A stretch of 64,000 bases of DNA from Candidatus Poribacteria bacterium (GCA_965242965.1 OZ251518.1:2176001-2240000); one strand, 5' to 3'. Shown: positions 1-64,000, counted from the stretch's first letter. Notes: generated by a model from the letters alone, not told the origin. Numbers and translations are program-made.

Positions 1-130
1 CCTGTATGGCGAGGGGAGAGTCTTCTACTTCGCGCTGGGGCACGATCTGGCTGTGCTTGAGAATCGGAGTTTTCAGGCAGTCATTCGCCGGGGTGTGTTG
101 TGGGCTGGCAGACGTATTTAGCAAGAGGGG

Positions 131-197
131 AACAGGATTTGCAGGATTAGCAGGATTAGCAAGAGAGGAGCAGGATTTGCAGGATTGACAAGATTAG
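131..197 (+). repeat. Tandem 9-mer repeat (CAGGATTTG/CAGGATTAG-like)
   Basis: caggatttgcaggattagcaggattagcaag...caggatttgcaggattgacaagattagcaag; the same unit recurs near 11380, 11490, 40860, 41010, 46660 and 47580. Confidence 0.85.
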
Positions 198-204
198 CAA
201 GAGG

Positions 205-640
205 GGTCCGTAGCGCGGGGGCCTGTCCCCCGCGATCGCCCGCGTGCCCCCAGAGACTGTAGTTCGGGATCGCCTGATCCCGAACGGCGCATGGCGAGGA
301 GAATCCTTTCCTGGCCCGTAGCGCGGGGGCCTGTCCCCCGCGATCGTTCGATCCGCGCGAAAAACGAACGCCGACAAAGGCCGTTTCCCTCCCGATCGAG
401 GCACGGCGAGGGACAGGCCCTCGCCCTACGGTGAAACGGAGACGGCCTTGCATACCGTAGCGCGGGGGCCTGTCCCCCGCGATCGTTCGATCCGCGCGAA
501 AAACGCACGCCGACAAAATCCGTTTCCCTCCCGACCGAGGCATGGCGAGGGACAGGCCCTCGCCCTACGTGAAGAGAGGCGTTTTTTTAACCGTAGCGCG
601 GGGGACAGGCCCCCGCGAACGATTTATGAAACCCCTTCAT
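205..640. repeat. Cluster of GTAG-type REP-like palindromes
   Basis: Several copies of GTAGCGCGGGGGCCTGTCCCCCGCGA, GGCGAGGGACAGGCCCTCGCCCTAC and GTAGTTCGGGATCGCCTGATCCCGAAC; ends in the GATTTATGAAACCCCTTCA TIR-like motif. Confidence 0.9.
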
Positions 641-647
641 TTAAATG

Positions 648-1955
648 TTAAATAGTGAAGAGTTCTTCAATGACATTGCCATCGTTGGCGACGCGGATGG
701 GGCGGCCGGAACGTGAGTAGTTCTCTTCTTGCGCGTCGATGCCGAGGGCAAAACAGAGGGATGCAAACAGATCTGGCACGCCTATCGGGGCTGTGAGAAC
801 CTTAGTGCCATCGACATCGGTGCTGCCGATAACCTGTCCGCCACGGATGCCACCGCCTGCAATTACGGCAGACCAGCCGTTTGTATGATGGTCCCGGCCT
901 TCATTCCCGTTAATCCGCGGTGTCCGCCCGAATTCGCCGAGCCATAAGACGATAGTCTGGTCCAGCAAATCGCGTGCTTCTAAGTCTTTGAGGAGCATGG
1001 CAAACGCTGGATCTACGGCGTTGAGGAGCTCTTCGGTGCGCTGAAAGTTATTTTCGTGGGTATCCCAGCCATCAAGGCTGACTTCAACGAAACTGACACC
1101 TGTCTCAATGAGCCGCCGAGCCATTAAACAGCCTTGTCCGAATTTGTTCATGCCGTAAGCCTCGCGAATCGCGATGGGCTCTTCGGAGAGGTGGAAGGCT
1201 TGGATATTCGGAGAGTTAATGAGTTGCTCCGCTTTTTTGTAAATGGCTTGATGCGCTTCGGTGCTGCGTCCTGTCCGTTTGGCGATAAAATCCTTCTCAA
1301 TGGCATTGAGCATCTTGAGGCGTTCACGAAACCGGTGCCTGTCCATCTGTGCGGGATACCCGAGGTCTTCGACAGGTTCTATGGGGTTATTGACGAGGAA
1401 GGCATCGTGGGTTGCGCCGAGGAAACCGCTGGAATACGTGGGCGAATTGATGTTAACGCAATTTGGTAGATTGGCGGCGTTGTTCTCCAAATAGTAGGAG
1501 GTTAGCGAACTGAGGGGAGGATGGTTTACGGTGCTGTCGGGTGCATAACCGGTGTGGAGCAGGTAACGCGCGCGTTCATGGTTTCCCTCGCGGGATACCA
1601 TCGAGCGAATGATAGAGAGATGGTGTGCTTGCTCGGCGACGAGAGGCAGATGCTGAGAGACATGGATGTCTTTCACGCTCGTCGGTATTTCGGCGAACGG
1701 GCCGCCGTTTTTGCTGCCGGGTTTCGGATCGAAGGTATCTAATTGACTGGCACCGCCGCTCATAAAGAGGACGATACAGTGTTTTGCGCGCGGCACAACT
1801 TCTTCGATCTGCGCGGAACCGGTGAAACCGAAGTGTTGCATGGCGACGAGGCCGAGGATGCCGCTCACGCCGCGCTTGAAAAACCCGCGCCGTGATATCT
1901 CGGTATGCCAGAGTTCGGGCGCGTCGTATTCGGGAATCCAGACTTCTGATTTCAT
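648..1955 (-). CDS. DUF1501 family protein with twin-arginine signal
   Basis: 435-aa ORF; SRRGFFK Tat motif, FMSGGASQLDTFDPKP, WDTH, GEFGRTPRIN..GRDHH; GGAGG RBS upstream. Confidence 0.9.
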   Translation of the reverse strand: MKSEVWIPEYDAPELWHTEISRRGFFKRGVSGILGLVAMQHFGFTGSAQIEEVVPRAKHCIVLFMSGGASQLDTFDPKPGSKNGGPFAEIPTSVKDIHVSQHLPLVAEQAHHLSIIRSMVSREGNHERARYLLHTGYAPDSTVNHPPLSSLTSYYLENNAANLPNCVNINSPTYSSGFLGATHDAFLVNNPIEPVEDLGYPAQMDRHRFRERLKMLNAIEKDFIAKRTGRSTEAHQAIYKKAEQLINSPNIQAFHLSEEPIAIREAYGMNKFGQGCLMARRLIETGVSFVEVSLDGWDTHENNFQRTEELLNAVDPAFAMLLKDLEARDLLDQTIVLWLGEFGRTPRINGNEGRDHHTNGWSAVIAGGGIRGGQVIGSTDVDGTKVLTAPIGVPDLFASLCFALGIDAQEENYSRSGRPIRVANDGNVIEELFTI

Positions 1956-2035
1956 GTTTTGCCTCCTTTGGTTTGTAGTGATAATTATGTTACCGTATTT
2001 AGGTGTTAAAATTCAAGAAAATTTTTGAATTGAGA

Positions 2036-2470
2036 CCGCCTCTGTAGTTCGGGAGTGCCTGCTCCCGAACGGGTCAGGATCGGGCGATCCGATGAAGGGG
2101 ACCGTTTTTCACCGTAGCGCAAGGGAGATAGCCGACCTGTCCCCCGCGATCGCAGGCATGGCGAGGGACAGGCCCACGCCCTACGGTAAACAGGAGCCGT
2201 TCCGGTTACCGTAGCGCGGGGGCCTGTCCCCCGCGATTGTTGGGGTGTGCGAACGATGGCGAGGGACAGGCCCGCGCCCTACGGTAATACGGGGCGTTTT
2301 TTTACCGTCGACCCGTTCGGGATCAGGCGATCCCGAACTACGGTCTTTTACAAGGTCCGGGCATGGCGAGGGACAGGCCCACGCCCTACGGGACGCGAGA
2401 CGGTATGCATGACGTGCAATGGCGAGGGACAGGCCCACGCCCTACGGGACGCGGGACGGTATGCATGACG
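2036..2470. repeat. REP-like palindrome cluster
   Basis: Same GTAG hairpin families, with a tandem duplicated unit near 2362-2478. Confidence 0.9.
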
Positions 2471-2492
2471 TGCAAATGAAGAGGCGATGTCT

Positions 2493-4364
2493 TCATCGAT
2501 GAAACCGCCGTTCCAATTCATCGCGGCCCATCTCAATAATGATAGGACGGGAATGTGGACAATTGAAGGGCAACTTCGCCTCCGATAACTCGCGGACGAG
2601 ATTCAGCATCTCTTTGGTATCTAAGGTATCACCGGCTTTTACCGCGGATTTGCAGGCGAGGGTTATCAGTGCCTTATCTAGTGCCTCCGGTAACTGCACC
2701 TCGCTGTGCGGTGCTTCGGGGAGCGCATCAAGCAAATCGGTGACGGCTTGCGCGGCGGCCCGAGTCGGCAGCGGCGCGGGAATCGCGCGGATGAGAATCG
2801 TGTTCCCGCCGAATTCCTCCAGATCGAAGCCGAGTTTTTTGAAGATGTCGCTGTGCATTTTGAGGGTTGCAAGCTGCTGCGGTGTGCTTTCTAACGTCAC
2901 CGGGAGCAATAAACCCTGCACGGGAATGCCATCTTTTTGCAGTTGATTAACGAACCGCTCATAAAGCACGCGCTCGGCGGCAACATGCTGGTCGATGAAG
3001 AAAACCTTATCTTTCGCCTCGGCGACAATATAGGTTTTAAAGAGGTTCGTTTTCAACTCAACCGCTTCAAAATCGAGCAGGGAAAGTAACTCTCCATCGG
3101 GAATCTCCTGTCGCGGCGGTTGCACGAAGGTTGGCGGTGCCTTGGGCGGCCGTTCAGGTTCCACGTCAGGTTCTACATCAGTGGGCGGCGCGGTTTCGCT
3201 CGTAGGCGGCGGTGCTTCGTTATCCGGCGTTTCGGTGCCGCTCGGTTTAGTAGGCGTAGGCGTAGGATGTTGGAGCGGCGGAATGCGTCTTCCGGGACGC
3301 GCGCCGGCGACACTACGGACACCGGTGCCTTCTGCATCCTCTGTCTCAATAGGGGTTTCGATTTTTGGAATATACTTCGCTTTCTGGATAGCGTTGCGAA
3401 TGATTCGGACAATGCCGCTGTAAACCATCCGTTCGTTCCGGAACCGCACCTCAATTTTAGCGGGGTGGACATTGACATCGACGGTGTTCGGTTCCATCGT
3501 CAGGAAGAGTAGCGCGACAGGTTGCCTATCTTTCGCCACCATTGCGCCGAGTGCCTCGGTGATAGCGGCAGTGATAATGCGGCTGCGGATGGGCCGCTGA
3601 TTCAGGAAGAAGAGTTGATAGTCCCGATTCGGCTTTGTAAAGTCTGGCTTTCCGAGGAGGCAATACATTTGCAAATCGGGCAGTTCCTCCTGAAATTCAG
3701 TGAGGTTCTCAGCGAATTCCTTGCCGTAGATGAGCCGCGTGCGTTCCAGATACGCATCGCAGGCGCGGACATCCAAGATGGTCCTGCCGTTATGTGTCAG
3801 CGAGAATTGGATATTCGGGTGGGCAAGCGCAGCCCATGTCACCTGATTCGTGATATGGTTCATCTCTGTCGTGTCCGTTTTGAGGAACTTGAGGCGCGCG
3901 GGGACATTGTAAAAGAGATTGTTGATTGACATGTGCGTGCCGGGAGAGCAACCGCTCTCTTGGACAGAACGGAATACACCGCCATCAACGTTAACTTTTG
4001 TTCCCTCCATTGCATCCGCTGCACGGGTAAGCAACTCGAACTGCGAAACAGAAGCGATACTCGCTAATGCTTCGCCGCGGAAGCCGAAGGTGTTGATTTC
4101 CTCGAGGTCTTCGATGCGGTTCACTTTGCTGGTAGCGTGGCGTTCCAAGGCGAGGAGCGCGTCCTCACGTGCCATGCCGCTACCGTTATCGGAGACGCGG
4201 ATGAGCCGTTTGCCACCGGCGCGAATTTCAACGCGGACATTGGTGCTGCCAGCATCAATGGCATTTTCGATGAGTTCTTTGACTACTGATGCCGGGCGTT
4301 CCACTACCTCACCGGCAGCGATTTTATTTGCGACATCAGCAGAGAGTATTTTGATTTTTGGCAT
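2493..4364 (-). CDS. mutL: DNA mismatch repair protein MutL
   Basis: KIAAGEVVERPASVVKELIENAIDAG, GFRGEALASI, DVNVHPAK, DQHVAAER, ACK, CPHSRP; start placed at ATG 4364 because the 84-aa extension in the ORF track is mostly repeat-derived. Confidence 0.97.
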   Translation of the reverse strand: MPKIKILSADVANKIAAGEVVERPASVVKELIENAIDAGSTNVRVEIRAGGKRLIRVSDNGSGMAREDALLALERHATSKVNRIEDLEEINTFGFRGEALASIASVSQFELLTRAADAMEGTKVNVDGGVFRSVQESGCSPGTHMSINNLFYNVPARLKFLKTDTTEMNHITNQVTWAALAHPNIQFSLTHNGRTILDVRACDAYLERTRLIYGKEFAENLTEFQEELPDLQMYCLLGKPDFTKPNRDYQLFFLNQRPIRSRIITAAITEALGAMVAKDRQPVALLFLTMEPNTVDVNVHPAKIEVRFRNERMVYSGIVRIIRNAIQKAKYIPKIETPIETEDAEGTGVRSVAGARPGRRIPPLQHPTPTPTKPSGTETPDNEAPPPTSETAPPTDVEPDVEPERPPKAPPTFVQPPRQEIPDGELLSLLDFEAVELKTNLFKTYIVAEAKDKVFFIDQHVAAERVLYERFVNQLQKDGIPVQGLLLPVTLESTPQQLATLKMHSDIFKKLGFDLEEFGGNTILIRAIPAPLPTRAAAQAVTDLLDALPEAPHSEVQLPEALDKALITLACKSAVKAGDTLDTKEMLNLVRELSEAKLPFNCPHSRPIIIEMGRDELERRFHR

Positions 4365-4397
4365 TTTTTGTTGTTTCCTAATTGTTTGTATCGGGCC

Positions 4398-4590
4398 CTG
4401 TAGGCGGGACATCCCTGTCCCGATACGGTATTGCATCGAGACCGGGAGGTCTCTCCTACTGTAGGCGGGACATCCCTGTCCCGACACTCGCCGGTAGGCG
4501 GGACATCCCTGTCCCGAAATTCGCCTACCGTAGGCGGGACATCCCTGTCCCGATACGGTATTGCATCGAGACCAGGAGGACTCGCCTACT
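4398..4590. repeat. REP-like cluster (GTAGGCGGGACATCCCTGTCCCGA x4; GTAGGAGAGACCTCCCGGTCTCGATG-type x2)
   Basis: Directly visible repeated palindromes. Confidence 0.9.
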
Positions 4591-6628
4591 GGGATTCTAA
4601 CAGATAGCAATGACACGAATGCGTCTGTGTGAGATGCGTGACCCCCGGATATTTATCCTTGCAATGCGGCATCACCTCTGGACATCGTGGATGGAAATGA
4701 CATCCTGCCGGCCGGTTAATCGGCGATGGGACATCACCTTCCAGCCGAATCTTTTCCACACTGCTCGCGGTATCCATTTTTGGGACAGCAGAGAGGAGAG
4801 CACGCGTATAGGGATGCTTCGGCGAATCAAAAATCTCCTCGGTTGTCCCGCGCTCTACGATGCGCCCCAGATACATCACGGCTACTTCATCGGCGAGGTA
4901 TTCCACAACGGCAAGGTTGTGCGTGATGAACAAGTAGGTGAGTCCTAGTTCATTTTGCAAGTCTTTGAGCAGATTCAAGATTTGCGCTTGCACCGATACG
5001 TCCAACGCACTCGTCGCCTCGTCGCAAACGATGAATTCCGGATGGACGGCGAGGCATCGCGCGATGCAAATGCGCTGTCGTTGTCCGCCAGAGAATTCGT
5101 GCGGATAGCGCGTTACCATGTCCGGCGATAGCCCTACCCGTTGCATCAGAGTGGCGACGCGCTGGCGGCGTTCTGTCGCCGATGCACCGATGTTGTGCGT
5201 CCGCATCCCTTCCTGAATAATATCTCCGACGGTTAGCCTCGGATTGAGCGAAGAGTAAGGATCTTGGAAAATAATCTGCATCCGCTGCCGATAGGGATGC
5301 AGTTGCCCGCGCGTCGCCGTCGTGATGTCAACGCCATCGTAACGGATGTCGCCGGTGACAGGCACTCCCAGCCGCAAAATCGCCTTGCCGAGGGAGGTTT
5401 TGCCGGAGCCGGACTCCCCAACGAGTGCCAGCGTTTTGCCGCGCGGCATCGCGAGCTCAACGTTATCTACGGCGTAAACATAACCGGCGGCGCGCTTGAA
5501 AATCCCTTTCAAAATCGGATAGTGGACGCAGATGTTCTTTAATTCCAGCGCAAACTCCTGCGTCTCATCCGCGCGCTCCAAAATAACCTTCGTCTTCTCG
5601 GCAGCACTCGCAAGTGTGTCCGTTTCCAACGGAGCATCAAACGGCGGCGCGGGGTTATAGAGGTGACAAGCGACGTTGTGCTGTGTTTCGTCTGTGGACA
5701 GCACGGGCGCGATGCTCGCGCACCCCTCCATGACTTTCGGACATCTATCGGCGAACCGGCAACCATCTCCATCGTCACCGTATTCTGTCGCTTTTGGGAC
5801 GCGCCCGGTAATCGTCTGCAATTCGGCACCCCGTTTATGCCGCGCCGGTGTAGACTCTAGCAACTTGACGGTATAGGGATGCTTCGGTGTGTTATAGAGC
5901 TGCGTCCATGTGCCCATTTCAACGATTTTTCCGGCATACATTACTGCAACCCGGTCCGCCATATTCGCCACGACTGCCAAGTCGTGCGTAATCAACAGCA
6001 CTGCCATCTGGAATTCCTGTTGAAGGCGTTGGATGAGCTCCAGAATCTGTGCTTGGATAGTCACATCGAGTGCGGTAGTCGGTTCATCGGCGATGAGCAG
6101 GCTCGGCTGACAAGAGAGTGCCATCGCAATCATGACGCGCTGTTTCATGCCGCCGGACATCTGGTGAGGATACTCATTGTAACGCGCCGCTGGTTCCGGA
6201 ATCCCCACTCGTTCTAACATCTCAATCGCTGCGTTTCGGGCGGCAGTGCCGCGGAGGTTCTGATGCAGGCGGATGGCTTCCGAGATCTGGTTCCCGATTG
6301 TGAAAACGGGATTGAGACTCGTCATTGGTTCTTGAAAGATCATTGCGATGTCGTTGCCCTGAACCTTTCGCTTTTCGATGGCGGGGAGGCGCGTGATGTC
6401 TTGGCCTTTGTAATAAATCGCGCCACCGGCGATAAACCCTGTCGGCTGCGGCACGAGTTGGATAAGCGAGAGCGCGGTGACGCTCTTCCCGCAGCCGGAC
6501 TCACCGACAAGCGCGAAGATTTCGTTCTGCCGGAGCTCAAAGGAAACACCGTCTACTGCACGTGCCACTCCTTCCGGCGTGCGAAAATAGGTTCTGAGGT
6601 TTTGGACGCTGAGCAATGTTTCGTTCAT
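4586..6628 (-). CDS. Fused double-ATPase subunit of a dipeptide/oligopeptide ABC transporter
   Basis: Two Walker A motifs (GESGCGKS, GESGSGKT), two signatures (YPHQMSGG, YPHEFSGG), HPYT and C-terminal Cys motifs. Confidence 0.95.
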   Translation of the reverse strand: MNETLLSVQNLRTYFRTPEGVARAVDGVSFELRQNEIFALVGESGCGKSVTALSLIQLVPQPTGFIAGGAIYYKGQDITRLPAIEKRKVQGNDIAMIFQEPMTSLNPVFTIGNQISEAIRLHQNLRGTAARNAAIEMLERVGIPEPAARYNEYPHQMSGGMKQRVMIAMALSCQPSLLIADEPTTALDVTIQAQILELIQRLQQEFQMAVLLITHDLAVVANMADRVAVMYAGKIVEMGTWTQLYNTPKHPYTVKLLESTPARHKRGAELQTITGRVPKATEYGDDGDGCRFADRCPKVMEGCASIAPVLSTDETQHNVACHLYNPAPPFDAPLETDTLASAAEKTKVILERADETQEFALELKNICVHYPILKGIFKRAAGYVYAVDNVELAMPRGKTLALVGESGSGKTSLGKAILRLGVPVTGDIRYDGVDITTATRGQLHPYRQRMQIIFQDPYSSLNPRLTVGDIIQEGMRTHNIGASATERRQRVATLMQRVGLSPDMVTRYPHEFSGGQRQRICIARCLAVHPEFIVCDEATSALDVSVQAQILNLLKDLQNELGLTYLFITHNLAVVEYLADEVAVMYLGRIVERGTTEEIFDSPKHPYTRALLSAVPKMDTASSVEKIRLEGDVPSPINRPAGCHFHPRCPEVMPHCKDKYPGVTHLTQTHSCHCYLLESQ

Positions 6629-6704
6629 AACATTAATATAACATGCATGTTATAGAAAAAGCAAGGGAATTTTGTTTTTTTTTTGGAATTGCGAGGCAAG
6701 TTGA

Positions 6705-7225
6705 CACCGCGCGATCGCGGGGCCCGTCCCTCGCCGCGCCCAGAGACCGTAGTTCGGGAGCGCCTGATCCCGAACGGGTCGACGGTAAAAAAACGCCCCG
6801 GATTACCGTAGGGCGAGGGCCTGTCCCTCGCCGTGCCCAGATCTTGGAAAAGACCGTAGTTCGGGAGCACCTGCTCCCGAACGGGTCGACAGTAAAAAAA
6901 CGCCCCTCGTTCTCTTCAGGTCCTTTAGGTCCTGAATGTCTATAGCAGCCGCAACGCAAAGAGCCCTAAGGTCCTTTAGGTCCTTAATAGACTTTGAGAT
7001 GCCGCGTGTTTTTTATTAAGGACCTAAAGGACCTTGCCGGGGGTTGCCTATTTTTCTATAGACATTAAGGACCTAAAGGACCTAAGAGGCCCTCTTGACG
7101 ACAGGCATCGCGGGGGACAGGCCCCCGCGATACGGTAAAAAAAACGCCCCGGGTTACCGTAGGGCGAGGGCCTGTCCCTCGCCATGCAACGATCGCGAGG
7201 GACAGGCCCCCGCGCTACGGTAACC
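6705..7225. repeat. REP cluster including the ~175-bp AAGGACCTAAAGGACCT / CTATAGACAT module
   Basis: GTAG hairpins plus a module at ~6915-7090 whose approximate reverse complement lies at ~24345-24525. Confidence 0.85.
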
Positions 7226-7254
7226 ATTCCCTACTCGCGCTGAAAAAATAACAA

Positions 7255-7283
7255 TTGACAAAAACACGTTTTTCTGCTAATTT
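7255..7283 (+). promoter_or_regulatory. Putative sigma70 promoter
   Basis: TTGACA-17 bp-TAATTT with TG extension, upstream of AGGAG RBS and ATG 7326. Confidence 0.6.
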
Positions 7284-7325
7284 AACAGAAAATCTGAACA
7301 CGCTTCTGAATAGGAGAACATTTTC

Positions 7326-8363
7326 ATGTATAAAAGCGCGATGTTAGGGTGCGGCGGCCGTGCCCGAGCACATGCAGATGCATATCGCTTCGTTAACGGC
7401 GGAAAACTCGCCGCCATCTGCGATATGAACACCGAATTACTCAACAAATTCGGAGACGATTTCGGCATCTCTGCACGCTACACGGATCTAGACGAGATGC
7501 TGGAGAAGGAGAAACCGGATGTCCTCCACATCGTCACCGCACCGGTCCTCCGCGGGACAAACGAACGCATTCGTTATCCGCTGATGAAACAGGCATCCGA
7601 CCACGGTGTGCCTGCCGCTATCGTGGAAAAGCCGATTGCCGTGGAAAGCGAAGACTGGAAACAGATTGCAGGACTCGCTGAAAGCACGCAGACGAAGTTC
7701 GTTGTTAATACGCAGCTCAACTTCCATCCGCAAAACTTGGAATTGAAGCGCGATGTGGCGGCGGGGAGAATTGGCGACATCAAATTCATTGAGGCAGGGG
7801 CGCGTAGTACCCCCGTAGATCAGGCACCACATGTGTTACAGTTGGTTTCGTCTTATATTGACAATTCGCGTCCGGTGCGAGTGCTCGGGCAAATCTCTGG
7901 GGCAGGCCCGCTAGATTCAGCGCAGCCTTCGCCGCAACACGCCGCCGCACGGGTGCAGTATGCGAACGGCTTGCACGTCTCTGTCGCTTTTGGCGCGGAC
8001 ATCGCGCCGCGGGCATCCGATAGCGACAGCGTCGTCGCGCACAAACGGGTTTTTGTCGTTGGGACGAAAGGTTTCGTGCATTGGCGGTTCAGCAGTTGGG
8101 AACGCGCCACGCCGGAGGGCGGTTATGAAGGCGGCCCGCTCAACTATGGCGAACAGGATGTCGTCGCGCAGGGTAATCTCACCGAGGCTGTCTTTGACTG
8201 GCTTGACGATGAAACGAAGGTGCATCCGACGCATCTCAAGCAATCGTTGGCGGAATTCAATCTGTTACTGGGCATTTACTACAGCGGCATCACTCACGAA
8301 ATCGTTGAGCTGCCGTTTGAACCGCCCGATGGGTTAATCGATTTACTCAGGAAAACGTTGTAA
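7326..8363 (+). CDS. Gfo/Idh/MocA family NAD(P)-dependent oxidoreductase, copy 1
   Basis: GCGGRA Rossmann motif, AAICD, EKP motif; 345 aa. Confidence 0.9.
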   Translation: MYKSAMLGCGGRARAHADAYRFVNGGKLAAICDMNTELLNKFGDDFGISARYTDLDEMLEKEKPDVLHIVTAPVLRGTNERIRYPLMKQASDHGVPAAIVEKPIAVESEDWKQIAGLAESTQTKFVVNTQLNFHPQNLELKRDVAAGRIGDIKFIEAGARSTPVDQAPHVLQLVSSYIDNSRPVRVLGQISGAGPLDSAQPSPQHAAARVQYANGLHVSVAFGADIAPRASDSDSVVAHKRVFVVGTKGFVHWRFSSWERATPEGGYEGGPLNYGEQDVVAQGNLTEAVFDWLDDETKVHPTHLKQSLAEFNLLLGIYYSGITHEIVELPFEPPDGLIDLLRKTL

Positions 8364-8431
8364 TCCCACTCTCCCTTGCAGCAAACGGGATTATGAGCGC
8401 GTGCCTATTTACGAAAGAGGAGAACATTTTC

Positions 8432-9469
8432 ATGTATAAAAGCGCGATGTTAGGGTGCGGCGGCCGTGCCCGAGCGCATGCAGACGCGTATCGCTTCGTT
8501 AACGGCGGAAAACTCGCCGCCATCTGCGATATGAACACCGAACTACTCAACAAATTCGGGGACGATTTCGGCATCTCCGCACGCTACACGGATTTAGACG
8601 AGATGCTAGAGAAGGAGAAACCGGATGTCCTTCATATCGTCACCGCACCGGTGCTACGTGGTAGCAACGAACGCATCCGTTATCCGCTGATGAAACAGGC
8701 ATCCGACCACGGTGTGCCTGCCGCTATCGTCGAAAAGCCGATTGCTGTCGAAAGTGAGGACTGGAAACAGATTTCGGGGCTCTCCAAGGAAACGAAAACG
8801 AAGTTTGTTGTCAATACGCAACTGAACTTCCACCCGCAAAACTTGGAGTTGAAACGGGACGTAGCGGAAGGCAGGATAGGCGATATCAAGTTCATTGATG
8901 CGAGCGCGCGCAGCACCCCGGTAGACCAGGGCCCGCATGTTTTGCAGTTGGTTTCGTCTTATATTGACAATTCTCGTCCGGTGCGAGTGCTCGGACAAGT
9001 CTCTGGGCGCGAGCAGTTAGATTCGGCGCAGCCTTCGCCGCAATACGCCGCCGCACGGGTGCAGTATGAAAACGGCTTGCACGTCTCGGTTGCGTTCGGC
9101 ACCGCTATCGCGCCGACTGCATCCGAAGATCCGGTGGTTTACTTCCACAAACGGGTTTTTGTCGTGGGGACGAAAGGGTTCGTGCATTGGCGGTTTAGCA
9201 GCTGGGAGCGCGCCACGCCGGAGGGCGGCTATGAAGGCGGCCCGCTCAACTATGGCGAACAGGATGTCGTCGCGCAGGGTAACCTCACTGAGGCTGTCTT
9301 TGACTGGCTTGACGATGAAGCGAAGGTGCATCCGACGCACCTTGAGCAGTCGCTGGCGGAGTTCAACCTGCTATTGGGCATCTATTACAGCGGCATCACG
9401 AACGAGGTAATTGAGCTTCCGTTTGAGCCGCCGGATGGGCTGATGGATTCGCTTCGGGCGAAATTGTAA
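8432..9469 (+). CDS. Gfo/Idh/MocA family oxidoreductase, copy 2 (tandem paralog)
   Basis: Same length and same upstream GGAGAACATTTTC-ATG as copy 1; about 90% aa identity by manual count. Confidence 0.9.
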   Translation: MYKSAMLGCGGRARAHADAYRFVNGGKLAAICDMNTELLNKFGDDFGISARYTDLDEMLEKEKPDVLHIVTAPVLRGSNERIRYPLMKQASDHGVPAAIVEKPIAVESEDWKQISGLSKETKTKFVVNTQLNFHPQNLELKRDVAEGRIGDIKFIDASARSTPVDQGPHVLQLVSSYIDNSRPVRVLGQVSGREQLDSAQPSPQYAAARVQYENGLHVSVAFGTAIAPTASEDPVVYFHKRVFVVGTKGFVHWRFSSWERATPEGGYEGGPLNYGEQDVVAQGNLTEAVFDWLDDEAKVHPTHLEQSLAEFNLLLGIYYSGITNEVIELPFEPPDGLMDSLRAKL

Positions 9470-9504
9470 GGGGGCTGCCTTTTATTTTTAAGTGAAAGGG
9501 AGGC

Positions 9505-9965
9505 GTTTTTTACCGTAGCGCAAGGGAGAGAGCAGACCTGTCCCACGCGAGTGTCCGGGGCCGCGGACGATGGCGAGGGACAGGCCCTCGCCCTACGGTG
9601 AGACGGCCCCCTCTGTAGGTCAAGATCGCCAGATCTTGACCCGTTCGGGATCGGGCGATCCCGAACTACGGTCTACGTTGAAGGGGTGGCGTTTTTAACC
9701 GTAGCGCGGGGGCCTGTCCCCCGCGATCGCTGCATGGCGAGGGACAGGCCCTCGCCCTACGGTGAAGGGGGGAGTTCTTTTCGCGTGCTAGATGGCGAGG
9801 GACAGACCCTCGCCCTACGGTGAAGGGGGACCTTCTGCCGCCGCTGCCCCGGGAGGCGCGCCGCCCTATTGCATCGAGACCAGGAGGTCTCTCCTACCGG
9901 GAAAACGGCATCGTTCGGAATCTCACGAAACCATTTTGACAACAACGAGTTAAGAAACACCCTCA
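9505..9965. repeat. REP cluster ending in TIR-like TTAAGAAACACCCTCA
   Basis: Multiple GTAG hairpin families. Confidence 0.85.
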
Positions 9966-9987
9966 TTTATTTAAAAGGAGAATAGCA

Positions 9988-10803
9988 ATGCGAGTGCTGA
10001 TTATGTCCGATATGGAAGGTGTGAGCGGCATTGTCGTATGGGAACAGGTGAACGGCGGGGCCGCGATGTTTGAAGAAGGCAGGCGACTCTACACGGAAGA
10101 AATAAACGCCGCCGTGCGCGGGGCTAAAGCCGCCGGTGCGACAGAAATTGTTGTTGTGGATTGCCACGGTGCCGGGCAAGGTTGGACATTTAATTCGCTC
10201 ATTCCCGATAAAATTCATCCGGATTGCGAGTGGGTAGCGCACCACGGATGGGGACGCTACGATGAGATGTGGGAGGAAGGCTGCGATGCCTGCTTGCTCA
10301 TCGGGATGCACGCGCGCAACGGGACACCCGACGGTGTGCTGTGCCACACGATTTCCACCGTCAAATACCGAAACCTCTGGTTTAACGATGAACTTGTCGG
10401 TGAAACGGGTGTAAACGCCGCGCTCAACGGGCATTACGGTGTCCCGATTGCGCTCGTCACAGGCGACGCGGCAGTCTGCCGAGAAGCGAAGTCGCTCCTC
10501 GGCGAGTCACTGCCAACTGTCGCTGTGAAGAAGGGGCTAGGCCGGTATAGCGCGCGGCAGCTCCCTCCTCGCCGCGCTCGCGAACGGATTGAGGAAGCCA
10601 CCAAAAACGCGCTCACCGAACGCATCCAAACGTTGCCTTACGTGCCTGAAAAGCCGACGACAATCCGAATTGAATTGGAAAGCGTTGATAAACTCGCCGA
10701 TTTCAAAGGAAGAACGGGGGTCGAAATCACCAGTCCGCTCACCGTTGAAAGCCGCGCGAAAAATTGGCTAACCGCATGGAATCAATTCTGGCCCTATGCC
10801 TAG
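9988..10803 (+). CDS. M55 family D-aminopeptidase (DppA-like)
   Basis: SDMEGVSG, DCHG, GMHA, HT, GETG.NA, VTGD motifs. Confidence 0.93.
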   Translation: MRVLIMSDMEGVSGIVVWEQVNGGAAMFEEGRRLYTEEINAAVRGAKAAGATEIVVVDCHGAGQGWTFNSLIPDKIHPDCEWVAHHGWGRYDEMWEEGCDACLLIGMHARNGTPDGVLCHTISTVKYRNLWFNDELVGETGVNAALNGHYGVPIALVTGDAAVCREAKSLLGESLPTVAVKKGLGRYSARQLPPRRARERIEEATKNALTERIQTLPYVPEKPTTIRIELESVDKLADFKGRTGVEITSPLTVESRAKNWLTAWNQFWPYA

Positions 10804-10825
10804 TTGCATCGCGAACGCGCGCCTT

Positions 10826-11248
10826 TTAGGCATCGTCAAGGACGCTGAGCGGATCTTCGGAGGCATCTTTCCTCTCCAAGATTTCCACCTCGTATCCATC
10901 CGGGTCTGTGATGAATGCCATCTTCATGCCGCCGGAGGTAAATTGCGCGCGCCATTCGTCCGGCCAAATCTCCAAGCCGGCTTTCTCTAACCCGTCGCAA
11001 AACGCAACGATGTCTGGGACACCGATGGCGAAATGCATCAGGTCTTCCTGAACATTGAGTTCAAAATCGGGCGAGTAAGTCAACTCCAGCGTGTGCGCAT
11101 TCCCCGGAAGTTCGAGATGCACTATCTGGTTCCCTGCCGGGGACTTGTCGCTCCGGCTGAGGACTTTGAATCCTAAGTGGTTGCAATACCAATCGATCGA
11201 ATCGTCCAGGGCGCTGACGCGGACCCGGGTGTGTAAAAAAACAGCCAT
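10826..11248 (-). CDS. VOC/glyoxalase (lactoylglutathione lyase-like) protein
   Basis: FLHTRVRV, LELTY, HFAIGV, FITDPDGYEVE. Confidence 0.9.
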   Translation of the reverse strand: MAVFLHTRVRVSALDDSIDWYCNHLGFKVLSRSDKSPAGNQIVHLELPGNAHTLELTYSPDFELNVQEDLMHFAIGVPDIVAFCDGLEKAGLEIWPDEWRAQFTSGGMKMAFITDPDGYEVEILERKDASEDPLSVLDDA

Positions 11249-11261
11249 GTTGTTCTCCTTC

Positions 11262-11337
11262 TTTTTGTTTCGATCGGGCGATCAAAACCTATTTTGAGAT
11301 TTTGTTTCGATCAGGCGATCGAAACCTATTTTGAGAT
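11262..11337 (-). repeat. Two tandem ~37-bp units containing an ATAG-initiated hairpin (ATAGGTTTCGATCGCCTGATCGAAAC)
   Basis: ttttgtttcgatc(g/a)ggcgatc(a/g)aaacctattttgaga x2. Confidence 0.8.
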
Positions 11338-11377
11338 AAAGATATAATAGCGTATTCCGTGAATTTTGTCAAGACTT

Positions 11378-11528
11378 GAGCAGGATTTACAAGATTAGGC
11401 AAGATTTTCAAGAGGACATTTCACACCGCACCCAACCTATCAGAACTGCCACAAGCAGCGGGGGCAGGGGATGCCCCCCTCATCCTGCAAAATCTTGTAA
11501 ATCTTGTAAATCTTGCAAATCCTGCTCC
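11378..11528. repeat. Inverted pair of 9-mer tandem arrays (CAGGATTTA... / ...AAATCTTGT)
   Basis: caggatttacaagattaggcaagatt at left; aaatcttgtaaatcttgtaaatcttgcaaatcctg at right. Confidence 0.8.
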
Positions 11529-11563
11529 GATTTCATTAGCAATTCTTTGTGGGGAGACTCAAA

Positions 11564-12931
11564 ATGAGAAAAACCGATAAATCCAACATCCTCTTTATCA
11601 CGGCGGACCAGCACCGATACGATTATCTTGAATCGGTAGAGGATGCTCCCGCCGCGCTCCAGACTCCTAACCTGCGACGCATCGCAGAACAGGGTGTCTA
11701 TTTCCGGAATTGCACCACGAACGCCCCAGTCTGCGCGCCTGCACGAATCGCTTTGGCTACCGGGTTGCAACCCTCACGCGTCGGCGCGGTGGATAACGGT
11801 TGCTTCCTCCCAACTAACGTGCCAACTTACTATCAGCAACTTCGAGATAACGGATACCGCGTCGGTTGTGTCGGCAAACTGGATTTGGCGAAACCCGACG
11901 GCTATAACGGCCGCTACGGCGACAGACCTCGGGCATACAGTTGGGGTTTCACGCACCCGGAAGAATGTGAAGGTAAGATGCACGCCGGCAGCTCGCCAAC
12001 GCCAATCGGTCCTTATACCCATTACCTAGAAGAAAAGGGGCTGCTGAAGGCGTTCCACGATGATTATCGGAAACGGAGTGCCGGCGGCTGGATTAAAGAG
12101 GGCTCCTACGATTCTGTCCTCCCGGCAGAGGATTTTGAGGATACTTACATCGGCAGGCGCGCGGCGGAATTTATTCAGCAGATTCCGGCGGACTTCCCGT
12201 GGCACCTATTCGTCAGTTTCGTCGGACCGCATGATCCGTTCGATCCGCCCACGGAATACGCTGATAAGTATCGCAACGCAGCCATGCCGCCGCATATTAC
12301 AGACGACATGCACGGGAAGCCGGAATGGGTAAAGCGGCGCGTCGTGAATCTCACACCGGAGGAAATTGCTGTCACGCGCCGGCAATACTGCGCCGCAACT
12401 GAACTGATTGACGCGCAAATCGGCGAAATGCTCGCTGCGCTGGAGCAACGCGGCATGCTTGAAAATACCTATATCCTCTACTCCAGCGACCACGGTGAGA
12501 TGCTCGGGGACCACGGGCTTTACACGAAGAGTGTCGCGTATGAAGCGTCGTTGCGGGTGCCGCTGCTCATCGCGGGCCCTGGTATAACCGCCGGACAGAC
12601 TTCAGACGCGCTGGTGGAACTCATCGATGTGAACCCGACGATTTGCGAATTGGCAGGCGTTCCTGCGCTGGAAAATATCGATGCGCGCTCCATCACATCG
12701 GTGTTGCGCGGCGAGAGTGAAACGCATCGCACTGAAACCGTCAGCGCGCTCCGCAATTTCCGGTGCATCCGCACTGCCACGCATAAACTGATTGAAAACT
12801 ACAACGATGTGACAGAACTCTACGATTTGTCAACAGATGCAACAGAGTTGCATAACATCGCGCGGACAGAACGCGAACTCGCAGGCCAACTGCGAACGCG
12901 TTTAGGACGACGTTTTCGTGCAGCACTATGA
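11564..12931 (+). CDS. Formylglycine-dependent sulfatase
   Basis: NILFITADQ, CAPAR (CxPxR) + ATG, GK, PHDP, SDHGEMLG. Confidence 0.95.
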   Translation: MRKTDKSNILFITADQHRYDYLESVEDAPAALQTPNLRRIAEQGVYFRNCTTNAPVCAPARIALATGLQPSRVGAVDNGCFLPTNVPTYYQQLRDNGYRVGCVGKLDLAKPDGYNGRYGDRPRAYSWGFTHPEECEGKMHAGSSPTPIGPYTHYLEEKGLLKAFHDDYRKRSAGGWIKEGSYDSVLPAEDFEDTYIGRRAAEFIQQIPADFPWHLFVSFVGPHDPFDPPTEYADKYRNAAMPPHITDDMHGKPEWVKRRVVNLTPEEIAVTRRQYCAATELIDAQIGEMLAALEQRGMLENTYILYSSDHGEMLGDHGLYTKSVAYEASLRVPLLIAGPGITAGQTSDALVELIDVNPTICELAGVPALENIDARSITSVLRGESETHRTETVSALRNFRCIRTATHKLIENYNDVTELYDLSTDATELHNIARTERELAGQLRTRLGRRFRAAL

Positions 12932-14082
12932 GCACTAATTTTGACGCGCGTCGGGCGTATCAGCATGTCAGGGAGATTGCCTTTCCGCGGGGCGTTGGGA
13001 GCGCGGGTGAAACGGCGGCGCGTGAGTATATCGTCCGGCATTTCAGGGACCTGGGACTGCATGTCGTGCGGGAGCCTTTCCACTTCACAAAATTCCCTGC
13101 GGAGGTGCTGCCGCGTCTCGTTTGTGCTATTTTCACACCGATTGTGTTCATGGTGCCGTGGCTCGGCGAACGGTTTCCTATCGGCATGTGCATTCTTTGC
13201 CTAGGAAGTCTCGCCGTGGCGATGGGCTTCACACGGTGGCAACCGTGGCTAGAAAAGTTGTATGATGTCGGGAAAAAGTGTCGTTCGGAGAATGTCATCG
13301 CCACGAACGACGTGCCTCCAACCACGGGTGCGCCGACACTCATTTTCGTGGCGCATTACGACTCCAAATCGCAAGTGCTTCCGATTGCTGTGCGCGCAGT
13401 CGCTTACGGCATCGCAATCGTCGGGCTCATCAGCCTAACGGGTTTCATACTCGTTCAGTTGCTGTTCCAATTCTGGCCGCCGAGCGCGGTTTTGTGGGGT
13501 ATCGCCGGCGTGAGCGGTTTCTGTCTGTTGCTTTTGCAATTCAATTTCACGCAAAACCGTTCGCCCGGCGGTTTTGATAATGCTTCCGGGATTGGCGTTC
13601 TTTTGGAGTTAGCCCGGGCTGGCATGTCTCAAAAAGCGCGATGCATTTTTCTCGCCACCGGTGCGGAAGAATACGGTATGTGCGGCGCGTTGCGCTATAT
13701 CCAACGGCACGCCGAAGAATATAACAAGCACCAAGTCTTTGTGCTCAACCTTGATGGGCTTGGCGTTGGCAATTCGGTGGATGTCATCACGCGCTATGGT
13801 ATACCGCCGCTTCGCACGGCGCGAAAACTCGCTGAGGCACTTCAAACATCGGGTGAAGCACTCGGTATAAACGTTAGGGAACGCTATTTTCCGATCGGTG
13901 TCGGATTTGACAGTATCCCGATTGCAAGCCGTGGATTTGAGGCAGTCACGCTCACGTCGGGAGATGTCGGCAAGGTAGCCTTAAAAGTCCATTCCAAACA
14001 CGACCGGGGTGAACTGCTCAACGTAGCCAGTTTACAACGCGTAGGTGAACTCATTTTGTTGTTCCTAGGCGAAAGAACGTAG
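12928..14082 (+). CDS. Membrane-embedded M28 family Zn peptidase
   Basis: AHYDSK, DNASG, GAEE, NLDG motifs; hydrophobic segments. Confidence 0.88.
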   Translation: MSTNFDARRAYQHVREIAFPRGVGSAGETAAREYIVRHFRDLGLHVVREPFHFTKFPAEVLPRLVCAIFTPIVFMVPWLGERFPIGMCILCLGSLAVAMGFTRWQPWLEKLYDVGKKCRSENVIATNDVPPTTGAPTLIFVAHYDSKSQVLPIAVRAVAYGIAIVGLISLTGFILVQLLFQFWPPSAVLWGIAGVSGFCLLLLQFNFTQNRSPGGFDNASGIGVLLELARAGMSQKARCIFLATGAEEYGMCGALRYIQRHAEEYNKHQVFVLNLDGLGVGNSVDVITRYGIPPLRTARKLAEALQTSGEALGINVRERYFPIGVGFDSIPIASRGFEAVTLTSGDVGKVALKVHSKHDRGELLNVASLQRVGELILLFLGERT

Positions 14083-14087
14083 TTAAT

Positions 14088-14530
14088 TGAGGGTGTTTCA
14101 TATTTCGATGCGTTCGGTAGGAGAGACCTCCTGGTCTCGATGCAATAGGCGGCGCGCCTACCGGAGCCGCGGCGGCAGAAGGTCCCCCTTCATCGTAGGG
14201 CGAGGGCCCGCGCAGGTTTCCACACGCGCAGGCGAGCCGGTTTCCCTCGCCAACGTTCGCTCGCCATGCCCTATAGGTCAGGCTCGCCTGATCCTGACCC
14301 GTTTGTGATCAGGCGAGCACAAACTACAGAGAGGGAAACACACATCGGGACGATGGACAACGCGGGGGACAGGCCCACGCGCTACGGGAAAATCGAGACC
14401 GGGAGGTCTCTCCTACGGGAGCATCGCTTCGGGTAGGAGGGACATCCTTGTCCCGATACGCACAGTATAAAACGCATCGAGACCAGGAGGTCTCTCCTAC
14501 GGGTGTGCATCGATTTATGAAACACCGTCA
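14088..14530. mobile_element. MITE-like element: 24-bp imperfect TIRs enclosing REP cargo
   Basis: Left TGAGGGTGTTTCATATTTCGATGC; right GCATCGATTTATGAAACACCGTCA (21/24 match); TTAA just outside both ends. Confidence 0.65.
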
Positions 14531-14583
14531 GTTAATGACAACCTCACTGACGGATTACGTAAAGATACACACTTGCAACAACC

Positions 14584-15264
14584 ATGCATATCAAACGCAT
14601 TGCGAAAGACAGAAAACCTGTCACAGGGATTATCCTCGCGGGTGGGAAAAGCCGACGGATGGGGAAAAATAAGGCGTTGCTGCGGCTCGGCGATAAGACA
14701 CTCATCGAACACGTGATATGTCCGCTTCGCGAAGTGACAGACGAACTGCTGCTCATCACCAAGAGTCCGCAAGAATACGCGCACCTGAACCTCCCGATGC
14801 ACGATGATATTCTGCCGAATGCCGGGGCGTTAGGGGGCCTCCACGCCGGTCTGACGTATGCCTCGCACGAACTTGTGCTCTGCGTCGCGTGCGATAGCCC
14901 GTTCTTACAGCCTGCGCTGCTTACCTACCTCATTTCGGCGATGGCAACGGAGGACGATGCTGTCGTCCCTTACACCGAAGCCGAAGATGCATCGGGCAAA
15001 AAACGCCAGACAAAATACCAGACGCTGTGCGCTGTCTACTCAAAACGGTGTTTGCCGGTGATTGAGCAAATGGTGTCGGCATCGGAGTTGCGCGTGCATC
15101 AACTCTATCGGCGTATCCGCTGCAGAGAGGTGCCGCCGGCGATATGGCGAACGTTTGATGCGGAAGGCGTGTCATTTTTCAACGTGAACACCCGCGCGGA
15201 TTTCGTATTGGCACAGTCCATATTGATACGGGGCGAGGGACAGGAAACCCTCGCCCTGCGGTGA
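14584..15264 (+). CDS. mobA: Molybdenum cofactor guanylyltransferase
   Basis: ILAGGKSRRMGKNKALL, GALGGL, VACDSP, FFNVNT. Confidence 0.93.
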   Translation: MHIKRIAKDRKPVTGIILAGGKSRRMGKNKALLRLGDKTLIEHVICPLREVTDELLLITKSPQEYAHLNLPMHDDILPNAGALGGLHAGLTYASHELVLCVACDSPFLQPALLTYLISAMATEDDAVVPYTEAEDASGKKRQTKYQTLCAVYSKRCLPVIEQMVSASELRVHQLYRRIRCREVPPAIWRTFDAEGVSFFNVNTRADFVLAQSILIRGEGQETLALR

Positions 15265-15273
15265 AAGGAGATG

Positions 15274-15999
15274 TTAATCGTCCTTGGGCCGATACTCAGT
15301 CAGGTGCGGTGGCAGAGGGAGATATTTGTATCCCTGTTTGCGCCGTTTTTCGCCTTGCGCAACTAAATACGCATAGCGTTCCTCAATCGTCTTGAACTGC
15401 GCACTGAACTCCTGTCTCATTCGGGCGCATTCTTCGAGGACCGGGTCGGTGTAAGTCTCCGGATCGAAGCCGGGGAGATAACACTTTCCAACGAATTTTT
15501 CTTTCATGACAAGTCCCTCCATTAAGATTGTCGGTGTGCAGATAGTAACAGGCTGAAACCCGGCTGCTTCGCACACACGGTAGATTTGCCGGCGTTGGTT
15601 TTCATTGACGAGATGCTTGTGGTTCCACGAGACAAGGTAATCCACACCCTGCACCGTGGCGATAGCAATGTGTTCAGCGTCTTCTCTTGATTTTGCTGGC
15701 ACGGCACGGGCGGCGAGCAGCTGCTGCACAAGGGCAAAAGCTTCCGCAGAGAAAGGTAAGCAAGGGAAGTGCACAATGGCAGCGTTCCGCTTCCTTGCTT
15801 GAGCCCGATCGCCTCTGCTGATTTCACCAATCACTGTGTCGGAAACCACAAACGCAAATTGGTTTTGAAAATTCCTCCAAAAGCGGCGGCTTTCCGCTTG
15901 CCACAAGGCAAGTTGTGAATTCTGGCTCGGGTCCGCCACGTAGTAACTGATAACCGTCGGGTCAAGATAGACTCGCGGGTTTTGTGCATAGGTGAACAT
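15274..15999 (-). CDS. PIN-domain (VapC-like) protein fused to a short C-terminal partner domain
   Basis: YLDPTVISY, DAEHIAIA, DYLVSWNHKHLVN, ICTP; C-terminal DPVLEECARMRQE segment. Confidence 0.8.
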   Translation of the reverse strand: MFTYAQNPRVYLDPTVISYYVADPSQNSQLALWQAESRRFWRNFQNQFAFVVSDTVIGEISRGDRAQARKRNAAIVHFPCLPFSAEAFALVQQLLAARAVPAKSREDAEHIAIATVQGVDYLVSWNHKHLVNENQRRQIYRVCEAAGFQPVTICTPTILMEGLVMKEKFVGKCYLPGFDPETYTDPVLEECARMRQEFSAQFKTIEERYAYLVAQGEKRRKQGYKYLPLPPHLTEYRPKDD

Positions 16000-16129
16000 G
16001 AAAGAATTATACCTTTATTTCCGGTAAATGTCCAGAAAATTGTGGGCAGGATTCGAGAGTGATAGGAGACACTTCTCCTCCTTTTGTCCCTCGCCGGGCA
16101 TGAAATCCCGCAAATCCCCTATTCAGACA

Positions 16130-16600
16130 TCAGACAGCCCCTTCCAACTCCGCCTGACACTCAGCACAATACCCAATAATTTCATTCCGGAAGCGGACAG
16201 ATTTAAACCCGTGCTCTTCGCACACGGCTTTTTGGAGCGCGTCGATTTTCGGTTCCCTGAATTCGACGATCTGGTTGCACCGGAGGCAGATCAGATGCGC
16301 ATGTTCACGAAGCGAATGGATGCTCTCATAACGGGTATTCTTTTGCGCGTCAATAAATTCTGTCAGCAGCCCGCTTTTGACGAGGAGCGGCAGCGTCCGG
16401 TAAATCGTCGGCCGCGAGGCGAGGTAGCCGTTCCGCCGCATCTGAACGAGTAAGTCTTCGGCTTGGAAATGCCCGTTGTAGGCGTAGACCTGCTCTAAAA
16501 TGTCCTGCCGTTTGCTGGTCAGACGGAGCCCGCAACTTTCAAGATAGTCTTTGAATTGTTTAACAAAATCGGAGGGGATTGTGTTTTCGGTGCTTTTCAT
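16130..16600 (-). CDS. Fur family transcriptional regulator
   Basis: GLRLTSKRQDIL, SRPTIYRTL, HAHLICLRC, GYCAEC. Confidence 0.93.
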   Translation of the reverse strand: MKSTENTIPSDFVKQFKDYLESCGLRLTSKRQDILEQVYAYNGHFQAEDLLVQMRRNGYLASRPTIYRTLPLLVKSGLLTEFIDAQKNTRYESIHSLREHAHLICLRCNQIVEFREPKIDALQKAVCEEHGFKSVRFRNEIIGYCAECQAELEGAV

Positions 16601-16765
16601 GGTGATTCCTTATTTCAACGTTCGCGGGGGACAGGCCCCGCGCTACGGTATCAGAGGGCGGCACTCGCGGGGGACAGGCCCCCGCGCTACGGTATCAGAA
16701 GGTTCTCGTATCGCGGATGAGGCGGACAGGCCCCCACTACGGCACCAGAGGGTTCTCGCATCTCG

Positions 16766-17614
16766 TTATGCGAAAACTACCTTGCATCCGGGCTCTGCGA
16801 GTCGATGTTTCACGGCGAGCTCATAAAACCGCCGGAGGCCCGCGATTTCGGATTCTCCCAACCCGTAATGGATATGCTTTTGCAGGTAATCGCGGCAGAG
16901 CGGTTCGGACAAACCCAATTTGTCGGATTCAATTCGTGCGATTTTTGGGATTTGCGTTATCCCGCGCGTCTTCGCCTCGCGCAATACATTGGGGGCATCG
17001 CCGAGTTGCACGCCGGCCCGCGCTACCCAGCACGCATAGACAAACGGCAAGCCGGTGAGTTCATGCCACGCCGTCCCAAGGTCAAGGCTATATTCAGTTG
17101 CGTCCAATCGTCGAAGGGCGGCATCGCCGATGAGTAGCACGGCTTGATAGTCTGCCGTGCCCGGGTCAGTGGACGGCGCGCACGGTGTGAACGTCGGCTG
17201 AATGCCGTATTTCTCAGCCAGCAAAATTTTCAGGAGCGCGATGGACGAACGCGAACTGGTATCCAATGCGATTTGCCGAATCTCTGAAATCGGCACGCGG
17301 CTGAAAAGTTGGATGCTGAGGACACTCCCGTGCGAAGCGATTGCAATGTCAGGCAAAATGCGGCACCCGGCATCGGAGGAACGGAAGTATTCAATAATCG
17401 GAATCAAGCCGATGTCCAGTTCCTCTGCCTTTAACAGCACGGCGAGTCGGCTCGGCACCTCAACGCTGAGCGCGATATCCGTCGGAATCTCCCCGTTCAA
17501 GAGCGGATAGATAAGCGGTTTCGTGTTCAAGAACGAAACCGCCCCGACTCTTAATCGCGATTTGCCATCACCACCGCCCGATCGGTTCTCGGCTACGCCG
17601 CTTTTCTGTGCCAC
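16766..17614 (-). CDS. mqnA: Chorismate dehydratase (futalosine pathway)
   Basis: GAVSFLNTKPL, GSVLSI, SSRSS, LLIGDAAL, DLG..W...TGLPFVYACW; overlaps mqnE. Confidence 0.92.
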   Translation of the reverse strand: MAQKSGVAENRSGGGDGKSRLRVGAVSFLNTKPLIYPLLNGEIPTDIALSVEVPSRLAVLLKAEELDIGLIPIIEYFRSSDAGCRILPDIAIASHGSVLSIQLFSRVPISEIRQIALDTSSRSSIALLKILLAEKYGIQPTFTPCAPSTDPGTADYQAVLLIGDAALRRLDATEYSLDLGTAWHELTGLPFVYACWVARAGVQLGDAPNVLREAKTRGITQIPKIARIESDKLGLSEPLCRDYLQKHIHYGLGESEIAGLRRFYELAVKHRLAEPGCKVVFA

Positions 17615-18729
17615 CGTTCTCCCTCTCGGATGATTTCGTTGTAGAGCGTGTCACGTTCAACAGGCACAAATCCTGCTTCTTCAATGAGGCGCGTGAGTGC
17701 TTGCACGGAGACTGCCTCCGGCGTATCTGCGCCAGCCATGTGCGTGATCTTCTCCTCTGTCACCGTGCCATCAATATCGTCTGCGCCAAAACGAAGCGCG
17801 ACTTGGGCGGTTTTCAACCCTGTCATAATCCAATATACCTTGATGTGCGGCAGGTTATCTAGCATCAGTCGCGCCACGGCGATGTTACGCAGGTCTGTCA
17901 CCCCGGAAGTTGAGGGGAGGTATGCCATCCGCGTGTTAGCAGGATGAAACGCCAGGGGAATGAACGTCACAAATCCGCCGGATTTATCCTGCTGTTCGCG
18001 CAAGCGAATGAGATGATCTACGCGGTCTTCGTTACTTTCAAGGTGCCCGTAGAGCATCGTCGCGTTGGTAGGAATACCGAGTCGGTGCGCAATGTCATGC
18101 ACCTCTAACCATCCCTCTGCGCTGAGTTTGCCGGGACAGATTTTCTCGCGCGTCTCTTCGGCGAACACCTCGGCACCGCCGCCGGGTAGCGAGTCTAACC
18201 CTGCATCCTTCAACTGCGTTAATACCTCCTCTATTGACATCTTAAAGATGCGCGAGAAGTGGTGAATTTCAACAGCCGTGAAGAATTTGAGGTGGACCTG
18301 GGGCATCCGTGCCTTAAGCCCACGAATGATGTCAAGGTAGTAGTCAAACGGCAGTTTGGGGTGCAGTCCGCCGACGCTATGAACCTCGGTGCATCCGTGC
18401 TCTATTGAATACATCGCCTTGTCCAAAAACTCGTCAACGCTCATCTCCCATGCGCCCTCGGTTTGCATATTTTTTCGGGCGAATGCACAGAAGTGGCAGC
18501 GCGCGTGCAGGATGCACACATTCGAGTAGTCAATGTGCTGGTTGATGTTATAGTAAGCGATGTTGCCGCTGAAACGTTCGCGGACGTGATTAGCGATGAA
18601 GCCGACACCGGTAATATCGGGGCTTTCGTAAAGCGCAACCCCGTCGTCAAAACTGAGGCGTTCCTCTGCCTTGACTTTATCGTAGATAGCCGGCAATCTG
18701 ATGTCTGTAAAGCGACTATAGTTCTCCAT
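17593..18729 (-). CDS. mqnE: Aminofutalosine synthase, radical SAM
   Basis: VGGLHP, PGGGAEVF, NATMLYGHLE, FIPLAFHPANT, HIKVYW, FGADDIDGTVTEEKITHMAGA; adjacent to mqnA. Confidence 0.9.
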   Translation of the reverse strand: MENYSRFTDIRLPAIYDKVKAEERLSFDDGVALYESPDITGVGFIANHVRERFSGNIAYYNINQHIDYSNVCILHARCHFCAFARKNMQTEGAWEMSVDEFLDKAMYSIEHGCTEVHSVGGLHPKLPFDYYLDIIRGLKARMPQVHLKFFTAVEIHHFSRIFKMSIEEVLTQLKDAGLDSLPGGGAEVFAEETREKICPGKLSAEGWLEVHDIAHRLGIPTNATMLYGHLESNEDRVDHLIRLREQQDKSGGFVTFIPLAFHPANTRMAYLPSTSGVTDLRNIAVARLMLDNLPHIKVYWIMTGLKTAQVALRFGADDIDGTVTEEKITHMAGADTPEAVSVQALTRLIEEAGFVPVERDTLYNEIIREGERWHRKAA

Positions 18730-18795
18730 TAATTTTCCTTATTTCATTAGGATAGACGCAAAACGATGCATTTGCGCCTATCCTGAAAAAATTTC

Positions 18796-18849
18796 TTGAC
18801 ATATATCTCACAATAAAGGTATTATAGCATAGTAATCTTAAAAATGCAA
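18796..18849. promoter_or_regulatory. Overlapping divergent sigma70 promoters
   Basis: + strand TTGACA-18-TATTAT (18796-18825); - strand TTGCAT-17-TATAAT with TG extension (18849-18821). Confidence 0.6.
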
Positions 18850-18874
18850 GAATTTTTGAAATCGAGATAAAATT

Positions 18875-19675
18875 ATGCCAAAATTTGGACTGATTCATTA
18901 CAACTACGCCAGCAAGTCGCTTGACGATTTCCTGAAATTTACGAGTGAGACAGGGTTCGGCTACGTTGAACTGCAGATAAGCGATGTCTGGCAGGCGGAA
19001 ACGGCAGATGCGGAGAAGAACGCCGAACTTGTGCGGCAGCAGGTGGAGTCTTACGGCTTGCAAGTATCGGCACTGGCGGCGGGGAACGATTTCGTCGTGC
19101 TGGAAGAGGCGACTATCCGCGCGCAGGTGGAACGGATGGAACGCATCGCGGGCCTCGCGAAACGCCTCGGCACTTCGGTGCTTCGGACGGAAGGCGGCGC
19201 GCCGAAGGAAGCAGTGCCGGAAAGCCGATGGGTTGAAGCGATGGCGGGATGTCTCACAAGATGCCTTGAATTCGCAGAGCGGCACGATGTCTACCTCGCT
19301 GTCGACAACCACGGTCTGGTTACCAACGACGGTGATTTGCAGGTAGAACTCTTTGAGCGCGTCGCCTCCAAACGCGTCGGCGCGAACATGGACACGATGA
19401 ACTACCGCTGGGCAGGGCACGAACTGGAAACGGTAGGCAGGTATTATGAAATCGTCGCACCGTGGACGTTGCACACGCACCTGAAGGATGGCACCGGTTC
19501 GCGAGGCGATTATCGCGGCGAGGCACTCGGTGAAGGGGAAATCGAACTCGGGAAGGCAATCCGCTGCTTAAAAGCGGCTGGTTATGAGGGTGTCTGGTGC
19601 TGCGAGTATGAGGGACGCGAAAACGACGGCACGGGCCAGCGGAAGAGTTTCGCTTGGATGCAGGCGAATCTGTAA
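18875..19675 (+). CDS. Sugar phosphate isomerase/epimerase (xylose isomerase-like TIM barrel)
   Basis: GFGYVEL, LAVDNHG, DTMN, HTHLKD, LGEGEI, EYEG. Confidence 0.9.
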   Translation: MPKFGLIHYNYASKSLDDFLKFTSETGFGYVELQISDVWQAETADAEKNAELVRQQVESYGLQVSALAAGNDFVVLEEATIRAQVERMERIAGLAKRLGTSVLRTEGGAPKEAVPESRWVEAMAGCLTRCLEFAERHDVYLAVDNHGLVTNDGDLQVELFERVASKRVGANMDTMNYRWAGHELETVGRYYEIVAPWTLHTHLKDGTGSRGDYRGEALGEGEIELGKAIRCLKAAGYEGVWCCEYEGRENDGTGQRKSFAWMQANL

Positions 19676-19682
19676 CACGAAA

Positions 19683-20498
19683 ATGCCACCTCGCATTATC
19701 ACCTTAACAACTGATTTCGGCACTAGCGACGCTTACGTCGGTGTCATGAAAGGCGTAATTCTGGGCATTAACCCGAATGCGCAGATAGTCGACATCACGC
19801 ATGCGATTCCGCCGCAAGATGTCCACGAAGCGGCGTTCCTCATTCATTCGGCGCACCGCTACTTCCCGCAAGGCACGATTCATACCATCGTCGTTGACCC
19901 GGGTGTCGGCAGCAATCGCCGGGCAATCGTTTGCCAAACCGACAGCGCGTTTTTCGTTTGTCCTGACAATGGGGTGTTAAGTTATCTGGTAGGGGAGAAC
20001 TCGGGGCTTGATGTCTCGGCGGTAACCATTGAAAACCCGACGTATCTCTTACCGCATGTCAGCAATACCTTCCACGGCAGAGATATTTTCGCCCCGGTTG
20101 CGGCGCATCTCTCCCTCGATGTGCCGCTTGCCGATATCGGAACCCCGGTTCACAACCTCGTTCAACTGCCAATTCCGACGATGCACATCGCTGAAGATAC
20201 GCTGATCGGAGAGATTATCAAGGTGGATAGTTTCGGGAATCTGATAACGAATATCTCACAGTCGGATTTTGTGGCGTTCACGGGAACCGCTTCTGTCTAT
20301 ACCATTCAGGCAGGCGACGTGTGTATTAACCGTCTGAACCGTGCCTATGCCGCGTCTGATACAGGCGAACCGCTGGCGATTATTGGCAGCTTTGGGTTGC
20401 TAGAGATTGCAGTGAATTGTGGCAGTGCCGAAGAACATTTGGGATTGAAACGGGGGGATGCCGTTAGTATCAAGAAAAAACGCGCGCCCAACGAATAA
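19683..20498 (+). CDS. SAM hydroxide adenosyltransferase (DUF62, chlorinase/fluorinase superfamily)
   Basis: ITLTTDFG, DITH, VVDPGVGSNRR, PDNG, STFHGRD-type SNTFHGRD, DSFGNLITN. Confidence 0.92.
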   Translation: MPPRIITLTTDFGTSDAYVGVMKGVILGINPNAQIVDITHAIPPQDVHEAAFLIHSAHRYFPQGTIHTIVVDPGVGSNRRAIVCQTDSAFFVCPDNGVLSYLVGENSGLDVSAVTIENPTYLLPHVSNTFHGRDIFAPVAAHLSLDVPLADIGTPVHNLVQLPIPTMHIAEDTLIGEIIKVDSFGNLITNISQSDFVAFTGTASVYTIQAGDVCINRLNRAYAASDTGEPLAIIGSFGLLEIAVNCGSAEEHLGLKRGDAVSIKKKRAPNE

Positions 20499-20514
20499 TA
20501 GCAACAAGTTATAG

Positions 20515-20781
20515 GAGGGTGTTTCATAAATCGCTCAACGTCGCGGTGCCAGACCCCGCGCTACGGTGAAAAAACGCCTCCCTTTCACGTAGGGCGAGGG
20601 CCTGTCCCTCGCCACGCGTTTGGCTGGTAGACCGCCTCACCCCTGTAGATCAGGATCGCCTGATCCTGATCCGTTCGGGATCGGGCGATCCCGAACTACA
20701 AAGGTGGGCCCGATGTCTTCTGGTATTCGCCCTCCCTCCAAGGCGGGATAAATGCCGAAACGGAGTTATGAAACTCCCTCA
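20515..20781. mobile_element. MITE-like element with TIRs and REP cargo
   Basis: GAGGGTGTTTCATAA ... TTATGAAACTCCCTC flanking REP hairpins. Confidence 0.6.
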
Positions 20782-20802
20782 AATAAATAGGAGAAAATCG
20801 AA

Positions 20803-21804
20803 TTGAAAGAGATTGTTTTAACAGGCATCAAACCGACAGGGCAGCCGCACCTCGGCAACTACCTCGGCATGCTGAAACCCGCGCTGGAACTCGCGGAAGA
20901 CCCGGGTAAAGAGAGACTCGCACTCTACTTCATCGCCGATTACCACGCACTCACCACGGTAAAAAGCAAGAAAGAGTTGCAGGATTTGACAAACCAGGCC
21001 GCCGCGACCTGGCTGGCATTGGGACTTAACCCGGACGAGGCAATTCTCTATCGCCAATCGGATGTACCGGAGGTGTTTGAGTTAGCGTGGGTGTTGGCAT
21101 GTTTCACGGCAAAGGGGTTGCTCAACCGCGCGCACGCCTATAAAGCGATAGTTGACGATAACCTCGCCGCCGGCCGTGAGGCGGACAAAGGCATCAACGC
21201 GGGCTTGTTCACGTATCCTGTTTTGATGGCGGCGGATATCCTGCTATACGGAACGCATATCGTCCCGGTCGGCTTGGATCAGCGGCAACACCTTGAAGTA
21301 ACGCGCGATGTCGCCATCGCCTTCAATAAAAACTACGGGAACGTTTTGACGGTGCCGAAAGCCGTCATCCGGAAAGAGGTGATGACTATCCCCGGTCTTG
21401 ACGGTAGGAAGATGAGCAAAAGTTACAACAACGTCATTCCGCTGTTCGCGCCATCAACCCAGATTCGGAAGCAGGTCCGACGGATTGTAACGGATTCTAA
21501 GCGGCCGGAAGAACCGAAGGATCCGGAGGGATGCAACGTCTTCGCTATCTATCGGCATTTTGCGGATGGGGATGCGGTTGAAGCGAAACGGCAGCTCTAT
21601 CTGAACGGCGGCCTCGGCTACGGCGACATGAAGCAGGAGCTCTTCGAGTTGTTAGACGCGACCTTTTCCGCACAGCGCGATACGTATAACGCATTGATGG
21701 AAAATCGGGACGAGTTGGACACGGTGCTTCGGCACGGTGCTGAGAAAGCGCGGGACATTGCGGTGCCGATTTTGCGTAAGGTTCGGAAGGCGGTGGGGGT
21801 GTAG
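20803..21804 (+). CDS. trpS: Tryptophan--tRNA ligase
   Basis: TGIKPTG.PHLGNY, ADYHALT, YPVLMAADIL, VPVGLDQ, KMSKS; TTG start after AGGAG. Confidence 0.97.
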   Translation: MKEIVLTGIKPTGQPHLGNYLGMLKPALELAEDPGKERLALYFIADYHALTTVKSKKELQDLTNQAAATWLALGLNPDEAILYRQSDVPEVFELAWVLACFTAKGLLNRAHAYKAIVDDNLAAGREADKGINAGLFTYPVLMAADILLYGTHIVPVGLDQRQHLEVTRDVAIAFNKNYGNVLTVPKAVIRKEVMTIPGLDGRKMSKSYNNVIPLFAPSTQIRKQVRRIVTDSKRPEEPKDPEGCNVFAIYRHFADGDAVEAKRQLYLNGGLGYGDMKQELFELLDATFSAQRDTYNALMENRDELDTVLRHGAEKARDIAVPILRKVRKAVGV

Positions 21805-21819
21805 TCTCGAATTTTCCGG

Positions 21820-22325
21820 TGTAACGCATATTCCAACGTAGGGCGAGGACCACGGGGACACATCGAGACCGGGAGGTCTCTCCTACATAACGCATATTCC
21901 AACGTAGGGCGAGGGCCCTCGGATGCCACACGCGCATCCGAGCGGGTTTCCCTCGCCATGCGTTTGGTTGGCAGACCTCATCACCCTTGTAGTTCAGGAT
22001 TGTCTGAAGCTCTGGCACATTTGCCAAGCGATCCTGACCCGTTCGGGAGCGGGCGCTCCCGAACTACAGAGGTGGGCCCGATACGCGCCCCCTCGCTTTT
22101 CTATCGGTATTCGTCCTTCCCCTAAGGGGCGTAAATTTATGATACACCCTCATCTAATTTTGACCCGGGCGGGCTCAATACCCAGTAGGAGAGACCTCCC
22201 GGTCTCGATGCAATATCCCGGTAGGAGAGACCTCCCGGTCTCGATGAATCACACCCCATCGGGACAAGGATGTCCCTCCTACCCAAATAACACCAGAAGT
22301 AGGCGCGCCCTCCCAGTCTCGATGC
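21820..22325. repeat. REP cluster
   Basis: Several hairpin families, a duplicated AACGCATATTCCAACGTAGGGCGAGG, and a TIR-like motif near 22136-22152. Confidence 0.85.
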
Positions 22326-22331
22326 CCACTC

Positions 22332-24153
22332 TCAAATCGTTTTGAGTCTGCATTGCAATGCAAGGTTCGCCGCCAGCGTATCCGTTAACGCAACATCCCG
22401 GCAGACAAACACAGAATCCTTTGACAACCCTAGACGTTCTATATCCCTCGGCACAAGTTCAGCATCCAAACAGACGTGGAACATCTGCGACTTATCAGGC
22501 GCGACAATGCGAAAAACCGTATTCGTTGCAAGGCCTGCAACGCGCGCAATTGTGCTATCAAGCGGGTATCCCTCTTTAAGCGCAACTTCATAAAGGACAT
22601 CCTCTTCGCGCCACCCTTCCCGAAGCGCATCAATGGCGTTTTCCAACTGCGCGATGTAAGTTTGCACATCCTCGGTGCGGACATCGTCTTCTGTCCGATA
22701 GTTGGACTCGGCAAGTTTGAAGACGCGGCAGCCGGCGTTTTCTCGCAAACACACGCGGCGAACCCGTTCTTTGCCAATCTCGGCAATCGTCTCAAATCCT
22801 GCCTTGCGCGCATCCGATTTTTCCGGGGTAGGTTCCGGCAGTTGCACCATGATAAATTGCCGCGCACCGGAATCTTCCCGATTGAGCTCCAACACTGCCT
22901 CTGCTGTCGTGCAGGAGCCCGCGAAGAAATCCAAAACGATGGAATCTGCGTCAGTGCTGAACTGCAGGAGGTGTTTGATTAAACCCACCGGTTTCGGAAA
23001 ATCAAAAATGAAAACATCGTCTCTCTCGAAAAGTTTACGAAGTTGCGCCGTGCCGTGGCTAGTCTGCTCCATATCTGTCAGCAGACTTCGCATGACTCTC
23101 GCGGAAGAATTCAGATAGTGCTTGTATTCTACCTGCCATTCGCCGTTGGCATTCTGCTTGAAAACGATTTTATTCTCCGCTTTCCAATGCAGAAAACGCG
23201 CCTCCGACCAGGCCCAGTATTTCACAATCTTTGAGCCATCGGGACACGCAATCGCATACCGACGACTTTCACGCTGATGCCGGAGAGGTGCTTCCAGCCG
23301 AAAAGTTTTGTAGGGACCGAGTTGTTCATAATGCGCATCTTTCCCCTGATATGCCGCTTGCTCTTTTTCGGTCAGCGGCCGCCTGAGCCTGCCTACTTCA
23401 TCTCGGCTTTTGGCATACATGAGGATATACTCATGATTCGTCGCGAGGTGCTTCATGTTATTCCCGCCGCCGCTATTTCGTTGCCAAATCAACTGTTGCA
23501 TGAAATTCTCTTCCCCGAAAATTTCGTTCATCAGCAGGCGGAGGTTATGCCCCTCGCGGTCATCGATACTGACGAAGATGAGGCCATCATCCGTGAGTAA
23601 CTGCCGCGCAAGGAAAAGGCGTGGATACATCATCGACAACCACGCCGAGTGGTAACGGCCGCTACGCTCTGGATTGCTCGTCTGCAGATTGCCGGCGGCA
23701 TCAAGCTGCCCTGACAATTGCAGGCAGGCATCCAACGGCTTCGCGTAGTTATCGGGATAGACAAAGTCGTTGCCGGTGTTGTAAGGCGGATCGATGTAAA
23801 TCGCCTTCACGCGTCCGAAATAGGGTTTGTAGAGGAGTTTCAGCACCTCCAGGTTATCACCTTCAATGAAAAGGTTTGAAGTGCTGTCAAACTGAAGTGA
23901 CTCCTCTCGGCATGGAATAAGGGTAGCCTCGGTAGGGACGTTGAGCAGGCGGATGGATTCGCGCTTGCCTGCCCAATTGAAGTGATACCTATCCTTGGCG
24001 TTTACCCCCCCCTTCACAAATCTCTAGTATATTTGCAAGTTTCTCCATGTCCACTTCGCCTTCGGTGAGGCATTCGGGGAAAAGTTGCTTGAGTTGTCGG
24101 AGCCGCTCCTCGTTTAGGGCGGGTGTCGTTTTCGGGGTTTTATCGGTTTTCAT
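22332..24153 (-). CDS. Type III R-M Mod-type DNA methyltransferase, frameshifted at a G8 tract (phase-variable or pseudogene)
   Basis: Upstream frame from ATG 24153 (MKTDKTPK..LKQLFPECLTEGEVDMEKL) stops at 23989-23991; main frame has FNWAGK, IEGDNLEVLK, DPPY, FPKP, DFFAGS; G7 would join the two frames. Confidence 0.88.
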
Positions 24154-24234
24154 TAGCATTTTCCTTCGGCAGGCGCGGTTCGTCCTGCGTAAGTCCTCTA
24201 TGAACGGGCATTAGAAATTCCGCAACGTTCTTCC

Positions 24235-24715
24235 CCGTAGGAGAGACCTTCCGGGCTCGATGCATTCCGGTAGGAGAGACATCCTGGTCTCGATGTTCCC
24301 GCAGCGCGGGGGACAGGCCCCCGAGATCTCTGTCGTCTCAATGCGTTCTTAGGTCCTTTAGGACCTACATGTCTATAGAAAAACGTGTCGTCCCATTTTC
24401 AAGGACTTTTAGGTCCTTAATAAAAAACACGCGAGGCATGTCAAAATCTATTAAGGACCTAAAGGACCTTAGAGCCTTTTGCGTTTCGGTTGCTATAGAC
24501 ATTAAGGTCCTACGGACCTGAAGAGAAGAAGAGACGTTTTTCCGTAGCACCGACGATGGCGAGGGACAGGCCCTCGCCCTACGATGAAGGGGGATTTCTG
24601 CCGCCGAGCCCCGGGAGGCGTGCCGCCCTATCGCATCGAGACCAGGTAGTCTCTCCTACCGGCAATAGCGCGGGGGCTGTCACCGCGACATTGAGCGATT
24701 TATGAAACACCCTCA
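24235..24715. repeat. REP cluster with the AAGGACCTAAAGGACCT module and a terminal TIR-like motif
   Basis: Directly visible repeats. Confidence 0.85.
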
Positions 24716-24717
24716 TA

Positions 24718-24987
24718 TTAGACCGTTACGGCAATGAGCGGCACATCGCGGACCGGCATCTGCGCGCCGAGTTCGGCCGGCATCTCTTCGCCATGTTCCA
24801 ACAAACACTCAAAGAGCAGTTTAACAGCGTCTTCAAGGTTTTCTAACGCTTCTTTCTGCGTATATCCCCAACTTGCTGCACCGCGGTGCTCCAGCGAGGG
24901 AATATAGGCACGCCAGACGGCTTTCTCGTCGGGTTCGTCGGGCCATTTGTCCTTCTCTAGGACAACCTCAAACGTGTAGGTTTTCAT
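24718..24987 (-). CDS. HicB family antitoxin
   Basis: WRAYIPSL..GAASWGYTQKEALENLEDAV; 89 aa. Confidence 0.85.
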   Translation of the reverse strand: MKTYTFEVVLEKDKWPDEPDEKAVWRAYIPSLEHRGAASWGYTQKEALENLEDAVKLLFECLLEHGEEMPAELGAQMPVRDVPLIAVTV

Positions 24988-25232
24988 GATGTCCCTCCAT
25001 TATTTAACAAAAATTTTTCAACGTTCCTTCCGATAGTTGGCGGTGGAAGTGGTTTATTGTCGCTATGGAAAATCTCTACCCACTCGTTAACGATTTCGCA
25101 GAGTTCGCGATAGACTTCAACCTCATCGTCACCATGTGCGCAAGGTCCGATGATGCCGGGGCAATACCCGATGAAACAGTCATCTTCGTCAGACCATTCC
25201 ACGATTTTGATGTAGTTCGCGCTTTCAGTCAC
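24984..25232 (-). CDS. HicB-like protein
   Basis: YIKIVEWSDEDDCFIGYCPG...HGDDEVEVYRELCEIV..W...PLPPP; 82 aa; overlaps the next gene. Confidence 0.75.
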   Translation of the reverse strand: MTESANYIKIVEWSDEDDCFIGYCPGIIGPCAHGDDEVEVYRELCEIVNEWVEIFHSDNKPLPPPTIGRNVEKFLLNNGGTS

Positions 25233-25312
25233 TTCTGTGCCTCCTTAATGCCTCTTTCAACTAACTTTTCTTGGAAAGGTTTGGCATCTTTTTCAAGGCA
25301 TAAAAATCCTAT

Positions 25313-26266
25313 CTACAAATGCGTGCGCATCAGTTTTTGATACTCGGTGTGCGCCGCCTGCGCGTCGTATTCGCCATCGAGAACGCGACGGAGACACCGC
25401 ACGAAGCCGATCGGCGCGTCTTCACCGAAGATGGTGCGGCCGAACAAAATGGCACGTCCACCATTCTGGACGACACTCTGCGCGAGGGAGAACGTGCTAC
25501 GCGCATTTTGCCGCGGACCACCTAAAGCACCGATAACCAGCGTCTCATCAAACTGGCACAACTCATGCCACACCTCTGCTGTCGTATAGGCGGTTTTGAT
25601 GAAACGCGGACGCTGATGTTTGCGCAAATAACTCATCGTGCGGACGATCGAATCGGCGACATACATCCCACGTTTCTCATCGTCCATCCCCGGTAATTTG
25701 ACGTTCGGGAGGAAGACTTCCAGCAGATGGTCGAACCCCTCAATCTCGCCGACGACGTGCGCAAATTGGATATACGCCTGCAACATCCGCTCGTCGGCGA
25801 TAGGCTCGTTGTTGAGCGTGATGGAATACAGCCCCAAGCTGACCCGGCATTCCAACGCCGGTGCGATGAGTGCCTCGCAATAGCGGTGCATATCCTCTGG
25901 GAATACCGTCTGGAACGGCATCGACGGCCGCGAAGTATAGGCACCGAAACGCGGGTTCCAGATGGCTGTCTCCGAGTTCATCCGGACAATCGGCGTGATG
26001 TGCGCGTTTTCAAATAGGTTTTCTTCGAGTGCCAGCGTTTCAGCATCGGCGGGTGTCATGAGGAGTCCGTCCAACTGCCCATCAGCGACGAGTTCGCGCT
26101 GGAGCTCCAAAAACTCCGCGTGCGTGCGGTAGTGCGGCTTGGGATGCTGCACCTGCCCAAGCCCCTTGATACCTGCCGATGCAAGCGGGTCCGCGGCGAA
26201 GACCAGGATGGGACGCCGCGCAAGCAGTTCGGTGTCAGCAAGTTTGTCAAATATCCGATTGCCCAT
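25313..26266 (-). CDS. Class I aldolase-like TIM-barrel protein (uncharacterised)
   Basis: 317-aa ORF with LLEVF, FIKTAY (candidate Schiff-base Lys), GALGG, ILFGRTIF. Confidence 0.6.
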   Translation of the reverse strand: MGNRIFDKLADTELLARRPILVFAADPLASAGIKGLGQVQHPKPHYRTHAEFLELQRELVADGQLDGLLMTPADAETLALEENLFENAHITPIVRMNSETAIWNPRFGAYTSRPSMPFQTVFPEDMHRYCEALIAPALECRVSLGLYSITLNNEPIADERMLQAYIQFAHVVGEIEGFDHLLEVFLPNVKLPGMDDEKRGMYVADSIVRTMSYLRKHQRPRFIKTAYTTAEVWHELCQFDETLVIGALGGPRQNARSTFSLAQSVVQNGGRAILFGRTIFGEDAPIGFVRCLRRVLDGEYDAQAAHTEYQKLMRTHL

Positions 26267-26325
26267 GTATGATTCCTTTTTTTCAAACTTATGTCCCTTT
26301 CGGTTAGGGACGTTTTATGTCCAAT

Positions 26326-28833
26326 TCACAAAACGCTCGTTGGAGCGATGTCTATCACCAATTCAACGGCGTTGGATTTAATGGCCGGCGGCGGTTCGGC
26401 AGTGAGTTGCTGAATGCGTAGCGAGATGGCTTCAGCCGTTTCACTGCGGAGTAAGAAGTGCCACCGAAATTTCCCTTCAATTTTGGAGAGCGGTGCGGGG
26501 GCGGGCCCCAGAATTTCCACCAAATCTCCATCAGTTTGCGAGTTCTGGAGTTGATTTACCACGGTGTGCGCCGCGTCAATCACCGATTTTTCGTCTTTGC
26601 CGCGGAGGAGAAGCCGCGCTATGTGCGAAAAAGGTGGGTAGCGCAACGCACCGCGCGCCGCTACCTCCTGTTCATAGAAACCGATATAGTCGTGCTTCTG
26701 TGCCGCTGTGATGCAGTAATGCGCCGGCATATAGGTTTGGACGATAACCTCACCCGGTATTTCGGCGCGCCCAGAACGTCCAGCGACTTGCGTCAGCAGG
26801 CTGAACGTCTGTTCGCTCGCGCGGAAATCCGGGAGATTCAAGGCAGTATCCGCCGCGATAACCCCGACGAGGGTGACGTTCGGAAAATCCAACCCTTTCG
26901 CCACCATCTGTGTGCCGATGAGGATGTCGATTTCCTGCTGCTGAAACGCCGCTAATATCTGCTGATGCGCGTTCTTCCGCGCCGTGGAATCGGCATCAAA
27001 CCTTTTGACGTTCGCGGCAGGGAACGCCTTGCGCACCTCTTGCTCAATCGCCTCTGTCCCCATACCAAAATAGCGGATGGCCGGGCTACTACACTGCGGA
27101 CATGTCGGATGCGTATCGCGCCGATGCCCGCAGTGATGACAGACGAGTTTCTTCGTCTCAAAGTGAAACGTCAAAGATATGGAACAGTTGTTGCACCGCT
27201 CAACGTAGCCGCAGGTTCGGCAGAAAACGTAAGTTGAATGTCCGCGCCGGTTCAGGAATAAGATAATTTGCTCCCGCTTCACGAGGCGTTGTTCAATAGC
27301 GTTTCGGAGAAGCGCGGAGAAGATGGTGCGGTTTCCACCTTTCAACTCGGCGCGCATATCAACGATATGCACCTCTGGCATCTCTCTATCCAACACCCGC
27401 GTCGGAAGACTGAGGAGTTGATACGTGCCGTTGCGAGCGCGGTAGAAACTTTCCAACGAAGGTGTCGCGCTGCCGAGTAGGAGCGCGCAGTTGGCGAGTT
27501 CACTCCGTTTCTGGGCAACTTCCCGGGCGTGGTAACGCGGGGCCTTGTCCGATTTATAGGAGTCCGAGTGCTCTTCGTCGATAATTATCAGCCCCAATTC
27601 TCTGACCGGGGCGAACACGGCGGACCGCGGGCCGATGACGATGGTGGCTTCTCCTTTTTGGATGCGATGCCAACTGTCATAACGTTCGCCGTCGCTAAGA
27701 CGGCTGTGTAGCACCGCGACGCGCTCGCCAAACCGGCCGATAAATCGTGAGGCAGTCTGCGGTGTCAGTGAAATCTCTGGCACTAAGACGATGACAGACT
27801 TCCCGCCCTCCAAAATCTGCGCGATTGCCTGCATGTAGACTTCGGTTTTGCCGCTCCCGGTTACGCCGTGAAGGAGCAAAATCCGTCCAATATCCATCGG
27901 CGCGCCAGCACTGTGCGAAGACAATCGCGCCAGCGCGTTCTGAACCTCGGCAAACGCCGCGGCTTGTGCCGGATTGAGCTGATAAGGTTTCGTCGCCGCA
28001 ACCGGTTGGCAGCTCAATGGGTTGCGCAACACCCGCGCCTGCGTAATCTTGATGAAGCCGCGTCTCTCAAGCGTGCGGAGCAGGGAGAGACTCGTGCCCG
28101 CCTGCTCGGCGAGCTCTGCCGTGGTTATCGGCGCGTCTTCGTTAAGTAGGATGCGCAGGATTTCCGCGTGTTTCGCGGCGGCAGGACGACGGCGGTTTCC
28201 ATCGGCACCGCGCGCTTCCGCTGTGAGGCGCGCAATCTCCGCCGCAATCTCGTTTGGTGTTAACGCCAAGGATGCCACCGTCGCAGTCTGCGCAGAGGCT
28301 TTCGGTTTGTGAGTGACGTAAACATCAACAACGCCTTTTTCACGAAGCGCGGAGATTTTCGGACGGAGATTCGTGTAACTGACACCGACGCGCCGCGCAA
28401 GTTGATTCGGTGTGAGCTCCCCTTCTGCCTCCAACAGCGCGACAATCTCCTTTTGCACGCCTCTGACACTCGGTTTATCTCCTGATTTGAGTTGCACTCG
28501 CTGCCGTTTCTCGCTTCGCACGGCGGCAGGCACCGCACAAAAGAGCGCGTTCCCCCAGGGAGAGACGTAATAGTCCGCCATCCACTTTGTCAACGCGAGC
28601 AACTCAGCAGAGAACGTTGGATATTTATCGAGACAGTCAGATATACTTTTGATTTTGTTGGGAGTCAGAGCCGTCACGTCTATCCGTTCAACGACAACGC
28701 CTTCCTGCGTGCTTCGTCGAAACGGCGCGAGCACACGGACACCCGGTTGCACAACGGCATCCAGATGCGGCGGCACGGCGTATGTGAACAGCTGATCGAT
28801 CGCGAGTGGAAAGGCGATGTTGGCGTAGCGCAT
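26326..28833 (-). CDS. priA: Primosomal protein N'
   Basis: HGVTGSGKTEVY, VPEISLTPQ, DEEH, LNRRG, Cys clusters, GTQMVAKGLDFPNV, QVAGRSGR. Confidence 0.98.
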   Translation of the reverse strand: MRYANIAFPLAIDQLFTYAVPPHLDAVVQPGVRVLAPFRRSTQEGVVVERIDVTALTPNKIKSISDCLDKYPTFSAELLALTKWMADYYVSPWGNALFCAVPAAVRSEKRQRVQLKSGDKPSVRGVQKEIVALLEAEGELTPNQLARRVGVSYTNLRPKISALREKGVVDVYVTHKPKASAQTATVASLALTPNEIAAEIARLTAEARGADGNRRRPAAAKHAEILRILLNEDAPITTAELAEQAGTSLSLLRTLERRGFIKITQARVLRNPLSCQPVAATKPYQLNPAQAAAFAEVQNALARLSSHSAGAPMDIGRILLLHGVTGSGKTEVYMQAIAQILEGGKSVIVLVPEISLTPQTASRFIGRFGERVAVLHSRLSDGERYDSWHRIQKGEATIVIGPRSAVFAPVRELGLIIIDEEHSDSYKSDKAPRYHAREVAQKRSELANCALLLGSATPSLESFYRARNGTYQLLSLPTRVLDREMPEVHIVDMRAELKGGNRTIFSALLRNAIEQRLVKREQIILFLNRRGHSTYVFCRTCGYVERCNNCSISLTFHFETKKLVCHHCGHRRDTHPTCPQCSSPAIRYFGMGTEAIEQEVRKAFPAANVKRFDADSTARKNAHQQILAAFQQQEIDILIGTQMVAKGLDFPNVTLVGVIAADTALNLPDFRASEQTFSLLTQVAGRSGRAEIPGEVIVQTYMPAHYCITAAQKHDYIGFYEQEVAARGALRYPPFSHIARLLLRGKDEKSVIDAAHTVVNQLQNSQTDGDLVEILGPAPAPLSKIEGKFRWHFLLRSETAEAISLRIQQLTAEPPPAIKSNAVELVIDIAPTSVL

Positions 28834-28916
28834 TTTTTTCGTGGACGTTTTCCTATCAGGTTCAATAGGCGCGATGACAAAGCGCGCCTACGGGAAATTA
28901 TGCAAGTTTGGTAACA

Positions 28917-30446
28917 TTAACGCCGCAGCGTGAGCTCTGTCTGCTCATCTTTAAAGTGCCGTTCCGATTTGTGCCGCGATTCTACGCGCCACGGCAACCG
29001 GATCCTTTTGTTGAGAGACTCCGGATCCGCAAAGTATCCATCATCAATCTGCCAGAATTGGAGGCACGGATAAGATACGCCGTTATGCTGGAATGTCCCC
29101 ATGCTTTCCTGTATCGCCTTCATGCCGCGGGTGATCGGCTCGACGGTGATAAAAATGCCGACCTGGGCTTTCTGTTCACGGATAGCGTGGCAGAATGCGC
29201 GCAGCGCAGATATACTGGGTTTACCTGATTTGACTTCGGCGATAATGCGCGTATTCCGATCTCGCTGGGTGCGAGGGACCCGCACTTTCACGGCACCGGT
29301 GCTATCAAATCCACCATCGCCAACATTTGCTGTCGGTTCGAGCCCAATGCGCGTCACTGCCCAATTCGCAAAATCGTGATACTTTTCCCGGTCGCGAACG
29401 AGCAGCATCACTTCCCGCATATTCGTCGGATAGCCCGCAATCTCATTATCAACGGAAGGCTCCAGTCCATGCCTATCGCGTAGCCGTTCCTGCATCGGAT
29501 CCAGCGCGACGAGCGTCACATCAATGCCTATCCACTGCCGATTTAGCGTTTCTGCCGCGTCAAGTGTCGTGCCGCAGCCGCAAAACGGATCAAGCACAAT
29601 GTCGCCGGGGTTTGATGACGCTCGGATTATCCGTTCATAGAGGGCACGCGGCTTCTGCGTCGGATAGCCGAGACGCTCCTTGGCAGTCGCCCCAATCTGA
29701 TTCATCTCACTCCCGCGCAGATAGGTGAAGACATCGTCCATCGGGGTTCCCTCATCCCAATAGAAACGCTTCCATTCGCCATGCTTATCCCTGGTCCGAT
29801 TCCTGCGATATTCTCGGCCATCCTCGTCTTGATACTTGAACATGTGTCTCGTCTTTTCAGCATACGGCATCCGTGGCTGATTGAACACGAAGGAGGGCCC
29901 TTTGACGTAGCGCAGGATAATGTCGTGCTTACGTTTGAAGTCCTGACGCGGCGCGTTGCCCGCCGAATAGTGCCAAATAATCTCATTCCTGAAGTTGCCG
30001 ACACCGAACATGGCATCCATCAAACCTTTCAGGTAATGGCTCGCCGTCGGATCGCAGTGCAAATACATGCTTCCCTTCAGGTGGAGCACGCGGTGGAGTT
30101 CAAGGATGCGGGGCCCCATGAAAGTGAGATACGCGCGCATCGCACTCGGCGCACCACTTGTTGCCTTCTGGAGCACGAAGTCATAGCCGGTGAGCGCGTT
30201 GTTGAGCGCGGCGTAACTTTCGGATGTCCGGGCGAGTTTCTCAATTTCATGACGTGCGTCCTGCGCTGCATCGTCCCATGTCCACGTATCCACGAACGCT
30301 GTCCGCTGTGATTGCGATGCTTTCAAAAACGTGTTGTAGTTGCGGCCGCTGTTGAAAGGCGGATCGGTGCAGACGAGATGGACGCATCCTGTCTCCAATT
30401 CTCGCAAGATTTCAAGGTTATCCCCGAAGTAAATTTTACGCAGCAT
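28917..30446 (-). CDS. DNA adenine/cytosine-N4 methyltransferase fused to a C-terminal Mrr-like PD-(D/E)xK domain
   Basis: DPPF, YPTQKP, DPFCGCGTT; C-terminal DGGFD...AEVKSG; start set at MLRKIYFGDN. Confidence 0.88.
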   Translation of the reverse strand: MLRKIYFGDNLEILRELETGCVHLVCTDPPFNSGRNYNTFLKASQSQRTAFVDTWTWDDAAQDARHEIEKLARTSESYAALNNALTGYDFVLQKATSGAPSAMRAYLTFMGPRILELHRVLHLKGSMYLHCDPTASHYLKGLMDAMFGVGNFRNEIIWHYSAGNAPRQDFKRKHDIILRYVKGPSFVFNQPRMPYAEKTRHMFKYQDEDGREYRRNRTRDKHGEWKRFYWDEGTPMDDVFTYLRGSEMNQIGATAKERLGYPTQKPRALYERIIRASSNPGDIVLDPFCGCGTTLDAAETLNRQWIGIDVTLVALDPMQERLRDRHGLEPSVDNEIAGYPTNMREVMLLVRDREKYHDFANWAVTRIGLEPTANVGDGGFDSTGAVKVRVPRTQRDRNTRIIAEVKSGKPSISALRAFCHAIREQKAQVGIFITVEPITRGMKAIQESMGTFQHNGVSYPCLQFWQIDDGYFADPESLNKRIRLPWRVESRHKSERHFKDEQTELTLRR

Positions 30447-30479
30447 GATGCCGATTATCCTTTTATGTTTTCCTAGTGA

Positions 30480-30820
30480 ACGCTGGCGGGGGGCAGGCCC
30501 CCGCGCTACGATAAAAAACGGCACTTCATCGTAGGGTTTGGGCCCTCGGATGCCACACGCGCATCCGAGCGGGTTCCCCTCGCCAGCGTCCACGCACCAG
30601 GCCCTGTAGGTCAGGATCGCCTGATCCTGACCTGTTTGTGATCAGGCGATCACAAACTACAGAGGGGAAACACACATCGGGACGATGGAGATCGCGGGCG
30701 AAACCCGCTCGGATGCGCGTATGGCATCCGAGGGCCCCCGCGCTACGGTAATCGAGAAATCGCGGGGGACAGGCCCCCGCGCTACGGGAACATCAAGCCC
30801 CGAGGTCTCTCCTACCGGGA
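30480..30820. repeat. REP cluster between the two methyltransferases
   Basis: GTAG hairpins, including loop-insertion variants. Confidence 0.85.
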
Positions 30821-30839
30821 TGTATCAAGACCTGCGCGC

Positions 30840-31829
30840 CTATTGACACTTCCCTTTTTGCTCGTTTTCGTAATCGACAGACGGTTCAAGTCCATGTCTC
30901 TCGCGGAGCCGCTTCTGCACCAATTCTAACGCGAGGAGCGTCACATCGATGCCTATCCACTGCCGACTTAGCGTTTCCGCTGCGTCAAGTGTCGTGCCGC
31001 AGCCGCAAAACGGATCGAGCACGATGTCACCGGGGTTCGATGAAACTCGGATTATCCGTTCGTATAATGTCCGCGGCTTTTGTGTCGGATATCCCAGCCA
31101 CTCCTTCGTCGATTTATAGGCGGGTGCAACATCTGTCCACCAATCAAAAGGCACTTTACCTTTCACCAATTCTGCCGCCACTGCGTCATCGAAAACCTTC
31201 GGATTTCCTCTGCGCCATCCTTCTTGCACCGTGCGCTTATCGATTCGCGCGTGTGGGATGAGAATATCCTCTGGATTGAAAGTGTTGTCCTCGCCTTTAG
31301 CATAAAACAAGAGGATGTCGTGTTTGCGAGGAAAATGCCGCTTTGGCCGTCCCGGCGAACCATATCCCCAAATAATCTGATTCCTGAAGTTCGCCACGCC
31401 GAACACGGCATCCATCAACCCTTTTAGATAGTGACTCGCCGTTGCGTCACAGTGGAGATACATGCTACCTGCTGGATGCAGGACACGATGACACTCCACG
31501 ATACGTGGCCCCATGAAGGCGAGATAGGCACGCATGGCACTCGGCGCGCCGTTCGTCGCTTGCTGTAACACAAAGTCATAGCCGATGAGCGCGTTGTTGA
31601 GCGCGGCGTAACTTGGAGAAGTCGGTGCGCGGCTGTCAATTTCACGCCGTGCGTCTTGCGCTGCATCGTCCCATGTCCACGTGTCCACAAACGCTGTTTT
31701 CTGTGACTGCGAGTCGGTGTAGTTGCGGCCGCTGTTGAACGGCGGATCGGCGCAGACGAGCTGAACGCACCCTGTCTCCAATTCTCGTAAAATTCCAAGG
31801 TTATCCCCGAAGTAAATTTTACGCAGCAT
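30840..31829 (-). CDS. DNA methyltransferase paralog lacking the nuclease domain
   Basis: Highly similar N- and C-terminal MTase motifs to 28917..30446, different central region, stops after HGLEPSVD. Confidence 0.88.
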   Translation of the reverse strand: MLRKIYFGDNLGILRELETGCVQLVCADPPFNSGRNYTDSQSQKTAFVDTWTWDDAAQDARREIDSRAPTSPSYAALNNALIGYDFVLQQATNGAPSAMRAYLAFMGPRIVECHRVLHPAGSMYLHCDATASHYLKGLMDAVFGVANFRNQIIWGYGSPGRPKRHFPRKHDILLFYAKGEDNTFNPEDILIPHARIDKRTVQEGWRRGNPKVFDDAVAAELVKGKVPFDWWTDVAPAYKSTKEWLGYPTQKPRTLYERIIRVSSNPGDIVLDPFCGCGTTLDAAETLSRQWIGIDVTLLALELVQKRLRERHGLEPSVDYENEQKGKCQ

Positions 31830-31872
31830 GATGCCGGGTATCCTTTGCAAAAGCGTGATGAGAAAAACGCTG

Positions 31873-32571
31873 CTATTCGGCTAAACGTTTTATCACCTTT
31901 TGGATATCCTCCCACACTTCGCGCTTCGCGCTTGGATTGCGGAGGAGATATGCGGGGTGATACGTCGGCATTATCACCGGCGCGTTGTCCCGTTGTCCCG
32001 CGACACCGTAGGGCTGAAACTCCCCCCGAAGTGCCGTGATACCCATCTTGGTATCCAGCAACAACTGCGCGGCGAAGCTGCCGAGGGCAACAATCACTTT
32101 CGGCTGAATGAGCTCAATTTGGCGTTCCAAATAGGGGCGACACATATCCACTTCATCGGAGGCTGGATTTCTGTTACCCGGCGGCCTGCACTTCAGCACG
32201 TTCGCGATATAGACATCGTCGCGCGTCTTCCCCATCCCTTTCACGATGATGTCTGTCAGCAATTTGCCGGCTCTGCCGACAAAAGGTTCTCCCTGCCTGT
32301 CTTCATCAGCACCGGGTGCCTCGCCGATAAACATCAGATCAGCGTTCGGGTTCCCCACGCCGAAAACGACGGTATTTCGAGTTGCGTGAAGTCCACATCG
32401 GGTGCAGCCTTGGGCATCGGCATCTAACTGCCCCAAGTCTAACGTAGCGTAAGGAGATGCCTGCTGCGGTTCTTGTAGTTCGGTGATACCGAGTTCAAGT
32501 TGTTCTTGCACGTATTCCCTCACAGTGGCGACAAGTTGTAGGTATTCTTCTTTGAGGTTGTCTCTGTTCAT
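31873..32571 (-). CDS. Uracil-DNA glycosylase family 4
   Basis: [36 protein letters not shown]; start at MNRDNLK because the upstream extension is repeat-derived. Confidence 0.94.
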
Positions 32572-32955
32572 GGCGGCATGGCGAGGGACAGGCCCCCGCC
32601 CTACGATGAAAACGGACATGATGGCATGGCGAGGGACAGGCCCACGCCCTACGATGAAAACGGACGTAGGAGAGACCTCCCGGTCTCGATGCATGGCGAG
32701 GGACAGGCCCTCACCCTACGATAAAAATGGACGCTGCAGCCCCACTCTGTAGAGCAAGAGCGCCTGCTCTTGACCCCGCGCCCTACGATAAAAACGGAAA
32801 AATACGTTCATGGCGGCATGGCGAGGGACAGGCCCGCGCCCTACGGTAACCAAACCGCCCCACTCTGTAGGGCAAGAGCGCCTGCTCTTGACCCCGCGCC
32901 CTACGATAAAAACGGACATGGCGGCATGGCGAGGGACAGGCCCTCGCCCTACGAT
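32572..32955. repeat. Tandem REP array
   Basis: Repeated GGCATGGCGAGGGACAGGCCC.CGCCCTACG and GTAG.GCAAGAGCGCCTGCTCTTG units. Confidence 0.9.
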
Positions 32956-32996
32956 AGTGATGCGTTTCGTAGTGATGCGTTTCGTCTCTGAACGCA

Positions 32997-34679
32997 TTAA
33001 TTCCGGAGTTCATGGATTAAGGAGAGTCCATCGAACCACGTGATATAGAGAAACAACGCTATCATGAGAACAACGCTGACGCGCTGAACCATGGCCTGCT
33101 TTTTCACACTGAGGGGCCGTCCTCGGATTTTCTCAAAAGCGAAAAACAGGAGTTGTCCGCCATCTGCGATGGGAATCGGTAACAAATTCACGATGCAGAG
33201 GTTAATGCTGATGAATCCGATGAAAAAGAGCGCGCTGGCGAAGCCCATCTCAAACATGCGGCTCGTTACATTCGCAATGCCGATGGGGCCCGTGAGGAAT
33301 TTCGGCGAAACCTCTTGGCTGATGAGCTGCCGCAGCGTCCGTCCGATAGACTCCACCGTTAGCCACGATGCCTCAACTCCCTTTCCGAGTGCGGTAAACG
33401 TATCATACGTCGGCAAGTCTCGCGGCGGGGGCCCGAATGTCATGCCGCTGAGCGTTGCACTCCAGCCGAACCCATACGGCACGCCTGTGGCTTCAGCTAC
33501 CTCGTCTGTCTCCCTTGTGCGCGGTAAGAGCTCCACAGTCTCCTTCTGTCCATCGCGAATCACACCGAGTGCAACGCGTTCGCCAGCCGCCCATAATTGC
33601 GTTGAGAGCATCGCATTCTCCACCGTATTTCCGTTGAGGCTGACTAGCGTGTCACCGGCGTAAACACCGGCACCGTCGCCTTCGGGGTGCACTACCGCGG
33701 TGAGTTCCCACTGCACCGGCATTTTTACCACCATCGCGGTATCGCCGCGCCGAATGCCGAGGTGGAGTTCATCGGGGTGCTGCTGAATGGTGTGGTAGAG
33801 TTCTTGATAATACCTTGAAATCCAATTCGCCTCCGGGTGCCAAATCTGCGAATCAAACCGAGGCACGTTGTAGATTTTTTGCCCATTGATTGTTTCTACC
33901 CGGTCACCGACTTGGATGCCGACTTGGGCAGCTAGACTCCCCTCGGCTACATCAGTCACCATGGCTTTGCTAATGCTACTCACCTGAAGGACACCGCTGT
34001 CGCCGCGCGCGCCGCGGACACCTTCGGGGACAACAGTGTAAGTCTTCTCGGTGCCGTTCCGTTCCACAGTGACTTCAAGTTCCTGTTCGGGGCTCGTAAA
34101 AATGCGGGTGTGGAACGCCGTCCAATTTTCAATAGGTGTGCCGTTGATAGTTTTGATGATGTCCCCGGATTTCAATCCGCCGCGTCCCCCCGGTCCTTCT
34201 GGCGCGACTGTGCCGAGTTGAACAGCCTCTTTTTCGGTGCCGATTTGCTGGCCTATCAGCCGCTCAATGAAGGTGGCAGAGGAGTTGTCCAAACCGAAGC
34301 TGAAAACCAGCCAGAATGCGAGCACGCCAAATATCAGATTGACAGCGGGTCCTGCTGCGACGACAAACGCACGGTTGCCGAGCGACGCGCTGCCGAATTC
34401 GCCGCGCGCGCCTGTCTGCTCAGTCGGGTTCTCACCCTCCATCATGACGTAGCCGCCGAAGGGCAGCACCGAGAGCCGATATTCCGTTCCGCCGTATTCA
34501 ATCCCAAACAATTTCGGGCCGAACCCGATAGAGAAGATGTTTACCTTAATCCCAGCCCGCTTTGCGGCGAGAAAGTGTCCGAGTTCGTGGATAAAGATCA
34601 GAAACCCGAGCGGGATAATCGCAAGCAGCACCGTTTTCAGTTTTGGAAGAATTGTCATGATTGGTTCTACAAGTTCCAT
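32997..34679 (-). CDS. rseP: RIP metalloprotease RseP with multiple PDZ domains
   Basis: HELGH, FSIGFGP, AGPAVN, NLLPIPIADGG; conserved position after dxr. Confidence 0.95.
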   Translation of the reverse strand: MELVEPIMTILPKLKTVLLAIIPLGFLIFIHELGHFLAAKRAGIKVNIFSIGFGPKLFGIEYGGTEYRLSVLPFGGYVMMEGENPTEQTGARGEFGSASLGNRAFVVAAGPAVNLIFGVLAFWLVFSFGLDNSSATFIERLIGQQIGTEKEAVQLGTVAPEGPGGRGGLKSGDIIKTINGTPIENWTAFHTRIFTSPEQELEVTVERNGTEKTYTVVPEGVRGARGDSGVLQVSSISKAMVTDVAEGSLAAQVGIQVGDRVETINGQKIYNVPRFDSQIWHPEANWISRYYQELYHTIQQHPDELHLGIRRGDTAMVVKMPVQWELTAVVHPEGDGAGVYAGDTLVSLNGNTVENAMLSTQLWAAGERVALGVIRDGQKETVELLPRTRETDEVAEATGVPYGFGWSATLSGMTFGPPPRDLPTYDTFTALGKGVEASWLTVESIGRTLRQLISQEVSPKFLTGPIGIANVTSRMFEMGFASALFFIGFISINLCIVNLLPIPIADGGQLLFFAFEKIRGRPLSVKKQAMVQRVSVVLMIALFLYITWFDGLSLIHELRN

Positions 34680-34694
34680 GGGTGTTTCACCTCG

Positions 34695-35867
34695 TTATGT
34701 ATTGTTCTGTTTTTTGATGCATTCGCGTGCCGCCGATTTCGCCCATGCATCAACGGCAAGAATGTCGTCAAGGTTGGGATGCGGAATCACGGCGTGTTTA
34801 TCCATAACGCTTCGCAGAATGGCGGGGATATCCGTAAACCGGATGCGGTTTTCTAGGAAAGCGTCTACCACCACCTCATCTGCGCTACTCAGGACGACAG
34901 GGAGGGTGCCGCCGACTTCCGCCGCGGTATACGCCAGCGCGATGCACGGGAACTTGCCTGCATCCACCGGTTCAAAGTGAAGCGTTCGCGCCGCAAGCAA
35001 ATCTAAACGCGGCACCGGCGTAGCAAGCCGCCGAGGATAGGTTAATGCAAACTGAATCATGATGCGCATATCCGTTGCCCCTAACTGCGCAAGCGTGGAA
35101 CCGTCTGTCCACTCCACCATAGAATGGACAATGCTCTCCCGATGCACTACAATGTTAATTTTTGACAACGGCACATCAAACAGCCACTTCGCCTCGATGA
35201 CTTCTAGTCCTTTGTTCATCATCGTTGCGGAGTCGATGGTAATTTTTGCCCCCATATCCCAGTTCGGATGCCGAAGTGCTTGTTGCGGGGTGACGTTCCG
35301 CAGTGCTTCCTTCGGCATTTCGCGAAACGGCCCGCCGGATGCGGTAATCAGGAGTTGATGAATGTCCGCCTGCCGTTCGCGCTGTCCCTCTAGGCATTGG
35401 AAAATCGCGCTCATTTCGCCATCAATAGGGATTAAGTTAACCCCGTTGACACGCACCGCCTCCATCACGAGTTGTCCGCACATCACCATCACCTCTTTGT
35501 TCACAAAGGCGATGTCTTTGCCTGCGTTAATCGCCGCCAATGTAGGGAGCAACCCGGCACTGCCGCCGATGCCTTCTAACACCTGTGCTGCTTCAGACAT
35601 CGTCGCGACGGCGTGGAGTCCTTCAGGGCCGGCGAGCACCTCCGTGGTGTTCATGTCGCGGAGTCGTTCGCGTAATTGTGCTGCCGCCGCGGGTTCGTTT
35701 AAAGCTGCCACTTTCGGGCGATGCGTCCGAATCTGTGCTTCAAGGGTATCAACGTCTTGATTCGCGGCGAGCCCGACGACGCTGAATTCATCAGGATGTG
35801 TTTCAATGACGCTGAGCGCGTTCTTTCCGATGGAACCGGTGCTACCCAGAATGGCGATGTGTTTCAT
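34695..35867 (-). CDS. dxr: 1-deoxy-D-xylulose-5-phosphate reductoisomerase
   Basis: LGSTGSIG, NKE, TASGGPF, HPNWDMGAKITIDSATMMNKGLEVIEA. Confidence 0.97.
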   Translation of the reverse strand: MKHIAILGSTGSIGKNALSVIETHPDEFSVVGLAANQDVDTLEAQIRTHRPKVAALNEPAAAAQLRERLRDMNTTEVLAGPEGLHAVATMSEAAQVLEGIGGSAGLLPTLAAINAGKDIAFVNKEVMVMCGQLVMEAVRVNGVNLIPIDGEMSAIFQCLEGQRERQADIHQLLITASGGPFREMPKEALRNVTPQQALRHPNWDMGAKITIDSATMMNKGLEVIEAKWLFDVPLSKINIVVHRESIVHSMVEWTDGSTLAQLGATDMRIMIQFALTYPRRLATPVPRLDLLAARTLHFEPVDAGKFPCIALAYTAAEVGGTLPVVLSSADEVVVDAFLENRIRFTDIPAILRSVMDKHAVIPHPNLDDILAVDAWAKSAARECIKKQNNT

Positions 35868-36697
35868 AAGAGCGTCAATTCCATGTAATAATAGAGGACA
35901 GGCGTGCTAAAGATTAAACTGTCGCATCTGTCAAGGAATCCGCCATGTCCGGGGATGACATCGCCAGAATCTTTGACACCGGCGGTGCGCTTGACGAGGG
36001 ATGCGCTCAGATCTCCGAGTTGTCCCAGCGCGCTCAATATCAGTCCAATGAATGCGGCGTTCACCAATGAGAGTGTTTCGCGTAAGAGCGTCGCGCCGAA
36101 TGCCAGGCCCACCAATGTCCCCAAAACGAGCCCGGCGATAGTGCCTTCGACCGTTTTGCGTGGGCTAATCGGCGTGCCGAGTCTATGTTTACCGATGGCT
36201 CTGCCGATGAGATAGGCACCGGTGTCACTACCCCAAATTGTTCCTGCTAAGAGGAAGATGAGTTGTCTGCCTATCTCGTCGGTGTTGCGCAGCAGGATAA
36301 GATGGTAGCCGACTCCCCATCCGATGATGAGAATGCCTGTCAACTTTAAGGCGACGGTTCCCAATTCGCCAGCCACTTTTCCGCTAAAGATGCTTTCGGC
36401 GAAAACATAGATATGGATACCTGTCAAAAAAGCGAGCAGGATAAGCGGCGTGTCCAAGCGTTGCGCGAAGAATGCCAGGAAACAGAATGCCACCGTGAGC
36501 ATCACAGGCATCACGGGATTCACCCCTAGTGTCGCTTTCGGTTCCGCCTTCACTGGGCGCGCGAGTCTGCAGTACTCCACCTGCATCGCCGATGCAGCCG
36601 CAGACACGAGGATAAGGAACAGCCATTCTCCGTGATAAATAATCAGGAGGACAAGCGGAACCAGCACAACAATACTCAGGGCTCGCCGCCAAAACAT
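35864..36697 (-). CDS. cdsA: Phosphatidate cytidylyltransferase
   Basis: DTGAY, ISPRKTVEG, GDL..S..KR..GVKDSG..IPGHGGFLDRCDS. Confidence 0.95.
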   Translation of the reverse strand: MFWRRALSIVVLVPLVLLIIYHGEWLFLILVSAAASAMQVEYCRLARPVKAEPKATLGVNPVMPVMLTVAFCFLAFFAQRLDTPLILLAFLTGIHIYVFAESIFSGKVAGELGTVALKLTGILIIGWGVGYHLILLRNTDEIGRQLIFLLAGTIWGSDTGAYLIGRAIGKHRLGTPISPRKTVEGTIAGLVLGTLVGLAFGATLLRETLSLVNAAFIGLILSALGQLGDLSASLVKRTAGVKDSGDVIPGHGGFLDRCDSLIFSTPVLYYYMELTLL

Positions 36698-36776
36698 AGT
36701 TTTCTTCCGCCGTTCACCCCCGCGTGTGGGGCTGCTTCCTTTCCTGCTTCGTGCGTTCGTGCGTCGGTTGCGATGG

Positions 36777-37364
36777 CTAAGTTTCTAACAGCTCCGCTTC
36801 CTTCGCTTCAGTGAGTTGGTTAATCTCGTTGATGTAGGTATCCGTGAGCTGCTGGACCGGGTCTGCGTCGGCGCGTCCGCCCTTTCTATCGCCACCTCGC
36901 CCCCGACTTTTGCGTCCAGTTGTCCCGGTATCGGTGCCTTCCAGTTTTTTGAGGGCATCGTTCGCGTCGCGGCGGATGTTGCGGATTGCGACGCGGCCCT
37001 CCTCCGCCAATTTGCGCACAACCTTGGTCAACTCCCGCCGGCGTTCAGTGGTGAGTTCGGGAACCAAGATGCGGATAACGCTGCCATCATTGCTCGGTGA
37101 GAGCCCTAAGTCAGAAAGGGCTATCGCTTTCTCAATTTCTTTAAGGAGCGTTTTGTCCCATGGCTGAATGACGAGGAGCCGCGGCTCGGGTGTCGTCACT
37201 GTGCCTACCTGGTTAAGCGGGCTTTTGCTACCGTAATAATTCACGGTAACCTGGTCCAGGAGCGCGGAGGTGGCCCGCCCGGTTTGCACATGCGACAGTT
37301 TTGTCGCCGTTGCCTCCACGGTTTTCTTCATCCGGGACTCAGTCTGTTGCAAAACTTGTTGCAT
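36777..37364 (-). CDS. frr: Ribosome recycling factor
   Basis: TGRA, YYG, IQPWD, LTTERR, RVAIRNIRRDAN; unusual G/R-rich insert near the C-terminus. Confidence 0.95.
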   Translation of the reverse strand: MQQVLQQTESRMKKTVEATATKLSHVQTGRATSALLDQVTVNYYGSKSPLNQVGTVTTPEPRLLVIQPWDKTLLKEIEKAIALSDLGLSPSNDGSVIRILVPELTTERRRELTKVVRKLAEEGRVAIRNIRRDANDALKKLEGTDTGTTGRKSRGRGGDRKGGRADADPVQQLTDTYINEINQLTEAKEAELLET

Positions 37365-37402
37365 TTGAATGAACCTCAACGAATCGACGCGCGCTGGAAG
37401 CG

Positions 37403-37517
37403 TATCCTAAATGAACCTGACTCTTCTCGTTGCTGTAGGTGGAGATGAGTTCGCTGGCACTTGACACGTTCGGATGCGTTTAGCATGCATACCAGCGACT
37501 CAGGTTCATTTAGTATC
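37403..37517. mobile_element. 107-bp element with perfect 14-bp TIRs flanked by a TATC direct repeat (MITE or structured RNA)
   Basis: tatc[CTAAATGAACCTGA ... TCAGGTTCATTTAG]tatc with two internal hairpins. Confidence 0.55.
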
Positions 37518-37607
37518 ACCTCTAGAGGAAAGTCTCAAGCGATTTCTTTCCTTTAGGCGTAAGCGGTGTCTGTCCGCCATTCCGCCATTTCCACGCGCGG
37601 TACGGGT

Positions 37608-38201
37608 TTACTGTCCAAGGACATAGAGGACAAAGCGTTTGACGACGATATTCTCGCCGAGTTGGGCGATTGCGTCTTTAACCAGGTCCTCGATAGTCTT
37701 GTCGGTATCGCGAATGTAGGGCTGCTGGAGCAGGCAGGTTTCCGAGTAGTATTTAGCGATGCGCCCTTCAACGATGCGCTCGGCGATGTGTTCGGGTTTG
37801 CCCTCCTGCACCGCCTGCGTTTTCAGAATCGCCTTTTCGGCTTCCAATTCCTCGGCGGGGACTTCTTCCGCGCTAACATACTTCGGCTTGGCGGCGGCGA
37901 CTTGCATCGCTATCTCCTTCGCTAAGCCTTGGAACTGCTCCGTCCGCGCGACGAAATCGGTCTCGCAATTCAATTCGACTAACGTGCCGACGCGGTTGCC
38001 GGGGTGGATATAAGAGACGATTAAACCTTCCTCGGTAGCCCTACCGCCTTTGACTTCGGAGGCTTTCAATCCCTGTTCCCGCAACTTCTGAATTGCCTTA
38101 TCCATGTCGCCGTCCGTTTCTGCTAGTGCCTTTTTGCAATCCATAATACCGGCACCAGTGCGCGAACGGAGCTCACTCACCATTTTTGCTGTAATTTCCA
38201 T
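37608..38201 (-). CDS. tsf: Elongation factor Ts (short form)
   Basis: LRSRTGAGIMDCKKAL, ELNCETDFVA, LGENIVVKRF. Confidence 0.97.
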   Translation of the reverse strand: MEITAKMVSELRSRTGAGIMDCKKALAETDGDMDKAIQKLREQGLKASEVKGGRATEEGLIVSYIHPGNRVGTLVELNCETDFVARTEQFQGLAKEIAMQVAAAKPKYVSAEEVPAEELEAEKAILKTQAVQEGKPEHIAERIVEGRIAKYYSETCLLQQPYIRDTDKTIEDLVKDAIAQLGENIVVKRFVLYVLGQ

Positions 38202-38288
38202 ATTTTCTCCAATGAACGCGCTGTGGGTGCGCGCAATTCGATTGCGCGCACAGCCAAGCGGATTTGTGCGCGCAACTTCCGGGCATCC

Positions 38289-39197
38289 TTACCCCTGCCT
38301 TCTGGGGGCTCTGTTTCTCCGACGCTGGCGAGGTTGACGAGGCTGACGGGTGGGCCGTTGTTCGCCGTCCCCGATTGCCTCCGGTTCTGCGGACCGATCG
38401 GCTTCTGTCAGCATCGCGGCACTCTCTTCTTCATGCCGTTCAGTCGCTGCAACGACATCTACCGACGATGCTTCTTCCAAAAGCGTGCTAGGTTCGGAGA
38501 CTTGCGCGCCTTCCAATGCGTCCCCGCGCCCTTCAATCACTGCATCCGCCATGACTTGGCAGATGAGGCCGATGGAGCGGATAGCATCATCGTTTCCTGG
38601 AACCGGCAGATCAATCGGGTCCGGATCGCAGTTAGTATCAACGATGGCGATAATCGGGATACCCAGTTTATTCGCTTCGGCGACAGCGGTGTGTTCCTTC
38701 CGCGTATCCGTCACGAAAACGACATCGGGTAGCCGCCGCATCTCTCTGATGCCGCTGAGGTTGTTGTTCAGCTTGCCCTTCTCGCGTCGGAGCCGCATCA
38801 CCTCTTTTTTCGGCATCTGGTCGAACAGTCCGTTCGCTTCGTCGGCATCGAGTTGGGATAGCCGGTTGACGCTCTTCCTGATGGTTTGGAAGTTAGTCAG
38901 CATGCCGCCTAACCAGCGGTGATTGACGTGATACATCGCGCATCGGCCTGCTTGCGCCTTGACTGCTTCTTGGGATTGCCGCTTCGTTCCGACGAACAGC
39001 ATGCCGCCGCCGCGCGAGGCGATGTCTTGCACGAAGGCTACGGCCGTTTCCAGCATGCCGAGCGTCTTTTGCAAGTCAATGATATAAATCCCGTTCCGTT
39101 CGGCGAAAATGTATTCCGCCATTTTCGGGTTCCAGCGGCGGGTTTGGTGCCCAAAGTGAACTCCGCATTCCAGGAGCTCTTTCATTGTAACTGCCAA
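38289..39197 (-). CDS. rpsB: 30S ribosomal protein S2
   Basis: [47 protein letters not shown]; TTG start. Confidence 0.98.
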
Positions 39198-39267
39198 AGT
39201 AACCTCCTCATAGCGCGCAATCGCGGCACGCCTATGGGGTTTGCAGGCATTGTCTTAAGCAACACCT

Positions 39268-39356
39268 GCTGGGTTTTCACATCCACCTCTTTCATATTTG
39301 CAACAGACTCTCAAGGATACGAGAGAACCCGCTGTGCAAATCGGGAGGTGTGTCGT
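39268..39356 (-). promoter_or_regulatory. rpsB (S2) autoregulatory leader
   Basis: Minus strand reads ACACACCTC...GGGT...ATGAAAGAGGTGGATGTGAAAACCC, resembling the S2 leader pattern (ACACAC stem, GGGU loop, downstream AACCC). Confidence 0.65.
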
Positions 39357-39415
39357 TTGAATAATGCGTTGCGCCAAATTGCAACACTTTGGACGCTTTT
39401 ATTCGCGCCATTAAT

Positions 39416-39444
39416 ATTTTACCACAAAAATGTTGCAATTGCAA
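39416..39444 (-). promoter_or_regulatory. Putative rpsB promoter
   Basis: TTGCAA-17 bp-TAAAAT with TG extension. Confidence 0.6.
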
Positions 39445-39610
39445 GTAAACTTTTCATGATGGACGCAAATGCAAATTCTCCGCCGATAGACAGCGTTTCA
39501 ACTTGTTCAGCATCCATTCTATTTTTATATCATAAATTTCATTGCATTGTCAAGAAAAATCTTAAAAAATATGGTTATCAACCTCAAGGTTGGATTTCAC
39601 GTCTAATTAT

Positions 39611-39750
39611 TAAGAGTGTTTCATAAGTCCATTTCGGCATTTATCCCGCCTTGGAGAGCAGGCGAATATCAGAAGGCATCGGGCCCACCTCTGTAGTTCG
39701 GGAACGCCCGCTCCCGAACGGGTCAGGATCTGGCGATCCTCACCTACAGG
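39611..39750. repeat. Partial TIR-element end plus REP hairpins
   Basis: AAGAGTGTTTCATAAGTCC.TTTCGGCATTTATCCCGCCTTGGAG is near the reverse complement of ~20737-20780. Confidence 0.75.
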
Positions 39751-39796
39751 GGTGATGCAGTCTGCTATTAAGGCTTTAGGGAGGAAAAAACGCAAA

Positions 39797-40858
39797 TTGC
39801 AAGAATTTATTCAACGGGAGAGATGGCAGCGGCTGCTCAACCCCATCGCGGCGCACTTCCAGACATCCCCAAACGCGATTCAGATTGAGGCAATCCAGCA
39901 CGGGACTCGGCTGAGAGAGAACGTCTGCCGCCTCATCATCGGCAAGGAAAGTTACTTGCTAAAACAGCATGACGTGACCGCACCGGCTGTTGAAGCGGGA
40001 CATACGCCTATCCAGATTGAGGCTACCGTGTTATCCACGTTGCACCGAAGTGGCTGCCGCGTTCCCAAGGTGATTTGGAAATCCGAACCCTTGCATGCGT
40101 TGCTATTGGCATGGTGCGGCGAGAACACGTTGGATTCCATTGCGCAACGTCATCGGGATGCGCATGCCCCAGCGGTTGTCTGGCGTGTGCTAAAAGAATT
40201 GTGTCAGATGGAGACACGTTTTGTGGAAAACGCCGAATTTCTCAAACCTTACGTATTCGGTTTTGATAGCCGTGCGACTTTGGAACGCTTGTTGGAACAA
40301 GGGAAAAGGACGCTCGGTTATCTGCTAACTTCCGCTGACCACAATGTCCAAAACGCGTGGCACGCGCTTTCTGTCCGCTTATTGGATGCCCCAACGACCT
40401 TAGGCACGCTGGACTACAATGCCCGTAACGTTGTCCTCGCCGGCGCGGAACCGACGTTTATTGATTTCGGGAGCATCGGTTGGGATTGGCAGGAGAGGCG
40501 GCTCGTGCAACTCTTCAATAGTATCGGTGCCTTCACAGAAGGCGCGAATTTTGTCTCACTGCTAGACAAAGAGCTGGTTCACCATTACGCGACGTGGGTT
40601 GCGACGCACCGAGAAACCTGTTCGCCTTCGGACATCGCGGCGCGGGTAGATGCACATCATCTGTTGCTTTACTTGTCGGTGGTGCATCGGCTTTTGCGAG
40701 TGGTAGTGCGTCCTGAAACGGTGGACAGTCAGATGCTTCTGCATGCTTGGGGAGATGCGCGTGCCAGATTTCAACGCGCACTCACGTTGATTGCCACCGC
40801 CGATTTAAGCGATGATGGTGACATCGGCCGAATTCGGGACATGATTCGCCAGAGATGA
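39797..40858 (+). CDS. Aminoglycoside phosphotransferase/kinase-like protein
   Basis: YLLKQ, RVPKV, D(Y)NARN catalytic-loop-like, FIDFG; start uncertain (TTG 39797 after GGAGG, or 39752). Confidence 0.7.
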   Translation: MQEFIQRERWQRLLNPIAAHFQTSPNAIQIEAIQHGTRLRENVCRLIIGKESYLLKQHDVTAPAVEAGHTPIQIEATVLSTLHRSGCRVPKVIWKSEPLHALLLAWCGENTLDSIAQRHRDAHAPAVVWRVLKELCQMETRFVENAEFLKPYVFGFDSRATLERLLEQGKRTLGYLLTSADHNVQNAWHALSVRLLDAPTTLGTLDYNARNVVLAGAEPTFIDFGSIGWDWQERRLVQLFNSIGAFTEGANFVSLLDKELVHHYATWVATHRETCSPSDIAARVDAHHLLLYLSVVHRLLRVVVRPETVDSQMLLHAWGDARARFQRALTLIATADLSDDGDIGRIRDMIRQR

Positions 40859-41405
40859 GCAGGATATGAGCAGGATTTATACAAGATTAGCACGATTAGG
40901 AGCAGGATTTACGAGATTTACAGGATTTCACAGGATTAGGTCTCTGGTGCGCTGGCGCGGTTGTGGACTGCCACGGGGTGTTCGATGCATCAGCATCTAT
41001 AATCGTGGTAAATCGTGATAATCGTGTAAATCCTGCTTCAGACGATTGGCATAGCGAGGGACAGGCCCTCGCCCTACGGTGAACGGAAACGGCATTGCAA
41101 ACCGTAGCGCGGGGGCCTGTCCCCCGCGATCGTTCGACCCGCGCGAAAAACACCTCTTCAGAAGCTCTGCAGCGGTTTATCTCTGTAGGACAAGAGCACC
41201 TGCTCTGGATCCGTTCGGGAGCGGGTGCTCCCGAACTACAGATCCGGGACATGAGCACGATCGCGGGGGACAGGCCCCCGCGCTACGGGCCAGGACGAAA
41301 AAAACGCGGGGGACAGGCCCCCGCGCTACGGTACCTAAACCACCTCTGTAGGGCAAGAGCACCTGCTCTTGCCCATTGCGATCGGGCGATCGCAACCTAC
41401 AGAGG
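40856..41405. repeat. Inverted 9-mer arrays plus REP cluster
   Basis: caggatttacaggatttcacaggatt ... aatcgtgtaaatcctg, followed by GTAG hairpins. Confidence 0.85.
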
Positions 41406-41414
41406 CGATGAGGA

Positions 41415-44400
41415 TTACTCCCGCTGCTTCAATTCACCAAACGTCGTCAACATCCGATTTGCCGCAGAGACAGGACCGCGCAACATACGCAACGCCAAGG
41501 TCTCTCGCTTACCACCCAATGAGACCTCTTCGATCTGGTAGTAATACTCGACTCCCGGCTTCGCAGATGTATCGGTGAACGTGTAAGTTTGACGCTCGCC
41601 TGTCGTGCCGGCACCGGCGATTAAGACAGGATTCAGCAACGTGAAACCACTATCGCGTTTCAAGCTGCGACGCAGATTAAATCCAGCGTTGTCTACCTCA
41701 GATTCGGTTGTCCATGTGACGACAACCGGACCGGCATCGGTACGCGTCACGGTGAAACTTGATAATTCCACCGGCAAGGCACCGCCTTGACGATACCCTG
41801 GTGTCCCGATGTCATCGGCATGGCCATAGTGCAGCGATTCAACTTTAAATTGCTGGAAATACGCCGCAAAAGCCCACCCGGAACGTCTTGTCCCCTTCTC
41901 CGCCACGCCTTTCACATAGCGACGGACAAGCGAACTCCGCGCATCTTCCAAACCGCGCACCGGCACCGCCCACGACGGCGCATCATCGGTACGACGATTG
42001 CCATCGGTGTTACCGACCTCGTCTACCAAATTCCCATTTCTATCGGTGAGTTTCAGATAGAACGCATCGGTGCTCAAGAACGTATCCCGCGCGGTTTTAA
42101 TGCGCAGATTCTTCTCGTGCAAGTCAAGCAGGTTGTAAACCCTATCTGCAGGGAAAACACCCGCCGATGAAGCGCGCGCAGCCCCTGCCACTATCAACAG
42201 CGTCTGATTCGGCTGAATCACCTTCTCCTGCAATGTCAACGTGACAATCGGGCGGCCGACGAGGTCTTCGGAATTTTCATTCTGAATCTCCAACCTCCAG
42301 CGATTCAGATTCAGTGCCTCCGTTTTAGACGCGTTGTAGAGCTCTATCCACTGCGGCAGCGTGCCACCACCCGAATCCAACATGAGTTCGCTAATGGTGA
42401 CTGCACCCTTCGGCGTAGATGCCTCCGTTTTCACCGCGCCATTCGGATAGCCCGGCGTGCCAGATGTCGCCGGAGACTGCGTCACCTTCCTGTCATAGCC
42501 GATACCGGTGAAGGCGGCTTCCGCCCACGCATCTTTATGATACCCGACGATATCCGCTTTCGCGCGCTGCCAGACCTTGCCGGAACTGAGCGCATCCTCG
42601 GTATCTCCACTGGGTGCCTCCAGCACTTGCAAGGGCCAGACATGCGTATCATACAGCCCTTCCTGCTCGCGGACAAACGCATCGGTATCACTGCCGCCGC
42701 CCCCGGCGACATCCACGAACGCTTCGTCCAAACCGAGTTTGTCTTTCGCATTGCGGAGAATGAGGAGGAATTTCCCATCATCGGGCAGCGAGAGACCTGC
42801 GTCCACTAAAGAGGCATGCGATAACCCCTTATTTTCCCCGCCTGCGAGTAGTGTTTTGTCCGGTTCACTGTTCGTTATCAGCAACAGCCCGTTCGCCGGC
42901 ACACTCACATCGGGAAACATAATGAGCGATGTATCCTCTTTTTTGCCATCGGCGACAACAGAGAGCTCCCAGTCTTTGAGAGAGACATCCGAAACGTCGA
43001 CATTGCGGAGCTCTATCCAGTCGTTCGCATCCCCACTGCCATTGCCGAGCTCGTTGAAAACGATGGGCTCGCGAGGCACATCAGAGGCTGGCGACTTCGG
43101 ATCTGACGTTTCCGGCAGGTAAATCACCGACAACACCGGTGTATCCGAGAGATCGAACGTCGGAGGTTCCTGCCGCGTTGTTGGAAACGTCAGCGTGTCT
43201 TCTCGCGTTGTCTTTGGCGGCAGCCTGTCCACCGGTGCTCCCGGCTCTATAGCCGGCGTGGCCTGACCTAACAATTCGTTGCCATCGCCATCGACTACCC
43301 GTGTCCCCTGCGGAATCAATATGCCGCTGGTATCCAGTGACACCGATGTCGCAAAATCACCCGCTTGGATAGGATACGCAAACGGCACGATCGTTGAACC
43401 CCCGCGCTCCGAACCTCTTTGCCACGTCGCGTGCCGCGCATTCGCCAAAACGCGCTCGCCTAAATAGATGACGACATACGGCGGATTGTCTCCTTCGTAA
43501 GTGACACCCTTCTCGTCAAACGACACCTCCACAATCAACTCATCTTCTGCGGTGTAAGCCTCTGCCTCCGACTCGACAATCTTTGGCGTTTCAGTGACAC
43601 GCGGCGGCACCGTGTCAACTGTCACAACTAATGCCTCCGTGGCGGCGGCGTTCGAGAGATATTCTGGGACTGCTACCGTATCATCAACTGCCGCTGCCTC
43701 CTTGACTGCCCCTGCTTCAAGCGTGATGTGCACCTTGCCATCAAAATTGAAGGCAGGCGTGATAACAGCACTGACGGTAGCACTCGGCGATGTCGGTTGA
43801 GAGACAGCCACATCCCAATTCAACGCCGTTCCATCCGCCTGCGTGATGCTGATTTTCCCCGTGTCAAACGGCGATACGACATCGCGGCCAAAAGTAAATT
43901 CAACCGCAAAATCCTCAATCACCAAGCCTGTTTCGCCTCCCCGACGCGCTACCTGCACCGTCGGTGGTGTCACCACGGGAACGGTGAACGTATTCGATGC
44001 CAAGTTGCCGTTCCTCGCCAGATCTTGCGCGACACCCTCTGGCAGCTGAACGGTGACCTCGCCCCTAAAATTGAGCGGCGGCGTGAACGTGGCACGGTGG
44101 ACCTCACTCTGGAACGTATGGTGAAGAGCATCATCGTCAATCCCTTTGTAATTAAAGCCGAGCAACTTCGTTTCAACGCTCCATCCATCGCCGAGAGCCT
44201 TGGCAATTGCATCGGTATCAATGCTTTCTTCTGGTATGTGCTCCGGCACCCCTCGGGCACTGGTATTATTCCAAAAGTGCATATCCACATCAAAGGGACC
44301 CGTTACCGTGCCGGTTTCACCGGCAGCACGTCCAATCTCCACATTCGCCCGGATGGTATCTATCATGTGGCTAAACCCGCCGCTCCAATTCTCAGGAGGT

Positions 44401-45905
44401 TGGCGATTACGGAACTTGGTCGTAACGGCATGCCCGTCAAAGGCATTGCCACCAGCGTCGGTGATTTCATACACTATATTCCACTGCTGGATCATCGAAG
44501 GGACAAACTGCCGAGTATCCAACATGCCATCCGATTGGAGACGGTTCAAACTTGCAAAGGGATGGAAAATCTCGATGCCACCGGTGCCGTAAGCCCAATC
44601 TCCCTCCTTCACCACGTACTCAAACGTTAACTTGTTGTCCGCATCACTCCTCACTGCCATCCGCGTGCCACTGCTCCCGGGCACCACACCGAAAGAGACC
44701 GGTTGCGGTGTGCCGACGAGCGTTGCATATTCGGCAGCATCATTCCCGGAGTGAAGTTTAATCTTCAATTTCGTTTCCGGATTGGCATAGACAGTTTTTG
44801 AAAACTTTATCTGAAACCGAATCGTCTCGCCCACGCCGTAAATACCTAGTGGACGCAGCTGTAATCCCGCCGGGGAAGCGAGGCCGCCCTCAGTAGTGAT
44901 ACATCCCGCAGTTACTAGCAGTTGCTCCAGCTGCTGCTGACCCTGAGACGTTCTTAAATCAGGCCGGCCCGCATTGTGCCATTCGTAGAAACAGGTCTCA
45001 TAAAACGCGGCAAAGCGGCTATCCTCATCTGTCCCCTGTGGCGTGCTCGTAATCGTATACGGGCTGTTTCTGTCCTGGACCCAACGCGATCCTTCCGGCA
45101 AGTTGAAGGCATCGTTCAGGGCTCCGTTGATTCTATAAGGCTCGTCCCAACCGCTAAACGGGGGATCGAAAGTTGGCCGGGACAGCGTCGGCCGGCGACC
45201 ATCTATCCTGGGGTAGTCAAGTGTGCCTGTAAACGTCAGCGTGTCTGAATTGACTGCAGTACCGCCCGCGCGATTAAGCTGCCCTCCCGTCAACGGCGTA
45301 GTATTGAACCAGCCGCCATCAAGGTCCAAGTCACCGGTTCTCACCTTATAGTTGTAGATGACGGTATACTCGGTGAACTCGGTGCGGCCTTGTAAATGAT
45401 CACCGTTAAAGTAGTGGTTGTGGTATTGCGTACCGGAAACAGGACCTCCAGCATCCCAAGATATATCCAGGTGCGTCCGAAACCAAAAGGTATTCACAGG
45501 TCCGACACGAATTGCAATCGCGAGGATATCCCCCGCTATAAGGGGAGGAGTCGCCGACGTTATAGGAATACCGCCGACAGGGGTGCCGGTGCTATCAAGA
45601 GGAACGTAGCCGTTAATGACACCTTGGCTCGCCTTCCAGTAGTTAGTGCCCGGCCCTCCGTAACCGCCATAGTTACTGGGCTTAAAATCTGCTGGCGGCC
45701 AAACACCGGAAACCGTTTGGCGTTGTCCAGTATTGTCCGTCGCCTTCGCCTTAAGCGCGCTCTCCGGAATTAGGTAAAACTCAATCCCTTTGATTTCGGG
45801 TGCCTGTGCCTCGGCTACCTCCGGGACAGCGAGCCCGAAGCCAACCCCCGCGAGCATCAAGAAGATGAAAAATCTCGCTTGCAAAAAAAGCCATTTCTTC
45901 TGCAT
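41415..45905 (-). CDS. Large secreted protein (1496 aa) with Ig-like domains, two lamin-tail-like domains and a conserved C-terminal module
   Basis: Signal peptide ending AEAQA; IVFNELGN..DWIELRN and ISELM..QWIELYN; GTPG; LPVELSSF..W.TESEVDNAGFN; ends MLTTFGELK; AAGGAGG RBS. Confidence 0.85.
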   Translation of the reverse strand: MQKKWLFLQARFFIFLMLAGVGFGLAVPEVAEAQAPEIKGIEFYLIPESALKAKATDNTGQRQTVSGVWPPADFKPSNYGGYGGPGTNYWKASQGVINGYVPLDSTGTPVGGIPITSATPPLIAGDILAIAIRVGPVNTFWFRTHLDISWDAGGPVSGTQYHNHYFNGDHLQGRTEFTEYTVIYNYKVRTGDLDLDGGWFNTTPLTGGQLNRAGGTAVNSDTLTFTGTLDYPRIDGRRPTLSRPTFDPPFSGWDEPYRINGALNDAFNLPEGSRWVQDRNSPYTITSTPQGTDEDSRFAAFYETCFYEWHNAGRPDLRTSQGQQQLEQLLVTAGCITTEGGLASPAGLQLRPLGIYGVGETIRFQIKFSKTVYANPETKLKIKLHSGNDAAEYATLVGTPQPVSFGVVPGSSGTRMAVRSDADNKLTFEYVVKEGDWAYGTGGIEIFHPFASLNRLQSDGMLDTRQFVPSMIQQWNIVYEITDAGGNAFDGHAVTTKFRNRQPPENWSGGFSHMIDTIRANVEIGRAAGETGTVTGPFDVDMHFWNNTSARGVPEHIPEESIDTDAIAKALGDGWSVETKLLGFNYKGIDDDALHHTFQSEVHRATFTPPLNFRGEVTVQLPEGVAQDLARNGNLASNTFTVPVVTPPTVQVARRGGETGLVIEDFAVEFTFGRDVVSPFDTGKISITQADGTALNWDVAVSQPTSPSATVSAVITPAFNFDGKVHITLEAGAVKEAAAVDDTVAVPEYLSNAAATEALVVTVDTVPPRVTETPKIVESEAEAYTAEDELIVEVSFDEKGVTYEGDNPPYVVIYLGERVLANARHATWQRGSERGGSTIVPFAYPIQAGDFATSVSLDTSGILIPQGTRVVDGDGNELLGQATPAIEPGAPVDRLPPKTTREDTLTFPTTRQEPPTFDLSDTPVLSVIYLPETSDPKSPASDVPREPIVFNELGNGSGDANDWIELRNVDVSDVSLKDWELSVVADGKKEDTSLIMFPDVSVPANGLLLITNSEPDKTLLAGGENKGLSHASLVDAGLSLPDDGKFLLILRNAKDKLGLDEAFVDVAGGGGSDTDAFVREQEGLYDTHVWPLQVLEAPSGDTEDALSSGKVWQRAKADIVGYHKDAWAEAAFTGIGYDRKVTQSPATSGTPGYPNGAVKTEASTPKGAVTISELMLDSGGGTLPQWIELYNASKTEALNLNRWRLEIQNENSEDLVGRPIVTLTLQEKVIQPNQTLLIVAGAARASSAGVFPADRVYNLLDLHEKNLRIKTARDTFLSTDAFYLKLTDRNGNLVDEVGNTDGNRRTDDAPSWAVPVRGLEDARSSLVRRYVKGVAEKGTRRSGWAFAAYFQQFKVESLHYGHADDIGTPGYRQGGALPVELSSFTVTRTDAGPVVVTWTTESEVDNAGFNLRRSLKRDSGFTLLNPVLIAGAGTTGERQTYTFTDTSAKPGVEYYYQIEEVSLGGKRETLALRMLRGPVSAANRMLTTFGELKQRE

Positions 45906-46582
45906 TGAAAATTCCTCCTTAAAAATAGAATTAAATTGATAGGGGTAGTTGCCACTTTTGCGGCGGCTCTCCCCATTGTTCTTAAGGTATCAGGGCATCT
46001 TTCTGAGTGGTGCTTGGAAAGATGCGTGTGTTCTGAAAGGCTAGCGATGAACGTGTGTGGGCGCGGTGGAACGCGAAAAGCCCCTCGGGGCTGTCCCCAA
46101 GAGGTAAGACCTCCTGGGCGCGAGGGGAGCCGAGGGGCAAAGCGAGAGTCGCGCGTGAGCCGCGCGCGTGCAAAACACGGGTAGGCGCGCTTTAGCGGCG
46201 CGCAAGTTTTCATCGTATGGCCATTCAGAGATAGGATATTTTGCCCCGGGGATGGGGCGGAAGTGTCCCCCCGGTTCGCCTTCCCGTCGAGAGCCGTAGT
46301 GGTTAACGGCTGTATATGAAGGGGGGGGGTCTTTCGGTCTGTGCGGTGTCAACGGAGCGCGTGAACGTGCGTGCGGCATGCGGCCGCGCGTTCAGGGCTG
46401 TCTGCAGTTGGATTTCGCCATGTATAGCAAAGCGTTTCGTCACTTGCATAGGATTCTCCATTGCGTTTCGTTGAAAACTCGCACCAAATCAACAATCAGG
46501 ACGCAAATGCCATCATTTTCCATCGGCAGGCGCAACTTCAAATCGCGCCTGCAGGCGTATCAATTCTGCGTCCATTGTATAT

Positions 46583-46611
46583 AGTATACCACATTTTCAA
46601 ACGTTTGTCAA
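46583..46611 (-). promoter_or_regulatory. Near-consensus sigma70 promoter
   Basis: TTGACA-17 bp-TATACT with TG extension, about 670 nt upstream of the 1496-aa gene. Confidence 0.75.
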
Positions 46612-46655
46612 ATTTTTTTGTAAAAAAAGTGATATTTTTTGGATATTCGCGAAAA

Positions 46656-47612
46656 AATCCTATAAATCCTATAATTTTGTCTATGGCGTATCGGGACAAG
46701 GATGTCCCTCCTACCCAAACGCATATCGGGACAAGGATGTCCCTCCTACCCAAACCCGTAGGAGAGACCTCCCGGTCTCGATGCAACTTTCGGTAGGAGA
46801 CCGTAGTTCGGGAGCGCCTGATCCCGAACGGCGCATGGCGAGGAGAACCCCTTCCGGGCCCGTAGCGCGGGGGTCTGTCCCCCGCGATCGCCCGCGTGCC
46901 CCAGAGACTGTAGTTCGGGAGCACCTGCTCCCGAACGGGTCAAGAGCAGGCACTCTTGACCTACAGAGGTGATGCGCGCACGCGTGCCCGAGGGCACGGC
47001 GAGGGACAGGCCCTCGCCCTACGGTAAACGGCACGTTTTTTCACCGTAGCGCGGGGGCCTGTCCCCCGCGATCGCTCGATCTGCGCGAAAAACGCACGCA
47101 GACTAAGGGCGTTTTCCCGACCGAGGCATGGCGAGGGACAGGCCCTCGCCCTACGGTATGCGTGGCGTTTTTTTCACCGTAGGGCGGGGGCCTGTCCCCC
47201 GCGATCGTTCGCGTGCCCCAGAGACCGTAGTTCGGGAGCACCTGCTCCCGAACGGGTCAAGAGCAGGCGCTCTTGCCCTACAGAGGGGATGCGCGCACGC
47301 GGGCCCGACGGCACGGCGAGGGACAGGCCCTCGCCCTACGGTGAAAGGAGACGGCCTTGCATACCGTAGCGCGGGGGCCCTCGCCTGCCACACGCGCAGG
47401 CGAGCGGGTTTCCCCCGCGATTGCCAGACCCGCGCGAAAAACGCACGCCAGCCAAAGCCGTTTTCCCGACCGTTGCATGGCGAGGGACAGGCCCTCGCCC
47501 TACGGTAAGCGGCACGTTTTTTCACCGTAGCGCGGGGGCCTGCCCCCCCGCGGTGGATACCGCATCCTCAGATGCTATAATCTTGTAAATCCTATAATCT
47601 TGCAAATCCTGA
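46656..47612. repeat. Large (~950 bp) REP mosaic bounded by 9-mer repeats
   Basis: At least five hairpin families; internal duplication (~46860-47065 vs ~47180-47370); similar to the 205-640 cluster. Confidence 0.9.
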
Positions 47613-47675
47613 TTCAGACAATTGGGCGCACGGAGGACAGGCGGAGATACAAATCCATCTTTCCCGACAATACGC

Positions 47676-47704
47676 TTGACTTAAAATACGTTTTTTTATA
47701 CAAT
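47676..47704 (+). promoter_or_regulatory. Putative sigma70 promoter
   Basis: TTGACT-17 bp-TACAAT. Confidence 0.6.
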
Positions 47705-47813
47705 AGACTCAAATTCGCCGAACACCGTAGAGCGAGGATCTCAAAGTCACTAGTTTCAGAGGGTTTCCCTCGCAAAGTTTCCGCCATTTGATAGCAAAAA
47801 GGAGGAACTAAAC

Positions 47814-48599
47814 ATGCGACCTCTTAATATAATTTGGCTGAATATAATTTGGCTCTGCCTACTTTTCGCGAGTATGCCTGCATCAGCGGCAGTTGATGAA
47901 AACACCGTCGCTGTCTGGCTATTTGAGGAAGGAGGCGGCAAAGTCGTGAAAGATGCTTCCGGCAACGGACACGATGCCAAATTCGCCGGCAGCCCGAAAT
48001 GGGTAAAGGCGAAATTCGGCACAGGGTTAGAATTCCCCGGTGATGCCGGCGGCTACCTCATCGTGGAGTCTACCAAAAAACTGGAATTGGAGACGCTCAC
48101 GGTGGAAGCCTGGGTGAAAGTCAAGAAGGCTACCGGCAAATGGCAAGGCATCATCTGCAAACAGCAAGCCGGTTGCACGAACCGAAATTACGGCATCTGG
48201 GTGAACGTCAACACCAACGTCTTGCACGCGCAAATCGGCGCGAACGGCGCGTGCGCGTTTAGCATCGATGGCACGACTACCATCACCGATGACGATTGGC
48301 ACCACCTCGCCTTCACCTACGATGGAGATATGGGGCGCGTTTACGTCGACGGTAACCTAGAAACCGAGGCACCTAACGCCGCCACTTTTCAGAGCGGCGA
48401 TCCGATTACCATCGGCGTACCGAATGTTGACAACGCCAACGGACTGATGGGTATCATCGAAGAAGCGCGCATTTCCAACGTCGCGCGCACCGAAGAAGAA
48501 ATTCAGGAAGCGATGGATGTCGGCTTAGCGCAGATACTCAGCGTTGAACCGGGCGGCAAACTCGCCACACGCTGGGCATATCTGAAAATGACACGCTGA
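47814..48599 (+). CDS. Secreted LamG/concanavalin A-like domain protein
   Basis: Signal peptide; WLFEEGGG...DASGNG, TVEAWVK, WHHLAFTYDG..VYVDG; ends VEPGGKLATRWAYLK. Confidence 0.9.
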   Translation: MRPLNIIWLNIIWLCLLFASMPASAAVDENTVAVWLFEEGGGKVVKDASGNGHDAKFAGSPKWVKAKFGTGLEFPGDAGGYLIVESTKKLELETLTVEAWVKVKKATGKWQGIICKQQAGCTNRNYGIWVNVNTNVLHAQIGANGACAFSIDGTTTITDDDWHHLAFTYDGDMGRVYVDGNLETEAPNAATFQSGDPITIGVPNVDNANGLMGIIEEARISNVARTEEEIQEAMDVGLAQILSVEPGGKLATRWAYLKMTR

Positions 48600-49055
48600 C
48601 TCCCGCCTCGCGAGGGCCTGTCCCTCGCGAACGTGACATGCTCAATACCGTAGCGCGAGGGCCTGTCCCTCGCGATCGCTAGTTTTTTGTAGTTCGGGAG
48701 CGCCTGCTCCCGAACGGGTCAGGATCAGGCGATCCTGACCTACAGAGGTGAGGAGGTCTGACGGCCAAACGCATGGCGAGGGACAGGTTTTCCCACCGCC
48801 CTACGTGAAGGGATGGCGTTTTTTTCACCGTAGCGCGAGGGCCTGTCCCTCGCGATCGTTAGTTCTTTGTAGTTCGGGAGCGCCTGCTCCCGAACGGGTC
48901 AGGATCGTTTGGCAAATATGCCAGAACTTCAGACGATCCTGCCCTACAGGGGTGAGGCGGTCTGCCAGCAAAACGCATGGCGAGGGACAGGCCCCCGCCC
49001 TACGTGAAGGGGTGACGTTTTTTACCGTAGCGCGAGGGCCTGTCCCTCGCGATCG
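48600..49055. repeat. REP cluster (tandem duplicated ~180-bp unit)
   Basis: GTAGCGCGAGGGCCTGTCCCTCGCGA variant and associated hairpins repeated. Confidence 0.9.
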
Positions 49056-49084
49056 TGAACTGATAAACAATAAGGAGAAATCCA

Positions 49085-50299
49085 TTGAAAAAAATAACTT
49101 ACACGTGCCTACTGCTTTTATGCATCACCCCGTTCGCCTTCGGACAAGGCTTGCCGATGGCGGTGCCGGAGGAACTCGGCATTTCAACCGAACGCCTCCA
49201 ACGCATCAAACCCGCCATGCAAGAATACGTCGATGAAGGCCACGCGCCCGGTTTCTTAACTGCCATCGCGCGGCACGGGAAAATCGTGCATTTTGAAACC
49301 GTCGGCCTGCGCGATATCGAAAATAGCAAACCCGTAGAACCGGATACAATCTTCCGCATCTACTCCATGTCAAAACCAATAACCAGTGTCGCCGCGATGA
49401 TGCTCTACGAGGAAGGACGCTTCCAATTGGATACGCCGGTTGCCGAATTCATCCCCGAATTTGAGAACATGAAGGCATACAACGAAGACCAGACGGAAAT
49501 CAGGGATGCCGAGAAACCGATAACCGTCAAGCATCTCCTGACGCACACCGCCGGGTTCACTTACGGCTGGGGCAACAAACCCGTTGACAAACTCTACGGG
49601 CAAGCGTCACTTCTTAAGTCTAGCAAAAACTTAACCGAGATGGTGCAAAATTTGGCACAAATCCCGCTCGTTCACGAACCCGGTGAAGAGTGGACTTACG
49701 GGGTCTCCACCGATGTGCTCGGTTATCTCGTTGAAGTCGCCGCCGAAATGCCGTTTGAGGAGTTCTTACAGACGCGGATTTTTCAGCCCCTCGGCATGGT
49801 AGACACCGGGTTTTCCGTGCCATCGGAAAAGACGCACAGGTTTGCGGCGTTGTATCGGTTCTCGAAAGAGGAGGGAATGAAACTAGGGCAGGCATCCCCT
49901 CTCACAAACGAGGAACTCAGTTTCTTCCCAGCGGGTGGTAGCGGACTTGTCTCCACCACGGCGGATTACCTGCGCTTTTCCCAAATGCTCCTTAACGGCG
50001 GCGAGTTGGACGGGGTGCGCATCTTAAGCAAAGAAACGGTGGAACTGATGCGGCAGCCACATCATCGATGGGGAAAAGGCGGCGGGTTCGGGCTCGGCTT
50101 TTCTGTCGTCATGGAGGTGAATCTGGAGAAGAGTCCCGTATCGGTGGGGAGTTTCAGTTGGGGTGGTGCCGCGGCGACTACCTTCTGGATCGATCCGGAA
50201 AAGGAGCTCATCGGCGTGTTGATGACGCAGCTGATGAATAATCCTCATCCTTTCCAGCATGAATTTAAGGTGTTGACGTATGAGGCTTTGATGGATTGA
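49085..50299 (+). CDS. Serine hydrolase, beta-lactamase/S12 family, with signal peptide
   Basis: FRIYSMSK (SxxK), LLTHTAG, WTYG, WGGAAAT.FWIDP. Confidence 0.92.
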   Translation: MKKITYTCLLLLCITPFAFGQGLPMAVPEELGISTERLQRIKPAMQEYVDEGHAPGFLTAIARHGKIVHFETVGLRDIENSKPVEPDTIFRIYSMSKPITSVAAMMLYEEGRFQLDTPVAEFIPEFENMKAYNEDQTEIRDAEKPITVKHLLTHTAGFTYGWGNKPVDKLYGQASLLKSSKNLTEMVQNLAQIPLVHEPGEEWTYGVSTDVLGYLVEVAAEMPFEEFLQTRIFQPLGMVDTGFSVPSEKTHRFAALYRFSKEEGMKLGQASPLTNEELSFFPAGGSGLVSTTADYLRFSQMLLNGGELDGVRILSKETVELMRQPHHRWGKGGGFGLGFSVVMEVNLEKSPVSVGSFSWGGAAATTFWIDPEKELIGVLMTQLMNNPHPFQHEFKVLTYEALMD

Positions 50300-50632
50300 A
50301 GGGGCATTACCGTAACCGAGGCCTGGCGAGGGACAGGCCCTCGCCCTACGCGGAGGAGCGGCACTATCCCTTACCGTAGCGCGGGGGCCTGTCCCCCGCG
50401 GTGCTACGATGGACCCAGCCCCCTCTGTAGTTCGGGATCGCCCGATCCCGAACGGGGCAGGATCAGGCGATCCTGCCCTACAGAGGGGATGCGGTCTGCC
50501 AGCCAAACGCCCGGCGAGGGACAGGCCCTCGCCCTACGGATTGAAGAAGCACTGCCCCGCGAAACTTCCCTTGACTTAAAATCCGCTATCAAATAAAATA
50601 AACGCATACAGACCAAAACATTAGGAGGCACC

Positions 50633-51811
50633 ATGACAATATGCCACGGACTCCCGCGCGCCATTCCCGAAGAAGTAGGAATGTCAGCAGCGCGGTTAAA
50701 ACGCATCGCCCCGGTGATGCAACGCCACATCGACGAAGGAACCATCTCCGGCGCGTTAACCATGATAGCGCGCGAAGGAAAACTCGTCCATTTTGAGAAA
50801 CTCGGCATGCGCGACATCGCCGCAGCGAAACCGATGGAATTTGATACCATCTTCCGCATCTATTCCATGACGAAGCCGATTACCAGCGTCGCCGTGATGA
50901 TGCTTTACGAAGAAGGGCATTTCCAACTGAACGCGCCGATATCCGAATTCATTCCCGCCTTCAAAGACATGAAGGTTTACAGCGAAGATCAGACGGAAAT
51001 TGTCGATGCTGAGCCCGAGATGACGATAAAGCATCTGCTCACGCATACCGCCGGGCTCATCTACGGCGGTGATAGTGGTAGCCCGATTGATCTGGCGTAT
51101 CAAGACGCGAATTTCTTCGATGCAACGCTTGAATCAATGGCGCAGAGACTGGGAGCCATTCCGCTGCTGCACCACCCCGGTGCGGCATGGACTTACGGCA
51201 TGTCCACCGATGTGCTAGGATACCTTGTGGAAGTCGTGTCCGGGATGCCGTTTGAAACCTTCTTGCAGACGCGCATTTTCGAGCCGATGGGAATGGTAGA
51301 CACCGGCTTCTCTGTGCCAGAAGAAAACGCAGACCGGTATGCCACACTCTATGAACAAACTGAAAACGGCGGCATTCAGGTGGTAGAGCAAGCACCGGTT
51401 TCAACGGGTCCGCTGAGTTTCCCGCCATCAGGTGGTGGAGGACTTCAGTCAACCGCCGCCGATTACCTGCGCTTCTGCCAGATGTTGCTCAACAACGGCG
51501 AACTTGACGGCGAACGCCTCCTCGGTTCAAAGACGGTGGAGCTCATGCGGATAAATCATGTTGACGATGCTTGGCAGCCGTTGGAGAGAGAGGGGTGCGG
51601 TTTCGGGCTTGGGTTCGCGGTCGTCACAGACCTGGCGGAGACACATGCCCTCGGTTCGGAAGGCACTTTTAGTTGGGGCGGTTTGGCACGGACAACGTTT
51701 TGGATCGATCCGGTGGAAGAGCTCATCGCCGTATTCATGACGCAGCTCCTCGGCGATGCGCAGTTCCACGCGCAGTTCCGGGTGCTGACGTATCAGGCGA
51801 TTATTGATTAA
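50633..51811 (+). CDS. Serine hydrolase paralog, no evident signal peptide
   Basis: FRIYSMTK, LLTHTAG, WTYG, WGGLART.FWIDP. Confidence 0.92.
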   Translation: MTICHGLPRAIPEEVGMSAARLKRIAPVMQRHIDEGTISGALTMIAREGKLVHFEKLGMRDIAAAKPMEFDTIFRIYSMTKPITSVAVMMLYEEGHFQLNAPISEFIPAFKDMKVYSEDQTEIVDAEPEMTIKHLLTHTAGLIYGGDSGSPIDLAYQDANFFDATLESMAQRLGAIPLLHHPGAAWTYGMSTDVLGYLVEVVSGMPFETFLQTRIFEPMGMVDTGFSVPEENADRYATLYEQTENGGIQVVEQAPVSTGPLSFPPSGGGGLQSTAADYLRFCQMLLNNGELDGERLLGSKTVELMRINHVDDAWQPLEREGCGFGLGFAVVTDLAETHALGSEGTFSWGGLARTTFWIDPVEELIAVFMTQLLGDAQFHAQFRVLTYQAIID

Positions 51812-51817
51812 TTGAAA

Positions 51818-52290
51818 GATCGCGGGGGACAGGCCCCCGCGCTACGGTGAAGGGGGGTATCCCGCGCGACGTAGGGCGAGGGCCTGTCCCTCGCCATGCC
51901 AAGAAGAGAGGGCGATTTTGATTCATTAAACGATCGCGGGGGACAGGCCCCCGCGCTACGCGGAAGGGATAATGCCTCTTCAATCCGTAGGGCGAGGGCC
52001 TGTCCCTCGCCATGCCAAACGGAAAAAAATTGATTCATTAAACGATCGCGGGGGACAGGCCCCCGCGCTACGGTAGAAGAACGGTCTCCGCGCATCGTAG
52101 GGCGAGGGCCTGTCCCTCGCCATGCCAAACGGAAAGAGAAATTGATTAATGGAACGATCGCGGGGGACAGGCCCCCGCGCTACGCGGAAGGGATAATGCC
52201 TCTTCAATCCGTAGGGCGAGGGCCTGTCCCTCGCCATGCCAAACGTACCCCGCGTTACGTAGGGCGAGGGCCTGTCCCTCGCCATGCACA
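51818..52290. repeat. BIME-like regular array of alternating inverted REP pairs (4 units of ~115-120 bp)
   Basis: [GATCGCGGGGGACAGGCCCCCGCGCTACG]-linker-[CGTAGGGCGAGGGCCTGTCCCTCGCCATGCCAA]-linker x4, plus one extra REP. Confidence 0.9.
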
Positions 52291-52314
52291 GCATAAGAAA
52301 AAAGGAAACTCATC

Positions 52315-52932
52315 ATGCACATCGCAGTTGTCACCGGCGAACACGGATTCCAAGAGAAACAGTTCGACGCGGTTTTTGAGAGCATGGACGGTGTCCAATT
52401 CGTTCGCGAAGATTTAGATGTCTTTGTCGATGACCCGGGCCAGAAGGACTACGACACCGTCGTCTTTTACAATTTTCATCGTCCCTACCCGACAGAAGCA
52501 CAGGCGGATGCCATCCTCGGCTTGACAGAACGCGGGCAAGGCATCGTCATTCTGCATCACGCCATCCTCGCGTTTCCGGAATGGGATGTCTATTCCGATA
52601 TGTGCGGAATTGCCGACAGAGGTTTCGGATACCATCCGCGGCAGACGCTTGATGTGCATGTCGCTGACACAACGCATCCCATCACCGCGGGGATGACGGA
52701 CTGGGAGATGGGCGACGAGACTTACACGATGGATTCGGCAGGCGACGATAGCGATATCCTGCTGACAGTGACGCATCCGAATAGCATGGAGGTGCTCGGC
52801 TGGGCGCGAGAATACGGCAACTCCCGTATTTTTTGTCTCCAAAGCGGCCACGACGATGTCACCTTCTCCAATCCGAACTTCCGCGAAGTGCTCAAACGCG
52901 GCATTCAGTGGGCAGGCAGGGATAAGCAATGA
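52315..52932 (+). CDS. ThuA-like (class I glutamine amidotransferase-like) domain protein
   Basis: VVTGEH, GIVILHHA, HPIT, DETY, W.R.YG.SRIF..QSGHD. Confidence 0.85.
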   Translation: MHIAVVTGEHGFQEKQFDAVFESMDGVQFVREDLDVFVDDPGQKDYDTVVFYNFHRPYPTEAQADAILGLTERGQGIVILHHAILAFPEWDVYSDMCGIADRGFGYHPRQTLDVHVADTTHPITAGMTDWEMGDETYTMDSAGDDSDILLTVTHPNSMEVLGWAREYGNSRIFCLQSGHDDVTFSNPNFREVLKRGIQWAGRDKQ

Positions 52933-53042
52933 AGCCAATGAAGCATCTGTTAGGTTTACGCCTCCTCTTCGCAACGCTTATTGCACTCGCCCCGGTAGGC
53001 GGGATTTGTAACCCCGCGCCTGTCGCCAATACAGAGGAAACT

Positions 53043-53999
53043 ATGGAGCACACAATGTATTCAGTCAGCGACAAAATCGTCGATGGGTTTCACGTTTACG
53101 CCTTACAGCAGGACGAAACCACCGTCGCCGAAATCGTCCCCGCGCTCGGAAATAACTGCTACGCCTTCCGAGTTGCCGGGCGCGTCTTAATAGATGAACC
53201 GCCCGATCTGGCGACGTTGCAAGAACGTCCCACCGCCTACGGAAACCCTATATTGTTTCCGTTTCCAAACCGCATCCGCGATGGCAGCTGGACGTTTGAA
53301 GGCGAAACCTATCAGTTTGACAAACCGCCCGATGCACCGACGACTATCCACGGGTTGTTGCTCAACCGTCCCTATCATGTCCAACGTCACGCAGCAGACG
53401 AAAACGGCGCGACGCTTGTCTGCACGCTCAATTCGCACGATGTGCCAGATATTGGCAGACAGTATCCGTTTCCGTTTCACATTGAGATAACGTATACCCT
53501 CAAAGATTCCGTGTTGACGATGGGCGTTTCTATCAAAAACACCGGCAAAGGGAACATGCCGATGGGGTTCGGCATCCACCCCTATTTTCGCGTCGCGAAT
53601 CCATCGCAAGCGAAAATCACCGTGCCCGCCGCGAAATACTGGGAACTTGACGATGTGCTAGTCCCCACAGGAAAACAACTTCCTGTCGCCGGAGCCTTGG
53701 ATTTGCGGGATGGAAAGCCGTTCGTCGGATTAAAGTTGGACCACGTTTTCACAGACGTGCAATTGACAGACGGTGTAAGCCGATGCATCATCGGGAATGA
53801 ATTGGTGATGGAATCGGATGCCATCTTCAGAGAACTCGTCGTCTATACACCACCGGGAAGGGATGCCATCTGTTTTGAACCGTATACCTGCCCGACAGAC
53901 GCGATTAATTTGGAGGCGAAAGGCATTCCTGCTGGTATCATTGTGCTGTCACCGGAAGAAACTTTCGCCGCTACCGTTCGGATTCTGCGCGTTCGGTAG
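53043..53999 (+). CDS. Aldose 1-epimerase family protein
   Basis: LFPFPNRI, IHGL, GIHPYF, LDHVF, ICFEPYT; start 53043 after GAGGA, alternative 52929 would add a signal-like segment. Confidence 0.88.
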   Translation: MEHTMYSVSDKIVDGFHVYALQQDETTVAEIVPALGNNCYAFRVAGRVLIDEPPDLATLQERPTAYGNPILFPFPNRIRDGSWTFEGETYQFDKPPDAPTTIHGLLLNRPYHVQRHAADENGATLVCTLNSHDVPDIGRQYPFPFHIEITYTLKDSVLTMGVSIKNTGKGNMPMGFGIHPYFRVANPSQAKITVPAAKYWELDDVLVPTGKQLPVAGALDLRDGKPFVGLKLDHVFTDVQLTDGVSRCIIGNELVMESDAIFRELVVYTPPGRDAICFEPYTCPTDAINLEAKGIPAGIIVLSPEETFAATVRILRVR

Positions 54000-54580
54000 G
54001 AGAGCCCTCCTGGTTTTGATTTTTCAACATATCGGGACAAGGATGTCCCTCCTACCCAAAACGATGTTCCCCGTAGGAGAGACCTCCTGGTCTCGATGCA
54101 TTCCCGTAGGAGAGACCTCCCGGTCTCGATGTTCCCGTAGCGCGGGGGCCTGTCCCCCGCGCGCGTTGGGATACGCGAGCAATGGCGAGGGACAGGCCCT
54201 CGCCCTACGGTGAGGGGTGGTGTGTTTATCGTAGCGCGGGGGCCCTCGGATGCCAGACGCGCATCCGAGAGGGTTTCCCCCGCGATCTCATCGTCACGAT
54301 GTGTGTTTCCGCCTCTGTAGTTTGTGATCGCCTGATCACAAACAGGTCAGGATCTGGCGATCCTGACCTACAGAGCCTGGCGCACGCACGCTGGCGAGGG
54401 ACAGGCCCTCGTCCTACGGTGAAGGGGTGGTGTTTTTATCGTAGTAGGAGGGACATCCTTGTCCCGATACGCACAGCAACAAAACGCATCGAGACCCGGA
54501 GGTCTCGCCTACTGGGGGCATCGAGACCCGGAGGTCTCGCCTACTGGGGGCATCGAGACCCGGAGGTCTCGCCTACCGAA
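53995..54580. repeat. REP cluster
   Basis: Multiple families, ending in three tandem GCATCGAGACCCGGAGGTCTCGCCTAC. Confidence 0.9.
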
Positions 54581-54645
54581 CGCTGGGTTGACATCCATCG
54601 CGGATTTGTGGTATCCTATAAACTATAGAGAGGAGGAAACCCAAA

Positions 54646-55269
54646 ATGGCATTTAGCGATTTCAAGTCTGTCGATGAAGCCCTAGAAAATTTCAAGATTA
54701 CCTTCACGTGGGGTGACTTCATCGAAAGCATCAAAAGCGAAGAGTCAACGCCGCCGGCACATTTGCTGCACGACTTTGAGTTTGCACAAGAGCACATTGA
54801 TGTTTTCGCCTCCGACTCGGCGCGGTGTCACGCGCTCATTTACCCGGTTTTATGGGAGTGCTATAAGGCATACGCTAAGGATTACGCGCTCTGGATTGGC
54901 AAGTCTATCACTTACGATGAGATGTTGACAGGCACACCGGACTACTTCGTCTCTACGCGCTCAGAGTTTGGTGTTCCTGTTGTTGGGACACCGCTCATTC
55001 TGCTTGTTGAAGCCAAGCGGAACGATTTTGTCCTCGGTTGGGGGCAATGTCTCGCAGAGCTGGTCGCGGCGCAAAAAATCAATGGCGATGCAAGTGAGCC
55101 GGTGTATGGCATTGTCAGCGATGGAGAGCAGTGGCAATTTGGCCGGCTCGTCGGCGATGTCTTTACCCGCAATAGAACGCGCTATACGTCGGATAGTTTG
55201 CCGCGCCTCTTCGGTGCGGTTGAAGCCGTGTTCAGAAGCGCGACGGGGAATAGCAACGGGAGTGTCTGA
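54646..55269 (+). CDS. Hypothetical PD-(D/E)xK nuclease-like protein
   Basis: GTPDY...LVEAK...GWGQCLAEL...YGIVSDGEQWQF; own promoter-like TTGACA-18-TATCCT and GGAGG RBS. Confidence 0.7.
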   Translation: MAFSDFKSVDEALENFKITFTWGDFIESIKSEESTPPAHLLHDFEFAQEHIDVFASDSARCHALIYPVLWECYKAYAKDYALWIGKSITYDEMLTGTPDYFVSTRSEFGVPVVGTPLILLVEAKRNDFVLGWGQCLAELVAAQKINGDASEPVYGIVSDGEQWQFGRLVGDVFTRNRTRYTSDSLPRLFGAVEAVFRSATGNSNGSV

Positions 55270-55326
55270 ACCGATTCTGTTTTTCGTTGTGCATCTTGTT
55301 CTAGTCAAATGAATTCCGCATAAGCC

Positions 55327-56304
55327 ATGAAAAACATCACATTTTTCTTTATTTTCCTCTTACTCATCTACGCGCAACCGTCCTCCGCTATCCGCGAAGG
55401 CACGGCGAACGCCGCCATTTTCATCAAGCAGTATGAACAGCGCGGCGAGTGGGACAAAGTCGCACTCTGGCACGAAGCCGCAGCGGAATGCCTGATTCGC
55501 ATCTCTATCCCGATGAACGAGATCGCGCATGCCTATTACACACGCCGTGGACACGAGAAATGGGCGGCGCGTGCGAAGAAAGAACGCGCGGAGATTCAGG
55601 CGCAACGTCAGTCGCTCATGAACCGTGCGGAGAATGCATGGGAAAAATCGGGAGTAATGGCTACCGAGCGGCGGGGACAGGCACGCGCCCTACGGGATGC
55701 CAATAGTTTGTCGCGTTTACAAGCAGAACGTGAAAAAATCTCTCAATTTATCGCGACGTGGGCACCGCACTATCCCGATAGATTCTACGATTTCGGCATC
55801 TATCCGACCTTTTTTAGGGAACAACGCGAGCGCGCGGCGCAGAAAAAGGATTACGTCAAAGTCCTACAACTTGAGGCAGACGCGGCGGAGATGTGCGCGG
55901 CGCAGTATGAAAAAATCCCCCTCGCTCTCGGGTTGAAACGTTATGAAAAGGTCCGAGATGCCTATCGTCAGCATGCGATGCTACTCCGCGCGCTCGCAAA
56001 GCAAAACCCGAAACTGACAGCCCTTTGCCTCAAAAATGTTGCGGAACGCTCCATTAACCCACTGGCTACTGTTTCCAATGGCGCAAAAACAGACGTAATG
56101 CTTCAGACTGCCAGATCTGATCAGCGCGTGCAAAAGGCTCTCGAAAATAAAAATGGCATTCACGAATACGTCTGGTTTCAAGGGTTTGCTTGGACGGTAA
56201 GTTTCTATAACCACAGCCAGGGAAATCTCGCCATCGCCATTATTGATGACAAAACGGGAAAAGTAGTTGACGTGTTGATTCAGGTAGGTTCACCTGAAAA
56301 TTGA
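55327..56304 (+). CDS. Hypothetical secreted helical protein
   Basis: Signal peptide; internal repeat EAAAEC / ADAAEMC; in-frame REP remnant. Confidence 0.7.
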   Translation: MKNITFFFIFLLLIYAQPSSAIREGTANAAIFIKQYEQRGEWDKVALWHEAAAECLIRISIPMNEIAHAYYTRRGHEKWAARAKKERAEIQAQRQSLMNRAENAWEKSGVMATERRGQARALRDANSLSRLQAEREKISQFIATWAPHYPDRFYDFGIYPTFFREQRERAAQKKDYVKVLQLEADAAEMCAAQYEKIPLALGLKRYEKVRDAYRQHAMLLRALAKQNPKLTALCLKNVAERSINPLATVSNGAKTDVMLQTARSDQRVQKALENKNGIHEYVWFQGFAWTVSFYNHSQGNLAIAIIDDKTGKVVDVLIQVGSPEN

Positions 56305-59300
56305 AAAGCATTGCCTGTGGGAACGGGCAGATGAAGAGCGAAAAATATAGAGATATGAATGTGAAAATCCTCAGAAGCATCGCCCTCTTTTTTATCGCGT
56401 TCGGCGTGGAAGCAGCGCAACTCACTCCCGGCGAACTGCTCATCCGCTTGACTCCCGATGCTGCAAGGTTGCAAGCCAACGCGCCGATATCCGTGCTGCA
56501 CGCCGAGCACAAGGTGGAATCGCTGCAGCCGCTGTTTCCCTATCTGGCGCGCCCGGCACTCAATCCGAACCTCAGGCGCACCTATCTGCTGCGCTTCGCG
56601 CCTGACATAGATTTGGAGACAATCAAAGCCGTTTACGCCGAAAGTCCACTCGTTGAAGCAGTCGCGTTTAATTATCTCCGGCCAACGTTTCAAGAAACGC
56701 GGCGGCGGGAAGGAGAAGTGGTGAATCCAAATGACCCGAGGTATGCAGAGCAGTGGAACCTCCCGTTGACACGACTGCCACAGGCATGGGCAATTGAGAA
56801 AGGCAGCGCGAACGTCGTCATCGCCATCATCGATTCTGGCATCGATTATCGGCACGACGATTTGGCGGCGAAGACATGGGTGAACCCCGGCGAGGTGCCG
56901 GACAACGGACTTGACGACGACGGCAACGGTTACGTTGACGATGTGCATGGCTGGGATTTCACCGACGCGCCGAATGTGCAGGGTGAAGGCGATTTCATTG
57001 AAGGCGACAATGAACCTATCGATGAGTCCGGACACGGCACACATGTCGCCGGTATCGCCGGTGCGATGGCGGATAACGGCATCGGCATCGCCGGTGTGGC
57101 GTGGCATTGCCCCCTCATGCCGATTCGCGCCGGGCTCTCCCTCGGCGGCAGTTCGCGCATGCAAGACGATGACTCCGCCGCCGCTATCGTTTACGCCGCC
57201 GATAACGGTGCCAGCGTGATTAATATGAGCTGGGGAAGCGAGCAGGTATCCTTCGTTATCCAAGATGCTATTGATTACGCGCACGCCCGCGGTGTCGTGC
57301 TAGTCGGTGCCGCAGGAAATTCACAGAAAGCGGCCGCCATTTTCCCCGCCGCCTATCGGCAAGTCATCGCCGTTGCATCAACCGAACAGCATCAACAGCG
57401 GTTTTACCAATCAAACTTCGGTGCCTCCGTGGACATAGCCGCGCCGGGGAACGTCATCCTCAGCACACAAATTGACAACCAGTATCGCCTGCTGACTGGC
57501 ACCTCTATGGCTGCGCCGCACGTCGCGGGTGTCGCCGCGTTGATGCGCTCCAAGCGTCCCGCGCTCACGCATGAAGAAGTGCGGCAGATTCTGATTAATA
57601 CCGCCGATGTTGTCCTTCAAGAAGAGAGCGATACCCCAGACCCGAGATTTGTCGGTGCCGGCACCCTGAACGCCGAACGCGCGCTGTTAGCGAGCGGCGC
57701 GTTGCAAGCGCGCATCCTCTCTCCCGAAACGAATAGCGGCGGCTCCGACGCGATGCATATCATCGGCACCGCAGGCGGCTATCAGTTTGAATCGTGGCAA
57801 CTGCTTTATGCACAATCCACAGTCCCGGAGACCTTTACGCCGTTCACAGAACCCTCCTCTCAACAAAAAATCGAGGAAACATTGGCGGTGTGGGATACCA
57901 CTGCAATGCCGGAAGGCATCTATACCGTGCGACTGCAGGTTAACGCAAAAAACGGCACGAAAACGCAAGACCAGGTTGTCGTCGCGGTTGACAGGACACC
58001 GCCGCAGGTTACATCCCTCACGGCGACAGAAACGCTTTATGGAAACCGCTCGATTACCATTTTCACGTGGGCAACCGATGATGTCACTCGCAACACCCTC
58101 TATTATCGGCGCAAAAACCAACTCGCGCCATTCGCTTCCGTTGAGGAAAACGAACTCGGCAAGGAACATTTCATCTCTCTCGGCCTGACAAACGGCACTT
58201 ACCAATTTTACGTTGAAGCGCGAAATGCCATCGGTTTGACGGTAACCGAGAACAATCAAGGGCAATACTGGCCACTTGACGTTGTCGGCAGTGCCATCTC
58301 GCCGAACGGGTTTGACGATTTGTCCATCGGCGTGCCGCCTCTCCACATCGCCAGCGTCACCGCCGATTTTGATGGCGATGGCGCGCTGGAAATCGTCGGA
58401 AAACCGATGCAGGAGACAGGCATTGCGATTTATGAACGGAACCAAACCGGAAAATATCAAGAACGCGAAAGACAGGACATCGCGCTACACACGGGAGATG
58501 AAGCGTTCACGCCTTGGACAGTCAACGATACCGACAACGATGGACTGCTAGAAATCCTCGTCAGCGACAGCGATAGGACTTTTCTGCTTGAGAGCACCGC
58601 GCCCAACGGATACCCCGAAAACCTTATCTGGGAATCGCCTTTTCTTACCGGCGGCAGCATCGCCGATTTGGATGCAGATGGCAGGAAAGAGATTATTGGG
58701 GCAGACAATCGAAACGACCGGATTCTCATCTACGAGAATCGCGGAGATAACCTCTATGAAGAAATCGCGCAACTTGTCAACGAGACAGAAGGCGCGAACG
58801 TGTTCGGGCATCACTTCGCAATCGCCGATTTTGATGCAGATGGAAACCTGGAACTCGTCGCGGGCGATAGCGAAGGTGAACTCTTCGTCTATTCCGCCTT
58901 CGCAAACGACAGATTTCGCCTAGAATCGCAAATGCAATTGGATATGACTGGGGAAACTTTGCGAGGGACAGGCACGCAACCTACGGTATCAGGAGGGATA
59001 GAGGTGACGTTGTTAACTGCGGGAGACTTAACGGGGGATGGCATCCCAGAGTTCGTAGTCGGCGGCACGCAAGAATTCGCAGGTGTGCCTTCGGCGGCAC
59101 CCCTCTGGAAATTTTTCGTCTTTACGCACGCGCGCGGACAAAACGCGCTGAATACCGTGGCGCGCGTAGCCGCTCTCCCTGAAGCAGCGAACGGCTACGC
59201 GCCGCTCTGGGAGCAAGCAATAGTGCCCTATCGCCGAATCGGAAACGGGCTCCGCATCGCCGATGTAACAGGTGATGGCAATAAAGAGCTCGTCATCCTC

Positions 59301-60485
59301 ACGCATCCAAACCTCTACGTCATGAAATGGGACGGCACCACTTTCGTCCCGATGTGGCATCGGGAAGTCTATGAAACACCAACCCTATTCATCGCCGATT
59401 TAGACGACAACGGGTTTGGCGAAATCTATATCAATGCTGATGACGAACTCCGCCGTTTTGAATCCTCGTTCGCGAAAAATAGGCAGGCGGTTGAAACCCT
59501 CACCCCGTGGGAACTCTCCGCAACACCGCTGACAGCGAAGGCGGTTCAGGTGACATGGGTAGCCCCCGCTGTCGGTAGGAGAGAACTCCCGGTCTCGACA
59601 CCTGCTGTCGGTAGGCGAGACCTCCCGGTCTTGACATCTTTCACCGTCTATCGCGCGATAGGAGAAAAAGGCAAAACCCCTGACGATACCGAATTTAAAC
59701 CGATTGCCGAGGAACTCACAACACCGCGGTTTTTGGACAGGCGCGTCACGACTGATAAAACCCACTGGTATGCCATCACGGCAAAAGACGAAAACGGGGA
59801 GGAGACTGAACGCACAGCGGCTGTTTCTGCCACGCCGCGCCAGCCGCCGAAACTCATCAGCGCGCAGTTACACGTTCCTGGCACCTCATCACGAATGCCT
59901 GTCCCGCACGAAACCTCCATATCGGAACGGCGTTGGGTAATCCTCACGTTCGACCGGCAGATGGGATTCGCTATCGGCGACGAAAGCCGATATCTCCTGC
60001 GCGAACCGCAGCGGATTGGCGGCGCGCGTCCCGTGTCTGCCATTCGCGATAGAATGGGCACGAGAGCACTCCTCGCTTTTGAACCGCAGCATTTTCAACA
60101 GGCGGACTATGAAATTACGGTATCTAACGTCGCCGATAGTGACGATAATCCGCTGCGAACCGCGACGCAACCGCTTCAGATGCCGCAAAGCCTTGGCACA
60201 ACAGCGGTAACCGATTTCACGCAGGCTCGCGTCTATCCGAACCCCGTTTATCCCAACATCTCCGACAAAGGCGCGATTACGTTTGATAAAGTCCCAATTG
60301 GCACCCGCATCCAAATTTTCGCACCGACAGGGGAACTCATCGAAGATTTCAGAGCGCACAACGAGAACCGTAGCCAATGGTGGTTGACTAGCAAAGGCGG
60401 CGCAGATGTCTCCAGCGGCATCTATATCTACGTGCTTGAATTTGAGAACCTAAAAAAAGTTGGAAAAATCGCTGTCGTGAAATAA
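56301..60485 (+). CDS. S8 subtilisin-like serine protease with FG-GAP repeats and a C-terminal secretion-type (T9SS-A/FlgD-like) domain
   Basis: IIDSG, HGTHVAG, AAGN, GTSMAAPHVAG; DFDGDG..EI repeats; VYPNP...SSGIYIY...GKIAVVK; true start may be the ATG of MNVKIL. Confidence 0.93.
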   Translation: MKSIACGNGQMKSEKYRDMNVKILRSIALFFIAFGVEAAQLTPGELLIRLTPDAARLQANAPISVLHAEHKVESLQPLFPYLARPALNPNLRRTYLLRFAPDIDLETIKAVYAESPLVEAVAFNYLRPTFQETRRREGEVVNPNDPRYAEQWNLPLTRLPQAWAIEKGSANVVIAIIDSGIDYRHDDLAAKTWVNPGEVPDNGLDDDGNGYVDDVHGWDFTDAPNVQGEGDFIEGDNEPIDESGHGTHVAGIAGAMADNGIGIAGVAWHCPLMPIRAGLSLGGSSRMQDDDSAAAIVYAADNGASVINMSWGSEQVSFVIQDAIDYAHARGVVLVGAAGNSQKAAAIFPAAYRQVIAVASTEQHQQRFYQSNFGASVDIAAPGNVILSTQIDNQYRLLTGTSMAAPHVAGVAALMRSKRPALTHEEVRQILINTADVVLQEESDTPDPRFVGAGTLNAERALLASGALQARILSPETNSGGSDAMHIIGTAGGYQFESWQLLYAQSTVPETFTPFTEPSSQQKIEETLAVWDTTAMPEGIYTVRLQVNAKNGTKTQDQVVVAVDRTPPQVTSLTATETLYGNRSITIFTWATDDVTRNTLYYRRKNQLAPFASVEENELGKEHFISLGLTNGTYQFYVEARNAIGLTVTENNQGQYWPLDVVGSAISPNGFDDLSIGVPPLHIASVTADFDGDGALEIVGKPMQETGIAIYERNQTGKYQERERQDIALHTGDEAFTPWTVNDTDNDGLLEILVSDSDRTFLLESTAPNGYPENLIWESPFLTGGSIADLDADGRKEIIGADNRNDRILIYENRGDNLYEEIAQLVNETEGANVFGHHFAIADFDADGNLELVAGDSEGELFVYSAFANDRFRLESQMQLDMTGETLRGTGTQPTVSGGIEVTLLTAGDLTGDGIPEFVVGGTQEFAGVPSAAPLWKFFVFTHARGQNALNTVARVAALPEAANGYAPLWEQAIVPYRRIGNGLRIADVTGDGNKELVILTHPNLYVMKWDGTTFVPMWHREVYETPTLFIADLDDNGFGEIYINADDELRRFESSFAKNRQAVETLTPWELSATPLTAKAVQVTWVAPAVGRRELPVSTPAVGRRDLPVLTSFTVYRAIGEKGKTPDDTEFKPIAEELTTPRFLDRRVTTDKTHWYAITAKDENGEETERTAAVSATPRQPPKLISAQLHVPGTSSRMPVPHETSISERRWVILTFDRQMGFAIGDESRYLLREPQRIGGARPVSAIRDRMGTRALLAFEPQHFQQADYEITVSNVADSDDNPLRTATQPLQMPQSLGTTAVTDFTQARVYPNPVYPNISDKGAITFDKVPIGTRIQIFAPTGELIEDFRAHNENRSQWWLTSKGGADVSSGIYIYVLEFENLKKVGKIAVVK

Positions 60486-60533
60486 AAATTGTCCGGGTGG
60501 ATGTCGTTAACTATCCTCCCGCTGTTCAAACGT

Positions 60534-61712
60534 ATGGACACCTTTATTTTAATCGCAAATCCTATCTCCGGTAAAGGGCGCGCCAAAACCATCGCGGAGC
60601 AAGCATACGCCGCGCTCACCAAATCCGGTCAGACCGGCACGCTAGCATTAACCGCCGGCCCCGGCGATGCCGAACGTTTCGCGCAAGATGCAGTGAACGC
60701 CGGCATTCGGAAAATAATCGCTTGTGGCGGCGACGGCACCCTCCACGAAGTTGTCAACGGTATCGCGCAGCATTCCGAAAACACGTCGGTTCCGGTAGCG
60801 CGAGGGCCTGTCCCTCGCGAGGCTCAGGATACCGTAGCGCGAGGGCCTGTCCCTCGCGAGGCTGCCGTCAAGAGTCAGGATACCGTAGCGCGAGGGCCTG
60901 TCCCTCGCGAAGCTGCAGACAAGATACGAGATACCGTAGCGCGAGGGCCTGTCCCTCGCGAGGCTGCCGTTGAGAATCAGGATACCGTAGCGCGAGGGCC
61001 TGTCCCTCGCGAGGCTGCCGTCACCTTAGGCGTTCTCCCCTGCGGACGCGGCAACGATTTCGCCGCCGCCATCGGCGTGCCACGAAAAACCGAGGAAGCC
61101 GTTCAGAACTTATTCACCGGCAAACCAACCCAGGTCGACCTGGGGAAAATCACGCCTCTCCCAGTAGACGAGCCTTCCCGGACTCAAACAGACACCGAAA
61201 TCCCGCCTCAGAAAACGCGATACTTCATCACCATCGCCACCTGCGGTTACGATGCCGAAGTCAGCCGGCGCGGCGCGGAACGAAGCACGCCGTTCAAAGG
61301 CACCGCGGCTTATGTGTGCGCCGCCCTCGCCACGCTTGCTGACTACAAATGCCCTATTATTAAACTTGAGGGAGACTTCGGCACCCTTGAGGGAGAGCAT
61401 CTCCTCGCCGCGACAGGCATTACGCCTCGATATGGCGGCGGTTTCCGCATCGTGCCGAACGCGCGTTACGATGATGGACTATTTGATGTCTGTAGCATTC
61501 GTTCCGTTTCCAAAATCACGATACTCCGACTCCTCGTCACCCTCTTCTGGGGAGGGCATGTCTCGCATCCAGCCGTGGAGATACGCCAGACGCGCACGTT
61601 GCGGATTGAAACGGAGCCCCCCATGTTACTCTACGCCGATGGCGAACCGATGTGTGAAACCCCTGCGATGATTGAAATCGTGAAGCATGGGCTCACCGTC
61701 CTTGCGCCGTAA
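60534..61712 (+). CDS. Diacylglycerol/lipid kinase (YegS/DAGK family) with an in-frame REP array
   Basis: IANPISGKG, GGDGTLHEVVNG, LPCGRGNDFA, YGGG, DDGLFD, ADGE; TVARGPVPRE-type unit x5 inserted; alternative start 60489. Confidence 0.9.
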   Translation: MDTFILIANPISGKGRAKTIAEQAYAALTKSGQTGTLALTAGPGDAERFAQDAVNAGIRKIIACGGDGTLHEVVNGIAQHSENTSVPVARGPVPREAQDTVARGPVPREAAVKSQDTVARGPVPREAADKIRDTVARGPVPREAAVENQDTVARGPVPREAAVTLGVLPCGRGNDFAAAIGVPRKTEEAVQNLFTGKPTQVDLGKITPLPVDEPSRTQTDTEIPPQKTRYFITIATCGYDAEVSRRGAERSTPFKGTAAYVCAALATLADYKCPIIKLEGDFGTLEGEHLLAATGITPRYGGGFRIVPNARYDDGLFDVCSIRSVSKITILRLLVTLFWGGHVSHPAVEIRQTRTLRIETEPPMLLYADGEPMCETPAMIEIVKHGLTVLAP

Positions 61713-61719
61713 AAAGGGA

Positions 61720-61840
61720 CATCGCGAGGGACAGGCCCTCGCGCTACGGTGATGAGGGGGATGCGTTCGCGAGGGACAGGCCCTCGCGCTACGGTGATGA
61801 GGAGGATGGGTTCGCGCGAAACAGGCCCTCGCGCTACGGC
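61720..61840 (-). repeat. Three tandem REP hairpins between convergent genes
   Basis: TCGCGAGGGACAGGCCCTCGCGCTACGG x3 (third copy degenerate). Confidence 0.9.
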
Positions 61841-61871
61841 CCTCGGCGGAGAAGACTGATTCTGTCCATTG

Positions 61872-63626
61872 CTATTCTCCGGAATACAACGCTTCAATCA
61901 CATCGGCGTAGCGTTCAATAATCACGTTCCGCTTCAGTTTCAGCGTCGGTGTCACCTCATCGTCTTCCTGCGTGAATTCCTTCTCCAGCAGCGCAAACCG
62001 GCGCACCTGCTCAAAATCGGCAAAGTCCGCCAACCGCTCGCGAAGTTCACTTTGGAAGAGCTGCTGCACCTCCCGCTTCTGAAGATTATCCGTTACAACG
62101 CTATTCTCTCCGCCCCACTCCTTAAGTGCATCAAAATTCGGGACGAGCAGCGCGGCGAGGTTTTTCTGCTCGCTGCCCAGCACCAAAACCTGGCTGATAA
62201 ACGGGCTCCGTATCAATTCACTCTCTATCGGCTGCGGTGCCACATTCTTGCCGTTTGACAGCACGATGATGTTCTTCTTCCTATCGGTAATCTTCACGAA
62301 CCCATCTTCATCAATCACGCCGATGTCGCCGGTGTGAAACCATCCGTCTGCGTCAATCACCTCGTCGGTAGCATCGGGGTTGTTGAAATAACCCTTCATC
62401 ACGTGCGGGCCGCGCGTCAAAATCTCACCATCTTCGGCGATGCGCACCTCCACCCCGGGGACAGGCGTGCCGACGGTGCCGAATTGCCACTTCGCGGGAT
62501 GGTTCATGCTAATGACAGGCGAGGTTTCGGTGAGTCCGTATCCTTCCAAAATCAGAATGCCTGCGGCGTGAAAGAATTCAGCGATGGATTGCGGTAACGC
62601 CGCGCCGCCGGAGATGAAAAATCGCAGTCGTCCGCCTGTCGCCGCCTTCAATTTTGCGAAGACCAGCTTGTCGGCGATGCCTGCCTGCAGTTGCAAAAGT
62701 GCGGAGGGTTTCTTACCTTGCTGCATCGCCGCGCTGCAAGCCGAACCAACGCCGACTCCCCAATGGAAAATCTTCTGTTTCAGCGATGAACCGGCGCGCA
62801 CCGCACGCAGGATACGTTCGTGCATCGTTTCATAGAGACGCGGCACACTGAGCATCAATGTCGGCGCGATGTCCTGCATATTCGCCGCCACCGTCAATAC
62901 GCTTTCGGCGTAGGCAATCTTCGCGCCGGAGAAAAGCGGCACATAATGCCCGCCGAGCCGTTCAAACACATGCGACAGTGGTAGGAACGACAACAGTACA
63001 TCTTCCGCTCCGACATCAACAAGCGATTTGCACGCCTCGACATTTGAGATGAAATTAGCGTGCGTCAGCATCACCCCCTTCGGTTCGCCTGTCGTGCCGG
63101 AGGTATAAATAATCGTGGCGATGTCCTCTTCGTCCGTAAGCGCGCCCTCCAAGTCCCGATGCTTTTCCCCATCAACCGCGCTACAGAGGGCATCAAAAGC
63201 AATAACACCGGGAGGGAGTTCCTCTTCCGTTGAATCAAACAGAATAATCTGCTCCAGCGTTGGAACATCCGCAACTTTCTCCAACTGCTTTTTCGTAGAA
63301 ACACAAGCAATTTTCGCGCCAGAATCTTTCAGAATGTAGCCGACCTGCGGGGCTGTCAACGTCGAAAACATCGGCACGGTGATAGCCCCCGCGGCAAGGG
63401 TGCCGAAGTCAGCGATTGCCCACTCCGGTCTGTTCTCCGATAGAATCGCCACTCTGTCTTCCTTCACAACGCCGAGTGAGTTGAGCCCGTTCCGGAACGC
63501 CGCAACCGATTCGCCGAGGGCAGTGTAAGAAATGTCCTGATAGGTGCCCCCTTTCGGCTTGAACGCCAGCGCGGGCTTGTCTCCGTAATGCTGGATGGCG
63601 TGCTCCAACCTAGAAGTGAGTGTCAT
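61872..63626 (-). CDS. Long-chain fatty acid--CoA ligase (AMP-binding)
   Basis: YTSGTTGEPKG, LPLSH, EGYGLTE, WFHTGD, GKNVAP, TPTLKLKR. Confidence 0.95.
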   Translation of the reverse strand: MTLTSRLEHAIQHYGDKPALAFKPKGGTYQDISYTALGESVAAFRNGLNSLGVVKEDRVAILSENRPEWAIADFGTLAAGAITVPMFSTLTAPQVGYILKDSGAKIACVSTKKQLEKVADVPTLEQIILFDSTEEELPPGVIAFDALCSAVDGEKHRDLEGALTDEEDIATIIYTSGTTGEPKGVMLTHANFISNVEACKSLVDVGAEDVLLSFLPLSHVFERLGGHYVPLFSGAKIAYAESVLTVAANMQDIAPTLMLSVPRLYETMHERILRAVRAGSSLKQKIFHWGVGVGSACSAAMQQGKKPSALLQLQAGIADKLVFAKLKAATGGRLRFFISGGAALPQSIAEFFHAAGILILEGYGLTETSPVISMNHPAKWQFGTVGTPVPGVEVRIAEDGEILTRGPHVMKGYFNNPDATDEVIDADGWFHTGDIGVIDEDGFVKITDRKKNIIVLSNGKNVAPQPIESELIRSPFISQVLVLGSEQKNLAALLVPNFDALKEWGGENSVVTDNLQKREVQQLFQSELRERLADFADFEQVRRFALLEKEFTQEDDEVTPTLKLKRNVIIERYADVIEALYSGE

Positions 63627-63890
63627 AAGGTTTGTCTCCTGCTATAATGTCACGCTTGAATCCCATTGAATCCCGTAGGGCGAGGGCCTGTCCCTCGCCG
63701 TGTCATAGGGCGCGGGAAACCTATCCCTCGCCATGTCATATTTTACCATAGGCACCGGAGATGTGTCAAGTTCAATTGCAGAACTTCTGTCACGGGTTTC
63801 CCAAAGACAATCAAAATAACCCCTTGACTTCGGCGTAGATTTTATGATAAAATAGAAAATATGAAAATCAACGATGAGGAAAAACGCATT

Positions 63891-64000
63891 ATGGAAAACC
63901 GCCATCGAAAAACGTTTGGAACGCGCGGCCCCGTGAACTCAAACGAGCATTATGTTGTCTCGCGCGCGGAGGAACTCGCCGATTTTATCAACCGCGTGAA
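63891..64000 (+). CDS. 5' end of a probable AAA-like ATPase (truncated by the window edge)
   Basis: MENRHRKTFGTRGPVNSNEHYVVSRAEELADFINRV; preceded by TTGACT-18-TAAAAT and GAGGA. Confidence 0.55.
   Translation, partial: MENRHRKTFGTRGPVNSNEHYVVSRAEELADFINRV

What the first reader, a model, noticed from the sequence alone, without database searches (positions are those of the whole stretch)
60790..61020. Five tandem REP hairpins translated in frame inside a lipid kinase
Seen: the intergenic palindrome GTAGCGCGAGGGCCTGTCCCTCGCGA starts at 60795, 60834, 60885, 60936 and 60987 inside the DAGK/YegS ORF. The spacings (39, 51, 51, 51 bp) are all multiples of three and give (T)VARGPVPRE x5. The roughly 70-aa insert lies between GGDGTLHEVVNG and LGVLPCGRGNDF, and the catalytic motifs are intact. 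Known: these two motifs are normally joined by a short loop, and in-frame palindromic inserts are described for Rickettsia RPEs. Inference: a GTAG-type REP has colonised and expanded in a permissive loop under selection to keep the frame, creating a new peptide repeat.
Basis: partly seen in the sequence, partly recalled or inferred. Interest (0 to 1): 0.8.

Follow-up and report, generated by a model that had tools for sequence, protein, structure and literature searches.

The report
Translated REP array inside lipid kinase
Five copies of a short palindromic DNA repeat that normally sits between genes have settled in frame inside a lipid-kinase gene of a Poribacteria-like bacterium, adding an 80-residue floppy loop; this is a clean new example of a process already described in other bacteria.

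Summary
The 26-mer starts at 60795, 60834, 60885, 60936 and 60987, inside an intact DAGK_cat/YegS_C gene. The same palindrome family occurs 68 times in the 64-kb window against 0 expected. Of these, 63 lie outside coding sequence.

Among homologues with both motifs, 105 of 118 have 24 residues from GGDGT to PCGRGND; the window has 104. Ten close relatives carry 2-5 full (T)VARGPVPRE cores, and some also carry hairpin-deleted units.

The insert is modelled as low-confidence coil between a helix and a strand of the N-terminal domain.

The case is not unique. The neighbouring S8 peptidase carries two in-frame copies of another GTAG palindrome. VARGPVPR arrays also occur in 11 other Pfam architectures.

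The REP cores are identical at 29 of 29 positions, while the spacers between them differ at 9 of 22.

Intragenic GTAG REPs, including clusters encoding 43-82 aa, were described by Di Nocera et al. 2013 (PMC3733652).

The parts
60501..61712 (+). DAGK_cat/YegS_C lipid-kinase-family gene. Possible starts are TTG 60489, ATG 60501 (giving the 403-aa database form P0001) and ATG 60534 (where distant orthologues start). The stop codon ends at 61712.
   Evidence: Best solved relative is DgkB 2qv7, E 2.2e-28.
60768..61025 (+). Loop-coding segment between ...VVNGIA and LGVLPCGRGND. It encodes 86 residues here where canonical orthologues have 6 (TVPDVT), a net gain of 80 aa.
   Evidence: The AlphaFold2 model has pLDDT < 50 and no secondary structure over residues 84-159.
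60795..60820 (+). REP core copy 1, read as VARGPVPR(E); the unit is 39 nt.
60834..60859 (+). REP core copy 2; the unit is 51 nt.
   Evidence: The single-unit RNA hairpin folds at -18.8 kcal/mol.
60885..60910 (+). REP core copy 3; the unit is 51 nt.
60936..60961 (+). REP core copy 4; the unit is 51 nt.
60987..61012 (+). REP core copy 5, followed by GGCTGCCGTC and then the native ...ACCTTAGGC (AAVTLG).
61722..61837 (-). Three copies of the same REP subtype in inverse orientation (2 exact, 1 with 3 mismatches), period 45. They lie in the 159-nt gap between the convergent kinase and AMP-binding genes, the ordinary extragenic setting for REPs.
59568..59636 (+). Second in-frame case in the neighbouring gene. 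Two copies of a different GTAG palindrome (GTAGGAGAGAACTCCCGGTCTCGA) sit in the S8 peptidase ORF and read AVGRRELPVSTPAVGRRDLPVLT.
   Evidence: The nearest orthologues P0187 and P0188 have AATGLT at this site.

Best explanation
A GTAG-type repetitive extragenic palindrome (REP) entered the DNA that encodes a short surface connection of a DAGK/YegS-family lipid kinase. The site lies between the helix after GGDGT and the next beta-strand. The REP family is very abundant in this Poribacteria-like genome.

The REP and its flank were then multiplied head to tail, mostly in 51-nt (17-codon) units. This most likely happened by slipped-strand or unequal recombination between the identical cores.

Only products that keep the frame and avoid the TAG-containing frame survive. 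In frame 1 the palindrome reads V-A-R-G-P-V-P-R-E, a Gly/Pro/Arg-rich peptide that is tolerated as a flexible loop. The enzyme stays intact.

Shown here: the identity of the REP, the position of the insert, an intact and conserved gene, copy-number and unit variation among relatives, and the same process in other genes.

Inferred: the duplication mechanism, the disorder of the loop, the neutrality of the insert, and whatever keeps the cores identical (homogenisation by conversion or re-copying, or selection on the DNA/RNA hairpin).
For: REP identity. There are 68 copies in 64 kb against 0 expected. Of these, 66 of 68 start with GTAG. Stem pair 5-25 is C-G in 33 copies and G-C in 33; stem pair 9-21 is A-T in 37 and G-C in 20. 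Only 5 of 68 copies lie in coding sequence, although about 79% of the window is coding.

Site. DgkB 2qv7 aligns to query residues 6-80 and 164-206 with only 4 DgkB residues in between. Among homologues with both motifs, 105 of 118 have the 24-residue spacing.

Gene intact. Both Pfam domains score above their cut-offs, and the catalytic motifs are invariant in A1.

Variation in relatives. Ten relatives have 2-5 full cores, units of 13, 17 or 22 aa, and some hairpin-deleted units (TVAR-EAAV). Three forms sit on contigs of 5.66-5.81 Mb, and P0003 is arranged differently from P0001 and P0002. L001 keeps ACCGTAGC|CGCAGTCACC (TVAAVT), that is, GTAG without the hairpin.

Phylogeny. The 9 array bearers in the tree form one group (SH-aLRT 83).

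Units are homologous. Spacers of units 2-4 differ at 3-9 of 22 positions, while the cores differ at 0 of 29 (Fisher p 1.6e-4).

Frames. Five of the six frames of the element are open; frame +2 contains TAG.

Loop. pLDDT is below 50 and the model is coil over residues 84-159, while residues 1-80 score 82-96.

Generality. The S8 peptidase has 2 copies of another REP. Sixty of 76 hits to the insert peptide carry Pfam domains, in 12 architectures. In the 10 representatives that gave a Pfam hit, the arrays lie in linkers or loops.
Against: No DNA of the close relatives could be fetched, so the duplication and deletion events are read from peptides only.

Copy numbers of P0004-P0010 come from contigs of 1,971-170,876 nt. 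Collapse or expansion of the repeat during assembly is possible for these.

P0019 (227 aa, starting at MLPCGRGND, on a 46,760-nt contig) and P0013 (263 aa, starting inside the array) could be genes broken in the array rather than fragments.

No RAYT-type transposase was found among 117 ORFs of the window, so the mobilising enzyme is unseen.

Perfect identity of the cores beside diverged spacers is not what simple neutral decay of a tandem duplication predicts.

The AlphaFold2 model is poor overall (mean pLDDT 55.7, and several C-terminal segments are below 50). Low confidence in the insert is therefore weak evidence of disorder.

There are no expression or activity data.
Confidence: 0.8

Rival explanations
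1. The array is kept for a function at the nucleic-acid level. In this view five stable hairpins inside the message, or REP sites in the DNA, tune translation, mRNA decay, transcription or supercoiling, and the peptide is a by-product.
For: The cores are identical at 29 of 29 positions, including every third codon position, while the spacers between them vary at 9 of 22.

Each unit folds at -18.8 kcal/mol. The 270-nt segment folds at -122.6 kcal/mol against -109.3 +/- 5.6 for shuffles (z -2.37).

REP subfamilies show compensated stem changes.
Against: The single-unit z-scores are only -0.82 and -1.59.

Relatives tolerate units with the hairpin deleted (TVAR-EAAV) and cores with stem-breaking changes (VAREPVPRE), and copy number runs from 0 to 5.

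Identity of the cores can equally come from homogenisation against the many identical copies elsewhere in the genome.
Confidence: 0.25
2. The VARGPVPR(E/D) repeat has been taken up as a useful peptide module, such as a flexible spacer or a Pro/Arg-rich interaction motif, and is kept by selection on the protein.
For: The same peptide arrays occur in 12 Pfam architectures. They persist at two fixed sites of the CCA-adding-enzyme family in 17 clusters. The arrays sit in linkers and loops.
Against: The search was made with this frame's peptide, so recurrence of the same frame is built in.

Copy number and spacer sequence vary freely, the sister protein P0011 has no insert, and most orthologues lack it.

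Di Nocera et al. argue that insertion into unrelated proteins speaks against functional constraint (PMC3733652, passage read).
Confidence: 0.12
3. The array is an assembly artefact, or the gene is a decaying pseudogene.
For: Short tandem repeats are error-prone in assemblies. Truncated forms P0013 and P0019 exist.
Against: Ten independent clusters from different contigs carry arrays at the same site and in the same frame. Three of them are on contigs of 5.66-5.81 Mb.

The ORF is complete, with both domains and invariant motifs.

The proteins are 92-98% identical outside the insert.
Confidence: 0.04
4. The locus is a CRISPR-like array, or a coding repeat from which the intergenic copies derive.
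For: It shows a regular repeat-spacer layout, with 26-nt palindromic repeats and 13-25-nt spacers.
Against: The spacers are homologous to one another, with 3-9 differences in 22.

The array lies inside a conserved enzyme gene. The same palindrome is dispersed at 63 extragenic sites in both orientations.

No cas family was found among 117 ORFs, and Rfam gave no match.
Confidence: 0.01

Closest known systems
Intragenic GTAG-tagged REPs (Di Nocera, De Gregorio and Rocco 2013, BMC Genomics 14:522; PMC3733652; passages and Additional file 3 searched)
   Same: Both are short GTAG-headed palindromes that are mostly extragenic. Some copies lie wholly inside ORFs of known proteins. They occur as singles, dimers or head-to-tail groups, and clusters encode 43-82 aa. 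The authors suggest the inserts are tolerated because they fall in linkers or loops.
   Different: That survey does not mention Poribacteria (0 occurrences in the main text), and its Additional file 3 lists no diacylglycerol or lipid kinase.

Here there are five perfect head-to-tail cores in one loop of a catalytic domain. Copy number varies from 0 to 5 among close relatives. The same peptide array occurs in 11 further architectures.
Rickettsia palindromic elements (RPE). The original description by Ogata et al. 2000 is recalled; it is cited as refs 13 and 14 in PMC3733652.
   Same: Both are palindromic selfish repeats inserted in frame in genes that appear to stay functional, and both add a peptide segment.
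   Different: According to PMC3733652, the short Rickettsia intragenic repeats RPE-4 and RPE-6 belong to the CGTC-tagged class, and RPE-1 is a longer insert. The element here is a 26-nt GTAG REP in tandem copies, in a large free-standing genome rich in extragenic copies.
REP/BIME-RAYT (REPIN) systems of Pseudomonas and enterobacteria (PMC2817692, PMC3333891, PMC3116915; search listing and start of abstracts only)
   Same: The GTAG head, the GC-rich stem-loop, the high copy number and the alternating-orientation arrays (window 51803-52245) are shared.
   Different: No RAYT gene lies in the window. These papers treat REPs as extragenic, and translated arrays are not their subject.
DgkB / YegS soluble lipid kinases (PDB 2qv7, 2jgr, 2bon)
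   Same: The domain pair, the GGDGT motif and the following PxGxxND strand are shared. E-values are 2.2e-28 to 3.8e-18.
   Different: The solved enzymes have about 4 residues where this protein has about 83. The substrate of the Poribacteria enzyme is unknown.

Membership tests
GTAG-type REP (repetitive extragenic palindrome) | A 20-40 bp unit with a 6-9 bp GC-rich stem and a short loop | tested here: met
   The unit is 26 nt, with the 8-bp stem CGCGAGGG/CCCTCGCG and the loop CCTGT. The RNA hairpin folds at -18.8 kcal/mol.
GTAG-type REP (repetitive extragenic palindrome) | A terminal GTAG that is not part of the stem | tested here: met
   66 of 68 copies start with GTAG.
GTAG-type REP (repetitive extragenic palindrome) | High copy number, dispersed, in both orientations, and mostly between genes | tested here: met
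   There are 68 copies in 64 kb against 0 expected. 63 of 68 lie outside coding sequence, while about 79% of the window is coding. Only this window was examined, not the whole genome.
GTAG-type REP (repetitive extragenic palindrome) | Subfamilies that differ by complementary stem changes | tested here: met
   Pair 5-25 is CG in 33 copies and GC in 33. Pair 9-21 is AT in 37, GC in 20 and other in 11.
GTAG-type REP (repetitive extragenic palindrome) | An associated RAYT (Y1/HUH transposase) gene flanked by REPs | tested here: inconclusive
   No such family was found among 117 ORFs of at least 110 aa in the window at E <= 1e-5. The rest of the genome is not available.
DAGK_cat / YegS-type lipid kinase | DAGK_cat plus the YegS_C beta-sandwich domain, both above the curated cut-offs | tested here: met
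   PF00781 scores 100.5 bits (cut-off 23.6) and PF19279 scores 107.5 bits (cut-off 27).
DAGK_cat / YegS-type lipid kinase | The GGDGT nucleotide-binding motif and the following PxGxxND strand | tested here: met
   G65 G66 D67 G68 T69 and P169 C170 G171 R172 G173 N174 D175 are invariant in 42 sequences.
DAGK_cat / YegS-type lipid kinase | Lipid kinase activity and substrate | not testable with these tools
   This needs an enzyme assay.
Rickettsia RPE | A member of the Rickettsia repeat families (CGTC-tagged RPE-4 and RPE-6, or the longer RPE-1) | tested here: not met
   The element carries GTAG, not CGTC, and is 26 nt long. The class assignment of the RPEs is taken from PMC3733652.
CRISPR array | Unique spacers, a non-coding setting and cas genes | tested here: not met
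   The spacers are homologous to each other, the array lies inside an enzyme ORF, and no cas family was found in the window.

The most novel reading that the evidence does not exclude
In this Poribacteria lineage, REPs may act as a standing source of new protein segments. The same palindrome, kept identical at the nucleotide level, is repeatedly taken into coding sequence and expanded into VARGPVPR(E/D) arrays in at least 12 unrelated protein architectures. These arrays would be maintained, by selection on the hairpin or on a Pro/Arg-rich linker or interaction motif, rather than merely tolerated. The same 26 nt would then carry two layers of constraint at once.
Probability: 0.2. Interest if true: 0.7.

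Novelty: new member of a known kind. Interest (0 to 1): 0.45.

Why it matters
It shows, with graded natural variants, how selfish palindromic DNA can lengthen a loop in the catalytic domain of an enzyme without breaking the gene. The variants seen are 0 copies, a hairpin-less remnant, 1 degenerate copy, and 2, 3, 4 and 5 full cores.

In this lineage the same repeat has been written into many proteins.

There is also a practical point. REP arrays create spurious ORFs (16 of 76 hits have no Pfam domain) and false N-terminal extensions (MutL, UDG and a methyltransferase in this window). Annotation of such genomes should mask REPs.

The identical cores beside diverged spacers offer a natural test of whether REPs are homogenised or selected at the DNA or RNA level.

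Tried and rejected
One scan of genome contigs with the kinase gave only two loci, at 62% and 58% identity. The window's own genome and the relatives of 85% identity or more are not in that collection. DNA-level comparison of the arrays (synonymous sites, indel junctions, empty site) was therefore impossible.

A search for a RAYT gene in the window found none. Rfam gave 0 matches.

A first regular expression for the S8 loop was too strict: of 105 proteins, 103 did not match, P0188 matched, and P0254 gave neither a 'no match' line nor a printed hit. It was replaced by an alignment.

One search failed for a technical reason and was repeated.

Fold search, complex prediction, the search of protein representatives and the protein-atlas search were not used, because the sequence-level PDB match already placed the insert.

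Literature. 'Poribacteria' with 'palindromic' gave 31 papers, and none of the 15 listed is about REPs. 'Poribacteria' with 'repetitive extragenic' gave 1 unrelated review. A four-term search for in-frame or intragenic REP arrays returned, among bacterial REP work, only PMC3184786 and PMC3733652. The statement that this is not in print for Poribacteria rests on these three searches of the held library only.

The CRISPR and ancestral-coding-repeat readings were rejected, as set out under the rival explanations.

Full report
**Observation.**
The exact 26-mer GTAGCGCGAGGGCCTGTCCCTCGCGA occurs on the + strand at 60795, 60834, 60885, 60936 and 60987. The spacings are 39, 51, 51 and 51 nt. Tandem Repeats Finder reports a 51-nt period with 3.9 copies over 60824-61023.

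All five copies lie in one ORF. It may start at TTG 60489, ATG 60501 or ATG 60534, and its stop codon ends at 61712. The copies are read as PVARGPVPRE once and TVARGPVPRE four times. The ORF matches Pfam DAGK_cat (E 6.6e-29, split into two stretches) and YegS_C (E 7e-31).

**What the repeat is.**
With up to 3 mismatches the pattern has 68 matches in the 64-kb window, against a mean of 0.00 in 100 shuffles. Of these, 66 of 68 begin with GTAG and 38 of 68 are preceded by ACC.

The 8-bp stem shows compensated subfamilies. Pair 5-25 is C-G in 33 copies and G-C in 33. Pair 9-21 is A-T in 37, G-C in 20 and mismatched in 11.

Only the five kinase copies lie inside Pfam-supported coding sequence. The other 63 sit in the roughly 21% of the window that is not coding. 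This count used my own gene list, in which three ORF starts were trimmed.

Alternating-orientation arrays also occur, for example at 51803-52245 with periods of 114 and 224. At least five other GTAG-headed palindrome families fill the intergenic DNA.

These are the defining features of GTAG-type REPs and BIMEs as summarised by Di Nocera et al. 2013 (PMC3733652, passages read). No RAYT-type transposase is present among 117 ORFs of at least 110 aa in the window, so that feature stays open. Rfam has no match in the window.

The exact subtype found in the kinase occurs 10 times in the window. Five copies are in the gene. Two more, plus one degenerate copy, lie in inverse orientation just downstream at 61722-61837, between the convergent kinase and AMP-binding genes. 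Three lie at 48650-49052.

**Where the insert sits.**
A search of the protein collection gave 813 homologues at E <= 0.001, and the best 120 were listed. One of them is named Candidatus Poribacteria. The two loci found in genome contigs are also Candidatus Poribacteria MAGs.

Of the 120 listed proteins, 118 have both GGDGT and PxGxxND. In 105 of these 118 the two motifs are 24 residues apart (...GIATVPDVTLGVLPCGRGND). The window has 104, a net gain of 80 residues.

Against the solved DgkB (2qv7, E 2.2e-28), query residues 6-80 align to DgkB 29-103 and query residues 164-206 align to DgkB 108-150. About 83 residues therefore stand where DgkB has 4.

An AlphaFold2 model built from a 42-sequence alignment is confident for residues 1-80 (block means 82-96). 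It shows residues 84-159 as coil with pLDDT below 50. The model is poor overall (mean pLDDT 55.7, with several C-terminal segments below 50), so this is weak support for a disordered loop. The catalytic motifs are invariant in the alignment.

**Variation among relatives.**
Ten clusters, 92-98% identical to the window protein in alignment A1, carry arrays at the same site and in the same frame. They have 2 (P0008), 3 (P0009), 4 (P0003, P0004, P0006, P0007, P0010) or 5 (P0001, P0002, P0005) full cores. Units are 13, 17 or 22 residues long. P0003, P0004 and P0010 each also have one unit in which the five hairpin codons are missing (TVAR-EAAV).

P0001, P0002 and P0003 lie on contigs of 5.66-5.81 Mb, and P0003 is arranged differently from the other two. 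At least that difference is unlikely to come from short-read repeat collapse. The other forms are on contigs of 1,971-170,876 nt, so their counts are less certain.

P0014 has one degenerate copy (QDTGAREPGPRE). P0012, which corresponds to locus L001, keeps ACCGTAGC followed directly by CGCAGTCACC (TVAAVT). That is the GTAG head without the hairpin. P0011, 94% identical, has no insert.

I built a tree without the insert columns, using 41 rows; P0010 was left out because it is N-terminally truncated. The 9 array bearers form one side of a branch (SH-aLRT 83). P0011 is their sister (92), then comes P0012 (96*), and P0014 lies at the base of a 16-row clade (100*). The root is not inferred, so gain and loss cannot be told apart. 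One early insertion followed by expansion in one branch and decay or loss in others fits best.

Two truncated forms exist: P0013, which starts inside the array, and P0019, which starts at MLPCGRGND. They may be contig-edge fragments or genes broken in the array. This could not be checked.

**Units and cores.**
Units 2-4 are clearly homologous over their whole 51 nt, so the array grew by duplication of REP plus flank. Their 29-nt core (ACC plus the 26-mer) has 0 variable positions, including all third codon positions. The 22-nt spacer has 9 variable positions (Fisher p 1.6e-4). Pairwise differences are 0 in the core against 3-9 in the spacer.

Simple neutral decay after duplication does not predict this pattern. 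Either the cores are homogenised against the many identical copies, or the palindrome itself is under constraint.

Each unit can form an RNA hairpin of -18.8 kcal/mol. The 270-nt segment folds at -122.6 kcal/mol against -109.3 +/- 5.6 for shuffles (z -2.37; 5 of 200 shuffles fold as well).

Five of the six reading frames of the element are open, and only frame +2 contains TAG. A single insertion therefore needs little luck beyond a length divisible by three.

Same-orientation neighbours in intergenic DNA are spaced by a multiple of three in 8 of 15 cases, against 4 of 4 in the gene. The numbers are small and the three 51-nt spacings are not independent.

**Not a one-off.**
The neighbouring S8 peptidase ORF (56301-60485) carries two in-frame copies of a different GTAG palindrome at 59568-59636, read as AVGRRELPVSTPAVGRRDLPVLT. 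The nearest orthologues, P0187 and P0188 (82-83% identical in the region), have AATGLT there.

In the kinase family itself a second loop has REP-derived peptides in other lineages. L001 has a reverse-orientation copy at 10445-10470, read as TRGTGTRPT, next to a run of N. P0018 has GRGPVPRD.

A search with the 85-residue insert among longer proteins gave 76 hits at E <= 0.001. Sixty of them have Pfam domains, falling into 12 architectures:
- the kinase: 10
- CCA-adding/PolyA_pol: 17, with arrays at two sites
- FGE-sulfatase: 7
- PfkB/Phos_pyr_kin: 7
- type ISP methyltransferase: 4
- PQQ_2 beta-propeller: 4
- ABC_tran + TOBE_2: 4
- M28/PDZ peptidase: 2
- N_methyl pilin-like: 2
- UPF0182: 1
- LPG_synthase_C: 1
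- amine oxidase/DAO: 1

The remaining 16 have no Pfam domain. Many of these look like ORFs read through intergenic REP arrays.

Each family has its own period (13-20 residues) and its own spacer. I ran Pfam on 11 representatives; 10 gave a hit and P0128 gave none. Taken:
- In four (type ISP enzyme, ABC, M28 peptidase, FGE-sulfatase) the arrays lie between Pfam domain hits.
- In CCA the first array lies at or just after the end of the PolyA_pol head domain and the second lies between domain hits.
- In the PQQ_2 representative (P0157) the array lies between two beta-propeller stretches.
- In one (LPG_synthase_C) the array lies after the last domain.
- In three (PfkB, UPF0182, amine oxidase) the arrays lie inside a domain hit that is stretched accordingly.

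The query fixed the frame, so nothing can be said about frame preference. Other frames of neighbouring REPs (MARDRPSPYG, WRGTGPRPT) also appear in these proteins. Only one of the 76 hits is named (Candidatus Poribacteria).

**Mechanism.**
Best-supported reading (confidence about 0.8 for the origin): a REP entered the loop-coding DNA, and REP plus flank was multiplied and trimmed by recombination between identical cores. Only in-frame, stop-free products persist. The Gly/Pro/Arg-rich peptide is tolerated as a surface loop of a kinase that stays functional.

Shown here: REP identity, site, intact gene, variation and generality.

Inferred: the duplication mechanism, disorder, neutrality, and the cause of core identity.

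Rivals, with confidence: function of the hairpins at the DNA/RNA level (0.25); a selected peptide module (0.12); artefact or pseudogene (0.04); CRISPR-like array or ancestral coding repeat (0.01).

**Comparison with what is known.**
Di Nocera et al. 2013 report REPs entirely inside ORFs in several species. GTAG repeats are most frequent in Opitutus terrae. [quoted passage not shown] The authors suggest the inserts are tolerated in flexible linkers or loops (passages).

Their Additional file 3 lists, for example, a Thauera ABC transporter with 54 REP-encoded residues, but no diacylglycerol or lipid kinase. Poribacteria are not mentioned in the main text. The held library has no paper linking Poribacteria with REPs.

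Rickettsia RPEs (recalled; cited there) are the classic analogue, but they belong to other repeat classes.

The case is therefore a new member of a known kind. What it adds is a new phylum, a five-copy perfect array in a loop of a catalytic domain, a graded series of natural variants, many host proteins in one lineage, and the contrast between cores and spacers.

**Limits.**
There is no DNA of close relatives, no reads, no expression data and no whole genome. The window's genome and its nearest relatives are not in that collection.

Noticed in passing
window 59568-59636 (+), in the S8 peptidase ORF 56301-60485: Two in-frame copies of a different GTAG palindrome (GTAGGAGAGAACTCCCGGTCTCGA) encode AVGRRELPVSTPAVGRRDLPVLT. 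The flanking sequence (VQVTWVAP before it, SFTVYRA after it) looks like two strands of a beta-sandwich domain. The nearest orthologues P0187 and P0188 have AATGLT at this site.
   Followed up: yes
window, intergenic regions throughout (for example 257-299, 2037-2120, 4400-4593, 14110-14503, 22185-22287, 46686-46975, 54030-54583): At least five further GTAG-headed palindrome families occur: GTAGTTCGGGAGCGCCTGCTCCCGAAC; GTAGGAGAGACCTCCCGGTCTCGATG; GTAGGCGGGACATCCCTGTCCCGA; GTAGGTCAGGATCGCCTGATCCTGAC; and a long form of the main family with an extra inner hairpin. 11-mers present three or more times cover 9,806 of 64,000 nt, a figure that also includes paralogous genes.
   Followed up: partly
window 51803-52245: A BIME-like array in which two REP subtypes alternate in opposite orientation, with period 114 (3.9 copies) or 224 (2.0 copies).
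   Followed up: partly
window 2496-4616 (-), 31876-32694 (-), 28920-30593 (-): The longest ORFs of MutL, a UDG-family protein and a DNA methyltransferase run upstream through REP arrays. Their first Pfam domains begin only at residues 106-109, 111 and 71. These N-terminal extensions are probably not translated, and the true starts lie downstream.
   Followed up: partly
window 61631-61897 (-): An 88-aa ORF reads the three downstream REPs as VARGPVPR in the same frame as the kinase array. It is probably spurious. Similar domain-less 'proteins' make up 16 of the 76 database hits.
   Followed up: partly
L001 10445-10470, and protein P0018: A second variable loop of the kinase, just before (Y)F(I/T)TIATCGYD, holds REP-derived peptides in other lineages. 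In L001 it is a reverse-orientation copy read as TRGTGTRPT, next to a run of N. In P0018 it is GRGPVPRD.
   Followed up: partly
proteins P0013 and P0019 (relatives of the kinase): These are truncated forms. P0013 starts inside the array and P0019 starts right after it. P0019 lies on a 46,760-nt contig. They are either contig-edge fragments or genes broken in the array.
   Followed up: no
window 133-199, 11384-11521, 40903-41032, 47575-47610; also 6918-7083 and 24408-24470: Short 9-nt tandem repeats (CAGGATTTA / AAATCTTGT) recur at four intergenic sites, and AAGGACCTAAAGGACCT palindromes occur at two. They are unrelated to the GTAG families and their meaning is unknown.
   Followed up: no
window 22335-24017, 28920-30593, 30843-31850 (all -); 7326-9466 (+); 49085-51808 (+): There are three N6_N4 DNA methyltransferase genes within 10 kb, and two of them share repeated segments. 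There are also tandem paralogue pairs of GFO_IDH_MocA oxidoreductases and of beta-lactamase-family proteins.
   Followed up: no
L002 (OZ219750.1), whole 20,981-nt locus: This more distant Poribacteria genome (45.6% G+C against 55.1% in the window) has none of the four REP families tested, and its kinase loop is the canonical short form. REP load therefore differs sharply within the phylum.
   Followed up: partly
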